Positions 1-64,000 of a stretch of 64,000 nt of DNA are shown in pieces. The notes beneath the pieces were generated by a model that saw only the letters and a program-made list of their open reading frames with translations, had not been told where the DNA came from and made no database searches. The number at the start of each line of letters is the position of its first letter. Positions within the stretch are counted from its first letter, which is position 1. Where the stretch lies: NCBI GenBank assembly GCA_029010575.1, contig JAQXKS010000061.1, positions 20,580-84,579 on the forward strand. Direction: 5' to 3'. The DNA is from Bacteroidales bacterium. GTDB taxonomy: Bacteria > Bacteroidota > Bacteroidia > Bacteroidales > UBA932. The translations under genes and the position numbers were made by a program.

Positions 1-464
1 TCAAGACTCCCATTGTTGACGATAATAGCGGAATAGAAATGATCTGCCAGTCTGACTCTTTCCTCATCCCTCTTTTGTCTTTCTTCATCGATGTCTATAA
101 GATTTTTCACATCTCTTCGTATATAAATTGGAATGATACGAAATTCAAGTTGGAATTTTCTCTGCATTTCCACCAAAGCCCTTTCGTCAATGATGTAAGT
201 ACATGGTCGATATTGGGGAACCTGAGCTTTATTGGCCCAATAATGGTGGCCCCCAAACTGGGTATAGGCAAGCATTACATCTTTTGATGGCATCTGCTCT
301 TCAGTTACAAAAAGATGTTCAACCCCATCTTGTTCCCCTGGACGCATTGGCCTGGTGGTATAGGAGATTATCGTAGGAATGTTATGATGCTGGCAAAGAT
401 AATTGGCCAGTGTAGTTTTCCCACATCCAGAGGGGCCTACAATTGCGATGATTGTTCGTTTCAT
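1..464 (-). CDS. guanylate kinase-like (d)NMP kinase; C-terminal end runs off the window
   Basis: Own minus-strand translation from ATG at 464: MKRTIIAIVGPSGCGKTTLANYL.. (P-loop). It is followed by TTRPMRPGEQDGVEHLFV, close to the guanylate-kinase signature TTRxxRxxExxGxxYxF. ATGA overlap with the stop of the upstream gene. Absent from the ORF track because no stop lies in the window. Confidence 0.6.
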   Translation of the reverse strand, partial: MKRTIIAIVGPSGCGKTTLANYLCQHHNIPTIISYTTRPMRPGEQDGVEHLFVTEEQMPSKDVMLAYTQFGGHHYWANKAQVPQYRPCTYIIDERALVEMQRKFQLEFRIIPIYIRRDVKNLIDIDEERQKRDEERVRLADHFYSAIIVNNGSL

Positions 465-2632
465 AGTATTTCCAATACGCTTTTTCTATAGAATTGTAAG
501 TTATTCTTGCCCTGATAATCGCTGTATTTCACAACCGCAGAGCAAATAATCAACTTGTCCTTAGCGTGCAACAATTGCCCACGCATTTCTGCATACTCTT
601 CACTCCAAACAATACATTCACAGGTATCGTTATTTTGCTGCAAGACCATTTTACAGAAGGTCTTTTTCTCACCTGTTTTCTTATCTTGGTATTGTTTTTC
701 CTCTACTTCAACTACGGTTGCACAAATAGCCACTTTTCTGTCTTCCTCTTCCAGAGGGGCAATATCTTGGATAGTGACATACGAAGCTCTTCCCTTGATT
801 TTAGTCTTGGCCTCTGAATTATCATAGATACGCTTATAATCTATAGCACCCATTCCAGATACTGCTATTTGTTGTTGGCTCCACCAGTAGTGCTTACCAC
901 GCATATCTTCCGGGACATCTTTCTCCGTAATTTCAAAGCCAAGTTGCGTAGCTGCCTTTTCCATTATTGCATAACGCTCCACTACAGATTCAGCGTGCTC
1001 CAGTTTGTCAAAGCAACCGGCAAAGATGAGATTTCTGATGTGTCGCGCATTAACTGGACATCTTGTTGCTTCATCCTCGTTGTCGGGATCATCCCAGTAT
1101 TCGTATTTTTTCAACTTATACTTGAAGATACGGTCAATGAAGTTCTCAATGCTGGTAAATTCTCCATTCTTGTCTCGCTCATTGATAATCCACTCAACCG
1201 CCTTTATTCCAAGCATCTTAATTCTGGAAAGAGACCAGAAAATTGAGTTTGTATTATAATCCGTGTAAAAGATTTGCCTGCTGATATTGATGTCCGGAGC
1301 TACTACCTTGGCATTACTACAAGCTTCCATTTCGCCCATTAAGGATACAATTTCCTTATCATCGGCCCATTGAAGAGCAACGGTATAGAAAGCTACCGGG
1401 AAGTTAGTTTTTAGCCACGCTCCCGCATAAGCAGTAGCAGCATAGGCAGTAGCGTGAGATTTATTGAAGCAATATGTACCGGCATCTTCAATCTGCGCCC
1501 ATATCTTATCGGCATCTTCCTGAGGGCAACCATTTTCTTTTGCCCCTTTCATAAACTTTTCCTTCATGGCCTGGATCTTGTCCACTTTCTTTTTAGACAC
1601 GAACTTCACCAGTTTCACACCATCTCCAAGGCTGAATCCCCCTACCTCACGAGCCATACTTACAATCTGCTCTTGATATACCACTACTCCGAATGTATTT
1701 TTCAGAGAATTATATGTACCCCAAAGATATACTGGGGCTACCAAACCATTCTTACAGTTTACATATTCATCGATATTGCCCATCGTAGCCGGACGATAAA
1801 TTGCATTGGCGGCAATCAAATCTTCAAGGCAATTGGGTTTCATATCTATCAGCAGTTTTGTAATACCCTTGGAACTGAACTGGAAGACATTTTGTGTATA
1901 GCCTTTACCAAGTATTTCATAAACCTTAGGATCATCCATATCCCCAGTTACGATACCTTCCAATGACACATCTTTACCGTAATGCTCTTTGATAAGGTCG
2001 AATGTTTGATGAAGTTTGGAAAGTTCTTTGGTAGCTAAGCAGTCGTTTTTTAGCAATCCCAATTCATCCAGCTCATATCCATCATTTTCGCTGACCAATA
2101 CTCCATCTATTTTCTTAATTGGTACGAAATCAAAACACTCCATATCTTCGCCGTCTTTCTCATCAGGCGTGATAAGTAATGCTGAAGCGTGTATTGAACT
2201 GGAGCGAGGCTGAAACATCAGCGTTCTGATGTCTTCAAACAGTTGTGGGTAGTCAGCAATGAACTTGGCAACCTTTTTCTCAGTTGCAGCTAATTTGAAG
2301 ATACCTGTATAGTCACACTTATCATCATCAAAGATTGCTGTGATATAGTTAACGAGGCTTACTGGTATCCTCATTGTACGAGCCACATCTTTAAGGCACG
2401 CCTTAACTTTAAGCGTAGTCAAGGTTCCAGCAGAAAATACTCTCTGCTTCCCATTGTGATTATATCGCTGCTCGGTATATGCCTTGACATCTTGCCTCCT
2501 GTCTGACTGAAAGTCGCAATCTACATCTGGAAGACTTCCTCCGGGGCCTTGTAAATAACCTTTATCAACAAAGGTATCTAATACAGTAACCGGGGAGTTG
2601 GTATGCCTAATTTTAACGCTTTTAATTTTCAT
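461..2632 (-). CDS. dnaE: DNA polymerase III alpha (DnaE-type), C-terminal fragment (palm catalytic aspartates, fingers, C-terminal OB-like region)
   Basis: After a 32-aa non-homologous head it reads SLPDVDCDFQSDRRQDVKAYTEQRY..QRVFSAGTLTTLKVKACLKDVARTM, the PDxDxDF catalytic block and following region of DnaE. Also FNKSHATAYAATAYAGAWLKTNFP (conserved F-N-K-S-H-x-A-Y motif). Confidence 0.85.
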   Translation of the reverse strand: MKIKSVKIRHTNSPVTVLDTFVDKGYLQGPGGSLPDVDCDFQSDRRQDVKAYTEQRYNHNGKQRVFSAGTLTTLKVKACLKDVARTMRIPVSLVNYITAIFDDDKCDYTGIFKLAATEKKVAKFIADYPQLFEDIRTLMFQPRSSSIHASALLITPDEKDGEDMECFDFVPIKKIDGVLVSENDGYELDELGLLKNDCLATKELSKLHQTFDLIKEHYGKDVSLEGIVTGDMDDPKVYEILGKGYTQNVFQFSSKGITKLLIDMKPNCLEDLIAANAIYRPATMGNIDEYVNCKNGLVAPVYLWGTYNSLKNTFGVVVYQEQIVSMAREVGGFSLGDGVKLVKFVSKKKVDKIQAMKEKFMKGAKENGCPQEDADKIWAQIEDAGTYCFNKSHATAYAATAYAGAWLKTNFPVAFYTVALQWADDKEIVSLMGEMEACSNAKVVAPDINISRQIFYTDYNTNSIFWSLSRIKMLGIKAVEWIINERDKNGEFTSIENFIDRIFKYKLKKYEYWDDPDNEDEATRCPVNARHIRNLIFAGCFDKLEHAESVVERYAIMEKAATQLGFEITEKDVPEDMRGKHYWWSQQQIAVSGMGAIDYKRIYDNSEAKTKIKGRASYVTIQDIAPLEEEDRKVAICATVVEVEEKQYQDKKTGEKKTFCKMVLQQNNDTCECIVWSEEYAEMRGQLLHAKDKLIICSAVVKYSDYQGKNNLQFYRKSVLEIL

Positions 2633-3956
2633 AATACATACTCTTATAAGTCACTCTATCGAAGATATTACCGTGTGCCTTATAAGCGTGTTCAAAAGCA
2701 CTCAATTCATGATCTGGGAAGATCATACGCTGGGAGATGAAGTTTTCCGAGGCGATGCCTTCCAGCGAGGTACATCGGCTCAACGCTACATAAAGTTGTC
2801 CTGGGCAGAACATTCCTTTAGAATGAATTACGATATTATCAAATGTCAATCCCTGACTTTTATGAATAGTGATTGCCCAAGCCAAAGTGAGAGGAATTTG
2901 CTTGCAACCTCCCTTAACAACTCGTTCAATCTTCTTCTCTGGTACACCATTCACCAGACATTCCTGTACTTTATATTCAGCCTGTTCCCAGTTGAACGGC
3001 GCAAGCTCGACAGTATTGCCATTATCGAGAGCCACAGTTACTGTATTCTCAGATAGAGCCGAAACAAAGCCCAAAGAGCCATTGTAAAAGCGATGCTCTC
3101 TATCATTCACCAAGGTCATTACTCTGGCCCCGATACGCAAGCTCAAAACATCATCACAGGGCATAGAATTAGCATTGAAATCGCCATCCAATATAGCCTT
3201 ATATGAATGTGTGGGTGTTCCCAACAGTTTATGATTGATTTCTACTACATCATTTTTCAATGAGCAGATATGAATGTATTTGCCGCCATAATCTGCGCTC
3301 AGAGTTTTGTTCCTACGCTCTTCCAAGCTGGCAATATCGTCAGGGGTTAAACGATAGTTGCGTATATTATTAAGGATGGTAATGAAATTGGCATCTGACT
3401 GCCTAAAAATATGTGTCAGTTCAACGATACGAAAACCCTTCTCACGAAAGACTTTTGCATTGAAGAAATATGGCCCAGGGTAATATGTAGCTAACGCATT
3501 CTTTTCTGCTGAAGTCACTACCGGTGGCAATTGATGCAAATCTCCAAACATAACTACCTGTATGCCCCCAAAAGGTTCAGAGTTTTGACGATATAAGCGC
3601 AACTTGATGTCCACGAAATCTAAGACATCTGCACGCACCATACTGATTTCATCAATCACCAATATATCAATGGCATTGGCCAATGCTTTCTTGGCTGGAA
3701 AGAACTTAGAATCCTGAGCAGATGTAGGCCCAAGTACACCAAATGGTATATTGAGAAAACTGTGTAAGGTAATGCCACCCGCATTTACAGCCGCTATGCC
3801 GGTAGGAGCGGTGATGATGAATCGTTTCTCTATGTTTTCAACTATATATTTAAGGAATGTGGTTTTCCCTGTTCCAGCTTTACCAGTGATATATAAGTTT
3901 TCATTGGTATTCTGGATCAACTCGATGGCTTGCTGCATTTCATCGGTTACTATCAT
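2622..3956 (-). CDS. Pif1/RecD-family SF1 helicase, located between the two dnaE fragments
   Basis: Walker A GKAGTGKTT, Walker B VIDEISMV, FGDLHQLPPV, and C-terminal ITIHKSQGLTFD, typical of Pif1/RecD helicases. ATGA overlap upstream and 11-nt overlap downstream. Confidence 0.8.
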   Translation of the reverse strand: MIVTDEMQQAIELIQNTNENLYITGKAGTGKTTFLKYIVENIEKRFIITAPTGIAAVNAGGITLHSFLNIPFGVLGPTSAQDSKFFPAKKALANAIDILVIDEISMVRADVLDFVDIKLRLYRQNSEPFGGIQVVMFGDLHQLPPVVTSAEKNALATYYPGPYFFNAKVFREKGFRIVELTHIFRQSDANFITILNNIRNYRLTPDDIASLEERRNKTLSADYGGKYIHICSLKNDVVEINHKLLGTPTHSYKAILDGDFNANSMPCDDVLSLRIGARVMTLVNDREHRFYNGSLGFVSALSENTVTVALDNGNTVELAPFNWEQAEYKVQECLVNGVPEKKIERVVKGGCKQIPLTLAWAITIHKSQGLTFDNIVIHSKGMFCPGQLYVALSRCTSLEGIASENFISQRMIFPDHELSAFEHAYKAHGNIFDRVTYKSMYYEN

Positions 3957-5659
3957 AACTCGTCAATCGTAAAGAGTTCATCCTTGTTATCGAACAGAAT
4001 AATGTCCTCATCTCGGAGTTCGTCTGCATATATCGTGATGGGTGCTTCCTCTCCTTCACGCTTTACATACAACTGTGCATCCTTGTCAATTTTTATCGTT
4101 TTGCCGTTTTCAAGTGTAATTTCCACATAATCTGTTGAAGAGATGTCTTCACCTATTATGGTTGTGTCTGAAGGGTAAAGACCTGCGCGTTCCGGCAAAA
4201 GGAAACGCTCAAAAATCAGATCATACTTCAACGGATCAATTAGCGTGATTCCCAGCAAGTAAAGAAGAAGAGAACCGGCGGCTGAACCTCGCCCACAACC
4301 TACCAAAATATTATTCTTACGGCTCCAGTTACAAGTATCGTATTGTACAAGAAGGTAATCAACATTGTTCGTGCTTTCAATGATGTATTTTTCATACTCC
4401 ATCTGATTACGATATTTTTCCTGGCTTTCTTTATCTTTAGGAACGAGCCTGTCAAACCCCTCTTCAAGTAGTTGACAAAACATATTATGAACAGTGCCAT
4501 ATTTTTCCTTTTCCTCAGGAGTCATTGTGTATTTAGGCATAAAGTTCCTATCATTCTCAAACTTAGCCTCAGCATGTTCAGCGATGTAGTTGGCATTATC
4601 AACACATTCACGGAACAATTTGTCAATATCCCAACGCTCGGCATCAAACAGATTAGCAAATAGCGCATAATGCTCATCTGCATCTTTGAAATACTGTTCA
4701 TCACTTTGTTCGTGGGCCGCACCGCTTGCAACTTTGTTAAGGATAATTTTATTTCTTGCGTCACTTTTGTCCAAATAATATGCGTCTGTAATCAGGACTG
4801 GCGGCAATTTGTCATATAACTTATGGAAGTATAGTTTCTGGGCCTCTAATACGCGTATATCTATCCTCTCGGCCTTGAATTCAGTTAAATCTACCTGGAA
4901 GAATGTTTTATCAAACTTCGTAATCAAATCTTCCATTTGAACTGGATGGGAAATGAGCCAGTCTGCCGAATATTTATCAAACACGAGCACATTACCCTCC
5001 CCACGATTTTTCAGTTCATTAAAGGTGACGGTCTGATCTTCACTATCCACCATTATAGCTTTCTGAATACGAAGCAGGTTTCTCAGGCCCTTTTGTGTCT
5101 GAACATATACCTTGGCCCCTACAGTTTCTTCTCCGTACTTAAAGGTCAAAGAATAACCAAAAACCCATTTGATTCCAGCTGCCGAACAAACCTTCTGAAG
5201 ATTGTAACAAGCAGCCATTGTATTTCGGTCGCAAATACCTATAGCCTTATGACCACAAAACACAGCTTTCTTAACCCACATTTCGGGCATAAAGCTGCCA
5301 TTGAGCAATTCAAACGGGCTATGACACCCCAGATTTACAATTTCATACTGATGTTGAAGTTCCGCTTTTATTCCTACATATTTCAAGATATTCAGAGCAA
5401 ATCCTTTGCGTAAATCAAAGTAATACCAATTGTCACCGAATTTGAAAACTATGTAATTGATGCCCTCAGCGATCAATACGCTCGGCTCTTCAACACTGTT
5501 GAAAATCAATTCACCATCATTGTTCAGACGAAAGATAGAATTCAACTTATTGGTATTCTCATAGTACGCCTTGCCCAATCCTGGCATTTCAATTACCTCG
5601 TTGTCGATGATATTATACTGTATTTTATTGGCTTGCAGCCATTCAATCAAATCATTCAT
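3953..5659 (-). CDS. dnaE: DNA polymerase III alpha (DnaE-type), N-terminal fragment (degenerate PHP domain to start of palm)
   Basis: PHP-like region GCHSPFELLNGS..AIGICDRNTM..GIKWVFGYSL. It ends with GCGRGSAAGSLLLYLLGITLIDPLKYDLIFERFLLPERAG, the conserved GRGSAAGS..FERFLNPER block, then a 75-aa non-DnaE tail. Confidence 0.85.
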   Translation of the reverse strand: MNDLIEWLQANKIQYNIIDNEVIEMPGLGKAYYENTNKLNSIFRLNNDGELIFNSVEEPSVLIAEGINYIVFKFGDNWYYFDLRKGFALNILKYVGIKAELQHQYEIVNLGCHSPFELLNGSFMPEMWVKKAVFCGHKAIGICDRNTMAACYNLQKVCSAAGIKWVFGYSLTFKYGEETVGAKVYVQTQKGLRNLLRIQKAIMVDSEDQTVTFNELKNRGEGNVLVFDKYSADWLISHPVQMEDLITKFDKTFFQVDLTEFKAERIDIRVLEAQKLYFHKLYDKLPPVLITDAYYLDKSDARNKIILNKVASGAAHEQSDEQYFKDADEHYALFANLFDAERWDIDKLFRECVDNANYIAEHAEAKFENDRNFMPKYTMTPEEKEKYGTVHNMFCQLLEEGFDRLVPKDKESQEKYRNQMEYEKYIIESTNNVDYLLVQYDTCNWSRKNNILVGCGRGSAAGSLLLYLLGITLIDPLKYDLIFERFLLPERAGLYPSDTTIIGEDISSTDYVEITLENGKTIKIDKDAQLYVKREGEEAPITIYADELRDEDIILFDNKDELFTIDEL

Positions 5660-6702
5660 AACTGTACTATATTAAGTCCATACTCAATTGGTGTTTTCAA
5701 ATTGATGGAGAAAACATCATATATGTCCCAGAAATCCATGCTGTCAAAATCCTGCTCAGGATCTGAAATGAAGGCAATGTAAGTGTCAAAATATTCATTG
5801 AGCTTTGATGCTGCCGATTTGATACTTTCAACTGCATCGCCATCATAACCGATAACAACTGTTCTCACACCCTTTGCTTGCAGTTTATATATCTGGGCAT
5901 CAGAAATCTTTTTGCCGAATGTGGCCACCGCTGCAATACTATGATTGTCATACAGGTTGAGTTTTCTGGTAAGCGCAATAACATCAAACACACCCTCACA
6001 AATGATTACAGTGTCGGTTTCATCTTCAATTACAGAATCATAATTATAGAGCAACTTCACAAAATCATTCTCACCCTCCTTAAAGCCACTGTTGTTGTAA
6101 CGGCGAATTTCATATTTTCCATTCAATCTGGCTTGTTTATTATGCTCCTCTATCTTCTCCTTACTCCAAGTATGACGAGATATGTAGCCAACAATATCAC
6201 CATTATCAATAATGGGGAATACTACATAATCATCAAATTTGAAATTCAAACCTCTGGTGGTTCCAACTGGGAAGAAATCAAAGTCATCGTAAGTAAAGCC
6301 ACGAGATTTAAGATAGCTATTCTTGTAGCATCTCTTCCATCCTTCGGGCATTTCCACAATGTTCAATTCGTCATCTATTTCATCCTCATCCAGATTAACA
6401 AATTGCGGAATTGTAACCGGCCCGAATGATGCTGTTTCTTCAATTTTAAGGTCTGTGCGGCCAATATCGTCAAGAAGACGATTAACATCCTTAACTGTAT
6501 GACCACATGAAAAGCAGTGCCCCATAAATAGCTTCTTCTTGGCGGTCTCTGTTCCCACATATATACCGAACTTACCTCCAGTATGCCCACAATAAGGACA
6601 TATAGGAACAATGATATTCTTACGCCCTCCATCCAGTTTAGCGTGTAATTCAGTACACAACTCCTGAATCAAGTATTCCTTTTCCTCTCTGCTGATATAC
6701 AT
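5656..6702 (-). CDS. DNA primase (zinc-ribbon plus TOPRIM, DnaG/T7 gp4-primase-like)
   Basis: CPYCGH..HCFSCGH zinc-binding motif. TOPRIM-like ICEGVFDVIAL and VVIGYDGD. Sits directly between the helicase and polymerase genes. Confidence 0.7.
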   Translation of the reverse strand: MYISREEKEYLIQELCTELHAKLDGGRKNIIVPICPYCGHTGGKFGIYVGTETAKKKLFMGHCFSCGHTVKDVNRLLDDIGRTDLKIEETASFGPVTIPQFVNLDEDEIDDELNIVEMPEGWKRCYKNSYLKSRGFTYDDFDFFPVGTTRGLNFKFDDYVVFPIIDNGDIVGYISRHTWSKEKIEEHNKQARLNGKYEIRRYNNSGFKEGENDFVKLLYNYDSVIEDETDTVIICEGVFDVIALTRKLNLYDNHSIAAVATFGKKISDAQIYKLQAKGVRTVVIGYDGDAVESIKSAASKLNEYFDTYIAFISDPEQDFDSMDFWDIYDVFSINLKTPIEYGLNIVQL

Positions 6703-6703
6703 A

Positions 6704-8062
6704 CTAATTCACTTTATTGATGTTCATACTGCGCTGACGGTCATAAAAGCATTCGTGCTGATAGTCCGTAGCTATTCTGAAAGGCTCTCCCTTTTCAAAG
6801 AAGCGGGATTTAGCGACAAATAATCTCATTGTATGCTCTTTCCTCTCTCTATCTGACTGATTGAGCGTCACCAAATGTGTAAGAGGCCTGGCAATACCCT
6901 TTGCTTCTGAAGAGTTATATTCGGTAAGTACATTCTTCTCGTCATTTAACCACTCACGATTTTCGATGGTGGACTGATAGGTTACTACCATCCAAACATT
7001 CTCATCAGATGCCAAATCCTTCAGATCGTTGGCCACTGCAATGCGTTTATGCCGCTCTCCGTTTTCGCCCCATTGCCTACCTGATGAATCTGTAAGAAGG
7101 TCAAGTGAATCTATAATAATGACATCTGGATTGATTCCGTAATGTTTGCGAAAATCAGCAATACTGTTTTTTATATCTACCGTAGATACATTGCAATTGA
7201 ATTTCGGGTATGATTTCACATATAGCTTTCCGGCAATGGATTGAAGTTGTTCTTCAAATTTTGCAATATCTACATCACGAATGGTTCCAGTTTCATATCT
7301 AAAAGAATCGCATGAAACAAGGGCGGCAGAATAAGCGTTTACGGCCTCTTCTTTACTACCCTCTAACTGGAAATGTAGAACATTCAAGCCATCTACTTGA
7401 CACGCATTCTTACCTATCCATCGGGCAATATGACTCTTTCCTACGCCCGTAGGGGCCATGAAGCAAGTCAGCTGGGTGCGAAGTTCCCTTCCACCATTCA
7501 TTTCATCCAGCTCATCAATGTAGAATCGTGTAATTGGTGAACGCCTCGTATTGTCATTATGCTTTTGACGATTTTGCTTGAAACGCAAGCTAAAGGTATC
7601 GATCACATCCACAAACTCAGGCGATTTAAGGCTAAAGGATTGTGCCCATTCACAGTATTCCAGAAGCTTAGTAGATGCCTTTTCGTGCCCCTGCTTATTA
7701 TAAAGTTCACCAACTTCTTTGTAGATTTTCTGGAATTTTACCTGCTTAATGTAACTTTCCAGTTGTTCTAAAAGTTGCTCATTGCTAATGATAGATGCAC
7801 TTTCAAATATATCTTCCAATAGATTGACTACACCTTTATCATTGGCTACCATTTGTTTCAGAATACTATATGATGGAGCTTGCTTATACTCTTTATAATA
7901 GGAGTATATGCAGGTGTGAAGCTTGATAAAATCTTTATCAGGCAGGAAATTCTTATGTATATGCTCCATTACAATTGCAAGAATGTACTCATTCTGCATG
8001 CAAGTGAAATAGACATCCATCAAGAATTCTTCCGTCAAGACACTATTTTGTTGATTCGCCAT
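6704..8062 (-). CDS. DnaB-like replicative helicase
   Basis: Walker A FMAPTGVGKSH, Walker B VIIIDSLDLL. Size is about 450 aa with a helical N-terminal domain. Adjacent to primase. Confidence 0.7.
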   Translation of the reverse strand: MANQQNSVLTEEFLMDVYFTCMQNEYILAIVMEHIHKNFLPDKDFIKLHTCIYSYYKEYKQAPSYSILKQMVANDKGVVNLLEDIFESASIISNEQLLEQLESYIKQVKFQKIYKEVGELYNKQGHEKASTKLLEYCEWAQSFSLKSPEFVDVIDTFSLRFKQNRQKHNDNTRRSPITRFYIDELDEMNGGRELRTQLTCFMAPTGVGKSHIARWIGKNACQVDGLNVLHFQLEGSKEEAVNAYSAALVSCDSFRYETGTIRDVDIAKFEEQLQSIAGKLYVKSYPKFNCNVSTVDIKNSIADFRKHYGINPDVIIIDSLDLLTDSSGRQWGENGERHKRIAVANDLKDLASDENVWMVVTYQSTIENREWLNDEKNVLTEYNSSEAKGIARPLTHLVTLNQSDRERKEHTMRLFVAKSRFFEKGEPFRIATDYQHECFYDRQRSMNINKVN

Positions 8063-8636
8063 ATTCTACTCTGATCCTGTATAGTTCCGGGTATTTTTTG
8101 CCCGTTTCTAACTTGCATTGATTAATGAAGTTGCACTGCACACAAGCCTCAGATATAGGACTCCACCCTAATGTGGATGATTGACAAATTGCATATCCAA
8201 TTTGAGAATTAAGCAACCTTAGTTTTGTAGCCTCTTCAGACTTCATAAAAATATATTTAGCCTGAGGATGCTCACTCCTATCGCTGATAAGATTAATAAG
8301 ATAGTTACGGTCAAGGCTTCGCTCTCTTAACCATTTATCTTCATAATACCTTGTGGCATGTTTTGAGTCATTGAGCCGTTTGATTGATGCGGGGCCGAAT
8401 GCTTGCTTAATTGTCCAGCTCTCTCTGTTCCTGTAGGCATAGGCCGTGCAAACGCAGAAATCAACCAGTCTTTCTTGCGTTACGGCCCCAAATTCGGATT
8501 CAAACAACTGAAGGAAGTTATCTAATGTGCGTATTGTTGCACCGCCCTGTGAAAATTTGAATGACGGATTCACCATTTTTCGCTCCACCTCTGTGAAAAC
8601 AGCGATAATATTTTTAATCCATTTTCCGTTTTCCAT
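8043..8636 (-). CDS. hypothetical protein (C-terminal CxxC..C cluster)
   Basis: Long ORF overlapping the neighbours in operon style. The track start 8639 is GTG and the ATG is at 8636. No motif recognised apart from CVQCNFINQC. Confidence 0.4.
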   Translation of the reverse strand: MENGKWIKNIIAVFTEVERKMVNPSFKFSQGGATIRTLDNFLQLFESEFGAVTQERLVDFCVCTAYAYRNRESWTIKQAFGPASIKRLNDSKHATRYYEDKWLRERSLDRNYLINLISDRSEHPQAKYIFMKSEEATKLRLLNSQIGYAICQSSTLGWSPISEACVQCNFINQCKLETGKKYPELYRIRVEYGESTK

Positions 8637-9240
8637 CACGAGTTAAATACTTCTTCATAAATTGTCTGGCCAAATACAAACGGCTCTTGACTGTTTCAAC
8701 ATTGTGTGATTTTAAGGTTCCCCTTTCATATTCAATGTCAGCTATCTCTTTCAGTGAATACCCGGCTTCTTGAAGCATCAAGGCATCACGGTGAATAGGT
8801 TTCATTTTATCGAGAACCCAAAGGATGTCATCATTATAGAAGTCTCTGTAATTGGTAACATCCATCAAATTTGCCGATGGTTTATCGGGGGCTGAAAGAA
8901 CTTCTTCATAACTTTCAATATCACGATCACAGTTTTTGGATTCCTTATCTCGATACCGCTTGCGCTCCAATTCTAACACACACCGTTTCGTCACGATATG
9001 TAGCCAAGTTCGGATTGGACGATTGGGATCATAAGTTTCTATGCCGCGATAAAAGTTGATAAGCACTTCATTGTAGTTCTCTTCAACATGGGACAAATCC
9101 CATGAATATTCCATGGTTAACTTATACACCATGTTGAAATAGGGAACTACATATTGCTGGAAGAGTTCATTGCGCTTCTTGATAACAGCTGGATCTAAAT
9201 CTCGCTCTGATCTTTCGGCACTGTGTATTTTGTTCTCCAT
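8614..9240 (-). CDS. sigma-70 family (ECF-like) RNA polymerase sigma factor
   Basis: Region-2-like YNEVLINFYRGIETYDPNRPIRTWLHIVTKRCVLELERKR. Region-4 HTH-like LMLQEAGYSLKEIADIE..VETVKSRLYLARQFMKKYL. Confidence 0.65.
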   Translation of the reverse strand: MENKIHSAERSERDLDPAVIKKRNELFQQYVVPYFNMVYKLTMEYSWDLSHVEENYNEVLINFYRGIETYDPNRPIRTWLHIVTKRCVLELERKRYRDKESKNCDRDIESYEEVLSAPDKPSANLMDVTNYRDFYNDDILWVLDKMKPIHRDALMLQEAGYSLKEIADIEYERGTLKSHNVETVKSRLYLARQFMKKYLTRDGKRKMD

Positions 9241-9482
9241 TGAACAGCAACTTCTTGGTTAAACATTAAAGTTGCCTTGTCAGTCAATTGATGAACTACA
9301 CAGTACCTTTTCCAACGATTCTCCTGACGAATAAATTCATCACGAACCTCTTGATCAGATGGTTTAGGCTGCTTGTCAAGGAAGGCAAAAAATTCCTCTA
9401 ACAACTCACCAAGTTTGTTCATAGCAAGCATGGTGATTCGCGCCTGGGCTTTTCTTTCGCGCCTTGCAAGACTACTGCTCAT
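9195..9482 (-). CDS. hypothetical protein
   Basis: ORF in operon context with TAATG overlap to the upstream gene. No motif recognised. Confidence 0.35.
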   Translation of the reverse strand: MSSSLARRERKAQARITMLAMNKLGELLEEFFAFLDKQPKPSDQEVRDEFIRQENRWKRYCVVHQLTDKATLMFNQEVAVQWRTKYTVPKDQSEI

Positions 9483-9973
9483 TACAAATGAAATTTATGA
9501 ATATAGTACATAAAGATATGCGTAGCGTCAGCCTCATTATCATCGCATGGATCTGTCTTCCACCTTAGTTTGCAAAACTTGATCATATCGTTTTTAGTCG
9601 CATTTCCATTTCCGGTAGCCCAACTTTTTACAGTTTTAGGGTTGATAAAGGCCGGTTCTGGAAGATCAAGTGTATCGCAAACCTCCAATAGAATACCACG
9701 AAATTCTGACAACTTTCGTGCATCGATGAAATGATTGTTGACACTAACATCCTCAGCCACTATCTGTTTGATATTGTACTTCTGGATGAAATCAATTAAT
9801 GTATTGCGAAAAGCAGCGTGCTGCTTATTGTTATTTCTTCGCATAGACTCTTCAAAATTCCAAGTCCCTCTTTCGTGGGTGGAAAAGTAACCGCAATGAG
9901 TCGCAATATCCAGCCCAAGAATTTCATCCCTTGTCGGCTTTGACGCTATCGGCATATTTTTTACTGTACTCAT
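9482..9973 (-). CDS. RuvC-like Holliday junction resolvase
   Basis: ILGLDIATHCGY (first catalytic Asp), VAEDVSV (Glu), ATGNGNATKNDMI, and DDNEADATHIFMYY (terminal Asp pair) follow the RuvC-fold order. Confidence 0.6.
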   Translation of the reverse strand: MSTVKNMPIASKPTRDEILGLDIATHCGYFSTHERGTWNFEESMRRNNNKQHAAFRNTLIDFIQKYNIKQIVAEDVSVNNHFIDARKLSEFRGILLEVCDTLDLPEPAFINPKTVKSWATGNGNATKNDMIKFCKLRWKTDPCDDNEADATHIFMYYIHKFHL

Positions 9974-12300
9974 TAAATGAATGAAATTCCGTTTTGTTTG
10001 TTGACTACAAGTTTGTAAGGATAGTTCTCGGCGATATTACCGTGACTTACTACCATAGAGGTAATCTGGAAGGTATTCAGAGACTCAAAGATGTTCGCCA
10101 AACCGGTTTCATCCGTTGCGTCAAGAATTTCATCCAGAATGAGCAAGTCAAGACCTTTGCCTTCTGAACAACTTACATTTGTCAATTTGTGCATGGCAAG
10201 AATGTTTGCAAGATTCACCCTTGCCTTTTCCCCTTCAGAGAACTTATCGAATGAACCGCAATTCACTCCGTCACGAAGCAGGGAGATGGAAATCTTATCA
10301 CGAACCTTGCCAGATTTCAATATCGTAAAGCCTGAGAATGCAATACGAATATCGGAACCGATGGCCTCCAGGAATTCATTGGTGATGTGACTAAGAGCTT
10401 CGATCTTGGAATTGGCAAGATGCGTCTTGAATTCAACGAAAGTAGCTTCCTGAATCTTGTATTTGGTCAGCTCTCTTTCGACAGACTCCTTCTTGCTTAT
10501 TGCCATTTCCAATTCTTCCTGATACTTAATCTTGCTCTCTTTCAGTGTATCAATGATATTATTTTCGGATGCGCGATTCACATCAGCAATTGATTCTTCG
10601 TAAGACTGGATGGCTCCTTCGGCATTCTTGATGTTGGTCATACACCTTTCATTGGCATTTTCAGCACTGTCGGTCTCGTAATCAACTATCTTAAACGCCT
10701 CATCAAACATATTTGTTCTCACCGCATCAATAGAGCGTTCCACTTGCCCCATCCTTGCAAAAATATCAGAGCACGCTTCTTTAGCATTTGATAGACTTGA
10801 TATACACTCATTCAATTCAACCTGGGACTGGGAAACCCTTCCAGACCAATCCGCCTTTTCGTCACGAAGCTTATTCTGCTTTGCACGAGCCTCCTTTCCA
10901 GAAACCATTGTCTTGTCAATTTCTTTCTGACAGGACTCAATGCGAATTTCATTTTCGTCATTCACACCTTCAAGGTCGGCAAGGGCATCACGCACTTGCT
11001 CAATGTCAATTTCATTGGCCAGAGTGAATTCGTGATGACATTTAGGACAGGTGATTACTCCAGCCAACTGCTTGCGATAAGCGGCCATCTGGTTTTCCAT
11101 CGATGTCCTGTCCGCTTTATAGCTCGCTAATTTTGCCTCCAGTTCTGATACATTGGCAAGAAGTTTCTTGATCTGTTCGTTTACCTCAGGCAACTCCCTA
11201 TCAAATGTCTTCTTGAATGTATCGTAATCTGCTTGAAGTTGTAGATGCTTTTCCTTTGTGATAGCAAGCTGTTTTTCGAGCTTCTTGGAATCAGCAACCC
11301 TCATATTGTAACTTTCCTCCAACTTTGTTAATGAGGCTTCCAACTCAGATAATTTTTGAGCGAAATCTGGAAGCGGGCGAAGCGAATTGGCTGCAAATAA
11401 TTGCTTAATAGCTTCATACGCATCCTTCACTCCAAGTTTACCTTTCTCCAATTTGTCCAGTTTTGCGGCAACCTCATCAAGTGTATCGAGAGTGGAGTTG
11501 TTACTGCGAATTAGGTCTTCCTGTTCACGAATCTGCTCGCGCTTCTGTGCAATCAGTTCTTTCCATTCACGGATTCTGTCAGCCTTGCTTTTTGAGCGTT
11601 CAGCCGACTGATTTATAGCATCCTCGATCTGCTCTTCAATGGCTGATACCCTACCGGTTGCAATATTTACTGCACTCTTAGCTTCAGTCAGCTTTTCCTC
11701 AATAGGGGCCATATCAGCCTGGAGAGCTGCGATGGATTCATCCACCAAGTTTCCGTTGCTAAAACGATTGATAATTTCCTTTTTATCCTTGTCGGAACTG
11801 GAAAGGAATGACTGATATTTGTGCTTGCAAAGAATGTAATTAGCATAAATATCATCTTTGCTGAGTCCAAGTGTATCAAGGATATACTTGTTATAATCGG
11901 CAACAGATGATTGCGGGATTTCAACAGGACTGGCAATACCACCATCTGCGGTCTCAAAGTCCATCGAAGTGAGGCTGATAACCTGTGGATTCTTACGCGA
12001 TAAAACCCTTCTGATTGTCAAGTTCTGACGGGTAAATTCATTGGTTAATTCAAGTTTAACAATGGCTTCATCCGCATTGTCATTGATGATTTCTTCAGTC
12101 TTGATATTACGGAGGGTAGCACCAGTCAAACCAACCGCAATGGCTTCAATAAGGGCAGACTTTCCAGAACCGTTGGACTTCTGGGAGTCATTATCCATAT
12201 TGTTGCCGAATATCAGCGTGGCGTGACCTTTCAATGGCGAATAATCCAGTGTCTTAAAAGCACTGAAATTTTCTGCATGTATATGTTCTAATCTCCACAT
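9973..12300 (-). CDS. SbcC/Rad50-like ATPase (T4 gp46-like)
   Basis: N-terminal Walker A SNGSGKSALIEAI, long coiled-coil centre with CPKCHHEF zinc hook, C-terminal Walker B LLILDEILDATD. Confidence 0.8.
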   Translation of the reverse strand: MWRLEHIHAENFSAFKTLDYSPLKGHATLIFGNNMDNDSQKSNGSGKSALIEAIAVGLTGATLRNIKTEEIINDNADEAIVKLELTNEFTRQNLTIRRVLSRKNPQVISLTSMDFETADGGIASPVEIPQSSVADYNKYILDTLGLSKDDIYANYILCKHKYQSFLSSSDKDKKEIINRFSNGNLVDESIAALQADMAPIEEKLTEAKSAVNIATGRVSAIEEQIEDAINQSAERSKSKADRIREWKELIAQKREQIREQEDLIRSNNSTLDTLDEVAAKLDKLEKGKLGVKDAYEAIKQLFAANSLRPLPDFAQKLSELEASLTKLEESYNMRVADSKKLEKQLAITKEKHLQLQADYDTFKKTFDRELPEVNEQIKKLLANVSELEAKLASYKADRTSMENQMAAYRKQLAGVITCPKCHHEFTLANEIDIEQVRDALADLEGVNDENEIRIESCQKEIDKTMVSGKEARAKQNKLRDEKADWSGRVSQSQVELNECISSLSNAKEACSDIFARMGQVERSIDAVRTNMFDEAFKIVDYETDSAENANERCMTNIKNAEGAIQSYEESIADVNRASENNIIDTLKESKIKYQEELEMAISKKESVERELTKYKIQEATFVEFKTHLANSKIEALSHITNEFLEAIGSDIRIAFSGFTILKSGKVRDKISISLLRDGVNCGSFDKFSEGEKARVNLANILAMHKLTNVSCSEGKGLDLLILDEILDATDETGLANIFESLNTFQITSMVVSHGNIAENYPYKLVVNKQNGISFI

Positions 12301-12302
12301 AA

Positions 12303-13352
12303 TCAGTTAATTTTATCGAGGTACTGAAGCCCCATTGTATTATCGATTTCTTTTTCAGAGCAGAAGTTAGTGTACTCTTCCTTGATACCTGATTTGTCGA
12401 ATTTTTGTTCAAGGCTACGGGCCTCAATCTCCACAATCTCGGTCTGTTCAGTAATGATTTCCACCTTTGTCGCACCGGCATCAATGAGTTTTTGTTTATC
12501 TACACTGGTGGCTTCATCGGAGAAGCAATTAACTTTGACCTTGGTTTTATATCGAGCATCCTTCTTAACCTCACCCAGCTCTTTCATAAGCTTGGAGTCA
12601 ATTTCAGAAAATTCAACTGCGATATTCTTGTAGCGAATATTAACCTCGTTCTTGACAAATTCGTAACTGCCATCGTCATACAGCACCGTATAGCCCTTCT
12701 CTTCATCCTCTCCGAAATTATGCTGGCGGGAAGAGCCAATATATTCAATGGCAGTCCCAGCAATTCTTTTGCGGTCGTGATAATGTCCCACTAAAACCGC
12801 ATCAAAATCCTTGAAAATGGATGTAGGCAATTCATCTTCGCTTGGCTGGGAAAGACCACCCCTAATACCTTGATGAATGTAAAGAATATTTGTACGCTGG
12901 GTGTCAAAATCATCGCTGGTTATAATGTCTTTCAGCCTTTGTGAGAAACTTCCATTCTCCGGGAAATAGCTCATTACATACAGAGAAAGGTTGTCTGTAA
13001 AGTCAATGATTGTGTAATCTCCAACTACATCTACATCTTTATAACCCTGGAAAATATGACTATATCCCAATAGGGCCTCTTGATCCACAAGGTCGTGGTT
13101 GCCTTCAGCTATTGTAAGATGAATATTAGCATTCTGCGCCTTTATGATGGCATCACGCACCGCCAAAAGAGTATCAAGCGTTTGGGCTGAACGACTCTGC
13201 CATAAGTCACCGCCGATAATAATATCAGCAATATCACGCTCCTGGCAGATTTTTATTGCTTCATCCCAATTTTTTTGGAATTCTGGTATGTTGTCCTTGC
13301 TGACATGAATGTCATTGAACAGCAAGGCACACGGGAATTTACTCTGACTCAT
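12303..13352 (-). CDS. SbcD/Mre11-like nuclease (T4 gp47-like)
   Basis: Calcineurin-like phosphoesterase motifs FNDIHV, GGDLWQ, GNHD, GHYH. The track start 13376 is GTG inside a hairpin, so ATG 13352 (MSQSKF..) is preferred. Confidence 0.8.
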   Translation of the reverse strand: MSQSKFPCALLFNDIHVSKDNIPEFQKNWDEAIKICQERDIADIIIGGDLWQSRSAQTLDTLLAVRDAIIKAQNANIHLTIAEGNHDLVDQEALLGYSHIFQGYKDVDVVGDYTIIDFTDNLSLYVMSYFPENGSFSQRLKDIITSDDFDTQRTNILYIHQGIRGGLSQPSEDELPTSIFKDFDAVLVGHYHDRKRIAGTAIEYIGSSRQHNFGEDEEKGYTVLYDDGSYEFVKNEVNIRYKNIAVEFSEIDSKLMKELGEVKKDARYKTKVKVNCFSDEATSVDKQKLIDAGATKVEIITEQTEIVEIEARSLEQKFDKSGIKEEYTNFCSEKEIDNTMGLQYLDKIN

Positions 13353-13369
13353 TTCAACGAAGATTTTTA

Positions 13370-13397
13370 GGGGCACGAGAATTTAATCGCGTGCCCC
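13370..13397 (-). terminator. GC-rich hairpin between SSB-like and Mre11-like genes (possible attenuator/terminator)
   Basis: ggggcacg (13370-13377) pairs with cgtgcccc (13390-13397), with a 12-nt loop. On the minus strand only a weak U tract follows. Confidence 0.3.
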
Positions 13398-13410
13398 ATT
13401 GAAATACCAT

Positions 13411-14769
13411 TTAACGCCTTCTTTGAGGACGAGCTGCACGCCTTGACGGTGCGGCAGGTTCGTTAGTATCATCGTTGCGAGTCGAGCGAGGTGATGCAGG
13501 TTCCCCATCATTCTCGTCTTCGTCTTCGGGTTCCTCAACCCTACGAGAACGCCTTGCGGGGGCCTCTTCTGTTTCCTTTTCAGATTCAGAATCAGACTCT
13601 CCATCGACCTTCTTACCACCTTTCACTTCGCCTGTCTCATAAAGGTCTTCGATGGCATTAAGAAGATCGAGGTTGGAATCACGCCTGGTGATAGTGATGT
13701 CGAGATTGTTGTCCTCGATGAACTCACGGATTGAAGCGCGAAGTTCAGCACCTTCGTCTGACTTGTCATCAAGCCCCTTCTCTTCCATCGCATCGTACAT
13801 CGCCCACAATGAATTCAGGCCATTGCCATTTTCACTACCACCATTGTCCTGTGAACCAGTGAGTGAGAAGTGGGAAGTATCATCGGCAGGGAGAAGAGTC
13901 TTGATTTGTTCGATACAATCGGCTATTTCTTTGGATTCCATAACATTGATGTCAAGAGCCTCATCGTATTGTTTGAGGAATTCAATTGTAGCCTCCAGAT
14001 GATAGCGGCTATATCTGTAGATTGTGTCTGGGAGCCTTGGTGCATCGAGAAGCATCTGAAGTTCTTCCTCGGTCAGCTCATCTTCACCGGATACGGTGTC
14101 GATATTGAACGCATAGTTGGTCTTCTTATTCTCGGTAGAGCGAGTGATTTCCAGAGGGAATGCGTTGATGGAAGAAATCGGGCAAAGAGCCTTAGGATCC
14201 TTCTTGCACAGTTTCTCCCACAGTTTAATCTTACGCTCTTCCAGCTCTTTATACTGAGAGAATGAAAGCTGAAGGATCTGGAGGCCGTCACCACGCTTGT
14301 CGATGTCAAAGACATACATACAACGCTTGGAGTCATATTTCAGACCACCATTGAAACTTGTGCCCTTAATCTTCTTGCAAAGGGCTTCGTCATCAGCGTA
14401 CTGCTGGCATGCAAGAGATACATACAAGTCGATAAGATCGTTTTCAAGATTCTGGAAGCGATACTTGGCGTTGCATACATTGACGAACATCTGGGTTTCC
14501 TTTCCTTTCTTGTCTTTGCCCTTGATTTTGAGAATAAGTTCCTTAACTGGATACTCATATCCCTTACGAGGAAGAGTAACATTGCCCTCTGCATCCATAA
14601 TAGGGGCAAGAGGAAGGATTCTGACTGCATAGGTTCCGTCCTGTGATAAACGGAGATACTTTGTTTGTTTCCGAGATTCTTCGGAACTTTTGCGTTTTGC
14701 GTCATCCAGGGTTTCCTGAGAGGCTGAGAAGATGTCAAACGCGGACATCTGTTTAATTTCTGTGCTCAT
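13411..14769 (-). CDS. putative ssDNA-binding protein (T4 gp32-like N-terminal region, charged low-complexity tail)
   Basis: KYLRLSQDGTYAVRILPLAP resembles the gp32 G-x-A-x-IRFLP segment. The long Asp/Glu-rich tail ends in RRAARPQRRR. Sits beside the recombination nucleases. Confidence 0.45.
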   Translation of the reverse strand: MSTEIKQMSAFDIFSASQETLDDAKRKSSEESRKQTKYLRLSQDGTYAVRILPLAPIMDAEGNVTLPRKGYEYPVKELILKIKGKDKKGKETQMFVNVCNAKYRFQNLENDLIDLYVSLACQQYADDEALCKKIKGTSFNGGLKYDSKRCMYVFDIDKRGDGLQILQLSFSQYKELEERKIKLWEKLCKKDPKALCPISSINAFPLEITRSTENKKTNYAFNIDTVSGEDELTEEELQMLLDAPRLPDTIYRYSRYHLEATIEFLKQYDEALDINVMESKEIADCIEQIKTLLPADDTSHFSLTGSQDNGGSENGNGLNSLWAMYDAMEEKGLDDKSDEGAELRASIREFIEDNNLDITITRRDSNLDLLNAIEDLYETGEVKGGKKVDGESDSESEKETEEAPARRSRRVEEPEDEDENDGEPASPRSTRNDDTNEPAAPSRRAARPQRRR

Positions 14770-14782
14770 GAGTTAAATGATG

Positions 14783-15250
14783 TTATTTGTGAGTGAGAAT
14801 CTTCCACATCTCAGCATAAGCGTCAGCATAGACTTCTTTTGCTTCAGGGGCCATAAGAGAATCCCTTTTGGGAATTTCAATTCCCCATTCTGATGCGGCG
14901 TGATGAATGATTCTGTCTATAACATCATTCATCTCAATTGATTTTTCCGATTTAAGGTCAAAGTATTCAAACTTTTCCCCATTGATATAGGCAGTATGAA
15001 TTGGTGCGTAAACCTCTTCAAAATACCTATATAAAGATTCTACTGGAGGGTGTCCGGGCAATTTATCAGATATTGTTCTAAGGACAGTTCCGAATAGATA
15101 TTTCAATTGAGGTAGAGGGCGATTCTTATTTTCATCATAGATAAAGAAGGGGAAAATGCCTTCTTTTGGCAGATGTGCCACAGAATCCATTAGCTCTCTG
15201 GTGTCAGCGTTACCACCGTGGACTTCGATAACGCCCTGTTGTTTTAGCAT
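14783..15250 (-). CDS. hypothetical protein
   Basis: ORF. The track start 15316 is TTG; ATG 15250 (MLKQQG..) leaves a promoter-like gap upstream. Confidence 0.4.
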   Translation of the reverse strand: MLKQQGVIEVHGGNADTRELMDSVAHLPKEGIFPFFIYDENKNRPLPQLKYLFGTVLRTISDKLPGHPPVESLYRYFEEVYAPIHTAYINGEKFEYFDLKSEKSIEMNDVIDRIIHHAASEWGIEIPKRDSLMAPEAKEVYADAYAEMWKILTHK

Positions 15251-15282
15251 TTCTTCATAAGCGTGATTATTTAATGTTCGAT

Positions 15283-15317
15283 GCAAATATAAGAGATTTA
15301 TTTGTGAAATATGCAAA
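15283..15317 (-). promoter_or_regulatory. candidate Bacteroidetes-type promoter (TTTG ... TAtaTTTG) for the 14783-15250 gene
   Basis: Minus strand reads TTATTTGCATATTTCACAAATAAATCTCTTATATTTGCAT. TAtaTTTG matches the TAnnTTTG -7 box 32 nt before the ATG. The upstream TTTG is spaced about 23 nt, longer than usual. Confidence 0.3.
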
Positions 15318-15398
15318 TAAAAATAAACTTTTTGTAAATAAAGTTCCTATGCAAATAGTAAATAACTGATAAACAAAGATATACGAAATACGAATAAT

Positions 15399-15869
15399 TT
15401 ATTTGCACATTTCACGATATATGTTTACATCGATTACTCTTTGATTTTTAGAGCCGCGCCATTGTAAATTAGGCTCTTTCGCCGACTCAATAAATGGGCC
15501 ATCAACAAGCATATCGATATATTCAAGAATTTCTGGATAACAACCTTTGATGTTTTCAAACTCATACCCAGACCAAAGCCAAATCGTTTTTTTGGTACGC
15601 TCTTTAATGAGCTTACATAAAGCCACGATACTTTCATATTGCATTAATGGCTCACCGCCCAGAATTGATATGTTAAAATCATCTACATTCAGCATATCAA
15701 AGACCTCTTCTACTGTATATTTCGTACCAGCATTGATGTCCCATAGTTCCGGATTGTGACACCCCTTGCAATGTATCGGGCATCCAGATACATACAAGGA
15801 ATTGCGTAATCCTACCCCATCAACTGAGGTAGAATACGCAATTCTTGCTACCATTAGTGTTTCGTTCAT
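15399..15869 (-). CDS. nrdG: anaerobic ribonucleotide reductase activating protein (radical SAM)
   Basis: CPIHCKGCHN is the CxxxCxxC radical-SAM cluster. About 155 aa, immediately downstream of nrdD. Confidence 0.85.
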   Translation of the reverse strand: MNETLMVARIAYSTSVDGVGLRNSLYVSGCPIHCKGCHNPELWDINAGTKYTVEEVFDMLNVDDFNISILGGEPLMQYESIVALCKLIKERTKKTIWLWSGYEFENIKGCYPEILEYIDMLVDGPFIESAKEPNLQWRGSKNQRVIDVNIYREMCK

Positions 15870-15877
15870 ACTATCAA

Positions 15878-18085
15878 CTAATCATGAATTACACGGTCTT
15901 TCAATTCCGCTTGTTTGGCTGAGTTCCAACGATCTGTCGTACCTACCAAATATCCAGTGATACGCTGAAGTGTATCAATATTATGACTACCGCACACAGG
16001 GCAGGTATCCAAATCTTTAGTCGCATCCTCATACCCGCAATCCAAGCAACGGTTACGATTGTGATTAATGGAGCCATAGCCAATGTTGTACTTGTCAATC
16101 AGATTGACAATATCCATAACAGCCTCTACATTTTGCGTAGCGTCACCATCAATCTCAACATAAAAGATATGGCCACCCCTTGTCATTTCGTGATATGGAG
16201 CTTCCACCTCAGCTTTATGAGAAACGCTACAATGGAAGTACACCGGCACATGATTAGAGTTGGTATAATAATCCCTATCTGTAATGCCCGGAAGCACACC
16301 GTACTTTTTACGATCTCTCTTGGTAAATTTCCCAGAAAGACCTTCAGCTGGCGTTGCAAGTACGGAATAATTCAAATCATACTGATTTGACAGGCCCGTG
16401 ATTTTTTCACGCATGTGGCCGATGATTTCAAGACCAAGTTTTTGAGCCTCTTCACTTTCCCCATGGTGCTTGCCAACAAGAGCGACAAGACATTCAGCAA
16501 GACCTATGAATCCGACTCCAAGTGTACCATGCTTCAGCACTTCTCTCACCTCATCGTTAGGTTTCAATTTTTCTGAACCCATCCACATACCTGACATCAG
16601 TAGAGGGAATTGCTTGGCAAGGGCTGTACACTGGAACTGATAACGCTCGTACAACTGCTTTCCAGCAATTGAAATGGCGTAATCAAACTTCTGATAGAAT
16701 TTCTTGATACGCTCGTCCTTGTCTTCAACTTCACGAACTGCAAGAGCAAGACCTGGAAGATTGATTGTTGTAAATGAAAGATTTCCACGAGCGATGGAGG
16801 TTTTCTTGCCGTGCCTGTCTTCAAATACACGGGTACGACATCCCATTGTAGCAACCTCATGTTCATATCTCAACGGATCATCGGCTTTCCAGTCTGGATC
16901 CTGATTGAAGGTGGCATCCTCGTTAATGAAATTAGGGAAGAAACGCTTGGCTGTAACCTTGCAAGCAAGACAATACAGGTCGTAGTTTGGATCTCCTGGG
17001 AAGAAATTCACGCCACGCTTTTTCTTCCAAATCTGGATTGGGAAAATTGCAGTTGCGTGATTACCCACACCTTCATAGGTAGAATTGAGAATTTCACGCA
17101 TAATGCAGCGACCTTCTGATGAGGTATCGGTTCCGTAGTTGATGGAACTGAAAACCACCTGGTTGCCACCCCTTGAATGGATAGTATTCATATTGTGAAT
17201 GAAAGCCTCCATTGATTGATGTACACGCTCAACAGTTTGGTTGATTGCATGCTGTTTGTATCTGGCCTCTCCCTTTAAGCCATCAAGAGTGGCGGCAAGA
17301 TAATCCTGTATAGGAGCATCATAAAGGGAACTCAAATCCTCATTAGTAACAATTTCCAGTTGCTTGAGTTCTTCAATATAGGTCTTCCTTACAAAAGGTG
17401 CAAGGTAAAAGTCAAAAGCTGGAATGGCTTGACCACCGTGCATCTCATTCTGAACGGTTTCCATTGAAATACAAGAAAGAATGCTTGCCGTTTCAATTCG
17501 CTGGGCCGGTCTTGACTCTCCGTGTCCAGCGCGGAAACCAGTTTCCAGAATATGCCCCATTGGATGCTGAATGCAAGTAAGCGATTTGGTAGGGTAATAA
17601 TCTTTGTCATGGATGTGAATGATATTGTTATCGACAAGTTCCTTCACATCGTCTGAAAGAAGAAAATCATCTGTGTACTCCTTGGTACGCTCACTGGAAA
17701 CTTTCATCATCATTCCAGCTGGGGTGTCGGCGTTCATATTCGCATTCTCGCGGGTGATGTCATTTTTCTTGGCGGCAATGATGTCGGAGATAACTTCATC
17801 GCTATCTGAACGCCTCGCACGGTCTCTCTTGTGACGATAAAGAATGTAGGCTCTTGCGACATTAGGAAGGTTATAACGCATCAAGGCATTTTCCACCATA
17901 ATTTGAATCTCGTTCACAGTGACCTGCTCGGATCCTGTCTCTGCGATTTCATTGGCTATTCTTTGCCCAACTCGGTTATCGTCATACTCACCAACCGCAT
18001 CGCAAGCATAAGAAATGGCCTTTTCAATAAGCGAACCGTCAAATTTAACGATACGGCCATCACGCTTTTTTACTTGATTAATCAT
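15878..18085 (-). CDS. nrdD: anaerobic ribonucleoside-triphosphate reductase (class III)
   Basis: N-terminal ATP-cone (VKKRDGRIVKFDGSLIEKAI). C-terminal Zn motif CLDCGY..CPVCGS followed by the glycyl-radical motif RITGYL. Confidence 0.9.
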   Translation of the reverse strand: MINQVKKRDGRIVKFDGSLIEKAISYACDAVGEYDDNRVGQRIANEIAETGSEQVTVNEIQIMVENALMRYNLPNVARAYILYRHKRDRARRSDSDEVISDIIAAKKNDITRENANMNADTPAGMMMKVSSERTKEYTDDFLLSDDVKELVDNNIIHIHDKDYYPTKSLTCIQHPMGHILETGFRAGHGESRPAQRIETASILSCISMETVQNEMHGGQAIPAFDFYLAPFVRKTYIEELKQLEIVTNEDLSSLYDAPIQDYLAATLDGLKGEARYKQHAINQTVERVHQSMEAFIHNMNTIHSRGGNQVVFSSINYGTDTSSEGRCIMREILNSTYEGVGNHATAIFPIQIWKKKRGVNFFPGDPNYDLYCLACKVTAKRFFPNFINEDATFNQDPDWKADDPLRYEHEVATMGCRTRVFEDRHGKKTSIARGNLSFTTINLPGLALAVREVEDKDERIKKFYQKFDYAISIAGKQLYERYQFQCTALAKQFPLLMSGMWMGSEKLKPNDEVREVLKHGTLGVGFIGLAECLVALVGKHHGESEEAQKLGLEIIGHMREKITGLSNQYDLNYSVLATPAEGLSGKFTKRDRKKYGVLPGITDRDYYTNSNHVPVYFHCSVSHKAEVEAPYHEMTRGGHIFYVEIDGDATQNVEAVMDIVNLIDKYNIGYGSINHNRNRCLDCGYEDATKDLDTCPVCGSHNIDTLQRITGYLVGTTDRWNSAKQAELKDRVIHD

Positions 18086-18087
18086 TG

Positions 18088-18705
18088 CTAATAATTGATG
18101 TCTTCAAATAATTCTGGAAGTTGCTCCTTCAAGTAATTAGCGAAAGGAATCATCAATTGCCTCATCTGAGGGTGTGCCTTGGTTGCACAACGAAGTCTAA
18201 AAATGGTTCTCCACTCTCTAATATTTGCGGTCATAATTATGTCCGTTTTGAGCGAGTTAGGAAGCACTGCACGAGCCTGTTGAGGTGTCCAGCCAAGTTT
18301 CAGCAGATCAAGATAACTCTTCTCTGCTATAAGCATAGCATCATCCCAGATTTTCTGTGTTTCTGGAGTGGAATGGTTATACCATTCAGGCACAATGAAT
18401 GTAAGTTGCCCATCGTGACCATAATTACAGTAGCGTGTGCTTTCCTGCGAGTATGATGCGATACGATGACGCACCAACTCGTGCGATACACCTCGATCAC
18501 AAATAAATCTCACAGTAATCTTTTCGTGTTCAAGCACAGACTCAGTGCCATGCTGAATCAACATTTTGATGAATTTCCCGGCACTTTCCGGAGTAATTTT
18601 CCCCTCTGATTTATAACAGTTACGCCCGGCCAATTCAAGATTGGTAAGGATAGCCTGTCTATCAATAGGAGAAATCAGCTCAAAAGATGGCTCAATCTTT
18701 CTCAT
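18088..18705 (-). CDS. thyX: FAD-dependent thymidylate synthase
   Basis: ThyX signature RHRIASYSQESTRY (RHRxxSxxxxSxR). Confidence 0.9.
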   Translation of the reverse strand: MRKIEPSFELISPIDRQAILTNLELAGRNCYKSEGKITPESAGKFIKMLIQHGTESVLEHEKITVRFICDRGVSHELVRHRIASYSQESTRYCNYGHDGQLTFIVPEWYNHSTPETQKIWDDAMLIAEKSYLDLLKLGWTPQQARAVLPNSLKTDIIMTANIREWRTIFRLRCATKAHPQMRQLMIPFANYLKEQLPELFEDINY

Positions 18706-18885
18706 AATGTAGTTGTTAAATGATGAATAGCGTTGAAGTTATACAGCCCGCCGAGAGAGCGAACATCAATTGATATTACCTGGAAGATGGTAATTAGGTT
18801 TGTGTTGGGAAGATGGTGTATTTCAACTATAGGGAGGCAAAGAAATGGGATAATTTTGAATTTTCAAAACCAAAATTGAAAATAG

Positions 18886-19230
18886 TTAATAATTTTTTAG
18901 ACTTGCAGCTTTCCTTCTTCGGTACTTGATATAGTCTAATTCTTTATTAATGTTGGTTTTAGTTCTGTATTTTGGGTATAATCCCACTTGACGATATTCC
19001 ATTAATGCCTGACGAAACTCATCTGTCCTGAAAAATGGATCGAGGGAGGCATAGCTAATGGTCTCAATGAGGTCTGCCGTTGGAGCAAGAACCCCGCTGG
19101 CCTCCAGTAAAATCCTGTATTCAAGCGGGGTTTGATGTTCTAAAAGAAAACCTATGCGAGTCTCGTTGAAATTACGCTTTGTCCTCTTTTTCCCCTTCCT
19201 TTTCTTTCGGGGCCTTGGCAGATTCTGCAT
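18886..19230 (-). CDS. hypothetical protein with very basic N-terminus
   Basis: ORF frame 18886-19299. The first ATG consistent with a separate gene is 19230 (MQNLPRPRKKRKGKKR..). The start is uncertain. Confidence 0.3.
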   Translation of the reverse strand: MQNLPRPRKKRKGKKRTKRNFNETRIGFLLEHQTPLEYRILLEASGVLAPTADLIETISYASLDPFFRTDEFRQALMEYRQVGLYPKYRTKTNINKELDYIKYRRRKAASLKNY

Positions 19231-19345
19231 AATTGGATTTCTTTTTTTCTTTAAGCTTTTTTTCTTTTGACTCAACAACCTTGGATTGTTCAGTCTCAAT
19301 CTGTTGCATTCTTACAACATGATGATGTACTTTGTGGAGTTTCAT
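19172..19345 (-). CDS. small Lys/Glu-rich ORF overlapping the next gene
   Basis: MKLHKVHHHVVRMQQIETEQSKVVESKEKKLKEKKK.. starting 6 nt after the fibre stop. Low complexity, contains two A7 runs. Confidence 0.2.
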   Translation of the reverse strand: MKLHKVHHHVVRMQQIETEQSKVVESKEKKLKEKKKSNYAESAKAPKEKEGEKEDKA

Positions 19346-19350
19346 TGTAA

Positions 19351-21135
19351 TTATGTCATATAAGTTAATGAAAACGGAATAGTGCGGTCGCATTCGCCGC
19401 CACAATTCACAACTGTACATTGCTTGCTTCCACCGGCAATTTTAGCAGACCATGCGCCAAAAACACCACGCGGATCAAAGCAAAAAGATACAGTATAACG
19501 AGGCGCATCAATGCCATTTGGAAGAGTGAACACCGTACCGCTATGAACTGTTGCTACTTGGCCCTGAATACATACGACTTTACCAATCTGGCGCACATAC
19601 AATCCAACAGTTCCAGATATGTATTTCCACCCAGTATCAGCTATAATAGGCTCATAACTATCTGAAGCAGCAGCTGCGCCAATGTTCTTGCGGATTGCAG
19701 CCTTTTTTGCCTCTGTAGTTGCCATATCAGCAAGCAAATTATTGAGTGTAGGGCAAAGTGATGTAACATCATTGTTGCTCATTGCACCAATCTGAGTGCG
19801 AAGAACAGCAGCAGTATTAGCTCCTGTAATAAACTGGGAGAGGCCACCTGTAATTTTACCATAGCGTGCATCAGCCTGAGTGCGTGTGTAAACAACAGAG
19901 AGGTTAGCCTTCAACGCCATCGCCTCATTATTATTAGACACCAGAACATACTTGCTGGAGAGTAACTGACCGTTTTCTTTGATAGCGGGGCCAATATTAA
20001 CGAAGTTCGTGCCGGTAATTTCAACATTGGCCAGAACATTATTAATACTGAATAATTTGCTGTCGCTGGAAATGAACCCAATAGAGGCTACGCTTTCGTC
20101 ATTGACATCACGGAAGGAAATAGCCTTCAGCATAGAAGGACTCGTCTTCGCATAGGCACTTTTGATGATAAAGCCGTTTACATCTGCCGAAGCCAATGTC
20201 ATTACACCAGCTATATCTACCTTAGAAGTTGAACCAATAATAGAAATAATGGCCGCACCCTTACCATTACCAATATAGGTATCACGATAATTGATTGTAC
20301 TGCCATTATATCCCACCATATTGATGTTCAATGCCCCTCTATCTCCAGAAGTTCCATTATTATAGATTGCGCTCTCGGCAGTTATTATATTGCCACCAAT
20401 CAGGCCCGCTGTTGAAGCGATACTCTTGGCAGTTGAGATACCGTCATTCCCAATTGTACACAAAAGCGTACTTCCAGAATACAACTTGTATCCCCCGGCA
20501 TTGTCAATAACGAATTTATAGATCACACCTGTTCCAACACGACTTTGGATGGTCATCTTTTCTCCATCCCAAGACATTTGGCAAACACTTTCTCCGGAAG
20601 TAAGCTTGAATGTGTTGTTCAAAGAAAGAATACCGGCAATATTGACCGCATTCTGAAATTGAACCGTTCCCTTTACAAGTTGGTTTCCCGATGCAGGATC
20701 CAATATCAATGCGTACTTCCCAAAGAGTGCATCTTTCATTTGCAATGCTCCAGCAGCAGTGAACTTTATATATGTAGGAACAGCCCCAGTAATCGGATCA
20801 AGCGATGTGGGTACTGACGAGCCAAGCGTACAGCCATAAACAGTGCGTCCTACCTTATCTGTACCGCTGGCATAAGCAACATTTTCCAATGAGTTAGATT
20901 CATATAGATAACGAGGCCAAGACGATACACCCGATGCTCCTTGAAAATAGCGGATCTCCTTATTGAGATAAACATAACCACTGGAGATGTTTTGGCCGCT
21001 TACCCTACATCCACTTATTACAAAGTTGTCGCACTCAGTGAAAATGGCATTAAATGCAAGAGCCAACTCTTGCAAATTCATCACATCGTCAACATAGGTG
21101 AAACGACCTCCAGTTTGTGCGCTAAAGTGTTTCAT
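19351..21135 (-). CDS. tail fibre / receptor-binding protein (distal)
   Basis: 594-aa Gly/Ser/Thr/Asn-rich ORF at the end of the baseplate block. Assigned by composition and position only. Confidence 0.45.
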   Translation of the reverse strand: MKHFSAQTGGRFTYVDDVMNLQELALAFNAIFTECDNFVISGCRVSGQNISSGYVYLNKEIRYFQGASGVSSWPRYLYESNSLENVAYASGTDKVGRTVYGCTLGSSVPTSLDPITGAVPTYIKFTAAGALQMKDALFGKYALILDPASGNQLVKGTVQFQNAVNIAGILSLNNTFKLTSGESVCQMSWDGEKMTIQSRVGTGVIYKFVIDNAGGYKLYSGSTLLCTIGNDGISTAKSIASTAGLIGGNIITAESAIYNNGTSGDRGALNINMVGYNGSTINYRDTYIGNGKGAAIISIIGSTSKVDIAGVMTLASADVNGFIIKSAYAKTSPSMLKAISFRDVNDESVASIGFISSDSKLFSINNVLANVEITGTNFVNIGPAIKENGQLLSSKYVLVSNNNEAMALKANLSVVYTRTQADARYGKITGGLSQFITGANTAAVLRTQIGAMSNNDVTSLCPTLNNLLADMATTEAKKAAIRKNIGAAAASDSYEPIIADTGWKYISGTVGLYVRQIGKVVCIQGQVATVHSGTVFTLPNGIDAPRYTVSFCFDPRGVFGAWSAKIAGGSKQCTVVNCGGECDRTIPFSLTYMT

Positions 21136-21667
21136 TATTGAATACTATTGAATATGTTTTACCTGATAATTTATACTTATCAACTTGATACGACACCATC
21201 GCCAAATAATCTGCCTTGGAAATTTTGGCCGTATTTATCTCAGGAGAAGAAACAATGAAGCTCTTGTTGTCAGCAGCCTCATTTTCACCTGGGTAATACA
21301 AGATCATATTTTCTTCCCCGCTGGCAGATTCTCCCTCAAAACGCGTTACCTGATGTTCGACACCAACGGCCTGAGTGTTTTCCCAATGCAATTCGGCCCC
21401 TAAACGAGAAGTGGTTTTAATTGCAATTCTGTCAGATGGATTAGCAAAATATCTGGAAAACTTATAATTCAGAAACCACTCAAATTTTATGATTTGGGAG
21501 GTCATCGCAGCTTCGATTCTGGTTTCTTTAGCCCACAACGCGAAAGTGTCATTGATTGTCTGTAGGGGCGATAAGATGGATTGCAAGAAAAGAATCAATT
21601 TGCGCCCCCCAATATAGTGTGGCACAAGTTGATTGATTGTTTTATCAAAGTTAATGGAATATCTCAT
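21122..21667 (-). CDS. putative baseplate/tail-fibre-associated protein
   Basis: ORF. ATG 21667 forms a TAATG overlap with the upstream stop, the recurrent pattern in this genome. Assigned by position after the J-like gene. Confidence 0.3.
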   Translation of the reverse strand: MRYSINFDKTINQLVPHYIGGRKLILFLQSILSPLQTINDTFALWAKETRIEAAMTSQIIKFEWFLNYKFSRYFANPSDRIAIKTTSRLGAELHWENTQAVGVEHQVTRFEGESASGEENMILYYPGENEAADNKSFIVSSPEINTAKISKADYLAMVSYQVDKYKLSGKTYSIVFNNETL

Positions 21668-22584
21668 TATTGCTCTACTACAAATATCATTGCAGACCTC
21701 CATTTTTCAAGTCCTGCCTCATTTCCAGTGCCAGAACTTTCTTTCAAATATCCACTGTTAGGAACAAAGGAACGGGTAACACGCTGTTCGTAGCTGGTTA
21801 CATTTCCCCCATCATCAAAAGCAGTAGGGATCAAGTTGTCATCATCGTCATACTGAGCCACGAAAATACCCTGGGAGTCTGATTCAGGGTTGATGTACAC
21901 ATCCAAGACATGCTCTGCGCTTTGAATCGCATCTATGATTTTTTGGGCATATATGACACCATTAAAATCCGCATTTTCAATGAAGGTATGCAAAGCAGTT
22001 TCAATATTGGTGTATAGCTCATCTTCCGTGATTGCTCCGTCATGATAAACGGTGACGCGGGGTATAAGAATATCTCCCTTACGACTTACTGCCTCCAAAT
22101 GAGTACCAGCAAAGGCAATTTGCCTAAGATAGCCTCGCACAGCAATAAGCTCATCATTTGAAAGTCGTTCATACTTACCGGGTTCTCCGGTAGCCAACTT
22201 GAAAATCAGTTTCTTGTCATAGAACCCAGTTTCCTGTACTTCAGCATAACTTACTTTGGTGACAACCCTCTTGCTTTCATCGACAATTGGATATGAGAAA
22301 GAAGTGCCATCTTCACTCATCTGAAGAGTATCTCCAGACTGATACTTTAACAAAGCTTTAGCATAATATGTGGGTGTTCCGTTAATACGGCCCTGGATGT
22401 CCTTCGCAATATCGGTCTGAAAGACATCTAACAAATTTTCAAATGTCCATATTGATGCAGACACAATCCAGGTAAAAGCATCCATAATGGACATCTTGGA
22501 GTCATTCTTAACTTCAGATAACTCCAAACGCTCATCACGACATAGTTTGGCGGCGTGATATATTTCTGATAATGTTCTTGCCAT
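21667..22584 (-). CDS. putative baseplate wedge protein (J-like by position)
   Basis: 305-aa ORF in the baseplate block. No decisive motif. Confidence 0.3.
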   Translation of the reverse strand: MARTLSEIYHAAKLCRDERLELSEVKNDSKMSIMDAFTWIVSASIWTFENLLDVFQTDIAKDIQGRINGTPTYYAKALLKYQSGDTLQMSEDGTSFSYPIVDESKRVVTKVSYAEVQETGFYDKKLIFKLATGEPGKYERLSNDELIAVRGYLRQIAFAGTHLEAVSRKGDILIPRVTVYHDGAITEDELYTNIETALHTFIENADFNGVIYAQKIIDAIQSAEHVLDVYINPESDSQGIFVAQYDDDDNLIPTAFDDGGNVTSYEQRVTRSFVPNSGYLKESSGTGNEAGLEKWRSAMIFVVEQ

Positions 22585-22586
22585 AT

Positions 22587-23456
22587 TTATACTGTATAAA
22601 TCTTACCATTTATGTTAAACACCCAAGCACCGCTGGCATTCCAAGCTGCTTCTCCCAAAATAGTTTGAATCGCCCCCATTCCAACTACACTTGGTTCCTG
22701 TGTTAAATATACATGGCAATTCCTTCTGGAGCCATAATGCTCAACAATGTGCTGAAGATATGCGTCAACCGTTTCTATATCGATATGTGCGCCCCTCAAA
22801 TCAAGTTCCTGAAGACTCATATCGTATATTGGGGATAAATCCTTCAAATACATACCCCCCAAATCCAACTTCGCTGTGCCTTCGAACAAGAATAGGCCTT
22901 CCAAGGAGTAATCGTTTGCCTTACAAGAAAACTCATCTACAATAACTGGATATAATGTATAGATTTGGCCATTCAATAAAGTAGCATCCCACGAGAGTAG
23001 AGAGAATTGACCATAAATCTTCATCACTCTCTTATCAACAATACTGTCAAAAGAGTGTTCAATAGTCTGTACTGTATGTGATAATTCTATAGCCTGAATA
23101 TCAGAATTATCTCCCCAGTCAACATACATTGTTCCCTCACCAGCCACCACTAAAGTAGTGCTATCATATTTAACCGGTATATCAATCTGGAAGACTTGTT
23201 CGGCATCCATTTTCTTCTGATATACATGGCGTTCACTGTTGATAGGCTTATAGCCTTGTGTTTGGATTTCATTGACAATACTTTGGTTGATTACATATTC
23301 CTCGTGATATGTGATTTCCATACCGGCATGAAGGTCGGTATCCATAGAGAGCCAATCGTTAGAAATCAACAGGTCATATATGCCTTCAATGGAGCCACAT
23401 ATATCAATGGCCACATCGAAAATATTCTGGTGTCGTTTTACAATATAAGTTGCCAT
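22587..23456 (-). CDS. structural protein with LysM-like N-terminus and LRR-like C-terminal region
   Basis: N-terminus YIVKRHQNIFDVAIDICGSIEGIYDLLISND resembles a LysM-type fold. The C-terminal half LDLGGMYLKDLSPIYDMSLQELDLRGAHID is leucine-rich-repeat-like. Confidence 0.3.
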   Translation of the reverse strand: MATYIVKRHQNIFDVAIDICGSIEGIYDLLISNDWLSMDTDLHAGMEITYHEEYVINQSIVNEIQTQGYKPINSERHVYQKKMDAEQVFQIDIPVKYDSTTLVVAGEGTMYVDWGDNSDIQAIELSHTVQTIEHSFDSIVDKRVMKIYGQFSLLSWDATLLNGQIYTLYPVIVDEFSCKANDYSLEGLFLFEGTAKLDLGGMYLKDLSPIYDMSLQELDLRGAHIDIETVDAYLQHIVEHYGSRRNCHVYLTQEPSVVGMGAIQTILGEAAWNASGAWVFNINGKIYTV

Positions 23457-24148
23457 TAGTTCATCGCATCTACGGTTGCAGTATCAAGCCTTAGTTGTAT
23501 GCCATTGGTATCGAAATCAAATCCGGCTGAAATGACTGGAGTACCATCTTCGCCAAATTCGCGGGCCAGTACAGAAGCCAAGTCCGTGCCCAATATGTTG
23601 CTCTTTGTCCAACGAATTAGGCCCACCCCATTAACAGGGTAGCGATAATTATTGGTTGGAACACAAGCAAGCATCAAATTAGCATTCTGTCGATTTGCTT
23701 CAATAACATTAAAATCACTTTCAGCTCCGGAATACAAAACAACATCCCCCTTGTCAAAAATAAGATGAAACGAATTTTCTGAAATTTTTCGCAACTGGGA
23801 GGCAAAGGCATTGACCGTAAATTCTTTTCCAAAAGGAACAACCTTGGCCAAAAACCAATCCGAGCCATTAGTAGGATTCTGAAGATATTCCGAAGTGGTT
23901 TCGGAGTATATCCTCTTGACGCGAAGATAGAATTCCTTGTATTTCCCAGTATAAGGAATGACGCAAGAAATTCCATCCCGGCGAATGACATCTACGGGTA
24001 ATGTCGCTGGAACCTCGACTTCTCCATATATATACCTGGAAAGGCCATCGGGGTTCGATACCCATGAGAACGGATAAAGTGTAACCTTATTTTGAGAGGT
24101 TAAAGTAATATCTCCGGTCTGAATATGTATTTCAATATCTCTGCGCAT
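23456..24148 (-). CDS. hypothetical structural protein
   Basis: ORF. The track start 24166 is TTG; ATG 24148 gives a TAATG overlap with the upstream stop. Confidence 0.35.
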   Translation of the reverse strand: MRRDIEIHIQTGDITLTSQNKVTLYPFSWVSNPDGLSRYIYGEVEVPATLPVDVIRRDGISCVIPYTGKYKEFYLRVKRIYSETTSEYLQNPTNGSDWFLAKVVPFGKEFTVNAFASQLRKISENSFHLIFDKGDVVLYSGAESDFNVIEANRQNANLMLACVPTNNYRYPVNGVGLIRWTKSNILGTDLASVLAREFGEDGTPVISAGFDFDTNGIQLRLDTATVDAMN

Positions 24149-26868
24149 TATGTTAATGTTTTCCAATTAGTGCCACTATTATTAGAATACATAATTCCAG
24201 CACCTGTTATTTTGAATTTGAATCCAGAAAATGATATTTCAAATCCATTGTCAGTAAATATCAAGTATCCATAAGAGTTTTTATGTAATACTCCATTCTT
24301 AAAAATGGCTGTTCCCATAAATTTATTTTCACCATCACTCACTGCTCTCTTGTATGAAAAATTGGTCATGTTCATTGTGAAATAGTCATCGAACACCCAA
24401 TCTGCATCTTCAGCTGGATAGGAAGCTCCGTTCACTGGCCTAATTAAGCTTAAATCATTGCCAGAAAGCATGTGATCCATATCATGAGGATTCACAAATA
24501 AGCGTAATCTTTCTGCTATAACTTCTATTGAAAATATTCCACCTTCTGAGACCGTTATTTCATTATTAGGTAATGATAAATTGAATGTAGTGCTTGGTTG
24601 GGAGCCTCCGCCCTTCAACTGAGATGATCCCTCAAAAATATTTGTGTCGGAACCCAGTGTAGCAAAATACTTCCCATTACGCAATAGCCGTATTTGTAAC
24701 TTATTTATCTCCCAATCGACAGAATATAAATTAGATGTATTATATTCTCCAAGGCCATCTTCAATTGGCAAAATAAAGGGGTACACCCAATCCAATAATA
24801 CACTTTGTGAAAATGTAATTACAGACCGAGCACCAAAATATCCAAGCGGCAAAGTAAGAAAAACTGCATTATCCCAATAATATTCCCATTCCTCGTCCTG
24901 ATAACGCTCTGGAATTACCTCTATCGCTGATTCTAAGCTTTTATTAAAACTTTTGCCATTAACAGTAGTGGGAATATTATAAGCACGATCTTCAGCTACA
25001 CTTGACAATTCTTCACCTTCGCAATTGGAGATAATCAAATCAAGATTATTGTCTGAATATGCCTCAATTCCATTGTCTAAGAATGACACAAAACGGCGAT
25101 GTGTTTCGTCTCCATTAACAATTTCAGCACTTTTAGCATGAAATTTATAAGCATAACAGTTACCATCTTGCAAGACTCTAAAATCAGCGGAAGCCCTATC
25201 TTCAAACGAGGAACCGGCCCAAAATCTCACAGAATCCTCTAAAGCTCCTTCAGCAGACATTCCTGCTTTAATAACGCCCTCAGAATTTCTGGCCATAATT
25301 GTTTTGGAAAGTAATACTCCGATATTAGAGACATTATCATCTACTATCAAAATATTTCCAATATTAACAGAGCAACTATCGCCATTTACTGTCCACGCAA
25401 TTCTCCCGCCCGCAAGTTTTCCACTACCATCTGCATTTAGTCCCCACTTATATCCGTAAATTCCTGTGCCAGTAAGAACCATCGAATTAGCTGTTGTGGT
25501 AAATCCATCCTGGACGGTAGCATTACCTGTCCATATAGCCGTATTACTAAAACTCCATCCGGCTATCTGATTGCCACCCGTTCCCATCTTAAATACCGTT
25601 GCGCCATCGACAACGCCCGCCAACTCCACAACTCCAGATCCAGCCTTGATATATGCTCCAGTACCGGCATTTATATGGGCTGAGAGACCGGAACTGGCTA
25701 CTTCACTAATATCATCTGCACTGAAATACACTCCAGCATTATTAGTTTGGTTAGTTAATGTTACATAATTACTAACCAAAGAATTAACATCAAAAGTCCA
25801 TCCAGCTATCTTATTAACATCACCCAGCTTAAATACCAGTTTGGTTTCCCCATATACTGCTGGAAGATAACCCTCTATACCATAGGCATTTGCGGAAGTA
25901 TAGAACATACTAATACCTCCAGATGTTTGAACTATATTGCGATGTGAATATGTATTATCAGCAAGATTAGCGTTAGTTATTTCAGCTGGGCCTAATCCTA
26001 TGTAATTAGTTAATGAATCAAGTAAAATATGGTTCTTCCAAATTGCCCTGGAAGCGATATTCCATCCAGCTATTGAACCACCTTCAGCTGTAATAGAACC
26101 TTTGAATGATGCAGAACCATCGGCGTGGAATAACACATTCCCCTTTGCGAATGTAGCCTCTCCCGTTTTGTATAATCCGTAAATTACTTCATCGTCAGAG
26201 TTCAAAGAAATAATTGAACCCTCAGACAAAATACGCAATTTCCCATCTGAGGTGCTGATTCCTCCGTTCTGAATATTCCAGCCGCCTATAGAGCCTCCGA
26301 TTTCATTCAAGTGGAATATTTCCTTCCCAGCTTGATAACCATAAATACCGGCCCCGTTTGCATCCGGCCCAACATAAACTCCAGTAAGGCTATTATCCGC
26401 TTCTTTCTTGCCAGCAAAAAATTTAGGTGTAATTATGTACTCACTTCCGATTTGAGTCTTGCGAGTTTCCCAGTCCTGAATCCATGCAAGCATCGTACTT
26501 TCCCTCTCAACGCTGAACACAAATGTGGGTGTCATAATCAGGCTGTCATAAGTAACCTGAATTTGAATAGAACCGTTAAGTATCGTTGAAGGTAAGTATG
26601 TGATAAAAAGCCTTTGTGTAAAGAAATTGACTGTTTGGAAAGCGCAAACAATTTCAGAATCGCTTTTTGCAATAACAGATATATTGCTGGGAGTGATCGG
26701 CAGCTTGACATTGCCACGGATTACATTGATGTCCGTAAAGGCCGTATTGAGTATTGGATTACTGCCATCGTAATCTGCATGTATGACGCATGAGCTTGGA
26801 CTCAGAAGCACTGAGCAAGCGTCATTAACTGATGTCAGGGTGATACCACCTTCAGCAAGAATAGCCAT
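24148..26868 (-). CDS. large tail fibre protein with repeated (I/F)(A/G)GW motifs
   Basis: 906 aa with five spaced motifs: GGSIGGWNI, GGSIAGWNI, NKIAGWTF, GNQIAGWSF, GGRIAWTV. CTATTCTTCA box 14 nt upstream of the ATG. Confidence 0.5.
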   Translation of the reverse strand: MAILAEGGITLTSVNDACSVLLSPSSCVIHADYDGSNPILNTAFTDINVIRGNVKLPITPSNISVIAKSDSEIVCAFQTVNFFTQRLFITYLPSTILNGSIQIQVTYDSLIMTPTFVFSVERESTMLAWIQDWETRKTQIGSEYIITPKFFAGKKEADNSLTGVYVGPDANGAGIYGYQAGKEIFHLNEIGGSIGGWNIQNGGISTSDGKLRILSEGSIISLNSDDEVIYGLYKTGEATFAKGNVLFHADGSASFKGSITAEGGSIAGWNIASRAIWKNHILLDSLTNYIGLGPAEITNANLADNTYSHRNIVQTSGGISMFYTSANAYGIEGYLPAVYGETKLVFKLGDVNKIAGWTFDVNSLVSNYVTLTNQTNNAGVYFSADDISEVASSGLSAHINAGTGAYIKAGSGVVELAGVVDGATVFKMGTGGNQIAGWSFSNTAIWTGNATVQDGFTTTANSMVLTGTGIYGYKWGLNADGSGKLAGGRIAWTVNGDSCSVNIGNILIVDDNVSNIGVLLSKTIMARNSEGVIKAGMSAEGALEDSVRFWAGSSFEDRASADFRVLQDGNCYAYKFHAKSAEIVNGDETHRRFVSFLDNGIEAYSDNNLDLIISNCEGEELSSVAEDRAYNIPTTVNGKSFNKSLESAIEVIPERYQDEEWEYYWDNAVFLTLPLGYFGARSVITFSQSVLLDWVYPFILPIEDGLGEYNTSNLYSVDWEINKLQIRLLRNGKYFATLGSDTNIFEGSSQLKGGGSQPSTTFNLSLPNNEITVSEGGIFSIEVIAERLRLFVNPHDMDHMLSGNDLSLIRPVNGASYPAEDADWVFDDYFTMNMTNFSYKRAVSDGENKFMGTAIFKNGVLHKNSYGYLIFTDNGFEISFSGFKFKITGAGIMYSNNSGTNWKTLT

Positions 26869-26901
26869 ACGATAACTTTTTATGAAGAATAGATGATTAG
26901 A

Positions 26902-27291
26902 CTACTCTTTGTTTGGCGTTGCAAGTGTTAAATCGGTGTCAGCTGTAATCGTTCCATCCACAAAAGCATGGGCAATGCTTTTGGCGTATGCACGAAATTC
27001 CTGCATTTTATGGAATTCAGCCAACACTTCTGGATCCTCAGGCTCCAGAAGATAGTTATTGATGATTGCTTGCATCTCATTGGCATCGTACTCATTGTTA
27101 ATCAATGCGCTGACTGCGGATCTGTAATCGTTACATCCAGCTGGAAGTGATGCAGAGGCCCAACGGTATTTGTTGTTCTCATCACCATTGACCATTTCCA
27201 GATGATAATTCAAAGTGTACACAGGCATTCCAAGATGCCTCAATACTACAACTGCTTTAGGAATTTCATTTCCCTGATTCCAAGTTTTCAT
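26902..27291 (-). CDS. hypothetical protein downstream of DGR RT
   Basis: 129-aa ORF with TAATG overlap to the RT stop. Confidence 0.4.
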   Translation of the reverse strand: MKTWNQGNEIPKAVVVLRHLGMPVYTLNYHLEMVNGDENNKYRWASASLPAGCNDYRSAVSALINNEYDANEMQAIINNYLLEPEDPEVLAEFHKMQEFRAYAKSIAHAFVDGTITADTDLTLATPNKE

Positions 27292-28745
27292 TATCTCAAT
27301 ACTCTGTATTTTAGTTTATACTTATTCTTCAGTTTAATGCACTGGAAGTGGCCAGATACATAGCAATACTTCCAAAACCATTTCTTGTTTAACAATTCTG
27401 ATGAGCGTATGGCGTAACTGTTATCGTGAACCATACCTCCCAGATAAGAATTTAAGCTGCACACATCGTGTTCCAATAGTTTGGATTGCATCTTGGTGGG
27501 TTCGTGTCCGCTACAAGCCAAATCAAAACAGAATTCGTCAAACTGTTTGAGCTTATATTTCATTGAGGCTACACTGCGATTTGATATGTATAACCTATTA
27601 GGTTTCAATACACTACCAACAAAAGCAACTCCCTTTTTAACATCCTGGATGTAAACTTTATCTGCATGTAATGTCAAATGCAAGTGTTCCTTCAACCAAA
27701 GAATAGCCTCTTTACGAATCTGTTTGATTATTTCCTTGCCATCAAATTCATCAGTAGTTGGAACAACTATGCTAAAATCATCGACAAATCTGATATATTC
27801 GCCTCCGTATTCCTTCAGTTTATGCAATATCCATTCGTCAAAGAAAGACATATAATAGTTCGCAAATAACTGACTCGTCAAATTACCAATTGGCATTCCG
27901 ATAGTGTCCGGAGCATTAAAAAGACTTTTTCTGGGATCCAGATCATCCCAGAGTCTTTCATTACCACGCTTGACGCAATATTTTTGTGGGCAGTGCATAA
28001 TGATTTTCGTGCACACATAATGAAGGTCTTCTTTATCTTCACCAATATATTTTGAATCAATGAGGTCTGAAATCATTGACTGCAAAATATTCTTATCAAT
28101 GCTCATAAAGAACGCCTTCAAATCAAACTTCCCAATATATGCCTGGCGTGTATAGTTTTGAGAAACTTTCTTGATTTTGTCCTGTAATGTTTGTACGGCA
28201 TGTAGCGTACCATAGCCAACACGACAGTTAAATGAGACATCGCCCTGAGAATGGAACCGTTCTTCGAATAAAGGGTTTAGCCTCAAACATGCCCAATGTT
28301 GGACAATACGATCACGAAAATTCGCGGCGAATACCTCCCGGAGTTTAGGGCGCGTAACTACAAAACATATACTCTTGCTTGGCTCATAGGTGTGAGACTT
28401 AACTTCTGCGGCAAGAGTGATGAGGTCATCCTCATATATTGCACGATAAAAAGTACATTGCCCGCTGGATTTCTTCTTTTTACAGCAATCCTCAAAGGCA
28501 TCTATCCAACATTGTATTTCCTTATCACTAAGTGCCGCGACTGCCCTCACATAGTTGTTGTTGTACTTGTTGTTGTTGTTCAAGTTACCATTGCTGAAGT
28601 TCATGTTCCACGCGTTGTTGGAGTTGTACTCCGAGGAGGCCGCTAATGCGTGCACTATCTTATTCTTAACTAACGCCGAAACGCCAGTGGCACGCCCATT
28701 TAATAATAAAGGAAAAGCAATACTCATAATCGTGATCAATCGCAT
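27291..28745 (-). CDS. DGR reverse transcriptase (start uncertain; reading frame contains TR)
   Basis: REVFAANFRDRIVQHW, PIGNLTSQLFANYY (DGR-type [I/L]GxxxSQ), and YIRFVDDFSIV (YxDD-class catalytic motif). Candidate starts are ATG 28745, ATG 28727 or TTG 28805. Confidence 0.85.
   Translation of the reverse strand: MRLITIMSIAFPLLLNGRATGVSALVKNKIVHALAASSEYNSNNAWNMNFSNGNLNNNNKYNNNYVRAVAALSDKEIQCWIDAFEDCCKKKKSSGQCTFYRAIYEDDLITLAAEVKSHTYEPSKSICFVVTRPKLREVFAANFRDRIVQHWACLRLNPLFEERFHSQGDVSFNCRVGYGTLHAVQTLQDKIKKVSQNYTRQAYIGKFDLKAFFMSIDKNILQSMISDLIDSKYIGEDKEDLHYVCTKIIMHCPQKYCVKRGNERLWDDLDPRKSLFNAPDTIGMPIGNLTSQLFANYYMSFFDEWILHKLKEYGGEYIRFVDDFSIVVPTTDEFDGKEIIKQIRKEAILWLKEHLHLTLHADKVYIQDVKKGVAFVGSVLKPNRLYISNRSVASMKYKLKQFDEFCFDLACSGHEPTKMQSKLLEHDVCSLNSYLGGMVHDNSYAIRSSELLNKKWFWKYCYVSGHFQCIKLKNKYKLKYRVLR
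28533..28641 (-). repeat. DGR template repeat (TR)
   Basis: 109 bp, 96/109 identical to 29259-29367. All 13 differences are A on the coding strand in this copy. Encodes an Asn(AAC)-rich peptide. Confidence 0.9.
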
Positions 28746-29155
28746 TGCTGCCGCACAATCTCCCCTCTGCCTTCGGCAACCAGATTTTTTGTTTTGCGTT
28801 CCCAACCTCCCAATTGTCGGCTAATACTTTCAATTTGGGTGAGATACGCACTTTTCTGTTTAAGACTCAGGATTCGAATATTCCCTGTCGAAGAATATTC
28901 GACAAACGCGTCCATAATAGATTTTACATCCTCCATAAATAAAATTACAGATTCGATAATTTCTAACCGAGTCTTAGCATCCGAAGTTTTCAGGGCCAAC
29001 CGAACACCACACTGGGCTTCATTGACATCCCTGATCAGTTTCCTCCCCAACTCATCGAGTGAGCGGGAATTCTTTGGGAGCCTATCGCACATCGGGATTA
29101 TCCATAGTTGGAATTGTTCCAGTTCCCGACCTACTGAACTTTGTGTTGCCTTCAT
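28736..29155 (-). CDS. avd: DGR accessory variability determinant (Avd-like)
   Basis: 139-aa predicted helical protein between VR and TR ending ..SISRQLGGWERKTK. Position and size are typical of Avd. Confidence 0.7.
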   Translation of the reverse strand: MKATQSSVGRELEQFQLWIIPMCDRLPKNSRSLDELGRKLIRDVNEAQCGVRLALKTSDAKTRLEIIESVILFMEDVKSIMDAFVEYSSTGNIRILSLKQKSAYLTQIESISRQLGGWERKTKNLVAEGRGEIVRQQCD

Positions 29156-29198
29156 GCGAACAATGTACTATATCGTGTGTATAATATTTTTCTATATT

Positions 29199-29224
29199 GC
29201 ACCGCCGCGTCAAAGCGGCGGTGC
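29199..29224 (-). promoter_or_regulatory. perfect 10-bp GC-rich hairpin downstream of VR (DGR target-recognition hairpin and/or terminator)
   Basis: gcaccgccgc (29199-29208) and gcggcggtgc (29215-29224) are exact reverse complements, with a 6-nt loop. Confidence 0.6.
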
Positions 29225-29252
29225 GTAATAACAAAGAGCTACCACCCAACAG

Positions 29253-32200
29253 CTAAAATGCCGCGACTGCCCTCACATAGCTGATGACGCACTTGCCGTA
29301 GTTGACCAAGGTACCATTGCTGAAGTACATGTCCCACGCGTTGTTGGAGTTGTACTCCGAGGAGGCCCAATACCACGAACCCCAATCACTCAATAATCCA
29401 GCAGCTTTGGCTTTAGCAAAAATGGCATGTGGTGTACCAACAGTATAACCCTTGCTATGATACCAATACATTCTGGCCAACTCTCCAGCACTCGGTAAAT
29501 ACCACTTATGAGCTTTGAATTTATCAGACAGAATTTCCCCTTGTCGCGTTACTGTAGGCTGATATGCGTAACAATACGAAGCTGCGGGGTAATAATACTG
29601 ACGATACTTTGCGACATTATCATTAGCTGCAATTACAGCTGCAATCAAAGTATCAAGATTTTCTTTCTCAGTTTGAGTGGAATTAGCTCCAGGAATAGGC
29701 AGATTGATACCGCTATCATTCAAAATATGGTTGCGGTGATTAATAATCTTCAGTGTTTTGGCCATACCACTTGGAATCTTATCGCCTACGGCATAAGGCC
29801 CAAGTTCCTCTGTCAAAGTTACCAGTCGAATATCTCCAGCCGCAACAGTATCTGCAAATATCTTGAAGCCCTGGGAGTCACCAGTATTTGTTTCATCACG
29901 GTAGTTTTCATCGGTCACATAACTTGTGGCCATACCACCTGATGTGATATTGGTAATTGTAACCAAATCATAAACACTATATGAAGGATCATCGCTAAGG
30001 GTAATGCCAGCCAATCCATTAGTAGCATCATTGTATAAACCCCATGCTGTTGGAGCTACCGCATCCTTCAAAGCCACCATCCTACGATCAGTTGGATCAT
30101 CGGGATTAATATAGAAACAGATTCCAATCACCGTTTTGTCTAAATCCAAATCATCAGAGTATGAGCCATCAGCATATACATAATCGCCAACTTCTGCGGG
30201 GCGATCATAAATACCGACTGATTTAGATGCACTAATTGTTGAATACGAGCCATTTTCCAAACATTCAACTTGTGCTTCAACTGTAATGAAGTCGCGCTCA
30301 CTGGAAAGGGACTGTACATGCAAGATACCCGATGCTGAATTCATTGAAATTACTCCATCCAACGAAGGTTCTGTCGCATGCCAAGTAATTTTAGTGAAAT
30401 TATTAGCATATTTAGACGATGGAGACAATGTATAAGGATAGTCCTTGTTAGCCTCATGCGTATAGGTATTACCTGCTACATTAACGCCAGTCAAGAATGT
30501 TTTGTTGTAGTGCATCAAAAGCCCAGCATATTCTGGAGAATTTGCATCATCAACATTGCCCCACTTTTGCAATATCTTGATCTTCATTGCAAAAGTAATG
30601 GTTGATTGCACACCCGTTTCAGCCATTGTTATTTCTCCGGCCAAATTACAATTAGGAATCGTTGTTAGCCAATTAAGCATATTTGTAGATGCAGCTGGCC
30701 AATTCAAATTCTCTATTTTGATTGTAGAAATTGGAGCATTGGCATTATAGGCCCCAAATACCATTGAATAAGTATTAAAAGAACCAATGTTTCGACCAAT
30801 TTTGATAGATGATAAATATTCATATCCGTCCAAAGTTAATGAACTCAGATTTGGAACATTATCAATACTCAACAATGTCAATTTGGCGGGCAACTGGACA
30901 GTTGTCAGATTCTCAGACTCAGGCAGTGTAACTTCTACGAAGCTTGTACCAGAAAGTTTAATTGTATTGGCTCTAATCAACTTACTTCCATCAAACGAAC
31001 CGCGAATACCAACGCATCCATTCAAATTGATTGAATTCAATCCTGTTGCGTTATCAATTACAAACTGCTGAGGGCGGAATGCTGGTACTTGTTCACCTGT
31101 TTCCTGGTCTGTATAGAATATGGAAGGATTAGCTATAAAAGAAGTCAAACGCTTACCCTGAAGGGTGAAGGTTGAATCTGCCTTACAACTAATATTTCCC
31201 ACATTGCCGAAACTACGATAATAGTTGGATGCAAAAATTGCCACGCCGGTATCACCATTTACATTACCCAAATTGAAATGATATGTTTCACCAGGAGCAA
31301 GTCTCACATGAGGATCAATAGTATTGCCTCCGATATTGGCAGTAGGATAGATATACTGATGAGGTGTGATGTCAATGGCATAAGCAGCCGTTGTGCCATC
31401 CGGATTCGGATACCCTTGGAAACCAAATGAAGCAGCGGTATCATCAAGACCAACCGAACCAGTAGTTGCATATTCAAAATCACCCCAGCGTGCATACGAT
31501 GCGGCATATACAAGCCTACGCTTCATATATTGTTTTTCGGATTCTAACTGATCGCCAAGAGACTGAGTAAGAGGAGGCACAGCACGGCCACCCGTTGAAA
31601 CAAAACCAAGAGATGCTGGGTATTCGTAACGGATACGGGCCTGTTCATTCCAAGCAATAGCTGGGAAGTATCTTTGGACATTGAAGAAATACTTATGGAG
31701 GAATCCCCAAGGAGTAGTTTTCTGCGTCTGGGTGAGATCTCCCAGGTCATCGTTAGCACTTACCAAACTACACATTGCAGTAAATATGGAGTGCATCATG
31801 TCCTGAAGTTCGCGGGTGTTCTCATACATTAATTCACAAAGATTGAACAAGGTATTTGCCCCACCTTCATAAAGTGAAATGTTGCTACCTTCCGCATACG
31901 GGTGCATACGGTCAATGTAATACGGCTTAGTATTGCGACCTGTATTATCAGTAGGCAAGATAGTATCAAGGTCATCCTGATGCAGCTCAAATAGTTTAGT
32001 GGCCGGATCGATGACATAATAGGTATTTTTCGAGCAGTTGTCCGTTCCAGCGAGGAAGAAGTTTACATACGCATAATGGAATTGGAGGGAGCGTACATTA
32101 AAATGACTTCCGATATTTTGTTTGGCATGTACCACCAAGGCATCAATAAAGGCTTGATTCAAAGTTGCATAGTTACTTTGGTTATCGGCGGTAATTGCTC

Positions 32201-35200
32201 CAGAAGTAATCGGATCAGTCTGAAGATTACGAACTTCATAAGCTCCAGACTCAGGTGTGCCTTTCCACATACCAGCATGAACCCAAGTTTCCGTCACCAT
32301 ATCATAACGGAACAAGCAATACTTATAAGTACCTTGGGTGAGCCAGTAAGCCATTGTTTGATCAAGGGCCGTATCAACCATAAAGTTTTCATAAGTATTG
32401 TTATAATAAGTTATTCGAGGGTTATGCCAATAAAGGAAATTCCAAGCTGCTGAAATCAAAGCTACTGTGGAATCTATTGGAACCTTAACCCCATCAACCT
32501 TGTGCGTCATGGATTTGTCAAGGTCAATATTAACCGACTCTGCATCAGGATAGCCCCAACCATCTACCTCTCCATCTGAAACATGCGCCTTAACATTGTG
32601 ATCCCAAGGAACACGCATATCTGTAAGCGGGTAGTTATTCTCAGCACCCTCAATCATACAAAAATCAGTATGTGCTGAATTCTTTTTGTCGAATCCCCAA
32701 GTAACATCATCCATCTTGCCAGGGCCAAATGTACATGCCCCACGATATACCGGTTCATCGGTTTCTTTCTCCTGTACAAAGAAGAAGAATGGCTCCGTAT
32801 ATTTAGCGACTCTCGCCTTGTTAGCAGAAGTCTGAAGGGAATTACGACCAACTACAGCGGTATGGAGATCGTTATAAGAACTTACACCTCCGCAAAGATG
32901 ACTGTGCATCGATGAAGCATAATTAATCTTGTTGACCATCTTCTGACCAAGGGGAACGCTCGCCGCAACTTGATAACCATTACCACGATACATTCCATTG
33001 CCATCAATCCAACCATCTACAACATTGATAGATTCCCCATCTTCATTGATGCTGTATGTACCGCTTATGTTGCCGCCCGTAAGAGTAACTGTTCCATCTC
33101 CATTATTTACAACGGTGATAGAGTTGTGAATCTTTGATAACAAAACAGGTATCTTAAACTCAACATCCTTAATTTTGGTCTGAAGGTTGGAATAAAAGTA
33201 TGTGTTTGCCGTAGAGCCTTGACGAGATACCACCAGACAAGATACGCTGTTGTCTTCCAGATAAGCAAGATAGGAATCCTTACAAATTGTACCTGAATAT
33301 TCAGGTAAATAGTTGCCGTTAGAATCATACTGATAAATTTCCCAATAGCCCTTCTGCTTAGACGAAAGCATCTGATACGGTTCTACACCATGCCAGATAA
33401 GCACACGCTTGCCATTGCCACGCACACCAGCTACAGAAATCAATCCGGTTGCTTCATCAGTGATTGCATTTTCTTTGCGGACTTGCAATTTATCGGCAGA
33501 AGTAGGCAGCGTAGCAATATAGTTCTTTATAATATTGGTAGCTGAAAGCTGTTTATTCGTATAACATCTCAGCGAATATATATCAATGTCAGCAGAATCA
33601 GAACCGATAACGATACCCCCGTTGCTCAATGCTGCTGAGCAGAATTCATTGTAACGATTGGTGGCGAACTGGAACTCACGATTAACCTTGCCGTTAATGA
33701 GTACGCGCACCAAACTCATAGGGGTGGCTCCGGTCTGGGCAACGACTGAGTGGTTGATATTGATGCTGATATGTGTTCGTACATCTTCACGCCAAGACCA
33801 ATCCTGCTGTGCTTCTACATTGTTTGATGTAGTAAGCAAGAAACCCCTCATTGCATTCATACGAAGGCCTATCATCGTACCGGCAGCATTTGTTTCGTTG
33901 ATTCCCAAGATCTGATTGTTCTCAGGATCCGTTACATTGCGCACTTTGAAGTCCATTTCAAAAGTCATGGATGATTCAGGGTTACTCAGATATTGTGCGA
34001 ATGGATTATACTCAATAGTTATCCTTTGCCCGGCCAATACTCGCAATACTTTCTGGCTGTCATCGCTACTTACAATCCATCCATCATTTACACCTGAAAA
34101 ACCTACCCAAGTAGAAGGAATAACCGCATTGTTATTGCGAGCATTTAGAATTCTCTGATAGTTGGCTTCAGAATTGTTACGAACTTTCGGATTAAGCAAG
34201 AAAGTGGAACCGCTGGTAGGTGCAAATGAATCAGAGTTATCTACCGTAATACTCACCATGTCGCTGCCAGTGGAATCAGCCAAAATGTCTGACTTACCAA
34301 CAACTTCACCATCTATGTTGGTAATCATACGCCATACATGCAAATATGCGTCATAGCTGGATGCTTCTTCTGCACTTTCAGAAGCGGGTTCGATTTCCAC
34401 CGTCACATTCAAATCATTTCGCGTATTAGTATGCACGATTTCCTCCACTCTTAGATACTCTACCAAATTAGCATCTGTCATAGCATCCTCAGAATAGTTG
34501 CTTATGATAAAAGCCAAATTCAAGCTGGCCTCTGTATCTAAAACAATTTGACCATTATCATCAATCTTCGGTACGAAAATGGCATAACCACAAAGAGATG
34601 TCTGTACATAATTGACTACCTCACTCTTCATCTCTTGAAGCATCAGATAGGATTTTGTACGCTGGGCTTCAGTTGCTGTTTCATTGTTAATGACCATAAA
34701 ACGATTGACCAGCAAATCACTGGAAATCGTATTGCCATCACCATCCTCGCAAGTCAGCCAGGCGGTCACGGTATGAACTCCATGTGTCAAAATGCCATAT
34801 CCAGTTTGCTCTGCAATCACGCGGGCAAAGTTTTCAGTAGTATATTGTGTAGTCCCCAACTCATATTCCAATATCAGATCCTGTGTAAAACCAGATATTT
34901 TTACATGAAGGGTTTTGTTTACTGCACCATAAACCTGATAGGCAAACGAGAAGCCTCCATCAGCCGCATTAATAGGCACATTGTAATTTTGCTGATTGAC
35001 AACATATAATGAAGTCAATACGATACTACTGAAGACCAATCGTCCAGTAACCCCCGTTTCAAGACCTGTGGCCTGAATACGCACTTGGTTCGAACCGGCA
35101 GAAAGATATTGGGTAATGTCATACTCAGTATAGCTATTAGGGTTATCCGGATCAAAGGTAAATCCCTGTGTTGAAGCCTGGAAGGAACCCTTAGTTATCC

Positions 35201-35573
35201 ATTCACCTACAGAATACACCTGTATCTGTACATTTACTATTTCAGCAGTATCAGAGCCACCTTGCACTGAAGTGAACCTCAAATGCACCTTAGCCTTGCC
35301 ATCAGTTTTGATAATACTGTCCGTATTATCAGGTGTCAGGATAGACACTGTTGTATCAGCACCCGGAAGAGTGATGATATTATTGATAGGATCGTAAGGC
35401 GTTGTTCCCTGTACCACTCGGTAAACCGCCTTGCGCTTCACTTCAATCATATCATTCTGCAACTCTATAGCTGCATTGATAAGAGTATTGAACTCTGCGG
35501 CTGACAGTTTACCGGCTGGGGTTGTACCGCCGTTTTCGACCTTACCAAGTAAGTGAGAAATGTCGATTGCCAT
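29253..35573 (-). CDS. giant multi-domain tail fibre / adhesin, DGR target (CotH-like region, LRRs, C-terminal DUF1566/C-type-lectin-like VR domain)
   Basis: 2106-aa ORF. GTDNCSKNTYYVIDP..ELHQDDLDT (CotH-like). NLTTVQLPAKLTLLSIDNVPNLSSLTLDG (LRR). HKWYLPSAGELARMYWY..WYWASSEYNSNNAW (DUF1566-like), ending in VR. Confidence 0.75.
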   Translation of the reverse strand: MAIDISHLLGKVENGGTTPAGKLSAAEFNTLINAAIELQNDMIEVKRKAVYRVVQGTTPYDPINNIITLPGADTTVSILTPDNTDSIIKTDGKAKVHLRFTSVQGGSDTAEIVNVQIQVYSVGEWITKGSFQASTQGFTFDPDNPNSYTEYDITQYLSAGSNQVRIQATGLETGVTGRLVFSSIVLTSLYVVNQQNYNVPINAADGGFSFAYQVYGAVNKTLHVKISGFTQDLILEYELGTTQYTTENFARVIAEQTGYGILTHGVHTVTAWLTCEDGDGNTISSDLLVNRFMVINNETATEAQRTKSYLMLQEMKSEVVNYVQTSLCGYAIFVPKIDDNGQIVLDTEASLNLAFIISNYSEDAMTDANLVEYLRVEEIVHTNTRNDLNVTVEIEPASESAEEASSYDAYLHVWRMITNIDGEVVGKSDILADSTGSDMVSITVDNSDSFAPTSGSTFLLNPKVRNNSEANYQRILNARNNNAVIPSTWVGFSGVNDGWIVSSDDSQKVLRVLAGQRITIEYNPFAQYLSNPESSMTFEMDFKVRNVTDPENNQILGINETNAAGTMIGLRMNAMRGFLLTTSNNVEAQQDWSWREDVRTHISININHSVVAQTGATPMSLVRVLINGKVNREFQFATNRYNEFCSAALSNGGIVIGSDSADIDIYSLRCYTNKQLSATNIIKNYIATLPTSADKLQVRKENAITDEATGLISVAGVRGNGKRVLIWHGVEPYQMLSSKQKGYWEIYQYDSNGNYLPEYSGTICKDSYLAYLEDNSVSCLVVSRQGSTANTYFYSNLQTKIKDVEFKIPVLLSKIHNSITVVNNGDGTVTLTGGNISGTYSINEDGESINVVDGWIDGNGMYRGNGYQVAASVPLGQKMVNKINYASSMHSHLCGGVSSYNDLHTAVVGRNSLQTSANKARVAKYTEPFFFFVQEKETDEPVYRGACTFGPGKMDDVTWGFDKKNSAHTDFCMIEGAENNYPLTDMRVPWDHNVKAHVSDGEVDGWGYPDAESVNIDLDKSMTHKVDGVKVPIDSTVALISAAWNFLYWHNPRITYYNNTYENFMVDTALDQTMAYWLTQGTYKYCLFRYDMVTETWVHAGMWKGTPESGAYEVRNLQTDPITSGAITADNQSNYATLNQAFIDALVVHAKQNIGSHFNVRSLQFHYAYVNFFLAGTDNCSKNTYYVIDPATKLFELHQDDLDTILPTDNTGRNTKPYYIDRMHPYAEGSNISLYEGGANTLFNLCELMYENTRELQDMMHSIFTAMCSLVSANDDLGDLTQTQKTTPWGFLHKYFFNVQRYFPAIAWNEQARIRYEYPASLGFVSTGGRAVPPLTQSLGDQLESEKQYMKRRLVYAASYARWGDFEYATTGSVGLDDTAASFGFQGYPNPDGTTAAYAIDITPHQYIYPTANIGGNTIDPHVRLAPGETYHFNLGNVNGDTGVAIFASNYYRSFGNVGNISCKADSTFTLQGKRLTSFIANPSIFYTDQETGEQVPAFRPQQFVIDNATGLNSINLNGCVGIRGSFDGSKLIRANTIKLSGTSFVEVTLPESENLTTVQLPAKLTLLSIDNVPNLSSLTLDGYEYLSSIKIGRNIGSFNTYSMVFGAYNANAPISTIKIENLNWPAASTNMLNWLTTIPNCNLAGEITMAETGVQSTITFAMKIKILQKWGNVDDANSPEYAGLLMHYNKTFLTGVNVAGNTYTHEANKDYPYTLSPSSKYANNFTKITWHATEPSLDGVISMNSASGILHVQSLSSERDFITVEAQVECLENGSYSTISASKSVGIYDRPAEVGDYVYADGSYSDDLDLDKTVIGICFYINPDDPTDRRMVALKDAVAPTAWGLYNDATNGLAGITLSDDPSYSVYDLVTITNITSGGMATSYVTDENYRDETNTGDSQGFKIFADTVAAGDIRLVTLTEELGPYAVGDKIPSGMAKTLKIINHRNHILNDSGINLPIPGANSTQTEKENLDTLIAAVIAANDNVAKYRQYYYPAASYCYAYQPTVTRQGEILSDKFKAHKWYLPSAGELARMYWYHSKGYTVGTPHAIFAKAKAAGLLSDWGSWYWASSEYNSNNAWDMYFSNGTLVNYGKCVISYVRAVAAF
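29259..29367 (-). repeat. DGR variable repeat (VR), last 37 codons of the 2106-aa ORF
   Basis: Counterpart of TR. It differs only at TR-adenine positions. The stop codon lies 3 nt after the repeat end. Confidence 0.9.
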
Positions 35574-35591
35574 AATTGTACAATTTTATAA

Positions 35592-38012
35592 TTAGAAACT
35601 TATCGGGAAGTCGTATGTGAACATATCGGTTGTAGAAACAGTGCAAACGAAATAATCCTGACTACTAAGAATATAGTCAAGAGTTATTTCGGAAGCGGTT
35701 CTGTCAATTGCAGGTCTTATAACCTCACCATTTTCATCAACCTGGGCTTGATACCAATTAGTATCCTCATTTTCAACATCTGGGAGCGTGTACTTATGCC
35801 ACATAAAGGCAAACCCTTCATAATCAGTAATCGGTGTACCACGATACAGTATTTGTGCTTTTAAGGTAGTCTGACACGAGCCGTTGTGAAAACTGGTTCC
35901 ATTTTCAGATGTGATTTCAACAGTATAACCGGCTACATATAGTTTGCGGAGCGTAATCGAATCATAACAATTTGTATTTACGATTGTAGCAACAATTCTT
36001 AAATTGATACAATCATCTTCATCCCATAAATCCGACTGGGGTGTAATTTCAATGGAAGAGTCAGTTGCGCCCTCAATATCTTTCCAACCTTCGGCTGTCA
36101 AATATTGCCATTGATAAGTAGCTTCATCCAGCGTAAAATTGAAGATATTGATACCGAAATTTAGGGTTGCTGGGCTATATGCGTCCAATCCAGAATTACC
36201 ACCCTTAATGACTACAAGCGTATTGTTACCAACAATTTTAACACTCTTGCTCTTCAGTTCTTTCTGAACTTCCGAAGAAAAGTTATTCCAATTAAGTTGA
36301 ACATGTTCCCCAAAGACCACCTGACCATCTTCATCCCAACTAATATTAGCATTAGCCAGATAACCGGAACCGTCAAGGCGTAATAAGAATGAATTAGTAC
36401 GAGTTCCAATGCTACCTTGACCATCAAAGTTCAGTTTAAGTAAAGGATTCTGGATAGTTCCACCGATACCTCCACGATTAAACCACGCTCCATAATCTTC
36501 TGTTTCATTCAGAATCTCATCTGTGGCCTGATATTGAGAAACCATACTTCCAGCTTCCAACTGAGGCGCGGCAAACATAAAAGAGTCCTCATACTGAATA
36601 CGGGTATCTGCCGCTATCACTGCTGGATCACTGGATATGGCATCCGCACTTTCTTCGCTAAATTCTGGAATGAGTGTGAAATCCAGAGCCTCGGAATTCA
36701 AAGTGGGAGCTAATATTTCAAAGGATACACTATGTCTTTGCCAAGAATGTATTTCACTGGAATCTACCTGAATAGTACCTATAAGAAAACTATTCTGCTT
36801 CACGACAATCTGGCAAGGGTTGTTGGCATATACCCAAAATGATAAGCAATACTTTTGTCCTATGTGTGCTCCATACCACTCACGAGTTTGGGCCACGACT
36901 GTGGTTTCGTCTTTCAGTCGATATACATTGCCGATTCCTGTCGGGTTATTTACAGTAGTATCGGCTCCAATTTCATTTACAAAATTTGGTTCAATCGAAT
37001 TTACGAATACATTGCGATGTATCTTTCCAGCATAAAAAGTTGAGCCAAAACCATTTTCATCTCCGGCTGTCAATGTTCCAGAAATATGGGCAGAGCCGGA
37101 AGAGAATATCTTCTGAAGGTAGCCTCCATATCCACTCAATTTTCCGAAAACGGGATCTGTAATACCGTTCAACTTACCAACCCTAATCTGGCTTCCATCG
37201 CCGAATTGTGCAATGCTGGAAAGTAGAATAATATTGAAATCTGCAATCCAGACTTCATCATCTTCATTCAAATCGGGCATTTCAATCTTTACAGAACGCA
37301 AATGTCTTCCAGACCAATCTACTGTTATGGCGTGCAATTGATATGACCATTCCTTTCCAACATTCACACCCACGCTTCCATCCACGCGTACACCATCAAC
37401 ATACTCCAATGAAGTTGTAGCCCCAATCTCTTTTGATGCCTTAATTTTATAAGAAATCAGCACCCTATTAGGATTTGCTACATACTTATAAAAGTCCTGT
37501 TTAAGAGTAAGTGTACCTCCAGATGCGTTACGAGTTAGATGCAATACCCTGGAATTGCCATCTAATGTTTTAATATACTGGGTGGCAGCTAATGAGGCAT
37601 CTTCCAAGATATACTGTGATTGAGAATCCAAGTTATTACTAATTGCCACATTGACTGGCCAACTCAAACTTGCATTCCTGCCAATGCCATCAATCACATC
37701 CATATAGGGAGCCTCACTGTCATTAGCTGTAAGATATAACGCCCCAGAACGGTCAGTATCAAAAAGGCTGGTAACTCTTACAAAGTCAAGAAGCTCATTC
37801 TGGCGTGGTGCATCGCCCTCCAGCAATGCTCCAATGAAATACGGCTTTTGATTTGTGTCTGTTCCTGTTTCAAGAACGCACATCAAAGAATATATCGTGC
37901 TTGTGCCATCGAAATACTGCCTTCTGACAATATCTCCAACACAAAGCCCTTGCGTCTTCTTTGAATCAGGCCGAAGGGCGATCTTGTATTTTTTGTATGC
38001 AAAGACTGACAT
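35592..38012 (-). CDS. large tail fibre/baseplate-associated structural protein
   Basis: 806-aa ORF in the fibre block. No decisive motif. Confidence 0.4.
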   Translation of the reverse strand: MSVFAYKKYKIALRPDSKKTQGLCVGDIVRRQYFDGTSTIYSLMCVLETGTDTNQKPYFIGALLEGDAPRQNELLDFVRVTSLFDTDRSGALYLTANDSEAPYMDVIDGIGRNASLSWPVNVAISNNLDSQSQYILEDASLAATQYIKTLDGNSRVLHLTRNASGGTLTLKQDFYKYVANPNRVLISYKIKASKEIGATTSLEYVDGVRVDGSVGVNVGKEWSYQLHAITVDWSGRHLRSVKIEMPDLNEDDEVWIADFNIILLSSIAQFGDGSQIRVGKLNGITDPVFGKLSGYGGYLQKIFSSGSAHISGTLTAGDENGFGSTFYAGKIHRNVFVNSIEPNFVNEIGADTTVNNPTGIGNVYRLKDETTVVAQTREWYGAHIGQKYCLSFWVYANNPCQIVVKQNSFLIGTIQVDSSEIHSWQRHSVSFEILAPTLNSEALDFTLIPEFSEESADAISSDPAVIAADTRIQYEDSFMFAAPQLEAGSMVSQYQATDEILNETEDYGAWFNRGGIGGTIQNPLLKLNFDGQGSIGTRTNSFLLRLDGSGYLANANISWDEDGQVVFGEHVQLNWNNFSSEVQKELKSKSVKIVGNNTLVVIKGGNSGLDAYSPATLNFGINIFNFTLDEATYQWQYLTAEGWKDIEGATDSSIEITPQSDLWDEDDCINLRIVATIVNTNCYDSITLRKLYVAGYTVEITSENGTSFHNGSCQTTLKAQILYRGTPITDYEGFAFMWHKYTLPDVENEDTNWYQAQVDENGEVIRPAIDRTASEITLDYILSSQDYFVCTVSTTDMFTYDFPISF

Positions 38013-38013
38013 A

Positions 38014-39795
38014 TCAATTCAATATTTCTTCTACGGTATCTCCGGAGCAAGAATCGCTTACCCACAAAGAACCATTGGTTGCTGATATTTTTTGCACCTC
38101 CAATTCATAGATGCGCATCTTTTTACGGATTGTGAGATTATCGAATGTGGCTTCATAGCCCCCATACAAAGCATTCTGATTAATAGCCCAGCCATATCCA
38201 GCGAAACCACTTGCAAATTGCTGGGTACTGAGACTGCCGGAGAAGAATGCGTTTCCATGTATGGACATTCCTCCCTCTACTCCTTCAATCCACACTCCGT
38301 CATCCAAGAATAGGGTATTCTCAATCAAGCGAGTTTTGTAATTCTCACTCTTTATTGAAAATTCTACACCCTCAACTGGTTTTGCGAATGCGAAAAATTC
38401 ACTATCTGTATCAAACTGGGTGGTTGCAGACCATGGTAAAGAGAGGTCTCTAAATTGAGAAGTAGTTTTAATATTTTGAATGGTTATCGGAACCATTGCT
38501 GAATGGCTCTCACCATTGGAATCCACATAAGTATATGGACTTGCTAATTCAAATATGCCTTCCTCTCCACTGATATATGGCCCCTCCGATGTCCCAAGGC
38601 GCAACTTCCTCTGAAATACTACACCCATATCTGTTGCCGAGGCATAGTAGGTCTGCATCACAGTAGGCCCACTGTTCCCGCATCCGGCACTAAATGAATT
38701 TGGGAAATTACCATCTCCAGACTTACTTATTATACGATAAGCACTGGAAGCGTTGTAAATATCTGATTGCAAGGCAATATGAGTAGTTGCCGTTGTACCA
38801 TCGCTATCACCCAGATTAAGAATCTTACCAGGAGCAGAAAACGATACAACATTTTCAGAGCCTGACCTTACCTTAATGATATACTTGTCCTGAAACTTTA
38901 TGCCATAGCCTGTGAGAATATCCAGATCTGAAGCGAGTTTGATAATTGGTCTGCCATCACTTTCGCTGTCATATACAGAATATAGAATCTGGGTGTCATT
39001 ATCTCCCAGGGAGAATCCGTATTTTGCAGAAAACAAACCTTTCAATGTGGTCGTGCCATCAACCTGGAAAGTTCCATAGGCGTGACCATCTTGCATCGAC
39101 CAATTTACAGTGCTCAGGTTACTGTTGCCAGCGTGATAATATTCGTTGTCACCAAAGAATATCCCACTTTCCGTAATGGAAATGCTACCTATAGCAATGC
39201 CGGTCAATTCGATATTTCCATCAAAAATAACTTTATCGCTATTGATATGTAACGCGCCATCATTAGCATCCAAATACAACACTTCGGTACTGCCAAAGTA
39301 TAGGCCCTGATCTTCAGCAATGGTCAGTTTACCTTTAATATTAACATCTTTATCTACCTTTAGGGTTCCGTGAACAAGTGCTGTATTATTCTTAACAGTA
39401 TCCCTTTCCAGTTCAAAAATAGCAACATTATCAACACCCGCCTTAAACCCATATAATGCGGCCAATGAGCCAGACATTGAGTCTCCAGCACGAAGGATAC
39501 AATTAGCCCCTCCACTTACAGCTCCAGAACCTCCTTCTCCAACTACAGCCAATATAGCAGTAGCATAGAGATAGGCTGAATTCTTCATTAAAATTGTAGA
39601 ATAGGAACTTAATCCGGCATTTATTGCGGCCTGATCCACCTCACCCTCTTCAGTAAGCGGAGGATTCTCCAAATAGTTGGGGGCATCAACCTGATTAGCG
39701 GCAACCATTCCGTTGTACAATCTTGAATACAGATCGTACAAAGCTGAACTGGTATCAAGCTGACTTTCGTTGAAATTTAATTGTGCTGCTGCCAT
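38014..39795 (-). CDS. tail fibre/baseplate structural protein
   Basis: 593-aa Gly/Ser-rich ORF with a C-terminal segment FAGYGWAINQNALYGGYEATFDNLTIRKKMRIYELEVQKI. Assigned by position. Confidence 0.4.
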   Translation of the reverse strand: MAAAQLNFNESQLDTSSALYDLYSRLYNGMVAANQVDAPNYLENPPLTEEGEVDQAAINAGLSSYSTILMKNSAYLYATAILAVVGEGGSGAVSGGANCILRAGDSMSGSLAALYGFKAGVDNVAIFELERDTVKNNTALVHGTLKVDKDVNIKGKLTIAEDQGLYFGSTEVLYLDANDGALHINSDKVIFDGNIELTGIAIGSISITESGIFFGDNEYYHAGNSNLSTVNWSMQDGHAYGTFQVDGTTTLKGLFSAKYGFSLGDNDTQILYSVYDSESDGRPIIKLASDLDILTGYGIKFQDKYIIKVRSGSENVVSFSAPGKILNLGDSDGTTATTHIALQSDIYNASSAYRIISKSGDGNFPNSFSAGCGNSGPTVMQTYYASATDMGVVFQRKLRLGTSEGPYISGEEGIFELASPYTYVDSNGESHSAMVPITIQNIKTTSQFRDLSLPWSATTQFDTDSEFFAFAKPVEGVEFSIKSENYKTRLIENTLFLDDGVWIEGVEGGMSIHGNAFFSGSLSTQQFASGFAGYGWAINQNALYGGYEATFDNLTIRKKMRIYELEVQKISATNGSLWVSDSCSGDTVEEILN

Positions 39796-40739
39796 TATTT
39801 CTGCACTAATACTTTATTTGTCAAGAATCCGCTATGAGCAGCCTTGAAACTTTGAATTTTCGCTTTAAGGGCAATAAAATTAGGAACCTGATTTATCATT
39901 GGTTGCGGGCCAAGTTGTGTGGTTGTTTGACCTTGGGCAAGATACCCCAAGAAATCCATCAATATATCGGCAAGTTCCCCTCCCAAAACCGCATCATCTG
40001 TACCGCTGGTAGAACCGAGATATACAGTTCCATCTTCAATTTGGACTTTCGATTTACCCTTTTCTAATACAGACTTATCATTGTCCAGTATCATCTTTGA
40101 GTCATCGTGCTCTATTGAAACACCATCTTGATTGATGATTTGCTTACTCTTATCATCGCCAGAAATGATCTCAAATTTCTCAGTATCAATTGTCTGAGTG
40201 GTGGTATTATCTTCTCCGTCTGTAACTTCAGTCGTAATGGAATCCTTTTGGTATTTAGTAACTGCATGGACACCGGTTTCTGGCAGTTCGTTGATGTCAT
40301 CTCCGTCCTCACTGCTCTCATCAAACTCTTCACGCTTCTTAACTCCAATCGTAATCGTATCGTGAGAATCAAGTTGCAAGACATCCACATGAGAAAACAT
40401 TGTGACATATTCCAAGTTGGTTACTGGATCCTTCGCAATCAAGACATCAGAATATAATTTAGGGACAACAAGTAGTCCAGTGTTACCCTGGATGGCACTC
40501 AACAATACGCCCTCATGAATATTGCCCCCTTCCTCTGATAAAATGGTGTTACTGTATTCTTTGACATCTACGGTTCCAGCCATTTCATCGTCCAAATGCA
40601 CCTTAACTACATAACCGCTTACGCCCTCATTACTATAGGTAGTATTAGTTTTGGGGTTAATAACACCATGTAAAGCTATCTTTTGGATAGCTTCACGAAT
40701 GGTAGTATTGGCATTTAATCCTGATTGTACTTTACTCAT
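39795..40739 (-). CDS. putative baseplate spike/hub-associated protein
   Basis: 314-aa ORF following the hub-like gene. Position only. Confidence 0.3.
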   Translation of the reverse strand: MSKVQSGLNANTTIREAIQKIALHGVINPKTNTTYSNEGVSGYVVKVHLDDEMAGTVDVKEYSNTILSEEGGNIHEGVLLSAIQGNTGLLVVPKLYSDVLIAKDPVTNLEYVTMFSHVDVLQLDSHDTITIGVKKREEFDESSEDGDDINELPETGVHAVTKYQKDSITTEVTDGEDNTTTQTIDTEKFEIISGDDKSKQIINQDGVSIEHDDSKMILDNDKSVLEKGKSKVQIEDGTVYLGSTSGTDDAVLGGELADILMDFLGYLAQGQTTTQLGPQPMINQVPNFIALKAKIQSFKAAHSGFLTNKVLVQK

Positions 40740-42192
40740 TCTTCTTGTCTCGTGATATACAGTATGGCATTTTTAATGTCTGACGATAACCATTAACCCC
40801 AAATTGTGTCGTGATTTCATCTATTAAATAATAGCCGTTTTTAGCTGGATAGCGGTTATCCAGCAAATGAACTTTTGTACCCGATTTCAGGCCTAAATCA
40901 CCAAAAATAGTAAGAGTGCCCTCAATTCCATTGGCATTATAGCTTTCGAAGTATTTGATTGCTTCAACTTGCAAATCTTCGTGACTAATGCCAATTTTAC
41001 TGGAAGCATAGGGGATAATGGTGTAGGTACTCAAATCCACCTTATCCTTCGATTTCCCTAACACTGTTGCCCCTGCTTTCATTGCCTTCTTAGAAATGGT
41101 AGTCTCGTTTAGGATTTGATACTTTTCATTGCCTTTAGAGGCATCATATTCAGGATTCTTTCTAACGGTAATATGATATTGCTTTCCCTTGCTTCCCTCT
41201 ATGTTTTCCCAAGACATTGCATCTACAGCCAAAAATGCCTTATCTACATCCATCATAGTTAAACCGTTATTGGCTACATGGTAATCAAACAGTATTTCTG
41301 GGATAACACTACTCTCTTCTTTTAACTTCAGTATCGAGTCATCTTCAAGATTGGAAAAGTATGAACGCCCTACCGCAAGACATGGATTTCCATTTCCATC
41401 GGCTTTGATAAAAGAGAATAAACGGGCTTTCTTAGCCCAAGTTGTCAATACATCCGCAACCGTAAGATTATCTTGGATAACCGTCTTGCCCAGATTGATT
41501 TCACAGCTTTTTGTCTTCGGATGTAATTTAAGACCGGACTTTTCCAACAGCTTGTATTTTCCATCTTCAGCCAACAAATCATTTACCGTCAGGTTCTTAG
41601 TAGGAACAATCTTTGGGCAAGTGATTTTTTTCAAATAACTGGCAAGATCTTCACATTTCAACTCAATCGGTTCATCAATACTGCATTTGACAATATAGCC
41701 ATCAAACATAATGGCACTGCCATTTTGCGGAGCCATCGCCTGTTGATAATCAGATAAAGTCTGCTTGTCATTGAAAATGGTTTTTCCAGTAGAATTGGTC
41801 TTGGCCATTTTTGCAATAGATGGATCCGTGATATAGCCCATCCTAATTCGGATGCGCTGTCCAACCTTAAAATTGGCAACCGTAGCTTTTGAAGTATTGG
41901 TACGAGTCGTAACCACTAATCCATTATCTTCTACCGTAGCATTAACAGAAGTGGCATTATCCTTCAAATTAATTTCTGTAATGGTTTTACGAATGACAGT
42001 GCCACGCGGGAATTTTACAGTAGCAGTGCTAAATAAATTCTTATAAGAATCATGAATTTCAATCTCCTCCACCTCAGTAATCATCATAGGGGCTTCCGGC
42101 TCGTTAATCATATTCTCCGAGTCAGAAGCGTCCCAAATCTGAATGAGGCAAGCAAGTATGACGAAATCTGGTTTATTAGGTTTTGCTGCCAT
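40732..42192 (-). CDS. putative baseplate hub protein (gpD-like by position)
   Basis: 486-aa ORF two genes after the tape measure. Position only. Confidence 0.35.
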   Translation of the reverse strand: MAAKPNKPDFVILACLIQIWDASDSENMINEPEAPMMITEVEEIEIHDSYKNLFSTATVKFPRGTVIRKTITEINLKDNATSVNATVEDNGLVVTTRTNTSKATVANFKVGQRIRIRMGYITDPSIAKMAKTNSTGKTIFNDKQTLSDYQQAMAPQNGSAIMFDGYIVKCSIDEPIELKCEDLASYLKKITCPKIVPTKNLTVNDLLAEDGKYKLLEKSGLKLHPKTKSCEINLGKTVIQDNLTVADVLTTWAKKARLFSFIKADGNGNPCLAVGRSYFSNLEDDSILKLKEESSVIPEILFDYHVANNGLTMMDVDKAFLAVDAMSWENIEGSKGKQYHITVRKNPEYDASKGNEKYQILNETTISKKAMKAGATVLGKSKDKVDLSTYTIIPYASSKIGISHEDLQVEAIKYFESYNANGIEGTLTIFGDLGLKSGTKVHLLDNRYPAKNGYYLIDEITTQFGVNGYRQTLKMPYCISRDKKNE

Positions 42193-42195
42193 TTT

Positions 42196-43293
42196 CTAAA
42201 TATGATTTGAAAACCACAATAATTTCTTGCTGCGATTGCTATCAGATTTACCACTTTGTGCCTGTTCCTTCTTCTCATTTAACAAAGCCTGATACCACCC
42301 CTCCATTTCGCTACCGGCAAGAACATCATTAATTAACTGAATGGTATCCTTGACGATGGTGACATCTTCATCAGGCTCAACTGCAATTACTGACATTGAG
42401 TATGGCTGTTCGTTTTTACATTCTTGGATTCCCAACTTAAAATCCTGTATAATGACTTGTGTAACGCCGAACTGCTTAAAAAGAAGGTGATTAACTTTAA
42501 CTACTCCATTGTATTGGCATAACTGGATAAGCTTTTTAACAGCACTCTCAGGATATACTCCATCCTGATTTGAATTGACTGTACCGTTGATCGTGAAACA
42601 TATATCACCTCCAGATACAAGTTCTTTGCGAGTAAAGTCACGCCCTTGTACTTTAGTCAACACAATATTTTTAGAAGTGGTCTGAGAGACCTGGGCGGTC
42701 ACATCATAGAAAACTAATGTCTTTGTTTTAATTACATCTTTCTTTCCATTCTGTAACCTTTCATATTCAATACTTTCCTCTGTATCATAATACAGCATCA
42801 ATGCCTCTGGAACTAAAGTACCATAAGCATCAACAGCAGTAATCGTATTTCCCCCTTCGACATTAACTTGTCCCAATCCCTTATCTACAGTTTCTCGATT
42901 CGCAATGATACTTTGCATGTTTTCTTCTTGCTTCTTGCGCATCTCGTTAGCCTTCTTGCGGCCATCCTGTATTTCTTTTTGTCTGGCTTCCGAATCCGCA
43001 ATAGCCTTTTCAACAGCCTTTCTTACCTTCTTGTGGCCAAAGACATATTGAAGTCCATATCTTGCTTCTGTTGCCGCAAAATCGGCTATCATATTTGCAT
43101 AATGCTCAGCCAACTGAAAGCCTAATTGTTTTGCAGTATGAATCAATATGGATTCATAGGCACGCTTGCTCTGATAAACAAGTATGCCATCCCTTTGTTC
43201 AACAAAACGGGTATAGAAACCACGACTGGAAAGTATGTTATCGGTAGCCCTACCCAGACTTACACCGACCTGTGACCATGGATGAAAAGCCAT
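42196..43293 (-). CDS. hypothetical tail/baseplate protein
   Basis: 365-aa ORF immediately after the tape measure gene. Confidence 0.35.
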   Translation of the reverse strand: MAFHPWSQVGVSLGRATDNILSSRGFYTRFVEQRDGILVYQSKRAYESILIHTAKQLGFQLAEHYANMIADFAATEARYGLQYVFGHKKVRKAVEKAIADSEARQKEIQDGRKKANEMRKKQEENMQSIIANRETVDKGLGQVNVEGGNTITAVDAYGTLVPEALMLYYDTEESIEYERLQNGKKDVIKTKTLVFYDVTAQVSQTTSKNIVLTKVQGRDFTRKELVSGGDICFTINGTVNSNQDGVYPESAVKKLIQLCQYNGVVKVNHLLFKQFGVTQVIIQDFKLGIQECKNEQPYSMSVIAVEPDEDVTIVKDTIQLINDVLAGSEMEGWYQALLNEKKEQAQSGKSDSNRSKKLLWFSNHI

Positions 43294-43299
43294 TGTTTA

Positions 43300-46200
43300 C
43301 TATGTTAAATTACTTGCGTTTGCATCAAAATCTGCTACTACATCAATAAGGGCCTGAGCCATTTGCTCTTTCAGATTGTTGACAGTTGCAGCTACATTTG
43401 GATCAGACATATTTACTGATTCAACATTCATTAAATTCTCAATCTTTACGATGATTTGCTTAGGAGTAGCTGAAGTGGATTTATATTGATTGCTATAACC
43501 CGCATTTCCTCCAGTAGTAGTCGTAGTAGAAGTTGCACTGAATCCAAGTTTTGCATTCATCTGAGCATTTGATAAAGATGGAAGGCCAGTTGGAGAAGGA
43601 GGAACCCAAGCATTACCATCCCATTTATAAGTAATGCCATCTAATGTTTTAGTTTCGCCCTTTTTCAATCCAACTTGTGCTTCTGGATGCCAAATGTCAT
43701 CACTGATGAAACTATTGAAATATCCCTGTAATTTAGGGTTGACTTGACGCACAATATCCAGAATTTGCTCGTGGAATTTCAAATACGCGGTACGAGCCTG
43801 ATCAGCAGTTAAGCTAATCTGTTGGCCCTGTGCATCTGTATAAGTAATGGCATGCCAAGCCCCTTCACTCCATCCAAATTTACTGAGCCATTCAGGTGAA
43901 GCAAATGTTCCATATTTACTGGAATCCATAATATCTACACCGCTCTTTACGAGAAAGGCTTGCAGCAAACTCTGTGGAATTTCCTTTCCACTGTCACTTA
44001 ATCCAAGAATCTGTTTCCAGAGCGCAATTCTATCATCAGGTTGAAAAGCATTGCGAATAGCCTCAATCTCAGCCATCACAAAATGATAGCCTCTTTGGTT
44101 AGTAGAAAGAGGGTTGTTAGCGACAGTATCTAAACTCCAATACTCAGAGCCTGGAATAATTGTGCTCTGCAACTGGCTAAGTGTAGATGCTAAATTGGCC
44201 GATACAGCATTATAGTCTTCAACCGTTTTAGCCTGTAAATAATTGGTCTGGAAGTTTTCAATAATGGATTTGGCCGCCGAACCCTTAGTCGTATCACGCC
44301 CCATTGAATAAAGAAAGCGTGCGGCGGCTGCGGCATCTAATACGGATTTGGCATCTTGACTACCCATGGCCTTCATTGTATAATCAACGCCATTAAATCT
44401 GTAGCCAATAGAATATTGATTTCCCCATCCTCCTGCACCAAATAGTTCGGTCATTGCTAACCCGGCATCAACGCCTTCATTACTTAAAGCCTGATTCCAA
44501 TGCCTTGGTAGAGTAGCAAAACCAAATTTGGTCATCAAATCTTTCAGGGGAGCACTGTATCGAGCAATGTTCTTTGTAGCTTCGCCTGATTCTTGCCCAG
44601 CCTCATCATTCAGGTCTTTCAGAAGGCCCAATTCTTCTTTACGAAGATTGACATATTCAGCCAGTGCAGTATTAGCATCTAACTGCTTATTATACACAAT
44701 GGACATATATTTATCAGCCATTGTAGCATATTCACTCATATTAATGCCATTCAAGTTTTGTGTGCTCTGATAAAAAGCATTAACTGCCTCCCCAGCCTGT
44801 TCAACACTGGCATAATATTTTGCTATACCATAAACAGCTCCAGCAGCTGCGGCCCCCAATCCTATGATTCCACCGGTGGTTGTGGCAAGCAAGCGGCTAA
44901 ATATACTTAACAACTTTGGCCCAAGCATCATGCCCAATAATCCACCAGAAACTGATCCAAATGTACTGGCCGCACTCCCTTCCTCACCAATCATAGAACC
45001 AAGCATCATTCCACCAATGCCACCCGTAATAGAAGCAATTCCACGCCCCATCATCATAAAAGGGGTTCCTGTATTTTGGCCATACATACCCATCCAACGC
45101 TGAACGGTAGCGGAAGAATATCCACGCCCTAATGCTGTAGCTTGAACTCGTAGGAATTGGGTATTCAAAGCTCCCATATTAGTTGTAGCCAATGCAATAG
45201 AGCGTGCGGCATTAAACATATATGCCGCAAAGTTTCTTACTGCGCTGATGACACGCAATGGAATTAATGTACCCTTTAAGTAAAGCTGTGCTTTCAGCCA
45301 AAATAAAATAACACCCTCAAATTGTTCGTAAAGGCGCATTAGTATTTTGGAAAATTCTATAAGCGTTTTACCAATCTCCATAATAGCATTACTCAATCTC
45401 TTGATTTTGTCAATTGCTTCTGGAGTTTTAAGCCAAGCAATAACCTTATTCATAATCTCACGAATAGGGCTTTCTTGTGCTTCAAACGCTTGCATACCAG
45501 CTTCTGTAAAAGATGATGTCAATTGATACCAAAGACCTTGTATTGTATTCTTCTTCTCTTCAGCTAACTTTGCAGTCACACCATCAGATAAAAAGTTCAT
45601 TCGAATCATCTCATTCCATTTATCAACATTGGCCGCAAGAGAAGCAGCTCCCTGCGTAGCTGTTTTATGGAAAAGAGAACCGAATTGTGTCAATGAAAGG
45701 TTCTTTGCATGCAAATCCTGGAAAATATCTATCAAAGGTCTGATATTTCCATTAGCATCAGTACGAGCAATACCCAACGCTTCCCACATTTCGCGTTGGG
45801 CTTTTGTTGGCTTGGCTATATTCAGGGCCAATGTACGCATTGTTGTACCAGCCTGAGAGCCTTTTATACCCGCATCACCCAAGATACCGATTGCAGCGGT
45901 TGCCTCTTCAAAAGAAGTTCCATTCAATGAAAGAAGTGATGCGGCATATTTATAGGATTCAGCAATCTCCATCAAGGTCGTATTAGACTTTGTGAAGGTC
46001 ATTGTCATTACATCTGCCGCCTGTCTTACCCGTTCTGGAGAAATACCATAACCCGTCATAATGTTGGTTACAACATCTGCGGTCTGACCTAAATCATTAT
46101 CTCCAACCAACGCAATATCTGCGATAGGGCGAATTGACTTGTTAATAGCATCCAAATCAAAGCCCGCCATAGCCAAAAATTTAGAAGCATCAGCCACTTG

Positions 46201-46929
46201 CGGTGCAGTGAACTTTGTCTCAATACCCACTTGTCGAACAATACGCTCCATTTCCTTGAAGCGTCCTCCAAAATTTGGAGCCTTATCATGTGTTCCGAGA
46301 ATGTTTCTGGTTGTCTGGATGATGTTGTTGTATTCAGCTGAATCCCTCACAACATTCCCCATCAATGAACCAAGCCCTGCAATACCATAAGCAATACCCA
46401 TCCCTTTTGCAAAGTCAAGTACGCCTACTCCACCAGTGTCAATGAGGGTTTGACCAAGAGCTTGATACCTTGTACCTCCACGCCCACCACCAGAAGATGT
46501 TCTTTTAGGTGTTGCTGGAACAACTTTAGGCTTTGGAGAAGAAGTGCCACCTCCCATTGGAGCGGGAATGTTTTGAGGTTTACCACCCCCAACACCCACC
46601 CCGGAAACTGTACTCCCACGCCTTCCAGCCACAGTACTGGCAGACAATGTAATTCTTTGTTTGGAAAGTGCCTGAATTCTCTCCAACTTACGAATTATGG
46701 TATCCAGCTGTCTGTTAACAGTACCAGTATTTATCTTCAGTGTAGGAGATTTTCGAGCCATATTATTTAATTGGCCCGTAATCTCATTGATTTTCTTGGA
46801 GAATAAATCCAGATTGCCTCCAGCCTTTGTTAAATTGGCTGTTGCGGTAGTAAATGACTGAAGCACTTTGGTAGCACCATTATCATTTACTCTAATATTA
46901 TATTGAACGGTATAATTTTCTCCAGCCAT
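43300..46929 (-). CDS. tail tape measure protein
   Basis: 1209 aa. Core region TTLMEIAESYKYAASLLSLNGTSFEEATAAIGILGDAGIKGSQAGTTMRTLALNI is typical of tape-measure proteins. Gly-rich membrane-like segments. Follows the G/GT chaperone. Confidence 0.85.
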   Translation of the reverse strand: MAGENYTVQYNIRVNDNGATKVLQSFTTATANLTKAGGNLDLFSKKINEITGQLNNMARKSPTLKINTGTVNRQLDTIIRKLERIQALSKQRITLSASTVAGRRGSTVSGVGVGGGKPQNIPAPMGGGTSSPKPKVVPATPKRTSSGGGRGGTRYQALGQTLIDTGGVGVLDFAKGMGIAYGIAGLGSLMGNVVRDSAEYNNIIQTTRNILGTHDKAPNFGGRFKEMERIVRQVGIETKFTAPQVADASKFLAMAGFDLDAINKSIRPIADIALVGDNDLGQTADVVTNIMTGYGISPERVRQAADVMTMTFTKSNTTLMEIAESYKYAASLLSLNGTSFEEATAAIGILGDAGIKGSQAGTTMRTLALNIAKPTKAQREMWEALGIARTDANGNIRPLIDIFQDLHAKNLSLTQFGSLFHKTATQGAASLAANVDKWNEMIRMNFLSDGVTAKLAEEKKNTIQGLWYQLTSSFTEAGMQAFEAQESPIREIMNKVIAWLKTPEAIDKIKRLSNAIMEIGKTLIEFSKILMRLYEQFEGVILFWLKAQLYLKGTLIPLRVISAVRNFAAYMFNAARSIALATTNMGALNTQFLRVQATALGRGYSSATVQRWMGMYGQNTGTPFMMMGRGIASITGGIGGMMLGSMIGEEGSAASTFGSVSGGLLGMMLGPKLLSIFSRLLATTTGGIIGLGAAAAGAVYGIAKYYASVEQAGEAVNAFYQSTQNLNGINMSEYATMADKYMSIVYNKQLDANTALAEYVNLRKEELGLLKDLNDEAGQESGEATKNIARYSAPLKDLMTKFGFATLPRHWNQALSNEGVDAGLAMTELFGAGGWGNQYSIGYRFNGVDYTMKAMGSQDAKSVLDAAAAARFLYSMGRDTTKGSAAKSIIENFQTNYLQAKTVEDYNAVSANLASTLSQLQSTIIPGSEYWSLDTVANNPLSTNQRGYHFVMAEIEAIRNAFQPDDRIALWKQILGLSDSGKEIPQSLLQAFLVKSGVDIMDSSKYGTFASPEWLSKFGWSEGAWHAITYTDAQGQQISLTADQARTAYLKFHEQILDIVRQVNPKLQGYFNSFISDDIWHPEAQVGLKKGETKTLDGITYKWDGNAWVPPSPTGLPSLSNAQMNAKLGFSATSTTTTTGGNAGYSNQYKSTSATPKQIIVKIENLMNVESVNMSDPNVAATVNNLKEQMAQALIDVVADFDANASNLT

Positions 46930-46989
46930 TATAAAACCTTTTGTGAAGAATAGTTATTTCAATTCTGCAATGGTTACAATAAGGCCCCA

Positions 46990-47570
46990 TTACTTTGAAG
47001 CAGTGGGGCCTGGAGTTAATGCGGCAATTGAGTTGACAGCCTTTATTTGCATCTGATGAGCATCAAGCCAGCAAGCATCATTTGCCATAATTGCAAACTC
47101 ATCATCGGACAGCTCATCAACATTTACATTGGGGAAATAATGTCGAATGAATATCAGATACTGCCGGAAAGCATCGTCCTCTTTTACTTTCCAGCTTTCG
47201 ATAAATTTACGAGTCTGCCGTTACGCATCTCGATAATCTTCGATAGCTGGCCCATAAGACCGAAGAGGAAGAGTGAATCATCGTCAATCAACTCTTTGTC
47301 ACCTTCAAGGAAGCAATCCTTAGCAAGCTGACGCATTGCTACAGCTTGATTGCTCTGGGAAGCGGTGAGATATTTGCTGAATGCCGTGAAACTCGGCTGG
47401 GTAAAATAACCAATGTAGTTTTCCTTCTCATCATAATCAGGATTGCCCTCAACGACAATAGGGAAAATAACGCGACACTTAGGATTCGCCTCTTTCAGTG
47501 TCTCAACTTTCTTTTCGATTTCTTTCTTGACCTTAGGATCAAGCTCAATGATTTCAACTTCTTGTTCCAT
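46990..47570 (-). CDS. tail assembly chaperone frameshift product (GT-like, -1 PRF at 47202-47208)
   Basis: The -1 frame is open from the slippery site to TAA at 46990-46992. It encodes ..KFIESWKVKEDDAFRQYLIFIRHYFPNVNVDELSDDEFAIMANDACWLDAHQMQIKAVNSIAALTPGPTASK. Confidence 0.6.
47184..47570 (-). CDS. tail assembly chaperone (G-like)
   Basis: 128-aa acidic ORF between tube and tape measure. Contains an in-phase slippery heptamer 6 codons before its stop. Confidence 0.7.
   Translation of the reverse strand: MEQEVEIIELDPKVKKEIEKKVETLKEANPKCRVIFPIVVEGNPDYDEKENYIGYFTQPSFTAFSKYLTASQSNQAVAMRQLAKDCFLEGDKELIDDDSLFLFGLMGQLSKIIEMRNGRLVNLSKAGK
47202..47208 (-). promoter_or_regulatory. -1 programmed frameshift heptamer A_AAT_TTA
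   Basis: Zero-frame codons are GTA AAT TTA, so the X_XXY_YYZ pattern is in the correct phase. Confidence 0.6.
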
Positions 47571-47636
47571 AATTTTTGAATTTTAGAGTTTATCTACTTA
47601 AAAATAGACTGGCCTTATCCGATAAGTTTGCCGTTA

Positions 47637-47669
47637 AATAAAAAAGGGAAGGATTTTGCAATCCTTCCC
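47637..47669 (-). terminator. rho-independent terminator after tail tube gene
   Basis: Minus strand reads GGGAAGGAT-TGCAAA-ATCCTTCCC (9-bp stem, 47646-47669) followed by TTTTTTATTT. Confidence 0.75.
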
Positions 47670-47719
47670 CTCCGATAAACTTTAATTTAGACAGTTATGG
47701 AGCGATAAGCAGCTTACTG

Positions 47720-48175
47720 TTAAACGCCGGAAATTACGATGTCAAATGGATTGAGATCGAATTCCTTAGTGAGCGTGGTATCGTCCTGGGAAGCCTCAAA
47801 GCCATCCTCATTGAACATACATCCTTTGAGGGTAACAGTTTCGGTTGTCCAGTTTTCAGTACCCAGCTCATTGGCGAAGGAGATAACGAGGTCGAACTCA
47901 CCAATTTCCATCAGCGTACCTGCAAGGGCACGAAGTTGGACTTGGGTATTGTAGTCCATCGTAATCGAAGCGGTAGGCTCATAATTGCCGAAGCCCCTAT
48001 TCACCGGTTTACCACCAAGTCCATAGTTGAGCTTCACATTGCGCTTCTTGTTCCACTTGATTGCAGTAACGCCTTCAAGAATGGTAGGGTTAGAGTTTGC
48101 TGAACCGGTAAGGGCCGGAGCAGTCAACTCGATCATAGCCCAAGAATAGGCCACATTGTTAATTACTGTTGCCAT
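47720..48175 (-). CDS. tail tube protein
   Basis: 151-aa ORF directly after the sheath-size gene and before the chaperone/tape measure, the canonical myovirus order. Confidence 0.55.
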   Translation of the reverse strand: MATVINNVAYSWAMIELTAPALTGSANSNPTILEGVTAIKWNKKRNVKLNYGLGGKPVNRGFGNYEPTASITMDYNTQVQLRALAGTLMEIGEFDLVISFANELGTENWTTETVTLKGCMFNEDGFEASQDDTTLTKEFDLNPFDIVISGV

Positions 48176-48179
48176 TTAC

Positions 48180-49508
48180 TTACTGTGAGATTACCAGACC
48201 TTCAGTTACCTCTATACGCTTGGCAGTACCAAGAGGTATGAGGGTGAACTTGATGATCAGTGTATCATTTTGAAGAATATTTTGATCGGCAGGTATAGTT
48301 ACAGAGCCAATACCGCTTATTTCCTCAGCTGAAACCATTGCATTCAGAATATCAGTAACAAGATTGCTGAAAACAGTAATCTGTGCTGTTGAAAGATGGC
48401 CAGTTGCAGGATCAACTTTGATAGGAGAATTCACATAAGGAAGGAGGGCTGTGCGAACAGACCTACGGGCCTTATTGATAACCCTGTTGCGAGAGATTGT
48501 GCGATAATCGCCATTAGAACAAGTCTGGTCTCCTGAGAAGAATACACCACCCTCGATTCCGGCGTAGCGACAGAGGAAGATATAGCCCTTTTCATCAAGC
48601 ATATCTATCTGAGCACGAGTCAAAGATTCGTAAGGTGTAGTGCTTCCGAACTCCTGGTCTGTTTCGCTTACATCGCCAAAACCAAACTCAATGTTTGCAA
48701 AGTAATCGCTAAGGTTGTGTTGCTGAACCCAACCGATGCTCTCTCCTACACTGGAAAGAACAAGGCTTCCAAGGGCCACGCCAAGGTTTCCAACAGGAGT
48801 CTTCGAAGTAAGACTATGCTGAATAGCCGAAACATCGGTATTAATGTCCTGACCGAGAAGAACTGCAACATATCGGTTTGAACCAATGATGTTTGGAATC
48901 TTAGAAAGAGCCACAGTGTTTTCGGGATCTGTAGCAGTAGCAACCTTCGCTACATTAGCATTAAGGAGAATAGTTGCTGGAGCGTGATACTCATTCGCAA
49001 GCTGAGTAGCTACAGTGTTGAGGTCAAGAATGATACTTTGAGTACTGTACTCTGTATCCTCGGAATTAACCTTCTTCCACAGGTTCTGCTCAGTCCAAAC
49101 ACCGAACTGGGAGATCTGTCCCTGCGCGGCATTCTGCATTTCAATGAGAGCGTTCCAGTTGGAAGAACAGTCTGCGAACATCACGAACAGACGGCCTGAG
49201 CCGCCAACAAGGTTGAAGAACCTCTTGATGTGATAATACGCAACACCGTTCAAAATGAAATCTGCCGCTGTCGTGGAAGTCACTTCAGAGTATTCAGTGA
49301 TACCAGCTTTAATGGCATCGTCAAGAGTATTAAACTCTACAACGGTGTCTTTAAGAGTAGCAGCAGCTGATGCTCCAGATCCGGTTGTCCAAAAATTACT
49401 TTGCCCGGAAATGTCAAAAAGAAGACCGCACACCTTTTCAGAAAGATTGAGCTTAGCTACCCCAATGTTCCCATCTGTGTCAGTCATAAAAACGCCACCA
49501 AGTGCCAT
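48180..49508 (-). CDS. tail sheath protein
   Basis: 442-aa ORF preceding the tube gene. Synteny sheath-tube-G/GT-TMP. Confidence 0.55.
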   Translation of the reverse strand: MALGGVFMTDTDGNIGVAKLNLSEKVCGLLFDISGQSNFWTTGSGASAAATLKDTVVEFNTLDDAIKAGITEYSEVTSTTAADFILNGVAYYHIKRFFNLVGGSGRLFVMFADCSSNWNALIEMQNAAQGQISQFGVWTEQNLWKKVNSEDTEYSTQSIILDLNTVATQLANEYHAPATILLNANVAKVATATDPENTVALSKIPNIIGSNRYVAVLLGQDINTDVSAIQHSLTSKTPVGNLGVALGSLVLSSVGESIGWVQQHNLSDYFANIEFGFGDVSETDQEFGSTTPYESLTRAQIDMLDEKGYIFLCRYAGIEGGVFFSGDQTCSNGDYRTISRNRVINKARRSVRTALLPYVNSPIKVDPATGHLSTAQITVFSNLVTDILNAMVSAEEISGIGSVTIPADQNILQNDTLIIKFTLIPLGTAKRIEVTEGLVISQ

Positions 49509-49521
49509 TGTTTATTGATTT

Positions 49522-49944
49522 TTAAGATTTGTAGAACGGATTCTTGTAAAGAATAGCCTCGCCTCTTTCCGAAGGTTTTGTATCAGGCGTGAACGCGCCC
49601 CCCTTCGAAGAGATATACAGATAAGGCTCATTGTCAAACAATTTCAGAACACGCTTTGCGTAATCTGGAAGTTCGTCAATCTCAGCAATCGTTTCAGTCA
49701 CAACCTTGGACTTATCCAATGTCTTAGCCTCATTTGCTGGTGTAGGATTCTCGACCTCAGGGGCCGGAGCTTCTACTACAGGCTGCTCTTCTGTTTCAAT
49801 TTTTTCAGCCCCCTCCTTTTCGGTTTCGGCTGCTACGGCTTCAATCTTTTCGGTCTCTACCGCTTCTGTGTCCTGATTAGGATTCTCGACCTCAGGGGCC
49901 GGAGCTTCTACTACAGGTGCTTTTGCTGTTTTCTTCTGTGCCAT
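49522..49944 (-). CDS. acidic repeat-containing head-associated protein (decoration/linker?)
   Basis: 140-aa ORF after the capsid gene. Contains an exact 40-bp in-frame duplication encoding VVEAPAPEVENP. Confidence 0.4.
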   Translation of the reverse strand: MAQKKTAKAPVVEAPAPEVENPNQDTEAVETEKIEAVAAETEKEGAEKIETEEQPVVEAPAPEVENPTPANEAKTLDKSKVVTETIAEIDELPDYAKRVLKLFDNEPYLYISSKGGAFTPDTKPSERGEAILYKNPFYKS

Positions 49945-49954
49945 AACACTGTTC

Positions 49955-49993
49955 TTAATTAAAAGGGGAATGGAGTTTCAACCTCCACTCCCC
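49955..49993 (-). terminator. rho-independent terminator after major capsid gene
   Basis: Minus strand reads GGGGAGTGGAGG-loop-CTCCATTCCCC (11-bp stem with one mismatch, 49965-49993) followed by TTTTAATT. Confidence 0.6.
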
Positions 49994-50031
49994 GATTTGA
50001 TTCTATAATATTCAATTCATGTAACTCGCTA

Positions 50032-51105
50032 CTACCCAGCGTACTTGTAGGTTGTCCAAACAACGATTTCCGACGGAAGAACGATGTTAACATCTACCTT
50101 CATACGCATCTGGAAGAAGTAGAGTTCAGAGTTAGCCTGAAGCGGCGCAATCTTCACAGACTCCTGATCAGTTGCGTAGTCAACGCCCATCCAAAGGCAA
50201 GAGTCAGCATCTTTGGAGAACTTGCCGAGAGCAATGGTGTTCTCAGTAATTCCATCGATTACAACAACCCTCTTACCCTTAAAGCGATAACGGTTGACTT
50301 CAGTGTTTTCGCTGTACTTAACATCCTTGCTGGAAAGGTACTCGTCATAGAGATCCCAGAGATCCCAACCCATTACGAAGCAGAGCTTTGCATTTTTGCG
50401 AAGTTTCTTAGGACAAGCCTTCCACATTGCAAAGAGAGCAGCTTCAACCTTTGCACCAGTATCAAGGGCGGTATTACCTGCAAGAATAACCTTACCAGTA
50501 GCAGCCTCATTTGAGTTGGAATCAGCTGCGAGATTTGCGACAACGCGGGCCATGAAACCATCGAAATATTTCATTGGGCCAGCAGCGGACTCACCACCAA
50601 CAGTGGTATTATCATCGCTGTCAGAAGTGATGGCTTTACCATCGGAAGGAGTTGCACCACCCTTGCGAGAAGCCCAGATGCAGTCACCTATGTACTGATC
50701 CTTCTTGTCAACAAGAAGGTGCAGCATTGTGGCCTGAACCTTCGGATCAAGGTCGCGGAAAATGAGTTGTCCATCCGGCTGGAAAGGTCTCCAATAGTCT
50801 TCAAAGTCACGAGGATTAAACTCCAGATAAACCATGAAGTCCTCAGGCTCCAGATAACGCTCAGCGAAGGTGTACTGATTGAATCCATTTTCACCTTCTT
50901 TTCCGTGGTTGGAATTAGGGGTGGGAACATTGTCCTGGATGATCTTACCAAGACCAACATGAGGCAATGTCAGCTTATGCTGAATTCCCGGCTTGATGTG
51001 GATAAGGCCCTCTTCAAAAGTGTCGTTGCCTTGCACAGTATATACCAGGAGGTCTTCAAGGACTTCACCGGCATACGAATTTGCGGAATAATGTATTGTT
51101 GCCAT
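50032..51105 (-). CDS. major capsid protein
   Basis: 357-aa ORF directly after the protease-scaffold gene and followed by a terminator. Position within a Mu-like head module. Confidence 0.6.
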   Translation of the reverse strand: MATIHYSANSYAGEVLEDLLVYTVQGNDTFEEGLIHIKPGIQHKLTLPHVGLGKIIQDNVPTPNSNHGKEGENGFNQYTFAERYLEPEDFMVYLEFNPRDFEDYWRPFQPDGQLIFRDLDPKVQATMLHLLVDKKDQYIGDCIWASRKGGATPSDGKAITSDSDDNTTVGGESAAGPMKYFDGFMARVVANLAADSNSNEAATGKVILAGNTALDTGAKVEAALFAMWKACPKKLRKNAKLCFVMGWDLWDLYDEYLSSKDVKYSENTEVNRYRFKGKRVVVIDGITENTIALGKFSKDADSCLWMGVDYATDQESVKIAPLQANSELYFFQMRMKVDVNIVLPSEIVVWTTYKYAG

Positions 51106-51116
51106 TGAATTTGGAA

Positions 51117-52406
51117 TTAGAATTTCTTAAACTCAACTTTTCCCACAACAGCCTCAACCTGCTCAGCCATTTTCTGCTCAGCAGTTTTCAGAGCCTCTTC
51201 AGCAGCCTGAGCATTAGCGGGATCATTTGCGATTACGGCAGAGATTTTTACCCTTGCCTGAATTGAGTCCAAAGTGGTTTTCACCATGTCAAAGTTTGAT
51301 TGGGCCATAGCAACCCAATTGCCTTTTGAGGACTCATCAATTTTACCGGCCTTGATAGCGGCCTGTACCATAGCTTCAATCTCAGCTTCTCTTGCTTCCT
51401 TCTCAGCGTCTTCGTACTTCTTCAGAGAAGCCTTAACGCTTTCAAGCTCAGCCTGAGCATTCTGTGCTTCAGCCTCTTTCCCAGCAAGCTTGATCTTCGT
51501 CTCGTCAAGTTCAGCCTGTACAGCCTCAAACTCAGTGACCTTCGCCTGGGCATCCTTCAGCGATGCCTCGGCGTGAAGAAGTTCAGTAATGCGGGCAGAA
51601 ACCGATGCAACTTCTGTCTCAGCAGAGAATCCAAGCTGTGCAGCCACAGCACCAAAAGAAAGGATGTCTTTTTCCATTGCTTTTTTGTTTTTTTGGATTT
51701 CTTCAGTTTTAATAGGAATAGCCGCTATCGCCTCCACAAGTTTACTTGCATCCACTTCTGCGGAAACAGAAGCAAGTGCTTCTCTCATAGAAGCTATATC
51801 GGTAATGCCTTCAATTTGATTCTTTACTTTGTCACGGGCCTGCTTGCTGGTCTTGATCACATGTTCCTTTGTGATGAATCCAGCTTCGACTGCTGTTTTG
51901 GCATTGAAATAAGTGCCATCAGCATCGCCCTCACCGTCCATAATCTTCTGCACCTCGTCTTTGGTCAGGCCGAAACGCTTCTGATAAATGGTAGAGAGCT
52001 GACCTTTGAATGCCTCGATCATCGCCTTGATACTTGGATCCTCAGTGTCCTTATCGAAATGGAAAGGATTGTGGATCATCAAAATCGAATAATCGTGCAT
52101 ATACAGATTCTTTCCAGCCGCCCAAATTACGCTGGCCATTGAAGCGGCCATACCCTCAATCACACAGTCAACCTCAATGGGGCAACTCTGGATAATTGAG
52201 AAGGTACTCATACCATAAAGTATGGAACCGCCCTCAGAATTGATAAGCACAACAATCTTGCTGGGCTTGACATAATCCTGAAGCCACAAGAATTCATCAT
52301 TAAAGTTCTTGGTTGACCATTCATTAACAGAATCAAAGAATCTTATGACAGCCGGTTTGCCTTCTGCAACTGAACCGACTACATATTTCAGATTTTCAGT
52401 GTCCAT
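51117..52406 (-). CDS. ClpP-family prohead protease fused to Ala/Glu/Lys-rich scaffold domain
   Basis: VVLINSEGGSILYG..IEGMAASMASVIWAAG..ILMIHNP (ClpP/S14-like Ser and His contexts). The C-terminal ~230 aa are coiled-coil A/E/K-rich. Confidence 0.75.
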   Translation of the reverse strand: MDTENLKYVVGSVAEGKPAVIRFFDSVNEWSTKNFNDEFLWLQDYVKPSKIVVLINSEGGSILYGMSTFSIIQSCPIEVDCVIEGMAASMASVIWAAGKNLYMHDYSILMIHNPFHFDKDTEDPSIKAMIEAFKGQLSTIYQKRFGLTKDEVQKIMDGEGDADGTYFNAKTAVEAGFITKEHVIKTSKQARDKVKNQIEGITDIASMREALASVSAEVDASKLVEAIAAIPIKTEEIQKNKKAMEKDILSFGAVAAQLGFSAETEVASVSARITELLHAEASLKDAQAKVTEFEAVQAELDETKIKLAGKEAEAQNAQAELESVKASLKKYEDAEKEAREAEIEAMVQAAIKAGKIDESSKGNWVAMAQSNFDMVKTTLDSIQARVKISAVIANDPANAQAAEEALKTAEQKMAEQVEAVVGKVEFKKF

Positions 52407-52491
52407 TATTTAACTCAATTTTCAAAAGAATAGAAGATGTCACAAAATAAAGTTGATTTATATGTTTCAATTAATATTTTAAGATACTCTA

Positions 52492-53214
52492 TTATGGTTT
52501 GGGAGAAGATTCAAAACCAGAAACATCATCATATTCTAACTCTTTATGATTCGGGTGTTGCTCTGGATTGTGCTCGTCCAACTGATCGCTATGATTGGTA
52601 TATGGAGGCGCAACAATATAACGGTCTTCATAATCCTTATATCGATAAGCAGTATAATCATTGAACCAAATTTCATAATCAATCCAATAAGGCTGAAGAC
52701 CATCATCAAATGTTAATGGCTGATCCCAATATTTTAGCTGAAATCTATTTATAAGAGCTGGAAATTCACTTTTGCGTGCTTGAATTGCTGCATTGATTTT
52801 TTGATAAACATTAAAACCCTGCAACTCAATTTCATCATCACTATTATTCAGAGTGTTAAGAATATAATGAATTCTCATCACTCCCTTACCCTCACCAATA
52901 CGGGACTGGCCTATATTGTAATAGACATTGATAAAATGAATCAATACCGCTGGAAAGGCGAATGCGTACTCAGTGTTGTGTTTGCTATTCTTGATTCTTG
53001 ACAACTGCCCATTATCTATTTTAATTGTCTGAAAAAGTCGAGGACTTTCCGGATTGTTGTCATCCACACGAATATCTTCCAGAATTTTGCGTACAGCCTT
53101 GTAAGCCTCTGCCATAGCATTAGCAGTATAGGCTTCTTCCAATGTGGTAATTTTATGGGGTTGTTCCTGAAGTGGCTGTACCGGAGGAACAACGGGTTTT
53201 TTACTTACAATCAT
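52492..53214 (-). CDS. hypothetical head/connector protein
   Basis: 240-aa ORF in the head module. Confidence 0.35.
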   Translation of the reverse strand: MIVSKKPVVPPVQPLQEQPHKITTLEEAYTANAMAEAYKAVRKILEDIRVDDNNPESPRLFQTIKIDNGQLSRIKNSKHNTEYAFAFPAVLIHFINVYYNIGQSRIGEGKGVMRIHYILNTLNNSDDEIELQGFNVYQKINAAIQARKSEFPALINRFQLKYWDQPLTFDDGLQPYWIDYEIWFNDYTAYRYKDYEDRYIVAPPYTNHSDQLDEHNPEQHPNHKELEYDDVSGFESSPKP

Positions 53215-53735
53215 TACGGTAACATTGCAAATAATTTCATACTATATTCCCTAATTTTATCGTCTAAGGCGGTTGAGTGTCCTATGAATTGCCTTCTGGC
53301 AATCCCGGAGGCGGCCCCAGAACGAAACCTATCAGGCCCATTATGAACGGCGGCATAACAAAATCCCTTATGTCTTTTCGCCTTACTAAATCTCGTTGGA
53401 TCCGTATAAATCTGAATACCGTTGAAGGTATATCCGTTATATGAATGACCTCCTTTCATTCCAGAGAGTTCACGCCATCGAATAGAGTTCTGTAGTGTTC
53501 CGGTCTCATGTAAAATAGGGTGCGAGTAATTTCTTTTTCTTTCCGGCCACAAAGCAGAACCATCGGTATTCAAGCGGCGCATTTCAAAAGACTGCTTGAA
53601 TATTTTGACAGCGGCCCTTGCCACGCGTGCTTCAAAGTTCCACAGTTCTACTTCGAACTTATGAGGAACATTTGCCCACTGCTGAACAACCTGTTTGGGT
53701 GAAAGTATTTTATTTGGTACGCCAAGTTTAGCCAT
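53214..53735 (-). CDS. virion morphogenesis / tail-completion protein (Mu gpG / HK97 gp10-like)
   Basis: ALWPERKRNYSHPILHETGTLQNSIRW and FCYAAVHNGP fit the W..iL..tG.L..Si ... YA..hn.G pattern of this family. Confidence 0.5.
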   Translation of the reverse strand: MAKLGVPNKILSPKQVVQQWANVPHKFEVELWNFEARVARAAVKIFKQSFEMRRLNTDGSALWPERKRNYSHPILHETGTLQNSIRWRELSGMKGGHSYNGYTFNGIQIYTDPTRFSKAKRHKGFCYAAVHNGPDRFRSGAASGIARRQFIGHSTALDDKIREYSMKLFAMLP

Positions 53736-54480
53736 TGATATACTTTTTCTTTATTCTACCAGCAATATCTCTGACAGTCTCAACCTTATCTTCTTCAATC
53801 TGAAAATAGGGATGGTATTCAGAGAAAATTTTACCACCAAGAGCAACACTCTCCTTAAATGTGAGATTAAACCAATCTGGCATTTCCGGAATCTGCATAG
53901 CCTTATTCTGGACATTGCCTAATTTGAAATCTACACCATCCACTTCTACAAGATAGCAACGGCACTGATGTTCAATAGGAGGAATCAGCCAAGCTGGAAA
54001 TCTACTCTTCGGGGCGGTAAAGCCTTCATATTGTAAATGCCAAGGGCGTACTCGCTCATCGCCCTGCGTCATATACATTAAAGAAGTATCAGCTGGAATC
54101 ACAACTAAGGCATCGGCAATCATCATAGCATACTCAATATCCAGATTTTCTGTTGTTGCCCAGACCTCATTGTATTTCTTACAAACACCAATCATTAATT
54201 CACGGCGTTCATCTTCATCCATTTCCTTTTCTTCTTCATACATATCGATGACATCTTCTGCCATCTGATACTCTTCTGCAACTGAAAAATCTACTAAATT
54301 ATCAATGGCTGCTACAATAATATCCCTTCTGGTCTGCTCTTCTGGGGTGAGTGTGCCTCTCTCACTTGCAATTAAATCCAACGCTTCATCCCAATCCATT
54401 CCAAAACCTTTAATTGCGTGATGTATAGCGAAATCCGCACGAAGGGACATCAACTCTTCAATAATCTCCCAATCCTCCAT
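53728..54480 (-). CDS. head morphogenesis protein (Mu gpF / SPP1 gp7 family)
   Basis: DERVRPWHLQYEGF...IEHQCRCYLV matches the D-x-R-V-R-x-x-H ... C-R-C signature. The frame stays open 56 codons upstream of the ATG. Confidence 0.7.
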   Translation of the reverse strand: MEDWEIIEELMSLRADFAIHHAIKGFGMDWDEALDLIASERGTLTPEEQTRRDIIVAAIDNLVDFSVAEEYQMAEDVIDMYEEEKEMDEDERRELMIGVCKKYNEVWATTENLDIEYAMMIADALVVIPADTSLMYMTQGDERVRPWHLQYEGFTAPKSRFPAWLIPPIEHQCRCYLVEVDGVDFKLGNVQNKAMQIPEMPDWFNLTFKESVALGGKIFSEYHPYFQIEEDKVETVRDIAGRIKKKYING

Positions 54481-54608
54481 ATTGTTACTTAAACCATCCA
54501 GGAAACGCTCAAAAATGTCGAGGATGGCTAAGTATTCCTTATGCTTATCTTCGTCACTAATCTCAGGCGTTGTTTGTGCAAGGATTCTGGAGAGTGCGTT
54601 TTCGCCTG

Positions 54609-55919
54609 TTAACGGCTCTCCCGATAAAAATTTACAGAATTCTCTCCCCTACGATGCCCATACCGCTTATAGTATTCTTCATCAGTCATTATATGGCGGT
54701 CATTACCGTTTCCAGAACCACCTACACTACCTGTTTCAAGGTTAAGTTGCTTTCCCACAACCACGCCAAAAGTCTTCTCAATTTCATCAGCAGCTACCTC
54801 ATATTTATCACTGAGAAATTTATATAGTTCAATTTGATCTTGATTGGACATTTCCAATCTCTTGGAATAAATGAACTCTAATCCATCTTTGAGATACCCC
54901 ATGGCAACAAGCCTTGGAATAACCTGTTCATTCATTACATTCTCAATGTAATTACGCCACGACTCTACACGGTCACGAAAAACATCCTGATGTGTGCGTG
55001 CGGCCCCAACATAAGACTGCTGAGCACCGGCCATTGTCTCAGAACCAAGGATAAGGTTTGACACATCCTTGTCCACATCATCGATAAGACTGGTGAAAAC
55101 CTTCTCAGAATTGGACATCGTGAAAGTCTTGATGTCCACCTCATCATTCAATCCGGTAACAATAACCTTGTTCTGGGCTGCGCTGGCAATGTCATTGGCC
55201 AAACGCTTCCTATCCTGAATATTCTCAGATTCAGTTTTACCGTGAATGATAGGTTGTCCGTATGTATGAGAAAAGTTTACATAGTTAGCCACTGTAAACT
55301 TCTTTGCCAAAATTGAAGGCGTTGTGGAAGAGAAAAGGCCAAGATCCCCAGAGTTAATAAGTACATAATAGCCAGCATACTTTGGATCTTCAAAAGACCA
55401 ACCTGGATTCCAAATTCCAGAACGCTGGATAATGCGTTTTTGATCGGGCAATACATTTCTACGCTCGATTTGATTGACCTCAGCCAATTTTCCGGTACGC
55501 GGATCAATATCAGGAAGGATTTCCAAAGCCGTATAGCCATACAGCTTGGCCTCCATAATACCCTCAATGATTTTTGAAAACTGAGTACCTTGTATTTTTT
55601 TGCTTTCAGCAACATCCTTGATATACTTACCCTTCTCGTTCTGATGAGCAAGCATATAGCGTTCCCCAATAATTTGGGATTTAAGCGTTTCCAAAACACC
55701 TCTCAGATGAGCGTCCTGTTGTACACAGGCATCATACAAGTCTATCAGTTTACTGCGGTCATCCAAAACCATCCCATCCTTAGTCATTTGGCTCTGGATG
55801 GATTTATAACGGCAATGGCGTTCTATCTCACGAACATATTCTTGTATGGTCTTCTTGCTGGTGCGGAAAATTGCCTCCAGCAGCCCTAAATCGACCTTTT
55901 CATTTGTTTGCACACTCAT
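54609..55919 (-). CDS. portal protein (Mu gp29/DUF935-like by context)
   Basis: About 436-aa ORF at the head of the morphogenesis operon, followed by the gpF-like gene. The track start 55937 is TTG inside the CTATTCTT box, so ATG 55919 (MSVQTNEK) is preferred. Confidence 0.6.
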   Translation of the reverse strand: MSVQTNEKVDLGLLEAIFRTSKKTIQEYVREIERHCRYKSIQSQMTKDGMVLDDRSKLIDLYDACVQQDAHLRGVLETLKSQIIGERYMLAHQNEKGKYIKDVAESKKIQGTQFSKIIEGIMEAKLYGYTALEILPDIDPRTGKLAEVNQIERRNVLPDQKRIIQRSGIWNPGWSFEDPKYAGYYVLINSGDLGLFSSTTPSILAKKFTVANYVNFSHTYGQPIIHGKTESENIQDRKRLANDIASAAQNKVIVTGLNDEVDIKTFTMSNSEKVFTSLIDDVDKDVSNLILGSETMAGAQQSYVGAARTHQDVFRDRVESWRNYIENVMNEQVIPRLVAMGYLKDGLEFIYSKRLEMSNQDQIELYKFLSDKYEVAADEIEKTFGVVVGKQLNLETGSVGGSGNGNDRHIMTDEEYYKRYGHRRGENSVNFYRESR

Positions 55920-56092
55920 TGTGACACTTTTTATCAAGAATAGAAGAATCAGGCATTTGCGGTTTTACCTTTGAGGGAGATGCTTTCGCCCAATATTTTT
56001 CAAATGAAAACCATCGAAAATTTTCTATTGTTTGTAATATGCTATAACATAATGCTATACAAAAATTATTTATATCATTATCATAATTTCGT

Positions 56093-56123
56093 TTTGATGC
56101 TTTTGAAATAATTTATACCTTTG
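56093..56123 (+). promoter_or_regulatory. Bacteroidetes-type promoter for the plus-strand block
   Basis: TTTG at 56093-56096, a 19-nt spacer, then TAccTTTG at 56116-56123 (TAnnTTTG). This lies 24 nt before ATG 56147 in a 209-bp AT-rich divergent intergenic region. Confidence 0.55.
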
Positions 56124-56146
56124 CCCAGTCAACAATACTTACAGTT

Positions 56147-56689
56147 ATGGAAGGTTTTAACTTTTATCGAATCAAGACCGACTGGACAGCCGAGAAAGAA
56201 GATGGCGGTCTCGCAAAGGTCAAAACTGAAGAATTGGTCTATGCACCAACCTATTCAGAAGCTGAAAAGGTGGCATACGCTCTTATTGAGAAGTATGACA
56301 GAACTCATTTCGGAAGCGTTTCTTACGAAATCATCAAGACAAAGATTTCTGAAATGCTCTACAACCACATCCTCCAGACCGACAATTCTCTAACAGCCGG
56401 ACTTATCACCAGCTATTTTGAGGAAAACGATGCTACTGGAGTTGGTATGTATCAGGTGAAAGTGTATTACACGGAACTGGATGAAAAGACTGGTAAGGAG
56501 AAGCACTCCACAGAAACCATCTTCACTCCAGCAAAATCTAATGCCGATGCAACAAGTTATGTTCTCGCTTATCTCAAAAAAATAGGCGAAATGCGTGATT
56601 ATGTCGTGCGAGACACCCGATTCGACCGTGCCGAAGCAATCCTATGGCCTACGGATGTGTACAATGAACAGGTGAACAAGGTTGCTTAA
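56147..56689 (+). CDS. hypothetical protein, two tandem DUF4494-like halves (from memory of that family)
   Basis: FYRIKTDWTAEKEDGGLAKVKTEELVYAPTYSEAEKVAYALI and MYQVKVYYTELDEKTGKEKHSTETIFTPAKSNADATSYVLAYL share one pattern. Confidence 0.4.
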   Translation: MEGFNFYRIKTDWTAEKEDGGLAKVKTEELVYAPTYSEAEKVAYALIEKYDRTHFGSVSYEIIKTKISEMLYNHILQTDNSLTAGLITSYFEENDATGVGMYQVKVYYTELDEKTGKEKHSTETIFTPAKSNADATSYVLAYLKKIGEMRDYVVRDTRFDRAEAILWPTDVYNEQVNKVA

Positions 56690-57135
56690 TGGCGATCAAA
56701 ATACCTGGAAAACAAACACAAATTACACCAACAGAGCACTCCTTTCCAGAATTTCCCGACATGCTCTTCGGGACTACAGCTGAAGGCATCTCTGTATTTG
56801 ATGCCTCTGATTATCTTCAAAAACACAAAGAATCTGCCACCATAGCGGACTTCTTTATGCAGTATGAGGCCCCCATCAAAGCCCTTGTCGAAGCGTATGA
56901 CATAAAGGACAATGATGTCTGCATCCTTTCAAAAGAGTCTCACTATCTAATTGACAGTAGTTTAATCTACCTTTTCATCGCTTTTGTTCAACCAGACTTC
57001 CTCGCTTATATCTGCGACCGCATGCAAGAAATGTTTAGTAGTGGATTTTGCGTTTCTGACTCATATTTGTTGAGTAAAACTCAGCAACGCCTGAGTGCTG
57101 AAGTCATTCAAGCGATGATAAATGAGCCAGTTTAA
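56689..57135 (+). CDS. hypothetical protein
   Basis: ORF, TAATG overlap with the upstream gene. Confidence 0.4.
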   Translation: MAIKIPGKQTQITPTEHSFPEFPDMLFGTTAEGISVFDASDYLQKHKESATIADFFMQYEAPIKALVEAYDIKDNDVCILSKESHYLIDSSLIYLFIAFVQPDFLAYICDRMQEMFSSGFCVSDSYLLSKTQQRLSAEVIQAMINEPV

Positions 57136-57496
57136 CAAAATTCCAACCCGAATTCTCGTATTCAACCCGATGAAAAGGCTGGTTGCAATCTTCCAATCAA
57201 CCAATGCCGCTGCCCAAGCCTTCAATTCCAAGGTACAGTCAATTCACTACGCCGCTACTGGCAAGTGTATCTCTTGCTCCAATTATTATTTCCGACAGCT
57301 GGAAGATGATATTGAAGTAACCCTGGATGACCTTGGCGTGCTTACTATCGAAGAATACGATGAACTCTGTGGCGTACAAAGAAAAGTGTATGCCAACAAA
57401 AACATGTCCCGTAAGGGCATGCGCTACAAAAAGAAGAAATATGTTGCACCGTCTAAAAACTCTACTCAAAATGAAAAGGAAACCAATCGTAGTTAA
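57122..57496 (+). CDS. hypothetical protein, possible small DNA-binding (homing-endonuclease-accessory-like HTH) domain
   Basis: LVAIFQSTNAAAQAFNSKVQSIHYAATGK..YYFRQ resembles the F-x-S-x-x-x-A-A-x-x-x-x-x-x-x-x-I pattern of NUMOD/IENR-type domains. Weak. Confidence 0.3.
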   Translation: MSQFNKIPTRILVFNPMKRLVAIFQSTNAAAQAFNSKVQSIHYAATGKCISCSNYYFRQLEDDIEVTLDDLGVLTIEEYDELCGVQRKVYANKNMSRKGMRYKKKKYVAPSKNSTQNEKETNRS

Positions 57497-57914
57497 GGTA
57501 ATGTGCCAGGATGGAGTCGTACTTCCCAAGTACGAAACCGAATTTGCCGCTGGCCTTGACCTTAAAGCATTCATCCAGACAGCAGTCACGCTCAAACCAT
57601 TGGAGCGCAAACTTATCCCTACCGGTATCAAAATGGAAATACCAGTTGGTTATGAGGTACAGATACGACCTCGTAGCGGCCTTTCTCTCAAAAAGGGGCT
57701 TATGGCAATATTGGGAACCATTGATGCCGACTATCGTGGAGATGTTGGCATCATAGTCATCAACCTCTCCAATGAAGATTATGTTATCAATCCTGGAGAT
57801 CGCATTGCCCAGATGGTACTTGCTCCAGTGGCACAGGCCGAACTCCTTCCAGTCCTCTTCCTTTCCGAAACAGAACGCGGAGAAGGCGGCTTTGGTTCAA
57901 CCGGTAAAAAGTAA
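57471..57914 (+). CDS. dut: dUTP diphosphatase
   Basis: AAGLDLKA, IRPRSGLSLKKG, GTIDADYRGDVGIIVINL, GDRIAQMV and GGFGSTGK are the five dUTPase motifs. ATG 57471 (MKRKPIVVKV) was chosen over the longer track ORF. Confidence 0.9.
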   Translation: MKRKPIVVKVMCQDGVVLPKYETEFAAGLDLKAFIQTAVTLKPLERKLIPTGIKMEIPVGYEVQIRPRSGLSLKKGLMAILGTIDADYRGDVGIIVINLSNEDYVINPGDRIAQMVLAPVAQAELLPVLFLSETERGEGGFGSTGKK

Positions 57915-57919
57915 TCGCT

Positions 57920-58192
57920 ATGGCTAATATCACAGTTACTAAAGAAGAGGTTGCGGAAAACATGAAGGATGTTCTTATCCGCACAGAAATTGAATTCGGC
58001 AAACCGACCACCTATGTGACGGTCAAAATGAAGAATGGCTTTACCATTCGAGAATCTACCACTTGCGTTGATCCTAACAATTATGATGAGGAAATAGGCA
58101 AGAAAATTTGTCTGGAAAAACTGGAAGATAAGGTATGGTTCCTTCTCGGATATGCCCTTCAAGAAAAAATATATCAACTTGCTAACAAGTAA
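57920..58192 (+). CDS. Gp49-like small phage protein (Phage_gp49_66-type pattern)
   Basis: VTVKMKNGFTIRESTTCVDPNNYDEEIGKKICLEKLEDKVWFLLGYAL fits the NGF-x-x-GES-x-C-x-D-P-x-N-(F/Y)-D-x-E-x-G ... W-x-L-x-GY pattern. Confidence 0.5.
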   Translation: MANITVTKEEVAENMKDVLIRTEIEFGKPTTYVTVKMKNGFTIRESTTCVDPNNYDEEIGKKICLEKLEDKVWFLLGYALQEKIYQLANK

Positions 58193-58194
58193 GT

Positions 58195-60132
58195 ATGGAG
58201 CAGAAAGTAGCAGAATTGCTTGAAACTATCAAGCACCACAACAAAATGTACCGGGCGGGGCACGAAGAGGTTCCCGATGCCGTATATGATAGGGAAGTGG
58301 AAATGCTACGCGAATTGGATCCTGACAACGACTGGTTCAAACAACCTGAGCCAGTCGAAGTCAAGGCCAGACGCAAGGTGTCCCTTCCAGTTCCAATGAA
58401 ATCACTTAACAAGGTGAAAGATCTTCCCGATTTCAAAAGATGGGCAACCAATGCCGGTTTAGGAGCAGAAGATCTTGTAGTCATCATGCCTAAATTCGAT
58501 GGCCTCTCACTTCTCTGCAATGAACAAACTGGTGAAGCTTGGTCAAGAGGTGGTTCTGAAAACGAGGGCCAAGATTGTACCGACCATCTGATTGCAAATG
58601 GAACACTGCATGACACTTTCTTCAACTACACTTATGGGGAATTTGTTTTTAGTGTAAAAAGTTGGGAAGCAAACTATGCAAGCCGTGTAAATCCCGAAAC
58701 TGGGAGACCTTTCAAGTCCCCACGCAATACCGCAGCCGGTCTCCTTAACCGTGACGAACCGTGCGAAGAACTGAAATTCGTTGAATTCTATCGGTACGGA
58801 ACAGATGCCAATACAACAGCCAAGTACAGAACTTTTTCTGACCTACTGGATGATCTTTCCGATACCTATCATCAGAATGCCTACAAATGCGTCACCGAAC
58901 TCAGAAATATCACAGAAGAGTCTCTTTTGGAACTCTTCAAACAATGGAGAAGGGTGTACTATATTGACGGTCTCGTGATATATGTTAACGACATCGACAA
59001 ATGGAATGCCCTTGGCCGCAAAGCAACATCCGGCAATCCTAACTATGCCATTGCCTACAAGCATCCTGATTTCTCAGAATCATTTGAAACTACTGTTACA
59101 GGAGTTACATGGAAAGTAAGCAAGTCTGGGGCGTTGAAACCAGTAGTAGAAATTGAAACAGTAGATACAGGAGATTGCAACATGGACAGCCCTACCGGAT
59201 ATAACGCTGGTTGGATTGCCGATATGGGCATTGCCAAAGGAGCAAAAATCATCGTCACCAGATCGGGAGGTGTTATCCCTAAAATTCTGGAAACCCTTCA
59301 TCCAGCTCCACAACAAGAGGTGGAAGCTATGTGGGATGAAATGGCCCAGTGCCCTCATTGCGGGGAAGCTACCAGATGGGGTGACAAGCATATTGAATTG
59401 AACTGTACCAACCCTCTATGTCCAGGCATCCGTTTGGCTAAAATCATATTTTTCTATTCCATCGTTGGGGCCGAAAATATGGGCGAGGAAACGATTGCTA
59501 AAATGTTCGAAGCGGGATATAACTCTCTAAATGCAATGCTACATATAAAGTTCCAGGAACTTGTAGCCATTGATACAATTGGAGATGTAACAGCTAATAT
59601 CATTCTGGAGAACAACAAGCGCATTCTTTCTGGAATTGATCTACCTACCTTGATGCAAGCAAGCGATCAATTTCCAGGCATAGGCAAAGTAAAAGCGCAA
59701 CAGTTGCTCGATTCCTTTGAAGATGAAATGTTAGATGCCATATATAAAAATCAGTCAATTGTTGATTGGAGGCCAAAAGAAGAAGAGTTTACAAGTATGA
59801 GTAAAACACTCCAGTCATTCTGGAATGGCATCTCAGGATTCAAACGCTTCATCGAAATCAACGGGCTTTCAATTACTAAAGCTCAGAAAATTGAAGTAGA
59901 TCAAAACGGCATCTATAAGGGAATGGCTATTTGTTTCTCCGGATTGCGTGATCCAAATCTTGAAGCCACGATAGTCTCTGGAGGGGGAACTATTGCCAGC
60001 GGAGTATCTAAAAACACTACTCATTTGGTTGTAAAGGACAAAAATGCAAATTCCGGCAAAATAATTAAGGCCAAAGGGCTTGGAATCCCTATTCTTAATA
60101 TGGATGAGTTTCTATCATTCCATAATGGTTAG
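58195..60132 (+). CDS. ligA: NAD-dependent DNA ligase
   Basis: Adenylation Lys in MPKFDGLSL (KxDG), Zn finger CPHCGE..C..NPLCPG, helix-hairpin-helix region, and C-terminal BRCT (ICFSGLRD..TTHLVV). Confidence 0.85.
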   Translation: MEQKVAELLETIKHHNKMYRAGHEEVPDAVYDREVEMLRELDPDNDWFKQPEPVEVKARRKVSLPVPMKSLNKVKDLPDFKRWATNAGLGAEDLVVIMPKFDGLSLLCNEQTGEAWSRGGSENEGQDCTDHLIANGTLHDTFFNYTYGEFVFSVKSWEANYASRVNPETGRPFKSPRNTAAGLLNRDEPCEELKFVEFYRYGTDANTTAKYRTFSDLLDDLSDTYHQNAYKCVTELRNITEESLLELFKQWRRVYYIDGLVIYVNDIDKWNALGRKATSGNPNYAIAYKHPDFSESFETTVTGVTWKVSKSGALKPVVEIETVDTGDCNMDSPTGYNAGWIADMGIAKGAKIIVTRSGGVIPKILETLHPAPQQEVEAMWDEMAQCPHCGEATRWGDKHIELNCTNPLCPGIRLAKIIFFYSIVGAENMGEETIAKMFEAGYNSLNAMLHIKFQELVAIDTIGDVTANIILENNKRILSGIDLPTLMQASDQFPGIGKVKAQQLLDSFEDEMLDAIYKNQSIVDWRPKEEEFTSMSKTLQSFWNGISGFKRFIEINGLSITKAQKIEVDQNGIYKGMAICFSGLRDPNLEATIVSGGGTIASGVSKNTTHLVVKDKNANSGKIIKAKGLGIPILNMDEFLSFHNG

Positions 60133-60222
60133 TTAGGTAGTTATTATTATTGGTTGGTAGCGGGTTTGTCGAAAGATAAATCCGCTATTTCTATGCTATT
60201 ATCATATTTTTTCAAAATATGT

Positions 60223-60269
60223 TTTGGAAATAAGTTTCAGTTTCATATATTTGCACCAGAAACTGAAAC
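60223..60269 (+). promoter_or_regulatory. promoter (TTTG-19 nt-TAtaTTTG) whose -7 box is bracketed by a perfect 11-bp inverted repeat (operator-like)
   Basis: TTTG 60223-60226. TATATTTG 60246-60253. GTTTCAGTTTC 60234-60244 is the exact reverse complement of GAAACTGAAAC 60259-60269. ATG of the recombinase at 60280. Confidence 0.5.
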
Positions 60270-60279
60270 AAATAAAGAT

Positions 60280-60873
60280 ATGGCTAAGAAAAATCAGCTC
60301 ACAACAAGTGATTATTTGCCTTACGAGGAATACCAAAAATTGCTGGATGGTCTGCACAAGGACAAGAATTATAAATGGGAACTGTACGCAAGACTTTCAT
60401 TCTGCACCGCTTGCCGAGCCTCCGATGTATTGAATTTCAAATGGAGTGACATTTTACGCCATTCCCAAATCACCGTTGTTGAGAAAAAGACAAAAAAGAC
60501 TCGCAGCATTATCTTTAATGAGTCCGTTCAAAAAAAGATAGCCGAGTTGTACAAGCTCCTTGGCTCCCCGAATATCGATGAGTATGTTTTTCAAAGCTGC
60601 GCAAAAGACCATACTACAGCCTGGAGCATACAATATATCAATCGTAAGCTGAAGGAATTCAAGAAAAAATACAAACTTAAAATAACAAATTTTTCAACAC
60701 ATACTTTCCGCAAGACCTTTGGAAGATATGTGTATGAAAAGAACAACCGTAATGCAGAGAGCCTGATTCTTCTCAATAAGATTCTTAATCATTCCAGCAT
60801 AGAAATTACCAAAACCTACATTGGTATTACTCAGGATGAAGTGAATTCAATCTTTAACTCCATCCAGTTCTAA
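60280..60873 (+). CDS. short tyrosine recombinase (197 aa, catalytic domain only)
   Basis: FCTACRASDVLNFKW (Arg I), THTFRKTFG (His-x-x-Arg), LNHSSIEITKTYI (His ... Tyr nucleophile). ATG 60280 chosen; the upstream part of the track ORF is promoter sequence. Confidence 0.75.
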   Translation: MAKKNQLTTSDYLPYEEYQKLLDGLHKDKNYKWELYARLSFCTACRASDVLNFKWSDILRHSQITVVEKKTKKTRSIIFNESVQKKIAELYKLLGSPNIDEYVFQSCAKDHTTAWSIQYINRKLKEFKKKYKLKITNFSTHTFRKTFGRYVYEKNNRNAESLILLNKILNHSSIEITKTYIGITQDEVNSIFNSIQF

Positions 60874-60906
60874 TTAGAGGGAATTCCCCATCTTTTCCCT
60901 CTAATT
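60872..60906 (+). terminator. 10-bp inverted repeat at the recombinase stop codon (terminator or recombination-site candidate)
   Basis: aattagaggg 60872-60881 pairs with ccctctaatt 60897-60906, 15-nt loop. Contains the palindrome GGGAATTCCC and a direct AATTCCCC repeat. No U tract. Confidence 0.3.
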
Positions 60907-60983
60907 CCCCAAATTGAAGCGTGAACATTTCGCGCCCTTGCATATTCCAAGTTTGTCCGACCATTGGCTAATGACAATGATTT

Positions 60984-61547
60984 ATGGCAGTAAAGCATGG
61001 GCGCAATTATGCGCATACATATAAATGTTCTAAATGTGGCAAGGATGTATATATTGAGAAATACATCCCCAAATCAGCTATGAGGCTGCAAATGTATAGC
61101 CACCAGTTGTGTCATCACTGTGCATATTGGGAAAAGTTTTTTTCCTCAGACATTCCATTTGAAATCATAGACGGGAAGGTGTGGACATACGGCCCGCAGA
61201 TATTTACTGTGCTATCACGCCATCTCCCCGTACAAATACGCTATGTCTTTCATCCAGATGGCTCCATATTCCAGATGAACAACTCATTCAGCCTGGGAGA
61301 TGCACCCAAAGAATACTCGCTTGCTGATACTGGGAGATTCATCAACCGAAATGTCTTCGAGAAATTATCCGATGGAAACGGTTATCATTGCCGTGCCATA
61401 GGGTGCTATGACCGTTACCATTGCTATTGGTATCATCCAGAAGAATTTGAAAAGAATGGCCCCTGGAATATCATCCCTGACTCTCACAAGATCGGGGATG
61501 AGCATTGTAGCGGATTCCTAAATAAAGAAACCATGTTTAATCTCTAA
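60984..61547 (+). CDS. hypothetical Cys-rich (zinc-ribbon-like) protein
   Basis: CSKCGK...CHHCAYW. Confidence 0.4.
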   Translation: MAVKHGRNYAHTYKCSKCGKDVYIEKYIPKSAMRLQMYSHQLCHHCAYWEKFFSSDIPFEIIDGKVWTYGPQIFTVLSRHLPVQIRYVFHPDGSIFQMNNSFSLGDAPKEYSLADTGRFINRNVFEKLSDGNGYHCRAIGCYDRYHCYWYHPEEFEKNGPWNIIPDSHKIGDEHCSGFLNKETMFNL

Positions 61548-61559
61548 TATATATCCATT

Positions 61560-61769
61560 ATGAAAGCATTAACCATTATTGGACTCATCATCTTGATCCT
61601 TGCATTAGTTGCAGCGATAGTTTTCATTTCTATGATATTGTCTGCTATTAGTGCTATTCGATGTGAAAATTGCTCACAGAAAGAACTATGTAACAAACGA
61701 ATCGAGGAAGGCAGAGTATCTATCTGTGAAGAGGAAATTTTCAATCAGCAAAACACTTCATTTCTATGA
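61560..61769 (+). CDS. small membrane protein
   Basis: One long hydrophobic segment, ALTIIGLIILILALVAAIVFISMILSAISAI, then a Cys-rich tail. Confidence 0.45.
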   Translation: MKALTIIGLIILILALVAAIVFISMILSAISAIRCENCSQKELCNKRIEEGRVSICEEEIFNQQNTSFL

Positions 61770-61821
61770 TTTGTATGCTGCCGTGAGTTGAAACATCATT
61801 ATTACATTAAATATCAACACT

Positions 61822-62364
61822 ATGGTAAAGTTAACTAAAGAACAACTTCAAGAAGCATTGAAGAAACCTATCCTCACCTGTTCAGAGGAAGAAATTCGTT
61901 TTGCCCTTCACATTATGGGGTTTGATCTGAAAGAGTACCACCAGGATCAGGGGCGTGTAGCCTTTGAAATCCACTTCCGCAGAATCTATGTCATCAAGAT
62001 GGAAGTGACTGGAGGTATTATCACCTTCAGCAACCGATGGGTGGTATTCAACGACAAAGAGGAAATACACCACCTCAATTTCGAAGAGCCGGAAAATCTC
62101 ATCCTCATCCTCAATCTTTTCATCAACCTGTTTGGCAAGGCACTTCTGGAGCCTATCGGCTATCAGCCCGCCTACATCAAGGAATGGAGTTTGTTTGAGA
62201 CTGGCGAAGAAGCAAAAGAGTTCTGGCAGACATTCCAGACCGTGCTGAGGGAGGTTTGCCCGCCAGCCGAACCCACAGAAGTCAAGCCCGAAACAGCCGC
62301 TGCTCCGCAGCATAAAAAGCCGGGTAAGGGCACGAAGAATTCTAAAAAGAAGATCCTTAGTTAA
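61822..62364 (+). CDS. hypothetical protein
   Basis: 180-aa ORF with a basic C-terminal tail. Confidence 0.4.
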   Translation: MVKLTKEQLQEALKKPILTCSEEEIRFALHIMGFDLKEYHQDQGRVAFEIHFRRIYVIKMEVTGGIITFSNRWVVFNDKEEIHHLNFEEPENLILILNLFINLFGKALLEPIGYQPAYIKEWSLFETGEEAKEFWQTFQTVLREVCPPAEPTEVKPETAAAPQHKKPGKGTKNSKKKILS

Positions 62365-62372
62365 GGAATAGT

Positions 62373-62445
62373 GAGAAAATCCGTCCGATTGTCCACGAAA
62401 TTGTGAAAAATTCACAGAATCGTGAAAAATCGGACGGAAAATGCT
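62373..62445. promoter_or_regulatory. long imperfect palindrome upstream of the initiator operon
   Basis: tccgtccgatt 62380-62390 is the exact reverse complement of aatcggacgga 62428-62438. Inner arms are tgtgaa/ttcaca around 62409, with further partial pairing. Confidence 0.45.
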
Positions 62446-62536
62446 CACTTAGCGAGATTCATTAAATTCTCTTAATTTCTTCTCATTTCTAAAACATTCT
62501 ATTCATTTTACCTCTATTCTAATAAAATAACAGGAT

Positions 62537-62722
62537 ATGGAGAACGAAACATTATTCAAACGCAGAATGTCTGATGAAGAAATGGCCGCTGCTTTTGTGG
62601 AAATCACCCAACGAAATGCTAATCCCAATGCAGTAGGGAGATTTGCGAAAAAGAACGGCTATCAGCGTATCAGACAAGTAGAAAATGGGCAACCCATCTA
62701 TTATTACATCAAACAACAATAA
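62537..62722 (+). CDS. small hypothetical protein
   Basis: 61-aa ORF preceded by a CTATTCTAAT box 13 nt upstream of the ATG. Confidence 0.35.
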   Translation: MENETLFKRRMSDEEMAAAFVEITQRNANPNAVGRFAKKNGYQRIRQVENGQPIYYYIKQQ

Positions 62723-62723
62723 A

Positions 62724-64000
62724 ATGGCAACACCGGACATCATTCCATACAGCCAACATTATCGTTGCTATCGTCAAATGATCAACGGTACAAGCACACA
62801 GGCCGTATTGGAATATATCTTTGACGAGTACCTGGCCCGCGCCAAAAGGGGCAGGTCTGGGGAGTTCACCATCAAGTACAACCAAATATCCAATAACTGC
62901 AACCTAAAGTGGGAAACGGTAAAAACCCAGGTGGAAAAACTGGAAAGGATGAAATTGATTACGCTTGATGCTGATGGTGCATGCCTATTTCATGAAAATA
63001 TTTTCACCAACCTTTGCTATGCTTTTATAAAATTAAGCAGCAATAAAGCACGAGAAGAGTTTGCTTGCGCTTTAGAGGCTGGAGATTATGAGAAATTGGC
63101 ATCACTTGGGTATAATACTCTCCAAAATCGGATAGTATTATCCAAAAACGGAGAAGGTTCTCCAAAATCGGATAACATTATCCAAAATCGGAGAGATGTA
63201 TCCAAAAATGGATATGCCTATCCAAAATCGGATACTTATTCCCGTATATTCTTATCCAAAATCGGAGAGATGTATCCAAAATCGGATATATTTGACCTCC
63301 TTTTCGATGAACTTTCTCCTATTTTTGGGGTAGAAGAAGCTCAAAAAGCTATAGAAGACATCTATTCTGGGAAGCCTTTGGAATATAGCCCCATTTATTT
63401 TCATATTTTGGGAGTTTTGACACTGGAAAAACTATCCAAAATCGGATATGAAACTATCCAAAATCGGATAACTAAAATAAATAATAAAAGAGAAGTTACT
63501 TCTCTTTCTTCTGAAGAAGAAATAGAAGATAACCAAGAGAAAGAAGATAATATGGGAAACTCATCGTTTCCCGACAATAACGGATTTGAAGATGTTGAAC
63601 TGCTTCCAGCAATTAAAATAAATCAAGAAGCAATCAACCAGGCCAAGAGAAAAAAGAATCTACCGTTCCTCACCAGTTCCGAAATGGATATGTTTACACA
63701 AAGTCCCGATCTCGTTGTTGACAGACCGGATGCTTTGTTCATCTTCCAGCTTTGGACAATACTTAAAGAGTACTTCACCCAGGAGGTAGAAGATGAAGAT
63801 GGTAATGTTTCCGAAAAGCAGATAAATCCCGATGGCCAATACATCCCAGTCGAAGTCTTCCTCAAAAATATTTTAGGCCCGGCCTTTGAAGCAACTGAAA
63901 GTGCAATCCAGATGGGCAAGTTAGAGTGCGAGAAGGGAACCTTCCAACTTAGCATTCCACAGGACTTCCAGCTTTCCGTTAACGATATGTTTATGATACC
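62724..64000 (+). CDS. replication-initiator-like protein containing the iteron array (lambda O-like arrangement); 3' end beyond window
   Basis: My codon-by-codon translation from ATG 62724 finds no stop to the window end (425 codons). Not in the ORF track because no stop is present. Functional call rests on the embedded iterons plus AT-rich tract. Confidence 0.5.
   Translation, partial: MATPDIIPYSQHYRCYRQMINGTSTQAVLEYIFDEYLARAKRGRSGEFTIKYNQISNNCNLKWETVKTQVEKLERMKLITLDADGACLFHENIFTNLCYAFIKLSSNKAREEFACALEAGDYEKLASLGYNTLQNRIVLSKNGEGSPKSDNIIQNRRDVSKNGYAYPKSDTYSRIFLSKIGEMYPKSDIFDLLFDELSPIFGVEEAQKAIEDIYSGKPLEYSPIYFHILGVLTLEKLSKIGYETIQNRITKINNKREVTSLSSEEEIEDNQEKEDNMGNSSFPDNNGFEDVELLPAIKINQEAINQAKRKKNLPFLTSSEMDMFTQSPDLVVDRPDALFIFQLWTILKEYFTQEVEDEDGNVSEKQINPDGQYIPVEVFLKNILGPAFEATESAIQMGKLECEKGTFQLSIPQDFQLSVNDMFMI
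63121..63290 (+). repeat. iteron array, copies 1-8 of (A)TCCAAAATCGGA(T/G)A
   Basis: The 12-mer starts at 63121, 63141, 63161, 63181, 63201 and 63221 (exact 20-bp phase), then at 63255 and 63275. Copies 2 and 5 each carry one mismatch. Confidence 0.85.
63435..63470 (+). repeat. iteron copies 9-10
   Basis: TCCAAAATCGGATA at 63435 and 63457, in the same orientation. Confidence 0.85.
63469..63556 (+). other. AT-rich / polypurine tract following the iterons (candidate DNA-unwinding element)
   Basis: taactaaaataaataataaaagagaag...gaagaagaaatagaagataaccaagagaaagaagataata. Confidence 0.45.

What the first reader, a model, noticed from the sequence alone, without database searches (positions are those of the whole stretch)
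2537..4180. Flanks of the dnaE interruption resemble a decayed split intein lacking all splicing nucleophiles
The 75-aa tail of the N-fragment is LYPSDTTIIGEDISSTDYVEITLENGKTIKIDKDAQLYVKREGEEAPITIYADEL... The 32-aa head of the C-fragment is MKIKSVKIRHTNSPVTVLDTFVDKGYLQGPGG, followed by SLPD. By eye both resemble Hint blocks of the cyanobacterial split DnaE intein as I remember it: CLSYETEIL; LEDGSLIRATKDHKFMT; MIKIATRKYLGKQNVYDIGVERDHNF..ASN-C. The matches are xLxxxDTxI (block A), LENGKTIKIDKDAQLYV versus LEDGSLIRATKDHKFMT (block B), VTVLDTFV versus VYDIGV (block F), and a +1 Ser. However, the position-1 Cys/Ser, the block-B Thr and His (here Asp and Ala) and the terminal His-Asn (here Gly-Gly) are all missing. 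My hypothesis is an intein-derived Hint fold kept as a non-covalent clamp joining two polymerase halves, or an unusual splicing chemistry. The slot normally held by a homing endonuclease is occupied by a helicase gene.
Basis: inference. Interest (0 to 1): 0.7.

Follow-up and report, generated by a model that had tools for sequence, protein, structure and literature searches.

The report
Splicing-dead split intein joining phage DnaE
A Bacteroides-type phage makes its replicative DNA polymerase from two separate genes, and the two broken ends carry the conserved remains of a split intein that can no longer splice, so it most likely holds the two halves together without a covalent bond.

Summary
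On the minus strand, dnaE is cut between FERFLLPER and SLPDVDCDF. The N-fragment (5659..3953) ends in a 77-aa tail, a PIF1/Dda-like helicase gene follows (3956..2622), and the C-fragment (2632..461) starts with a 32-aa head.

Sequence, profile and structure searches all point to a Hint/intein origin:
- Pfam Intein_splicing is the commonest family hit of the tails.
- A tail+head profile finds only inteins in the PDB, best E=0.002.
- Foldseek's top hits for the tail model are inteins and Hedgehog.

In 142 distinct tails and 63 distinct heads the catalytic Cys/Ser-1, the block-B Thr and His, and the terminal Asn are absent. The +1 Ser is replaced by Ala, Gln or Asn in some relatives, so splicing is very unlikely.

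Tail and head are about as conserved as the enzyme. They are always present, including in the cultured phages BS-TP1 and Cellulophaga phiST. They carry opposite net charge. A non-covalent clamp is the best reading, but I could not test it.

The helicase is incidental. In relatives the slot is empty, or holds small genes, or holds HNH or GIY-YIG homing endonucleases.

In 11 relatives the C-fragment carries a hairpin, a stop codon and a 7–12-nt coding gap in the catalytic motif; eight also carry an HNH gene. This resembles the T4 mobA/gene 60 cassette.

The parts
3953..5659 (-). dnaE N-fragment (568 aa): N-terminal domain, PHP domain and the first part of the palm, up to FERFLLPER, plus the tail
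   Evidence: ORF. Pfam PHP and DNA_pol3_alpha positions 5-99. More than 120 homologues of about 568 aa. AF2 model with pLDDT 83.6.
4187..4213 (-). FERFLLPER, the last polymerase (N-extein) residues before the break
   Evidence: Read directly from the sequence. F483, E484, R485, F486, P489, E490 and R491 are invariant in alignment A4.
3956..4186 (-). 77-aa tail (residues 492-568), a degenerate IntN-like Hint remnant. Ala stands at intein position 1, Asp34 and Ala37 stand in place of the block-B Thr and His, and the net charge is -14.
   Evidence: Sequence, profile and structure searches. Conservation. Residue statistics.
3989..4129 (-). Core of the tail (tail residues 20-66): five beta-strands that superpose on the block-B part of Hint folds
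   Evidence: AF2 of the tail alone gives pLDDT 66-78 here; in the whole N-fragment it is 79-91. Foldseek rmsd is 1.3-1.9 A over 39-44 residues against inteins and Hedgehog.
2622..3956 (-). PIF1/Dda-like SF1 helicase gene sitting in the slot between the two dnaE halves. Its overlaps with both neighbours suggest translational coupling.
   Evidence: Pfam PIF1 E=8.7e-30 and AAA_30. Annotated 'Dda-like helicase' in phage BS-TP1. Present in most relatives but not all.
2537..2632 (-). 32-aa head of the C-fragment (MKIKSV...GYLQGPGG), a degenerate IntC-like remnant. It ends in Gly-Gly where an intein has His-Asn, and its net charge is +3.
   Evidence: The profile alignments to the KlbA intein and to Pfam Hint run from the tail across the junction into the head. 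63 distinct heads were examined.
2519..2536 (-). SLPDVD: the first polymerase (C-extein) residues, including the catalytic Asp-x-Asp of the palm. The junction here is uninterrupted, unlike in 11 relatives.
461..2632 (-). dnaE C-fragment (723 aa): rest of the palm, fingers, HhH and OB domains
   Evidence: Pfam DNA_pol3_alpha positions 93-260, DNA_pol3_finger and HHH_6. Homologues.

Best explanation
The phage's replicative polymerase (DnaE) is encoded as two polypeptides. The break lies inside the palm, one residue before the catalytic SLPDVD motif.

The 77-aa C-terminal tail of the N-fragment and the 32-aa N-terminal head of the C-fragment are the two halves of an ancient split intein. This was a 'fractured gene', probably created when a free-standing homing endonuclease invaded an intein. 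The intein has since lost every residue needed for protein splicing.

The remnant is kept by selection. After translation the acidic tail and the basic head most likely dock into one Hint-like beta-structure. In a Hint fold the N- and C-termini lie side by side, so docking would bring ...PER-A and G-SLPD... together and rebuild the active-site loop without a peptide bond.

The helicase gene between the halves is a passenger in a slot that readily accepts genes.

What is shown: the split, its conservation, the Hint ancestry, the loss of catalytic residues and the variable slot. What is inferred: the docking of tail and head, and that this docking is what assembles the enzyme.
For: Hint ancestry:
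- Pfam Intein_splicing is the top or only hit of the tail (E=0.0035-0.037). It is hit by 13 of 26 diverse tails, best E=1.5e-4.
- The fused tail+head also hits Pfam Hint (PF01079) across the junction.
- The PDB profile search with 31 real tail+head pairs returns only inteins (KlbA E=0.0021, TFIIB intein 0.031, PI-PkoII 0.051). The alignment runs through the tail|head junction.
- Foldseek's top hits are inteins and Hedgehog in the PDB (probability 0.90-0.95) and intein-bearing phage proteins in BFVD (probability up to 1.0).
- P0279, a fragment that begins with a canonical block A (CVVGDTKITMADGS), matches the tail profile at E=3e-4 against 1.8 billion proteins.

Position and architecture:
- The two fragments abut in the Pfam polymerase model.
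- In 40 hits of an exhaustive search the tail is always C-terminal. No contiguous version was found.
- In relatives the slot holds HNH or GIY-YIG homing endonucleases, as in fractured genes (PMC2677866).

No splicing:
- Residue after PER: A139, C2, G1.
- Thr-equivalent is never T or S. His-equivalent: A135, S7.
- Heads end GG, HG or SG, and never in N, Q or D.
- The +1 residue is A, Q or N in some relatives.

Functional constraint:
- Mean column identity is 0.70 for the tail, against 0.74 for the PHP domain and 0.78 for the palm.
- Tail and head are present in every locus that holds both halves, including the cultured phages BS-TP1 and phiST.
- Net charge averages -12.8 for the tail and +1.6 for the head.
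- The junction-proximal ends of the tail are conserved but modelled with pLDDT below 50, both alone and within the N-fragment. This fits segments that need a partner.
Against: - No direct test of tail-head association was possible.
- Every Hint score is below family thresholds. The E-values are about 1e-4 to 1, and a profile-profile comparison with five real inteins from relatives gave only P=0.027.
- The remnant (109 aa) is shorter than any working mini-intein. It lacks the segment between blocks A and B and the last strand, so it may not form a complete Hint fold.
- In phiST the tail (about 53 aa) and head (17 aa) are shorter still. The polymerase halves may therefore associate largely through their own palm interface.
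- The tail's charge of -14 far exceeds what pairing with a +3 head requires.
- The most conserved stretch, FDNKDxLFTINEL, has no canonical IntN counterpart. Another partner or function is possible.
Confidence: 0.6

Rival explanations
1. The Hint remnant is real and conserved, but its job is not to tether the halves. The two palm pieces would associate through their own interface. The very acidic tail, and perhaps the head, would bind another replisome component (clamp, helicase, primase or SSB) or regulate the polymerase.
For: The tail's charge (-14; family mean -12.8) is far larger than the head's (+3; mean +1.6). The most conserved segment, DDILFDNKDxLFTINEL, has no canonical IntN equivalent. 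phiST works with a much shorter tail and head. In the N-fragment model the tail core folds as a fairly confident independent beta-domain, pLDDT 79-91.
Against: Tail and head occur only together and only at the break. The profile alignments to contiguous inteins run straight from the tail into the head. Heads swapped in with endonuclease cassettes keep the same conserved positions. Split inteins are known to associate tightly (established knowledge).
Confidence: 0.2
2. Tail and head are not intein-derived. They would be generic extensions (CTE/NTE) brought in by a free-standing homing endonuclease cassette, as proposed for T4 mobA (genes 39/60) and mobE (nrdA). The tail would be a small SH3-like beta-domain that resembles part of a Hint fold by convergence.
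For: Relatives carry HNH cassettes that bring their own head copy. The CTE/NTE idea is described in bioRxiv 10.1101/2022.08.31.505936. Some tails give weak hits to SH3-like families (SH3DP, Myosin_N). All Hint scores are sub-threshold.
Against: Four independent kinds of search put Hint/inteins first, well ahead of SH3-like families. Tail and head are colinear with a contiguous mini-intein across the junction. Twelve of 63 heads keep a penultimate His (..EHG|SLPD), where inteins have HN|. P0279 links the tail to a canonical block A.
Confidence: 0.12
3. The pair still performs protein trans-splicing, or cleavage, by a non-canonical chemistry and so yields a covalently joined DnaE.
For: Inteins with Ala1 exist (class 2 KlbA, class 3; PMC2807308). 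KlbA is the best PDB match. The window has Ser at +1. Two relatives have Cys right after PER.
Against: No head ends in Asn, Gln or Asp (GG33, HG12, SG11 and others). The block-B His is Ala or Ser in all 142 tails. The +1 residue is Ala, Gln or Asn in some relatives. There is no block-F Cys at the class-3 position in the window (Thr). The terminal beta-strand of block G is missing.
Confidence: 0.04
4. The split is an assembly or annotation artefact, or a decaying pseudogene.
For: None beyond the unusual layout.
Against: More than 140 distinct tails from hundreds of independent assemblies share the same break. Two cultured phages carry it. Downstream ORFs are intact and the genes overlap as for translational coupling.
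Confidence: 0.01

Closest known systems
Cyanobacterial split DnaE intein (Ssp/Npu DnaE-n/DnaE-c)
   Same: The same host protein is split into two genes. IntN sits at the C-terminus of the N-part and a 32-36-aa IntC at the N-terminus of the C-part. IntN is acidic and IntC basic. The fold is of Hint type.
   Different: The insertion site differs: PER|SLPD in the palm here, against ...|CFNKSH there (the latter from established knowledge). Here all catalytic residues are lost (Ala1, no TxxH, Gly-Gly end), the remnant is about 30 aa shorter, and the halves are adjacent in one operon rather than far apart. Related phages carry genuine, intact inteins one residue from the cyanobacterial site, at CFNK|SHA.
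'Fractured genes' of marine metagenomes (Dassa et al. 2009, PMC2677866), including three fractured dnaE loci
   Same: A replication gene is broken at an intein. The two intein halves flank a slot that holds a free-standing homing endonuclease. Loss of the endonuclease leaves adjacent halves. Both states are seen among relatives here.
   Different: Those split inteins keep their splicing residues, and some were shown to splice. Here they are degenerate. In the window the slot holds a helicase.
T4 topoisomerase genes 39/60 with the mobA cassette, and Aeh1 nrdA split by mobE
   Same: An essential enzyme is split by a free-standing homing endonuclease. The extensions at the break are thought to hold the pieces together non-covalently. 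The cassette carries the N-terminal extension of the downstream piece plus an untranslated coding gap (bioRxiv 10.1101/2022.08.31.505936; PMC2988022). Relatives of this window show an HNH gene, their own head copy, a hairpin, a stop codon and a 7-12-nt gap.
   Different: The T4 extensions are not Hint-like and the T4 gap is 50 nt. The window itself has neither an endonuclease nor a gap.
Hint domains kept without protein splicing (yeast HO endonuclease, PMC7282813; bacterial intein-like and Hedgehog/Hog domains)
   Same: A Hint fold is retained after loss or change of the splicing chemistry.
   Different: Those are single-chain domains, with endonuclease scaffolding or cleavage/ligation roles. 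None is a two-piece remnant bridging a split enzyme.

Membership tests
Intein (protein-splicing Hint domain) | Hint fold | tested here: inconclusive
   The tail core matches the block-B half of Hint folds: Foldseek probability 0.90-1.0, rmsd 1.3-1.9 A over about 44 residues. Profile hits go only to inteins. The complete fold (tail plus head) could not be modelled. All sequence scores are below Pfam's gathering cut-off.
Intein (protein-splicing Hint domain) | In-frame insertion at a conserved site of a host protein, absent from homologues | tested here: met
   The N-fragment ends at position 99 of the DNA_pol3_alpha profile and the C-fragment starts at position 93. Tail and head are therefore extra residues next to the catalytic SLPDVD motif.
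Intein (protein-splicing Hint domain) | Nucleophile (Cys/Ser/Thr) at intein position 1 | tested here: not met
   Ala in the window. In 142 distinct tails the count is A139, C2, G1, followed by an invariant Gly-Leu.
Intein (protein-splicing Hint domain) | Block B Thr-x-x-His | tested here: not met
   Asp34 and Ala37 in the window (alignments). Across the family the Thr-equivalent is D/F/Y/H/A/L and the His-equivalent is A135, S7.
Intein (protein-splicing Hint domain) | C-terminal Asn (rarely Gln or Asp), usually preceded by His | tested here: not met
   Gly-Gly in the window. The 63 distinct heads end GG33, HG12, SG11, NG2, SS2 and others, with no terminal N, Q or D. A penultimate His survives in 12.
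Intein (protein-splicing Hint domain) | Cys/Ser/Thr at +1 of the C-extein | tested here: inconclusive
   Ser in the window, but this is the conserved Ser of the polymerase motif. Relatives have Ala (L005, L074/75), Gln (L037-40) or Asn.
Intein (protein-splicing Hint domain) | Protein splicing actually occurs | not testable with these tools
   Needs mass spectrometry or SDS-PAGE of the expressed fragments.
Split intein / fractured-gene arrangement | IntN at the C-terminus of the upstream piece and IntC (about 35 aa) at the N-terminus of the downstream piece, split at the endonuclease-insertion point | tested here: met
   The layout is shown. The profile alignment to the contiguous KlbA mini-intein runs from the tail across the junction into the head.
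Split intein / fractured-gene arrangement | Free-standing homing endonuclease gene between the halves | tested here: not met
   The window holds a PIF1-like helicase. The feature is met in relatives: NUMOD4+HNH_3 in L024, L025, L045, L062, L076, L085, L086 and L087, and GIY-YIG+NUMOD1 in L054/56.
Endonuclease-split genes with tethering extensions (T4 39/60-mobA type) | Extensions at the break that are absent from unsplit homologues and hold the pieces together non-covalently | tested here: inconclusive
   The extensions are present and conserved. Association was not testable.
Endonuclease-split genes with tethering extensions (T4 39/60-mobA type) | Untranslated coding gap (bypass element) in the downstream piece | tested here: not met
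   The window junction is uninterrupted (GGAAGTCTTCCAGATGTAGAT). Eleven of 76 relatives have a stop codon plus a 7/8/12-nt gap preceded by a covarying 9-bp hairpin.

The most novel reading that the evidence does not exclude
This would be a natural, widespread example of a split intein that has been domesticated. It has lost all splicing chemistry but is kept as a non-covalent assembly module for a replicative DNA polymerase broken at its active site.

In sister genomes the IntC-like half travels as part of a homing-endonuclease cassette. That cassette also plants a 7-12-nt untranslated gap inside the catalytic Asp motif. Ribosomes would have to hop over the gap, which would make it a second, independent T4-gene-60-like system.
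Probability: 0.45. Interest if true: 0.8.

Novelty: new variant of a known kind. Interest (0 to 1): 0.62.

Why it matters
Split inteins are known as trans-splicing devices, and engineers use catalytically dead split inteins as affinity pairs. A natural case in which selection keeps a dead split intein only as a clamp would show a new evolutionary end-point for inteins. The path would run from selfish element, to fractured gene, to permanent subunit interface. It would also explain how an essential polymerase tolerates a break next to its catalytic aspartates.

The family is abundant in gut Bacteroides phages and has cultured members (BS-TP1, Cellulophaga phiST), so the idea can be tested directly. 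The conserved tail/head pair could also serve as a compact, cysteine-free heterodimerisation tag.

The related endonuclease cassettes, with their hairpin, stop codon and short coding gap, would be new material for the study of translational bypassing and of endonuclease self-immunity.

Tried and rejected
- Megablast of the region against the phage collection: no match. The protein-mode search was needed.
The key docking test could not be run.
- Homologue search with a genuine mini-intein from a relative, meant to build a deep intein profile: no hits.
- Local hhalign of the fused profile against only five closely related real inteins: weak, P=0.027, covering the block-B region only.
- The tail alone, as a sequence or as a profile, against the PDB: an intein and Hedgehog ranked first, but E=0.5-0.9. 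Only the paired tail+head profile reached E=0.002.
- Search for an active intein at the same site (DNA pattern for FERFLxPER-Cys in viral contigs): the single hit belongs to the same degenerate family.
- Exhaustive profile search for a contiguous, unsplit DnaE carrying the tail: none found; the tail is always C-terminal.
- Literature searches for a described degenerate split intein or a split phage DnaE of this kind: nothing found. The 'Gratiaviridae' description mentions DnaE but not the split.
- Rejected: class 2 or class 3 intein chemistry, because there is no terminal Asn, no conserved +1 nucleophile and no block-F Cys in the window.
- Rejected: artefact or pseudogene, because of the conservation and the cultured phages.
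- Rejected: the helicase as a functional substitute for a homing endonuclease, because the slot content varies.

Full report
**1. What is in the window**

All genes discussed lie on the minus strand, at the start of a phage replication module. Upstream of dnaE lie a sigma-like factor (by analogy to BS-TP1 gp7), a small ORF, a DnaB-like helicase (8062..6704) and a primase (6702..5656). dnaE itself is in two pieces.

- The N-fragment (5659..3953, 568 aa) carries a PHP domain and Pfam DNA_pol3_alpha positions 5-99.
- It ends ...FERFLLPER, followed by 77 extra residues (AGLYPS...FTIDEL).
- The C-fragment (2632..461, 723 aa) starts with 32 extra residues (MKIKSV...GYLQGPGG).
- It then continues with SLPDVDCDF, DNA_pol3_alpha positions 93-260, the fingers, HhH and an OB fold.
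- The two pieces therefore abut in the family model. The break lies in the palm, directly before the catalytic Asp-x-Asp.
- A 444-aa PIF1/Dda-like helicase gene (3956..2622) lies between them. It overlaps the upstream stop by 4 nt (ATGA) and the downstream start by 11 nt, which suggests one translationally coupled unit.

The rest of the window encodes SbcCD, NrdD, a DNA ligase, a portal and a tail sheath. This is a myovirus-like phage resembling the proposed 'Gratiaviridae' of Bacteroides (PMC8008677). The closest cultured relative is Bacteroides phage BS-TP1, with 78.7% amino-acid identity over the C-terminal 136 residues of the N-fragment.

**2. The split is ancient, universal and not an artefact**

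- The 120 listed N-fragment homologues (67% identity or more) are all 553-577 aa long and carry the same tail. The corresponding C-fragments carry the same head.
- An exhaustive HMMER search of 1.8 billion representative proteins with a tail profile found 40 proteins. Apart from one unrelated repeat protein, the tail is at the C-terminus in all of them. No contiguous DnaE carries it.
- Eighty IMG/VR loci, several metagenome contigs and two cultured phages show the same break. The cultured phages are BS-TP1 and Cellulophaga phiST (gp044/gp045, both annotated 'DNA polymerase III alpha subunit').

**3. The flanks are Hint-derived**

No single score is strong, but independent methods agree.

- Pfam: Intein_splicing (PF14890) is the only family hit of the window's tail (E=0.0035-0.037). 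It is the commonest hit among 26 diverse tails (13 of 26, best E=1.5e-4). All scores are below the gathering cut-off.
- A direct tail+head fusion also hits Pfam Hint (PF01079, E=0.006), with an alignment that crosses the junction.
- PDB by sequence: the tail alone ranks a TFIIB mini-intein first (E=0.52), and the tail profile ranks Hedgehog Hint first (E=0.87).
- A profile of 31 real tail+head pairs returns five PDB hits, all inteins. The best is the KlbA intein 2jmz at E=0.0021. That alignment runs from the block-B region through ...FTINEL|MKV..V.. into the head. Tail and head are thus colinear with a contiguous mini-intein, and the break sits where inteins carry their endonuclease.
- For calibration, a genuine mini-intein from a relative scores only E=4e-5 to 0.3 against PDB inteins.
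- Structure: AF2 of the tail alone gives five strands (residues 20-66, pLDDT 66-78).
- Foldseek ranks TFIIB, RadA and KlbA inteins and Hedgehog first in the PDB (probability 0.90-0.95 for ranks 1-6, KlbA 0.60; rmsd 1.3-1.9 A except KlbA).
- In BFVD it ranks intein-bearing phage proteins first at probability 0.99-1.0. These include 'Hint domain-containing protein' and 'Intein-containing split DNA polymerase'.
- P0279, an 87-aa fragment that starts with a textbook block A (CVVGDTKITMADGS), matches the tail profile at E=3e-4.

The support is firm for block B, the following strands and the first strand of the head. The remnant lacks the roughly 40-residue segment between blocks A and B and the final strand.

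**4. It cannot splice by any known route**

- In 142 distinct tails the residue after PER is Ala in 139, Cys in 2 and Gly in 1. An invariant Gly-Leu follows.
- The block-B Thr position is never Thr or Ser.
- The block-B His position is Ala in 135 and Ser in 7.
- The 63 distinct heads end GG (33), HG (12), SG (11) and a few others, never in Asn, Gln or Asp.
- The 'HG' endings (for example ...VKAEHG|SLPD) look like a relic of the intein His-Asn.
- The +1 residue is Ser in the window, but this is the polymerase's own conserved Ser. It is Ala, Gln, Asn or Thr in some relatives.
- Class 2 chemistry needs a +1 nucleophile and a terminal Asn. Class 3 needs a block-F Cys (PMC2807308). Neither requirement is met.

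Related phages do carry intact inteins, so active inteins circulate in this gene family. These have C1, TxNH and CN|S, and come with an HNH domain or as mini-inteins. They sit at another site of the C-fragment, CFNK|SHA.

**5. The remnant is under selection**

- Mean column identity is 0.70 for the tail, 0.69 for the N-terminal 100 residues, 0.74 for the PHP domain and 0.78 for the palm. The last 28 tail residues reach 0.77.
- Invariant or near-invariant positions include Gly-Leu at the start, Asp-Ala in block B, YADEL and DDILFDNKDxLFTINEL. In the head they include [IL]D[CT]FVDxGY.
- The tail is very acidic (window -14, family mean -12.8) and the head is mildly basic (window +3, mean +1.6). 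Natural split inteins show the same polarity (established knowledge).
- The conserved ends of the tail next to the junction are modelled with pLDDT below 50. This holds both for the tail alone (residues 1-18 and 68-77) and within the whole N-fragment (486-492 and 559-568), while the core rises to 79-91. This fits segments that fold only on a partner.

**6. Most likely mechanism**

This part is inferred. After coupled translation, tail and head dock into a Hint-like module. The N- and C-termini of that module lie side by side, which places ...PER-Ala next to Gly-SLPDVD and restores the palm loop without a peptide bond. I give this 0.6.

The main rival (0.2) is that the palm halves associate by themselves and the acidic remnant serves another partner. 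In its favour are the much shorter remnant in phiST and the large excess of negative charge.

A non-intein origin, as a generic endonuclease-borne extension, gets 0.12. Exotic splicing gets 0.04.

**7. The slot and the helicase**

The helicase is present in most Bacteroides-phage relatives. The slot is empty in L001, L003/4, L066, L088 and phiST. It holds unrelated small genes in L002, L005, L016/20-22 and L070. It holds free-standing homing endonucleases in about ten loci: NUMOD4+HNH_3 in L024, L025, L045, L062, L076 and L085-87, and GIY-YIG+NUMOD1 in L054/56.

This is the 'fractured gene' layout of Dassa et al. (PMC2677866) with a dead intein. The helicase is a passenger, not a replacement for the endonuclease.

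**8. Side finding in relatives (not in the window)**

In 11 of 76 loci the C-fragment reads ...G-S-L-P, then a stop codon plus 4-9 nt (insert of 7, 8 or 12 nt). GAT-GTN-GAT then resumes in whichever frame results. Deleting the insert restores SLPDVD exactly.

- Immediately 5' of the Pro codon is a 9-bp hairpin. It is fully paired in all 11 loci, against a mean of 4.4 of 9 in 39 distinct uninterrupted loci. Four of its pairs covary, and no shuffle in 500 did as well.
- Pairs of near-identical genomes show that the unit is a cassette: HNH gene, its own head copy, hairpin, stop and gap. Identity resumes exactly at the Asp-Val-Asp codons. The pairs are L024/L027 (98.5% identical), L086/L074 and L062/L063. 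L063 keeps the gap without the endonuclease.
- One mechanism covers all three insert lengths: a short ribosomal hop from CCG to the triplet before GAT (mostly TCG, once CCG). Frameshifting would need +1 in some loci, +2 in others and readthrough in one.
- This closely parallels the T4 mobA/gene 60 cassette (bioRxiv 10.1101/2022.08.31.505936; PMC2988022). It suggests that the gap protects the endonuclease's target.
- It also shows that the IntC-like head is exchanged horizontally while still matching resident tails.

**9. Novelty**

I found no description of a degenerate split intein retained at a split polymerase, nor of this split DnaE. The components are all known: split inteins, fractured genes, Hint domains kept without splicing, and endonuclease-split enzymes with tethering tails. 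I therefore rate it a new variant of a known kind, of moderate to high interest. The decisive experiments are straightforward, and cultured phages exist to run them on.

Noticed in passing
Relatives L013, L024, L025, L045, L062, L063, L066, L076, L085, L086, L087 (e.g. L024:7141-7217, L063:6611-6686); protein P0138. Not in the window (clean junction at 2519-2536).: The C-fragment is interrupted inside the catalytic motif. After ...G-S-L-P come a stop codon plus 4-9 nt (insert of 7, 8 or 12 nt), and then D-V-D resumes in another frame. A covarying 9-bp hairpin lies just 5' of the Pro codon (9 of 9 pairs in all 11 loci, against a mean of 4.4 in clean loci). Removing the insert restores SLPDVD. 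This is probably a short translational bypass (hop), like T4 gene 60.
   Followed up: partly
L024:6549-7105 compared with L027; L062 with L063; L086 with L074; L054/L056 (GIY-YIG): Free-standing homing endonuclease genes sit in the slot just upstream of the head (NUMOD4+HNH_3, or GIY-YIG+NUMOD1). They are presence/absence polymorphisms between genomes that are 97-98% identical on both sides. The cassette brings its own diverged copy of the head. In the HNH cases sequence identity resumes exactly at the Asp-Val-Asp codons.
   Followed up: partly
Proteins P0122, P0125, P0137, P0139 (966-1004 aa) and P0140-P0144 (889 aa); loci L008, L042, L048, L028. The equivalent window position is C-fragment residue 391/392 (about window 1457-1462).: Close relatives carry a genuine, intact intein (Cys1, T-x-N-H, C-N|S) at CFNK|SHATAY of the C-fragment. 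It comes either with an HNH domain or as a 166-aa mini-intein. L028 seems to have two insertions. The window lacks it.
   Followed up: partly
L006 (Bacteroides phage BS-TP1, PQ571274.1, record positions 1-1629 and the record's far end): In this cultured phage's GenBank record the dnaE C-fragment is not annotated. It runs off the start of the linear record, and a small 'hypothetical protein' (gp1) is annotated on the opposite strand inside it.
   Followed up: no
L007 (Cellulophaga phage phiST, gp044/gp045; locus 2762-6362): This marine Flavobacteriia phage has the same dnaE break, with adjacent genes (1-nt spacer). Its tail (about 53 aa, ...YKLTLEDGSIVEL...DIIEGDDLIKY) and head (17 aa, MKIINIEQNTAPKLVNG|TLPD) are much shorter. 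This is a more reduced state of the same remnant.
   Followed up: partly
Protein P0279 (87 aa; metagenome contig of 1487 nt, DNA not retrievable): This fragment begins with a canonical intein block A (..PNA|CVVGDTKITMADGS), and its C-terminal half matches the tail profile (E=3e-4). It ends like a split-intein N-half and is followed by a 389-aa ORF. It may be a less decayed cousin in another host gene.
   Followed up: no
Window 3956-3997 (tail residues 64-77, FDNKDELFTIDEL): This is the most conserved stretch of the tail (D66, N67 and D69 invariant, F72, T73 and E76 near-invariant). It has no counterpart in canonical IntN and is modelled with low confidence. Its partner (the head, the C-fragment body or another replisome protein) is unknown.
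   Followed up: no

Follow-up and report, generated by a model that had tools for sequence, protein, structure and literature searches.

A diversity-generating retroelement with a 2106-residue target in a contractile-tailed phage related to Bacteroides phage BS-TP1

Within the 64,000-nucleotide stretch of DNA analysed here (the window), we almost certainly have a bona fide diversity-generating retroelement (DGR), its elements lying on one strand in the order target gene with variable repeat (VR), hairpin, avd, template repeat (TR) and reverse transcriptase (RT). The host element is a large contractile-tailed gut phage, a relative of the cultured Bacteroides phage BS-TP1. A preliminary description of this DNA had proposed a complete element with the layout VR, hairpin, avd, TR and RT, and each component survived testing. 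The evidence for the locus is good, but it is an ordinary case of a system already known. Its features are as follows.

29253-35573, minus strand: DGR target gene, coding for a large protein of 2106 aa with several domains that belongs to the tail/baseplate module and ends, by predicted fold, in an Lcl_C/DUF1566 C-type-lectin-like domain
29259-29367, minus strand: VR, coding for the last 37 residues of the target, with 13 differences from TR
29259-29279, minus strand: GC-rich, IMH-like 3' end of VR, TATGTGAGGGCAGTCGCGGCA, which is invariant and recurs unchanged in TR at 28533-28553
29199-29224, minus strand: GC-rich hairpin/cruciform, GCACCGCCGC-TTTGAC-GCGGCGGTGC, about 35 nt downstream of VR
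28736-29155, minus strand: avd, accessory variability determinant (139 aa, predicted four-helix bundle), between the target gene and TR
28697-28715, minus strand: 5' strand of helix 1, in the leader between avd and TR (RNAalifold and pair counts)
28648-28695, minus strand: leader stem-loop (helices 2 and 3), directly upstream of TR (RNAalifold and pair counts)
28533-28641, minus strand: TR, with 14 AAC codons and one AAT codon, and 35 adenines in the mutagenised span
28517-28534, minus strand: 3' strand of helix 1, which takes in the last 2 nt of TR and extends into RT coding sequence
27291-28727, minus strand: DGR RT reading frame (Pfam RVT_1), from a candidate start ATG at 28727

The repeat pair and the region after VR

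TR and VR align without gaps over 109 nt at an offset of 726 nt, both in MAFFT and by direct register comparison, with the 13 mismatches counted in the preliminary description. As had been claimed there, the TR base is a coding-strand adenine at every one of them (7 A>G, 5 A>T and 1 A>C), and the computed alignment places none off the TR adenines within the 109 nt; with 39 A among 109 nt, such a concentration is highly unexpected (hypergeometric test, P = 3.5e-7). All 13 fall in codon positions 1 or 2 and together change 10 codons and 10 amino acids within the last 37 codons, in agreement with the earlier translations of the two repeats. Just beyond, at the repeat boundary, comes the first difference at a base other than A (C/T at 28532/29258). 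A repeat finder returned this pair as the sole long direct repeat within 26-37 kb of the window, and a degenerate TR pattern with every A set to N matched TR and VR only in the whole 64 kb (0 matches expected by chance), which gives a VR count of one. Because the TR adenines are mostly in positions 1 and 2 of AAC codons, the 35 adenines of the mutagenised span could yield about 1e21 variants in DNA and about 3e20 in protein, and a stop codon would hardly ever arise.

The 21-nt GC-rich end is the same in TR and VR in the register comparison, and the flanks differ directly beyond it: TTTTAG (Phe-stop) follows in VR, and CTTAGT in TR. The sequence GCATTTTAG after VR is kept in all relatives. The hairpin of the proposed layout is present as a perfect 10-bp GC-rich stem with a 6-nt loop, and the fold of the 93 nt around it has z = -2.5 against shuffles. 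It is identical in the two contigs of a sister strain (L013 and L014), and every relative has a perfect 8-11 bp GC stem 6-35 nt past its own VR; among the window and the related loci L001 and L002 the base of the stem has compensatory changes. The hairpin was not called as a terminator and is not followed by a T-run. In the ~140 nt after TR, no hairpin of this sort was predicted by RNAalifold. A shared GC-rich IMH/IMH* end, diverging 3' flanks and a GC hairpin past VR only are thus, as far as the nucleotide sequence indicates, what a DGR would display.

The target protein, Avd and the reverse transcriptase

The 2106-aa open reading frame of the preliminary description stands at 29253-35573. 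Residues 81-1185 match phrog_24896, a family of unknown function (E = 1.2e-65), and about 1800 of the 2106 residues are without functional annotation; no sequence relative of the protein was found in the PDB. In Pfam the only match is a weak one to Lcl_C/DUF1566 (PF07603) on residues 2010-2103 (E = 2.5e-5, 25.0 bits, below the gathering cutoff of 34.9), a family that is precomputed on 13 of 56 homologues of the C-terminal 400 aa. The AF2 model of the last 280 aa is confident (pLDDT 96.7). Its top PDB match in Foldseek is the C-terminal domain of Lcl (8q4e), followed by the C-type-lectin-like domains of invasin and snaclec, with a weak E-value (about 4e-3) and good probabilities and TM-scores; its top viral match in BFVD is a DUF1566 protein (E = 1.4e-18). 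The DUF1566/C-type-lectin-fold target proposed earlier, for which a Foldseek search of the C-terminus had been suggested, is supported by these predictions. The domain is best called, by its modelled fold, a divergent member of Lcl_C/DUF1566, and VR would code for the final strands of this C-type-lectin-like domain.

Upstream of the target lie genes for sheath, tube, tape measure and baseplate hub, and the two genes that immediately precede it have weak tail-fibre or tail-protein PHROG matches. The target is therefore encoded in the tail/baseplate module, as would be the gene of a tail fibre or receptor-binding protein. The earlier name "tail fibre" holds as far as this position goes, from which it is deduced; for most of the protein there is no homologue that has been characterised.

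The 139-aa helical frame noted in the Avd position encodes a probable Avd-like protein. It matches NCBIfam DivGenRetAVD over profile positions 7-103 of 104 (E = 9.2e-5, 22.7 bits, below the cutoff of 80). The AF2 model has four helices (pLDDT 88), and Foldseek matches it to 2gsc, 2rld, the Bordetella phage Avd 4dwl (TM 0.81 on the target, rmsd 2.6 Å) and the Avd chains of 8ub7 and 8ub8, with weak E-values in the PDB (0.03 to about 1) and good probabilities and TM-scores. The model thus bears out, by superposition on the Bordetella protein, the Avd assignment proposed for this frame.

The DGR-type RT recognised earlier by the motifs PIGNLTSQ and FVDD contains both, scores above the gathering threshold for Pfam RVT_1 and matches phrog_1423 (E = 4e-64). 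Its closest PDB relative is bRT (8ub7, E = 2e-19), the next being a group II intron RT (1.5e-4). A lack of catalytic residues, together with no VR polymorphism in population data, had been named as an observation that would count against the DGR; K29, F66, R74, D138, I181, G182, Q187, D215 and D216 of bRT are identical here, and I76 is replaced by V. By alignment, the residues at the template and dNTP contact positions and at the catalytic positions of bRT are conserved. Assignment to a group II intron, retron or defence RT was rejected, as the scores are far below the NCBIfam cutoffs (72 vs 300 bits for group_II_RT_mat, 67 vs 390 for Drt2 and 46 vs 235 for retron St85).

An RNA scaffold around TR and an open frame through it

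RNAalifold on 6 sequences from about 5 lineages predicts a structured leader. The long-range helix 1 (28697-28715 with 28517-28534) brackets TR with 17 pairs, 7 of which have compensatory changes, and helix 2 has 7 pairs that are 100% paired, 4 of them compensatory (variants GCGTGC/GCACGC, GCGCAC/GTGTGC, GCGTGT/ACACGC and GCCTGC/GCAGGC). Over the scaffold 92% of cells pair, vs 33-45% with the partners slid, and 11 pairs are compensatory, vs 2-4 in the slid controls, a value reached by 0 of 500 shuffles. This covariation supports an RNA duplex that would bracket TR, and that may be the counterpart of the avd:Sp "cPRT Stop" in the Bordetella DGR RNA (bioRxiv 10.1101/2023.10.23.563531).

The RT described earlier as a downstream reading frame is present, but its boundary is not simple. 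The homology to bRT begins just after TR, at about 28502 and about 10 codons past TR, and there is no ATG, GTG or TTG past 28550, between TR and the conserved RT N-terminus. The candidate ATG at 28727, 9 nt past the avd stop, is common to the closer relatives, and phage F2 is the only lineage in which the RT frame is not open through TR. From the ATG an open frame crosses the structured leader and the whole TR to the RT core, with frame-preserving indels, in about six lineages that range down to about 40% RT identity. It is conceivable, though we consider it doubtful, that the RT mRNA and the DGR template RNA form one reading frame in this clade. If leader and TR were translated, about 65-70 aa, among them an Asn-rich peptide encoded by TR, would be added to the RT at its N-terminus, and the transit of ribosomes would melt the duplex between leader and post-TR sequence that brackets TR. 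One might then speculate that this melting sets RT synthesis against mutagenic reverse transcription, as a competition or switch built into the system.

Activity, relatives and biological meaning

Contigs of the sister strain were found in ENA metagenomes. Compared with L013, TR is 96% identical, VR 79% and the VR flanks 84-90%, such that VR is the most divergent segment between the strains and TR the most conserved. Polymorphism confined to TR adenines, proposed earlier as a test in population data, is borne out in this closely related strain: outside the TR-variant sites, 19 of 19 VR differences between window and sister are on adenines common to both TRs (P about 1e-10). The two TRs differ at 4 sites, and there each VR has the base of its own TR, which indicates, from these sequences, that TR-to-VR transfer occurred after the two strains diverged. 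A related lineage, whose RT is 46% identical to that of the window, has 5 TR variants and 20 distinct VRs in 21 loci; there 29 of 43 A positions vary and the variable non-A positions of VR occur only where the TRs differ, in an analysis limited to pairs extended to the full 116 nt, which inherits part of the selection made by the pair-finding script. These patterns point to directional TR-to-VR transfer (mutagenic retrohoming) in the lineage, and to a recently active DGR, as judged from one sister strain and related lineages.

The adenine signature leaves virtually no room for the repeats being an ordinary segmental duplication or gene-conversion tract with random divergence, for which the existence of a direct repeat is the sole argument. 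All the differences lie on TR adenines and in codon positions 1 or 2, the repeat is flanked by a DGR-type RT and Avd, and the same pattern recurs in every related locus examined, where it is A-only partly by construction since the script tolerated few non-A mismatches. We regard this explanation as refuted by the adenine-only differences, the turnover of VR in the sister strain and the VR alleles of the related lineage. It has also to be asked whether the element is a fossil, once active and now fixed here, with VR differences that are historical. A VR pattern search matched no further alleles in IMG/VR or JGI metagenomes, and some related loci (L010 and L038) have a disrupted or shortened RT 5' region, as a fossil would predict. 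We find this very improbable, for all components are intact, the catalytic residues of the RT are conserved, the contrast between VR and TR is that of an element at work, and the sister VR carries the non-adenine substitutions of its own TR, which places transfer after the TRs diverged.

The function of the diversified protein is less constrained. It might be another surface-exposed virion or accessory protein, involved in glycan or mucus adhesion or in baseplate decoration, with a purpose other than host-range switching. The scarcity of annotation and the lack of a PDB sequence relative agree with this, as do the weak tail-fibre or tail-protein signatures already found in the two neighbouring genes and the fact that Lcl, from which the C-terminal domain takes its structural name, is an adhesin. 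We nevertheless hold it to be unlikely, if by no means negligible: within the tail/baseplate block the gene has the hub genes on one side and further structural genes on the other, the BFVD neighbours of the model include proteins named tail fiber and receptor-binding protein (the match covering the C-terminal module only), and the isolators of BS-TP1 regard the homologous targets as tail-related (PMC12694917).

In the scheme of Wu et al. (2018, PMC5758913) the cassette is of architecture B (avd, TR, RT), to which 68% of DGRs belong. It has the gene order and strand of the prototype, the mtd-avd-TR-brt DGR of Bordetella phage BPP-1, and shares with it the adenine-specific TR-to-VR differences, the Avd four-helix bundle, the conserved bRT residues, the GC-rich IMH-like end, the GC hairpin past VR and the RNA duplex that pairs a stretch upstream of TR with one downstream of it. 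It differs in its target of 2106 aa with a VR domain of DUF1566/Lcl_C (CLec2) type, Mtd being absent from the Foldseek matches of this domain; in having no non-coding spacer, the RT frame being open through TR; in the downstream strand of the duplex, which starts at the end of TR rather than about 59 nt into a spacer; in its hairpin loop of 6 nt; and in an RT of about 410-478 aa, vs 328 aa for bRT. As in the Legionella pneumophila DGR (LdtA) and the category "d"/CLec2 targets of Wu et al. (2018, PMC5758913), VR overlaps a weak DUF1566-type match. According to these authors the Legionella element is carried by an integrative conjugative element, where it diversifies a surface lipoprotein, whereas the window DGR belongs to a phage and has the domain attached to a giant structural protein.

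Also close is the DGR of BS-TP1 (PQ571274.1), in which a syntenic block contains the giant target gp27 (2187 aa; 27% identity to ours over 2064 aa, E = 1e-158), a four-helix-bundle protein and an RT whose annotated frame also reads through TR. The phage backbones are related (major capsid protein 61% identical, part of the DNA polymerase 73%) and have the same helicase-next-to-polymerase layout, but the DGR block is far more divergent (RT 39.5% identical), the leader sequence is unrelated, and the BS-TP1 TR and VR align in two blocks with a 3-nt offset. Its DGR and homologous ~2000-aa target are published (Gut Microbes 2025, PMC12694917), and targets of about 2000 aa are reported there as a feature of these Bacteroides phages; the size that the preliminary description had singled out is thus real, but already described in BS-TP1 and other Bacteroides phages. 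The smaller, 40-kb Bacteroides phages Bacuni_F1/F2/F4 and Hankyphage p00 also have a DGR with avd, TR and RT (RTs 36-39% identical), the Hankyphage major capsid protein being only 31% identical. In phage F2, TR and VR differ at A only, and there is a GC hairpin whose loop is GAAA, but its VR ends a far smaller target (a 762-nt frame, about 250 aa), and its TR lies in a separate frame, after which the RT starts from an ATG of its own in a different frame.

By analogy with Bordetella, the avd-TR-RT transcript would fold so that the leader:post-TR duplex and the leader stem-loop bracket TR; the RT-Avd complex would prime itself on this RNA, copy TR and misincorporate opposite adenines; and the cDNA would replace VR, guided by the common GC-rich IMH-like end and the hairpin. 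TR itself would be spared because its 3' flank differs and is without a hairpin. The likely role of the system is to diversify a surface that binds receptors, at the distal end of a baseplate- or tail-associated protein, and the likely purpose of this diversification is to follow the variable surface structures of Bacteroidales.

The TR/VR pair and its turnover among related strains

The locus is organised as follows, all on the coding minus strand:
29253-35573, 2106-aa target ORF, with the VR at its 3' end
29259-29367, variable repeat (VR)
29199-29224, hairpin 35 nt past the VR, with a perfect 10-bp GC stem and a 6-nt loop
28736-29155, avd ORF (139 aa)
28648-28695, leader stem-loop (RNAalifold, six sequences)
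28697-28715 with 28517-28534, helix 1, long-range, 17 bp (RNAalifold, six sequences)
28533-28641, template repeat (TR)
27291-28727, reverse transcriptase (RT) frame

Read 5' to 3' on this strand, the TR (28641 to 28533) and the VR (29367 to 29259) form an ungapped alignment of 109 nt, at a spacing of 726 nt. They differ at 13 positions, all of them A in the TR, replaced in the VR by G (7), T (5) or C (1). With A at 39 of the 109 TR nucleotides, 13 differences placed at random would all hit an A with a probability of 3.5e-7. A non-adenine is first affected one base outside the block, at its boundary. All 13 mismatches occupy codon position 1 or 2, and they change 10 codons and 10 amino acids within the final 37 codons of the target. 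The comparison thus bears out what the preliminary description had reported, both for the position and adenine-only divergence of the two copies and for the number of altered codons. When every A of the TR was made degenerate, the resulting pattern matched only the TR and VR in the window (chance expectation, 0), which indicates a single target there. The 35 mutable adenines of the TR lie in 14 AAC codons, one AAT codon and single-A codons, allowing a computed ~1.2e21 DNA and ~2.9e20 protein variants; one codon only (AAG) can be mutated to a stop.

At their 3' ends the two repeats have 21 GC-rich nt in common, past which they diverge at once. A GC stem of 8-11 bp, 6-35 nt past the VR, is present in every related locus, and the base of this stem shows compensatory changes among three lineages. 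The hairpin is not terminator-like, and a promoter and terminator scan gave no signal above shuffled sequences.

We found no match to a near-identical genome or DNA in the phage collection. Scans of IMG/VR and of JGI metagenome contigs with a VR/TR pattern (flank adenines degenerate, centre free) also found nothing, so that this route yielded no population-level VR alleles for the phage itself. A search with the Avd protein, in turn, identified 88-90% identical proteins on two short ENA contigs (L013 and L014), which represent a sister strain and include its entire VR-hairpin-avd-TR-RT 5' cassette. Identity between the window and L013 is 96% in the TR, 90% in the avd block and 84-87% in the outer flanks, and falls to 79% in the VR. 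Nineteen of the 23 VR differences coincide with an A shared by the two TRs (P ~1e-10), and the remaining four are exactly the four positions at which the TRs themselves vary, each VR there following its own TR (C/C versus T/T at one, G/G versus A/A at another, a TR C copied into the VR at the third and a TR A mutated in the VR at the fourth). Such a pattern is the signature of TR-to-VR transfer dating from after the separation of the strains, and it agrees with the expectation that VR variation be confined to TR adenines.

Loci whose RTs are 64% and 46% identical to that of the window have the same layout and A-only TR/VR differences, the pairing script having allowed few non-A mismatches, so that these "all A" assignments hold partly by construction. 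In the lineage with 46%-identical RTs, 5 TR variants and 20 different VRs were counted over 21 loci. Variation affects 29 of the 43 adenine positions, and a non-adenine position varies only if the TRs themselves differ there; this analysis took only pairs extended to the full 116 nt and thus inherits part of the pairing selection. Most loci of this lineage (within L016-L047) were found on human gut metagenome contigs 150-600 kb long, and they are probably widespread prophages. In two related loci, L010 and L038, the 5' region of the RT is shortened, and these may be degenerate copies. On sequence comparison, then, we consider adenine-restricted, TR-directed turnover of the VR to be demonstrated for the lineage of the window.

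Predicted RNA structure and the reading frame around the TR

The RT frame is open upstream through the TR to an ATG at 28727, 9 nt past the avd stop. Homology to the N-terminus of bRT, the reverse transcriptase of the Bordetella phage DGR, begins a few codons past the TR, and no ATG, GTG or TTG is found between 28550, in the 3' end of the TR, and this homologous region. The frame is likewise open through the TR, up to an ATG directly past the avd stop, in about six lineages (L013, L001/L015, L002, the L003 group, L039 and the cultured Bacteroides phage BS-TP1), among which its indels are multiples of three. This does not hold for the smaller Bacteroides phage F2, whose TR is contained in a separate ORF and whose RT has an ATG of its own. 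That a TR can overlap the annotated RT ORF has been recognised before (DiGReF "group 3", PMC3521204), and is thus not new in itself. A 504-aa ORF starting at TTG (27291-28805) shares 70 nt with avd and was for this reason not adopted as the gene model of the RT.

Between the 28727 ATG and the TR, the leader shows nucleotide-level conservation but lacks the bias to third positions that marks the RT body. Substitutions are distributed over the three codon positions as 36/50/64 in the leader (21 synonymous, 76 non-synonymous) and as 90/51/216 in the RT body (169 synonymous, 78 non-synonymous). The strong conservation from avd to the TR can be attributed to RNA structure, namely helix 1, which joins the leader to post-TR sequence, and the leader stem-loop. 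The 28517-28534 strand of helix 1 consists of the last two TR bases and the 16 nt that follow. In the predicted structure, 92% of the cells are paired, against 33-45% once the partners are displaced by 1-3 columns, with 11 compensatory pairs against 2-4 in these controls; none of 500 shuffles reached the observed values. Helix 2, part of the leader stem-loop, occurs in four fully complementary sequence versions. A thermodynamic test of the leader against post-TR sequence did not discriminate from shuffles, and the evidence for the duplex is therefore that of covariation. Rfam gave no match at a permissive threshold over 27.0-29.7 kb. The pattern of leader conservation appears better explained by RNA helices than by translation; the leader and TR may nonetheless be translated, since the frame is open, its indels preserve the frame and some of the Leu changes are synonymous.

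A duplex between sequences upstream and downstream of the TR has been named "cPRT Stop" in cryo-EM work on the Bordetella system, whose authors predict such duplexes, averaging 13 bp, in 207 of 278 Avd-containing DGRs (bioRxiv 10.1101/2023.10.23.563531). In contrast to Bordetella, the downstream strand here adjoins the TR and falls within RT-coding sequence, because this DGR has no non-coding spacer. About 45 nt past the TR (28470-28490, codons of FEDCCKKKK), a UGCUGU followed by an A-run can pair with the GCGGCA of the TR 3' end, and the best duplex with the TR 3' end falls at the same alignment position in the L003 and L039 lineages. One might speculate that this site is the primer strand, a counterpart of Sp 47-56/A56 in Bordetella, the pairing being only wobble-consistent across lineages.

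The RT, Avd and target proteins

The ORF downstream of the TR had been described as a DGR-type RT, and this identification is confirmed. It matches Pfam RVT_1 above threshold and phrog_1423 (E 4e-64), and its closest solved relative is bRT (8ub7, E 2e-19); group II intron, Drt2 and retron RTs match far more weakly, with NCBIfam scores far under their cutoffs. In the HMMER alignment, catalytic bRT D138, D215 and D216 correspond to D, D and D, and K29, F66, R74, I76, I181, G182 and Q187, reported in the cryo-EM study to contact the template base, dNTP or primer, correspond to K, F, R, V, I, G and Q, so that only I76 is changed, to V. The 139-aa helical ORF in the Avd position gave a full-length, sub-threshold match to the NCBIfam Avd model (E 9e-5). 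It was modelled as a four-helix bundle (pLDDT 88). In keeping with the proposed assignment, this model could be superposed on Bordetella Avd 4dwl (TM 0.81, rmsd 2.6 A), on the Avd chains of the 8ub7/8ub8 DGR ribonucleoprotein and on two bundles of the S23/IVS family, 2gsc and 2rld.

The suspected DUF1566/C-type-lectin fold at the end of the target was recovered by structure search. The final 280 residues were modelled at pLDDT 96.7; the best PDB match is the C-terminal domain of Legionella Lcl, followed by invasin and snake-venom C-type-lectin-like domains, and the best viral match is a DUF1566 protein (E 1.4e-18), after which come further phage DUF1566 proteins and a "tail fiber protein". Residues 2010-2103 give a sub-threshold match to Pfam Lcl_C. 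From the Lcl/DUF1566 matches, we assign the VR to the CLec2, or category "d", class of Wu et al. 2018, exemplified by Legionella LdtA. The "tail fibre" label is a positional inference: the target lies among tail genes, but some 1800 of its residues match nothing in Pfam or PDB and only one PHROG, of no assigned function. A PDB sequence search with the whole target also gave no match. Its size, 2106 aa, is as described, yet DGR targets of ~2000 aa are already on record (PMC12694917).

The phage genome and the significance of the locus

The window is phage throughout. Portal, protease, capsid, sheath, tube, tape-measure and baseplate-hub genes lie upstream of the target, and replication and nucleotide-metabolism genes lie to the left. 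Positions within the window include:
48180-49508, sheath
43300-46929, tape measure
40732-43293, baseplate-hub proteins
24148-26868, equivalent of a repeat-bearing gene of the related loci L001 and L002
3953-5659, minus strand, polymerase ORF (phrog_405 profile positions 37-440)
2622-3956, Dda-like helicase gene, exactly between the two polymerase ORFs and overlapping each
461-2632, minus strand, polymerase ORF (phrog_405 profile positions 441-1068)

Between the hub proteins and the target are a 314-aa ORF without family match and two ORFs with weak tail-fibre or tail-protein matches. The family A DNA polymerase is seemingly in two ORFs (461-5659, minus strand). Genes for an SbcC-like nuclease, NrdD anaerobic ribonucleotide reductase, thymidylate synthase and NAD-dependent DNA ligase (9973-12300, 15878-18705, 58195-60132) are what one would expect of a large genome with a fair degree of autonomy; a search for tRNA genes in the window found none. 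Short tandem-like repeats of ~45-60 nt, encoding DGSG..GGKI.W motifs, occur in the gene that follows the DGR in the relatives whose RTs are 64% identical (L001 7168-7392, L002 7166-7382).

The closest cultured phage is BS-TP1 (PQ571274.1, 111.7 kb), which has the same polymerase-helicase adjacency and the same block of gp27 (2187 aa), a four-helix-bundle protein and then an RT. The BS-TP1 paper describes Bacteroides-phage DGR targets as unannotated ~2000-aa multidomain proteins, probably tail-related (PMC12694917). Capsid and polymerase part are 61% and 73% identical between the two phages, against 39.5% for the RT and 27% for the target, which is homologous to gp27 over ~2060 residues. This suggests that the DGR/target block evolves fast or is exchanged as a tail-tip/DGR module; judged from these identities (target 27%, RT ~40%, against 61-73%), its evolution would be much faster than that of the phage backbone.

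Both the anatomy of the locus and the adenine-restricted turnover support the DGR interpretation as a whole: the element is a phage-borne DGR of the canonical architecture B, whose VR is of the CLec2/DUF1566 type. By analogy with Bordetella, the avd-TR-RT transcript would fold so that the leader:post-TR duplex brackets the TR, RT-Avd would self-prime, copy the TR and misincorporate opposite adenines, and the cDNA would replace the VR by way of the shared GC-rich end and the hairpin. The same cassette and giant target class were already published in 2025 for this phage group (PMC12694917). The value of the locus is thus not novelty, and it leaves the view of what DGRs are and how they work unchanged; it lies in unusually complete in-silico evidence, joining strain-level recent activity to covariation for the RNA scaffold. 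For the DGR mechanism, it offers a natural case in which "spacer" RNA functions must be encoded within the RT coding sequence. It adds to the small set of DGRs known in large contractile-tailed Bacteroides phages and, for gut-phage biology, marks a likely host-range determinant.

What the first reader, a model, noticed from the sequence alone, without database searches (positions are those of the whole stretch)
63121..63556. Iteron-type replication origin embedded in an open reading frame, with the same DNA motif read in all three frames
There are ten same-orientation copies of (A)TCCAAAATCGGA(T/G)A. Six sit at an exact 20-bp phase (63121-63232), two more at 63255 and 63275, and two at 63435 and 63457. 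An AT-rich/polypurine tract follows at 63469-63556. The whole array lies inside a 425+-codon ORF (62724 to the window end) that stays open. Because of the 20-bp phase, the motif is translated as LQNRI, SKNGE, SPKSD, IQNRR, SKNGY, YPKSD and so on. The conservation is therefore at the DNA level, not the protein level. This mirrors lambda ori inside gene O: iterons plus an AT-rich region within the initiator gene.
Basis: partly seen in the sequence, partly recalled or inferred. Interest (0 to 1): 0.7.

Follow-up and report, generated by a model that had tools for sequence, protein, structure and literature searches.

The report
Replication origin inside its initiator gene
A large Bacteroides phage carries what is very probably its replication origin (ten protein-binding DNA repeats plus an easily melted A-rich stretch) inside the gene for the protein that most likely binds it, a lambda-style layout found here in an unnamed, apparently unrelated protein family.

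Summary
Ten same-strand copies of TCCAAAATCGGA (eight exact) lie at 63121-63468, six of them in strict 20-bp register, inside an ORF that stays open, and an A/purine-rich tract follows.

Eight gene lineages from metagenomes and Bacteroides prophages keep the same layout (about six sites at 20 bp, +34, +20, about 160, then 22-23 bp), but each has its own dyad-symmetric, A-tract-centred motif. Synonymous sites are conserved across the iterons and the A-rich tract (75-81% third-position identity) and not in the folded domains (34-43%). Iteron identity follows the N-terminal winged-helix-like domain, not the C-terminal domain. Nearly identical phages have swapped an "N-domain + iterons" cassette. 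The least stable DNA of the gene begins at the last iteron in every lineage, as in lambda. The cumulative GC-skew minimum falls on the array.

The protein has no Pfam, PHROG, NCBIfam or PDB match and no detectable homology to lambda O or SPP1 gp38, yet the family has about 157 clusters. I call it a new member of a known kind, an origin within its initiator gene. No experiment has yet shown replication starting here. Confidence is about 0.78 and interest is moderate.

The parts
62724..64000 (+). Putative replication initiator gene. It is cut off by the window end. The full length is 588 aa in the 98%-identical P0001/L001.
   Evidence: Open for 425 codons. It is the only frame without stops in all 8 loci examined. 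Seven homologues were found by the word-indexed search and 157 cluster representatives by the exhaustive profile search. No Pfam, PHROG or NCBIfam hit.
62724..63116 (+). N-terminal domain (codons 1-131), winged-helix-like. It is the inferred iteron-binding specificity module.
   Evidence: The AF2 model shows H-beta-H-H-beta-beta topology with pLDDT 61-89. The top PDB fold hits are all wHTH regulators but weak, with E >= 0.04. Family members give weak Pfam hits to HTH_Crp_2, HTH_36, HTH_24 and MarR, and one to Phage_rep_O. Its sequence relatedness tracks iteron identity.
63120..63234 (+). Iterons 1-6, (A/C)TCCAAAATCGGA(T/G)A, start-to-start spacing exactly 20 bp. Each site has dyad arms ATCC/GGAT around an A-tract.
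   Evidence: The segment encodes residues 133-171, which the model predicts as disordered, pLDDT 30-37. Synonymous sites are conserved.
63254..63288 (+). Iterons 7-8, both with exact cores. They lie 34 bp after iteron 6 and 20 bp apart.
   Evidence: The +34, +20 arrangement recurs in L005, L008/L010 and L001/L003.
63289..63433 (+). Protein-constrained helical segment between the iteron groups (motif ..IEDIYSG..L.YSP.YF..). It sets the roughly 160-bp gap.
   Evidence: The residues are conserved across the family. Model helices have pLDDT 54-72. Third-position identity is only 53%, against 75-81% in the iteron segments.
63434..63470 (+). Iterons 9-10 (exact cores, 22 bp apart), next to the A-rich tract. 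They are the likely core initiation sites.
   Evidence: A distal pair or triplet at 22-23 bp spacing is present in every lineage. This segment has aa identity 46% but nt identity 74% against L005.
63467..63556 (+). A/purine-rich, easily melted tract, the putative DNA unwinding element. It contains a 10-nt-arm palindrome, AAAGAGAAGT/ACTTCTCTTT, at 63487-63507.
   Evidence: 74% A+T, 67% purine, top 0.1-0.2% least stable windows of the 64 kb, and the window's purine maximum. Palindrome: (I8, I2). Folded as single-stranded DNA it gives z = -2.5. Third-position identity is 81% against L005. The same position relative to the last iteron is seen in 8 lineages and in lambda.
63621..64000 (+). Start of the C-terminal domain (from about codon 300), cut off by the window. 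It is the inferred replisome-recruitment module.
   Evidence: It is the most conserved part of the family. It occurs alone as a 275-aa protein in L017/L018. It has no Pfam or PDB match. Its sequence is uncoupled from iteron identity.
62344..63484 (+). Exchangeable specificity cassette: intergenic region, 61-aa ORF, N-domain and the whole iteron array. Coordinates are mapped from L003.
   Evidence: L003, L004 and L007 are 95-100% identical in DNA outside the span from about -380 to +760 nt relative to the start codon, and about 50% identical inside it.
62537..62722 (+). Conserved 61-aa ORF directly upstream, inside the swapped cassette. Its function is unknown. It could be a co-factor or a regulator.
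   Evidence: It is present in every lineage that has upstream sequence. Identity between lineages is 39-48% (92% to the close relative L003), with the motif VGRFAKK.GY.R.RQ..NG. No Pfam or PHROG hit.

Best explanation
Window 63120-63556 is most likely the phage's replication origin, lying inside the gene for its own origin-binding initiator.

Inferred mechanism: dimers of the N-terminal winged-helix-like domain bind the ten dyad-symmetric, A-tract-centred iterons. The sites are 20 bp apart, so successive sites sit on nearly the same face of the helix, and the DNA is gathered into a bent or wrapped nucleoprotein complex. Stress from that complex, probably helped by transcription through the gene, melts the adjoining A/purine-rich tract at 63467-63556. 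The C-terminal domain then recruits the phage's own replisome, which includes a DnaB-like helicase (6704-8062), a Toprim primase (5656-6702) and Pol III alpha.

The iteron and A-rich segments encode disordered linker peptide. This lets their sequence be set by DNA function while the reading frame stays open.

Shown here: the repeats, their geometry, DNA-level purifying selection, co-variation with the N-domain, cassette exchange, local duplex instability, and the position of the skew minimum.

Inferred, not shown: protein binding, melting, helicase recruitment and origin firing.
For: The repeats are real and specific.

The frame stays open in all 8 loci examined while every other frame is closed.

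The same layout with a different motif in each lineage is seen across eight lineages. The motifs are confined to the gene, with 0-1 copies in 3-63 kb of flanking DNA.

Synonymous-site conservation is 75-81% in the iterons and A-rich tract against 34-43% in the domains. Cores are 91% identical and spacers 61%.

The iteron follows the N-domain and not the C-domain. L003, L004 and L007 share a 98-99% identical C-domain but have three different iterons. L005 has the window's iteron (one nucleotide different) with a C-domain only 34% identical.

The cassette swap has sharp boundaries just after the last iteron.

The N-domain has wHTH-like topology, and the iteron-coding segments are predicted disordered.

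The least stable 60 nt of the gene starts within -40 to +4 nt of the last iteron in 8 lineages and in lambda. The tract ranks in the top 0.2% of the window.

The cumulative GC-skew minimum falls in the 63-64 kb bin, and the skew changes from -0.013 to +0.089 inside a block of genes on one strand.

In the viral structure library, a full-length match is named 'Replication initiator A family protein' (E = 7e-8), and the weak tail is rich in names such as replisome organizer and replication protein.

The phage has a helicase, a primase and a polymerase but no other recognisable initiator in the window.

Documented precedents: lambda ori lies in the middle of gene O (PMC7466680; annotated iterons). 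SPP1 oriL lies within gene 38 (PMC6316719).
Against: There is no experimental or read-depth evidence that replication begins here.

The protein has no significant similarity to any characterised initiator: hhalign against lambda O gives probability 0.14%, against SPP1 gp38 1.2%, and the PDB profile search finds nothing.

The fold evidence for a winged helix is weak, with best E = 0.04 and a model mean pLDDT of 61.

The GC-skew evidence rests on a composite of two 98%-identical contigs and only 10 kb to the right of the site.

Two relatives lack the array: the most distant full-length homologue, L009, and the proteins of L017/L018 that consist of the C-domain only. The array is therefore not obligatory for the family.

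The window covers only part of the genome, so another origin elsewhere cannot be excluded.
Confidence: 0.78

Rival explanations
1. The repeats are cis-acting binding sites for the encoded protein but serve a function other than replication initiation. Candidates are a partition (centromere-like) site, a packaging recognition site lying in its own gene as some pac sites do, or transcriptional autoregulation by roadblock.
For: Everything showing DNA-level constraint and co-variation with the N-domain fits any cis-site/binder pair equally well. The protein has no significant homology to known initiators. From my own knowledge, not tested here: centromere and pac sites can also be repeat arrays, and some pac sites lie inside the small terminase gene.
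Against: A conserved, synonymously constrained, least-stable A-rich tract with a palindrome directly after the last iteron is an origin feature, and it is not expected for partition, packaging or operator sites. The cumulative GC-skew minimum coincides with the site. No iteron-like operator exists in the 700 nt upstream in 9 loci examined. No ParA-like or terminase gene is recognisable next to it. The gene lies among early and DNA-metabolism genes (ligase, dUTPase, recombinase, methylases) and is far larger (588 aa) than small terminases. The names of structural neighbours lean towards replication.
Confidence: 0.1
2. It is an origin, but the iterons are bound by a different protein, for example the co-swapped 61-aa upstream ORF product or a host factor, and not by the N-terminal domain of the ORF that contains them.
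For: The 61-aa ORF lies inside the exchanged cassette and diverges between lineages about as much as the N-domain does: 39-48% against 35-43%. Co-variation alone therefore cannot separate the two candidates.
Against: The N-domain has a wHTH-like fold and weak wHTH Pfam hits. The 61-aa protein has no recognisable DNA-binding signature. The documented precedents, lambda O and SPP1 gp38, have the gene's own product binding the internal sites.
Confidence: 0.07
3. The periodicity reflects a repeated peptide (a structural protein repeat) or recent tandem duplication without function, not a DNA element.
For: Three 20-bp units make 60 bp, which gives a 20-residue peptide periodicity. TRF also reports period 60.
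Against: The same 12-15-nt core is read in all three frames, giving unrelated peptides. Later copies lie at +34, +160 and +22 bp, which are not multiples of 3. Synonymous positions are conserved while amino acids are not. The segment is predicted disordered. Unrelated motifs occupy the same geometry in other lineages. Neutral duplication would not keep cores at 91% and spacers at 61%.
Confidence: 0.01

Closest known systems
Bacteriophage lambda (lambdoid) ori-lambda within gene O
   Same: The origin lies in the middle of the initiator's own gene (PMC7466680). The iterons are dyad arms around an A-tract: lambda has TCCCTCAAAACGAGGGA and this phage has ATCCAAAATCGGAT. All sites point the same way and are spaced 20-24 bp in lambda against 20-22 bp here. 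The arrays begin at a similar place, gene nt 349 in lambda and 397 here. An A/purine-rich least-stable tract and then a palindrome follow directly. The iterons lie in the linker between an N-terminal DNA-binding part and a C-terminal part. From my own knowledge of lambdoid phages: N-terminal/iteron specificity modules are likewise exchanged among relatives, which matches.
   Different: There is no detectable protein homology (hhalign probability 0.14%; only 1 of 35 members touches PF04492, at E = 0.0056). The protein is twice as long (588 against 299 aa). There are ten iterons in a 6+2+2 layout with a strict 20-bp register, against four in lambda and six in Stx phages. The host is Bacteroides. 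The phage is a roughly 100-kb tailed phage with a tail sheath gene that encodes its own DnaB-like helicase, primase and Pol III alpha and does not borrow the host's. No P-like loader is recognisable next to the gene.
Bacillus phage SPP1 oriL within gene 38 (origin-binding protein gp38)
   Same: Direct repeats plus an AT-rich DNA unwinding element lie within the gene for the origin-binding protein (PMC6316719). A phage-encoded DnaB-family helicase is part of the system.
   Different: There is no significant homology: hhalign probability 1.2%, E = 0.046, limited to the wHTH stretch. The SPP1 gene 38 repeats are short and spaced 9-11 bp, not a 20-bp phased array. gp38 is 256 aa. SPP1 has a second origin, oriR.
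Iteron-containing plasmid replicons (RepA/pi/TrfA-type Rep proteins)
   Same: Arrays of directly repeated initiator-binding sites about two helical turns apart lie next to an AT-rich unwinding region, and the initiators are of the winged-helix type (general knowledge; review PMC4980987 listed, not read).
   Different: In plasmids the iterons normally lie outside the rep gene. There is no sequence relative of this protein in 72,556 plasmid records or among PDB chains. The element here is a phage or prophage.

Membership tests
Lambda-type origin (ori inside initiator gene O) | Initiator-binding iterons located within the initiator's own coding sequence, with the frame kept open | tested here: met
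   Ten iterons lie inside the ORF, and only that frame is free of stops in all 8 loci.
Lambda-type origin (ori inside initiator gene O) | Iterons with internal dyad symmetry, all in one orientation, about two helical turns apart | tested here: met
   ATCC-N6-GGAT on the + strand only, with 20 and 22 bp spacing. Lambda's annotated iterons are spaced 20, 24 and 23 bp.
Lambda-type origin (ori inside initiator gene O) | AT-rich unwinding region directly flanking the iterons on the downstream side | tested here: met
   The least stable 60-nt window of the gene starts +2 nt from the last iteron here, and +3 nt in lambda. The tract is in the top 0.2% of the window and is conserved at synonymous sites. 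Actual melting was not tested.
Lambda-type origin (ori inside initiator gene O) | Initiator homologous to lambda O (Pfam PF04492 Phage_rep_O) | tested here: not met
   hhalign of the family profile against lambda O gives probability 0.14%. The window protein has no Pfam hit. One of 35 members reaches E = 0.0056.
Lambda-type origin (ori inside initiator gene O) | Adjacent P-type helicase-loader gene that delivers the host DnaB | tested here: inconclusive
   The downstream ORFs (66, 160, 60 and 135 aa in L001) have no Pfam or NCBIfam identity. The phage encodes its own DnaB-like helicase 55 kb away.
Lambda-type origin (ori inside initiator gene O) | The N-terminal part of the initiator binds the iterons, and replication starts at the site | not testable with these tools
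   Only indirect support: co-variation of the N-domain with the iteron, the cassette swap and the GC-skew minimum.
SPP1 gp38/oriL-type origin | Initiator homologous to gp38 (annotated in the record as a DnaD-like helicase loader) | tested here: not met
   hhalign probability 1.2%, E = 0.046.
SPP1 gp38/oriL-type origin | Direct repeats plus an AT-rich DUE inside the origin-binding protein's gene | tested here: met
   SPP1 description from PMC6316719.
Iteron plasmid Rep proteins (RepA/pi/TrfA; WH1-WH2) | Sequence or structural homology to tandem winged-helix Rep initiators | tested here: not met
   No hit in the PDB profile search. Foldseek against the PDB gives only generic wHTH regulators at E >= 0.04. 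tblastn against the plasmid collection finds no match.
Small terminase / pac site within own gene | The gene lies next to the large terminase in the packaging module, and the protein is of TerS size and fold | tested here: not met
   The gene lies in an early DNA-metabolism operon on the opposite strand from the structural module. It encodes 588 aa with no terminase family hit, and no terminase is recognised nearby.

The most novel reading that the evidence does not exclude
This is an independently evolved (convergent) lambda-type origin. An initiator family unrelated to O, gp38 or plasmid Reps has arrived at the same solution: dyad iterons centred on A-tracts, an A-rich unwinding tract and a palindrome, all encoded in a disordered linker of the initiator's own gene. 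The 6+2+2, 20-bp-register geometry, which is kept while the motif itself turns over, would specify a defined origin nucleoprotein complex. The family's naturally swapped cassettes, with at least eight specificities, would give a readable recognition code between a winged-helix domain and its iteron.
Probability: 0.35. Interest if true: 0.6.

Novelty: new member of a known kind. Interest (0 to 1): 0.45.

Why it matters
It assigns a probable function (origin-binding initiator) and a probable origin to an unnamed protein family of about 157 clusters, found in large Bacteroides phages and prophages. These are gut viruses for which I found no described replication origin in the searchable literature.

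The family is a natural experiment. Closely related phages differ only in an "N-domain + iteron" cassette, and at least eight cognate protein/site pairs share one geometry. That makes DNA-recognition specificity, origin incompatibility between co-infecting phages, and the constraints on dual-use (coding plus cis-acting) sequence directly testable.

The practical uses are origin annotation, replication-based activity estimates from metagenome read depth, and candidate ori/Rep modules for Bacteroides genetic tools.

It does not reveal a new mechanism. The design is the one known from lambda and SPP1.

Tried and rejected
(1) A protein-only test for DNA motifs read in several frames, applied across the 157-member family. 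It was underpowered: the known positives P0001-P0006 scored only z = 1-2. I abandoned it and draw no conclusion from it.

The narrower alignment A4 worked.

(3) Homology to known initiators: the PDB profile search, Pfam, PHROGs and NCBIfam, hhalign against lambda O and SPP1 gp38, and tblastn against 50,697 phage and 72,556 plasmid records. All were negative or far below threshold.

(4) An autoregulatory operator upstream. The 2-mismatch site at 62423 looked suggestive, but no lineage has an iteron-like site within 700 nt upstream, so I treat it as chance.

(5) Peptide-repeat explanation: rejected.

(6) Pac-site or partition explanations: not supported by gene context, but not formally excluded.

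(7) The C-terminal domain fold gave no PDB match. I ran no further search on it.

(8) The most distant homologue, L009, was searched for a diverged array. It has only three copies of TTTTTYNWAACTGGG and a long polypurine run, and I do not interpret these.
Full report
OBSERVATION. The 12-mer TCCAAAATCGGA occurs ten times on the + strand. Six copies start at 63121, 63141, 63161, 63181, 63201 and 63221, in exact 20-bp register. Two more start at 63255 and 63275, and two at 63435 and 63457. Eight copies are exact, one has one mismatch and one has two. No other copy with <=1 mismatch exists on either strand of the 64-kb window, and 0 of 100 dinucleotide shuffles reach the observed number of <=2-mismatch hits. 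Tandem Repeats Finder reports period 20. The ORF from 62724 stays open for 425 codons to the window end. In gene nt 300-900 its frame has no stop, while the other five frames have 7-18. The core is read in all three frames (LQNRI, SKNGE, SPKSD, IQNRR...). The tract at 63469-63556 is 74% A+T and 67% purine. It contains the purine-richest 80 nt of the whole window, and it ranks in the top 0.1-0.2% of least stable duplex windows. The other top-ranked windows fall in or next to gaps between ORFs.

CONTEXT. The window is part of a large tailed phage. Structural genes (portal, head protease, tail sheath, tape measure) and a full replication set lie on the - strand from 461 to 55937. The replication set comprises a split Pol III alpha, a PIF1-like helicase, a Toprim primase, a DnaB-like helicase, SbcCD and NrdD. 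From 56147 onward a + strand block encodes a dUTPase, an NAD-dependent ligase, a tyrosine recombinase, small ORFs and the ORF in question. Relatives occur on 98-107 kb viral contigs and on a 320-kb Bacteroides sp. 224 scaffold, so the group includes Bacteroides prophages. The only DNA-level match among 50,697 phage records is a weak integrase hit to Bacteroides phage BS-TP1.

THE PROTEIN. The ORF product has no Pfam, PHROG or NCBIfam hit, no sequence relative in the PDB, and no tblastn match in the phage or plasmid collections. It is still not an orphan. A word-indexed search found seven homologues of 588-697 aa, and an exhaustive profile search found 157 cluster representatives, 64 of them at E <= 1e-30.

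The alignment shows four parts: a moderately conserved N-terminal domain of about 130 aa, a hypervariable middle, a short conserved helical segment, and a well-conserved C-terminal domain of about 270 aa. An AlphaFold model (mean pLDDT 61) gives the N-domain the H-beta-H-H-beta-beta topology of a winged helix, with pLDDT up to 89. It predicts the iteron-coding segments as disordered: residues 132-173 and 219-319, pLDDT 25-47.

Foldseek against the PDB gives no significant hit (best E = 0.04), but the top of the list is dominated by winged-helix DNA-binding regulators. Pfam scans of 35 family members give only weak hits, nearly all to wHTH or HTH DNA-binding families, including one to Phage_rep_O at E = 0.0056. 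Against predicted viral structures, the second-best full-length match (E = 7e-8) is named "Replication initiator A family protein". The weak tail is rich in names such as "replisome organizer" and "replication protein". These names come from automatic annotation and count only as soft support.

THE DECISIVE COMPARISON. I fetched the DNA encoding the homologues. Eight gene lineages carry an array at the same place in the gene with the same layout: about six sites in 20-bp register, a +34 and a +20 step in four of the lineages, a gap of about 160 bp, and a distal pair or triplet spaced 22-23 bp. Each lineage has its own motif:
- window, L001 and L003: TCCAAAATCGGA
- L005: TCCAAAATTGGA
- L004: TATCAAATATCTGATA
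- L007: TGTCAAATGACA
- L008, L010 and L019: TGTGCAGAAATGCACA
- L013 and L014: CTGCTAAATAGCAG
- L015 and L020: TTCTCACAAATGTTAGAA
- L016: TGTCGAAAAACCGACA

Every motif is a pair of inverted arms around an A/T-tract. In each locus the motif is confined to the gene, with 0-1 copies in 3-63 kb of flanking DNA. The gene frame is the only open frame in every locus examined.

DNA CONSTRAINT, NOT PEPTIDE CONSTRAINT. I compared the window lineage with L005, codon-aligned. The N-domain has 61% aa, 64% nt and 43% third-position identity. The C-domain has 32%, 47% and 34%. The main array has 61% aa but 79% nt and 75% third-position identity. The distal pair has 46% aa but 74% nt and 77% third-position identity. 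The A/purine-rich tract has 81% third-position identity. Iteron cores are 91% identical and the 8-nt spacers 61%. Synonymous sites are therefore under selection in the iterons and the A-rich tract and nowhere else in the gene.

CO-VARIATION AND CASSETTE EXCHANGE. Iteron identity follows the N-terminal domain. Only lineages with N-domains at least 61% identical share a motif, and all other pairs (17-48% identical) have unrelated motifs. Iteron identity is uncoupled from the C-domain. L003, L004 and L007 have C-domains 98-99% identical but three different iterons. L005 has the window's iteron, one nucleotide different, with a C-domain only 34% identical. At the DNA level, L003, L004 and L007 are 95-100% identical on both sides and about 50% identical in one cassette. 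That cassette runs from about -380 nt to gene nt +760 and ends immediately after the last iteron. It contains the upstream intergenic region, a conserved 61-aa ORF, the N-domain and the whole array. The A-rich tract and the C-domain belong to the shared backbone. This is the behaviour expected of a binder and its cognate sites exchanged as one unit.

UNWINDING ELEMENT AND SKEW. In all eight lineages the least stable 60-nt window of the whole gene begins between -40 and +4 nt from the end of the last iteron. The same computation on lambda gene O gives +3. Most tracts contain AAATAA-type runs on the coding strand, followed in most lineages by a short palindrome. In the window that palindrome is AAAGAGAAGT/ACTTCTCTTT at 63487-63507, and the tract folded as single-stranded DNA gives z = -2.5. 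I joined the window to the 98%-identical L001 contig to see 10 kb beyond its end. The cumulative GC-skew minimum of the 74.5-kb composite lies in the 63-64 kb bin. Within the + strand gene block, skew is -0.013 to the left and +0.089 to the right of the array, so the change is not only the strand switch at 56 kb. This is suggestive and not decisive.

COMPARISON WITH KNOWN SYSTEMS. Lambda's origin lies in the middle of gene O and consists of O-binding iterons plus an AT-rich tract. Lambda has four iterons and Stx phages have six (PMC7466680). In the lambda record the iterons start at gene nt 349 and are spaced 20, 24 and 23 bp. They read TCCCTCAAAACGAGGGA and are followed by AAAAGAAAAAAGAAAAGA and a palindrome. 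The design matches this locus point for point. SPP1 oriL (direct repeats plus an AT-rich DUE) likewise lies within gene 38 and is bound by gp38 (PMC6316719). Homology does not follow from this likeness. hhalign of the family profile gives probability 0.14% against lambda O and 1.2% against SPP1 gp38. I therefore file this as working like a lambda-type origin without being a member of the O, gp38 or plasmid Rep protein families.

RIVALS. A cis-site with another function (partition, packaging or roadblock autoregulation) explains the constraint and the co-variation. It does not explain the conserved least-stable A-rich tract with its palindrome, the skew minimum, the gene's place among DNA-metabolism genes, or the lack of any promoter-proximal operator in 9 loci examined. 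I give it about 0.10. Binding by the co-swapped 61-aa protein instead of the N-domain cannot be excluded by co-variation alone, and I give it about 0.07. A peptide repeat or neutral duplication is excluded.

EXCEPTIONS. The most distant full-length homologue (L009) has no phased array. L017 and L018 encode the C-domain alone, as a 275-aa protein with no array nearby. In L015/L020 the distal cluster is inverted relative to the proximal array. The C-domain is thus an independent module, and the in-gene origin is widespread in the family but not universal.

VERDICT. It is a new member of a known kind, an iteron origin embedded in its initiator gene. It sits in an unnamed and apparently unrelated protein family of Bacteroides phages, and the naturally swapped specificity cassettes are an unusually clean feature. 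Confidence that it is an origin bound by its own gene product is about 0.78. Interest is 0.45.

Noticed in passing
window 461-5659 (- strand): DNA polymerase III alpha is encoded as two separate ORFs. 3953-5659 carries the PHP domain and the N-terminal part. 461-2632 carries the finger and HHH domains. A PIF1-like helicase ORF (2622-3956) lies between them.
   Followed up: no
window 27291-28805 (-) and 29253-35573 (-): A reverse transcriptase (RVT_1) ORF lies next to a 2106-aa ORF. This may be a diversity-generating retroelement aimed at a large structural protein.
   Followed up: no
window 62537-62722 (+): A 61-aa ORF directly upstream of the initiator is conserved in every lineage with upstream sequence (39-48% identity between lineages; motif VGRFAKK.GY.R.RQ..NG). 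It lies inside the exchanged specificity cassette. It has no family hit and its function is unknown.
   Followed up: partly
L003 / L004 / L007, about -380 to +760 nt relative to the initiator start codon (window about 62344-63484): Three contigs that are 95-100% identical on both sides differ by a sharply bounded cassette of about 1.1 kb. This indicates recent recombinational exchange of origin specificity among co-circulating phages.
   Followed up: yes
L017 4010-4837 and L018 (IMG/VR contigs 3300028886_000125 and 3300032007_000061): The C-terminal domain of the family occurs alone as a 275-aa protein in a similar neighbourhood (dUTPase, short tyrosine recombinase). There is no N-domain and no repeat array nearby.
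   Followed up: partly
L009 165-2258 (P0007): The most distant full-length homologue has no 20-bp array. It has three copies of TTTTTYNWAACTGGG (L009 761, 823, 1044) and a long AAGAAAAAG polypurine run encoding a K/E-rich linker.
   Followed up: partly
L015 / L020 gene nt 442-865: In this lineage (a Bacteroides sp. 224 prophage) the distal iteron cluster (spacing 22, 22, 23 bp) is in the opposite orientation to the proximal array. In L016 the central A-tract flips to a T-tract between copies.
   Followed up: no
window 8614-9240 (-): A phage-encoded ORF with a sigma-70 region 2 domain lies beside the replication genes.
   Followed up: no
window 60154-60873 (+): A short (195-239 aa) tyrosine recombinase is conserved upstream of the initiator in all long loci. 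Its size is more typical of an Xer-like resolvase than of a full phage integrase, yet one relative sits in a 320-kb Bacteroides scaffold.
   Followed up: no
window 62423-62434 (+): A 2-mismatch iteron-like site (TGAAAAATCGGA) lies in the intergenic region upstream of the 61-aa ORF. I judge it to be chance, because no lineage has a cognate iteron-like site within 700 nt upstream.
   Followed up: yes
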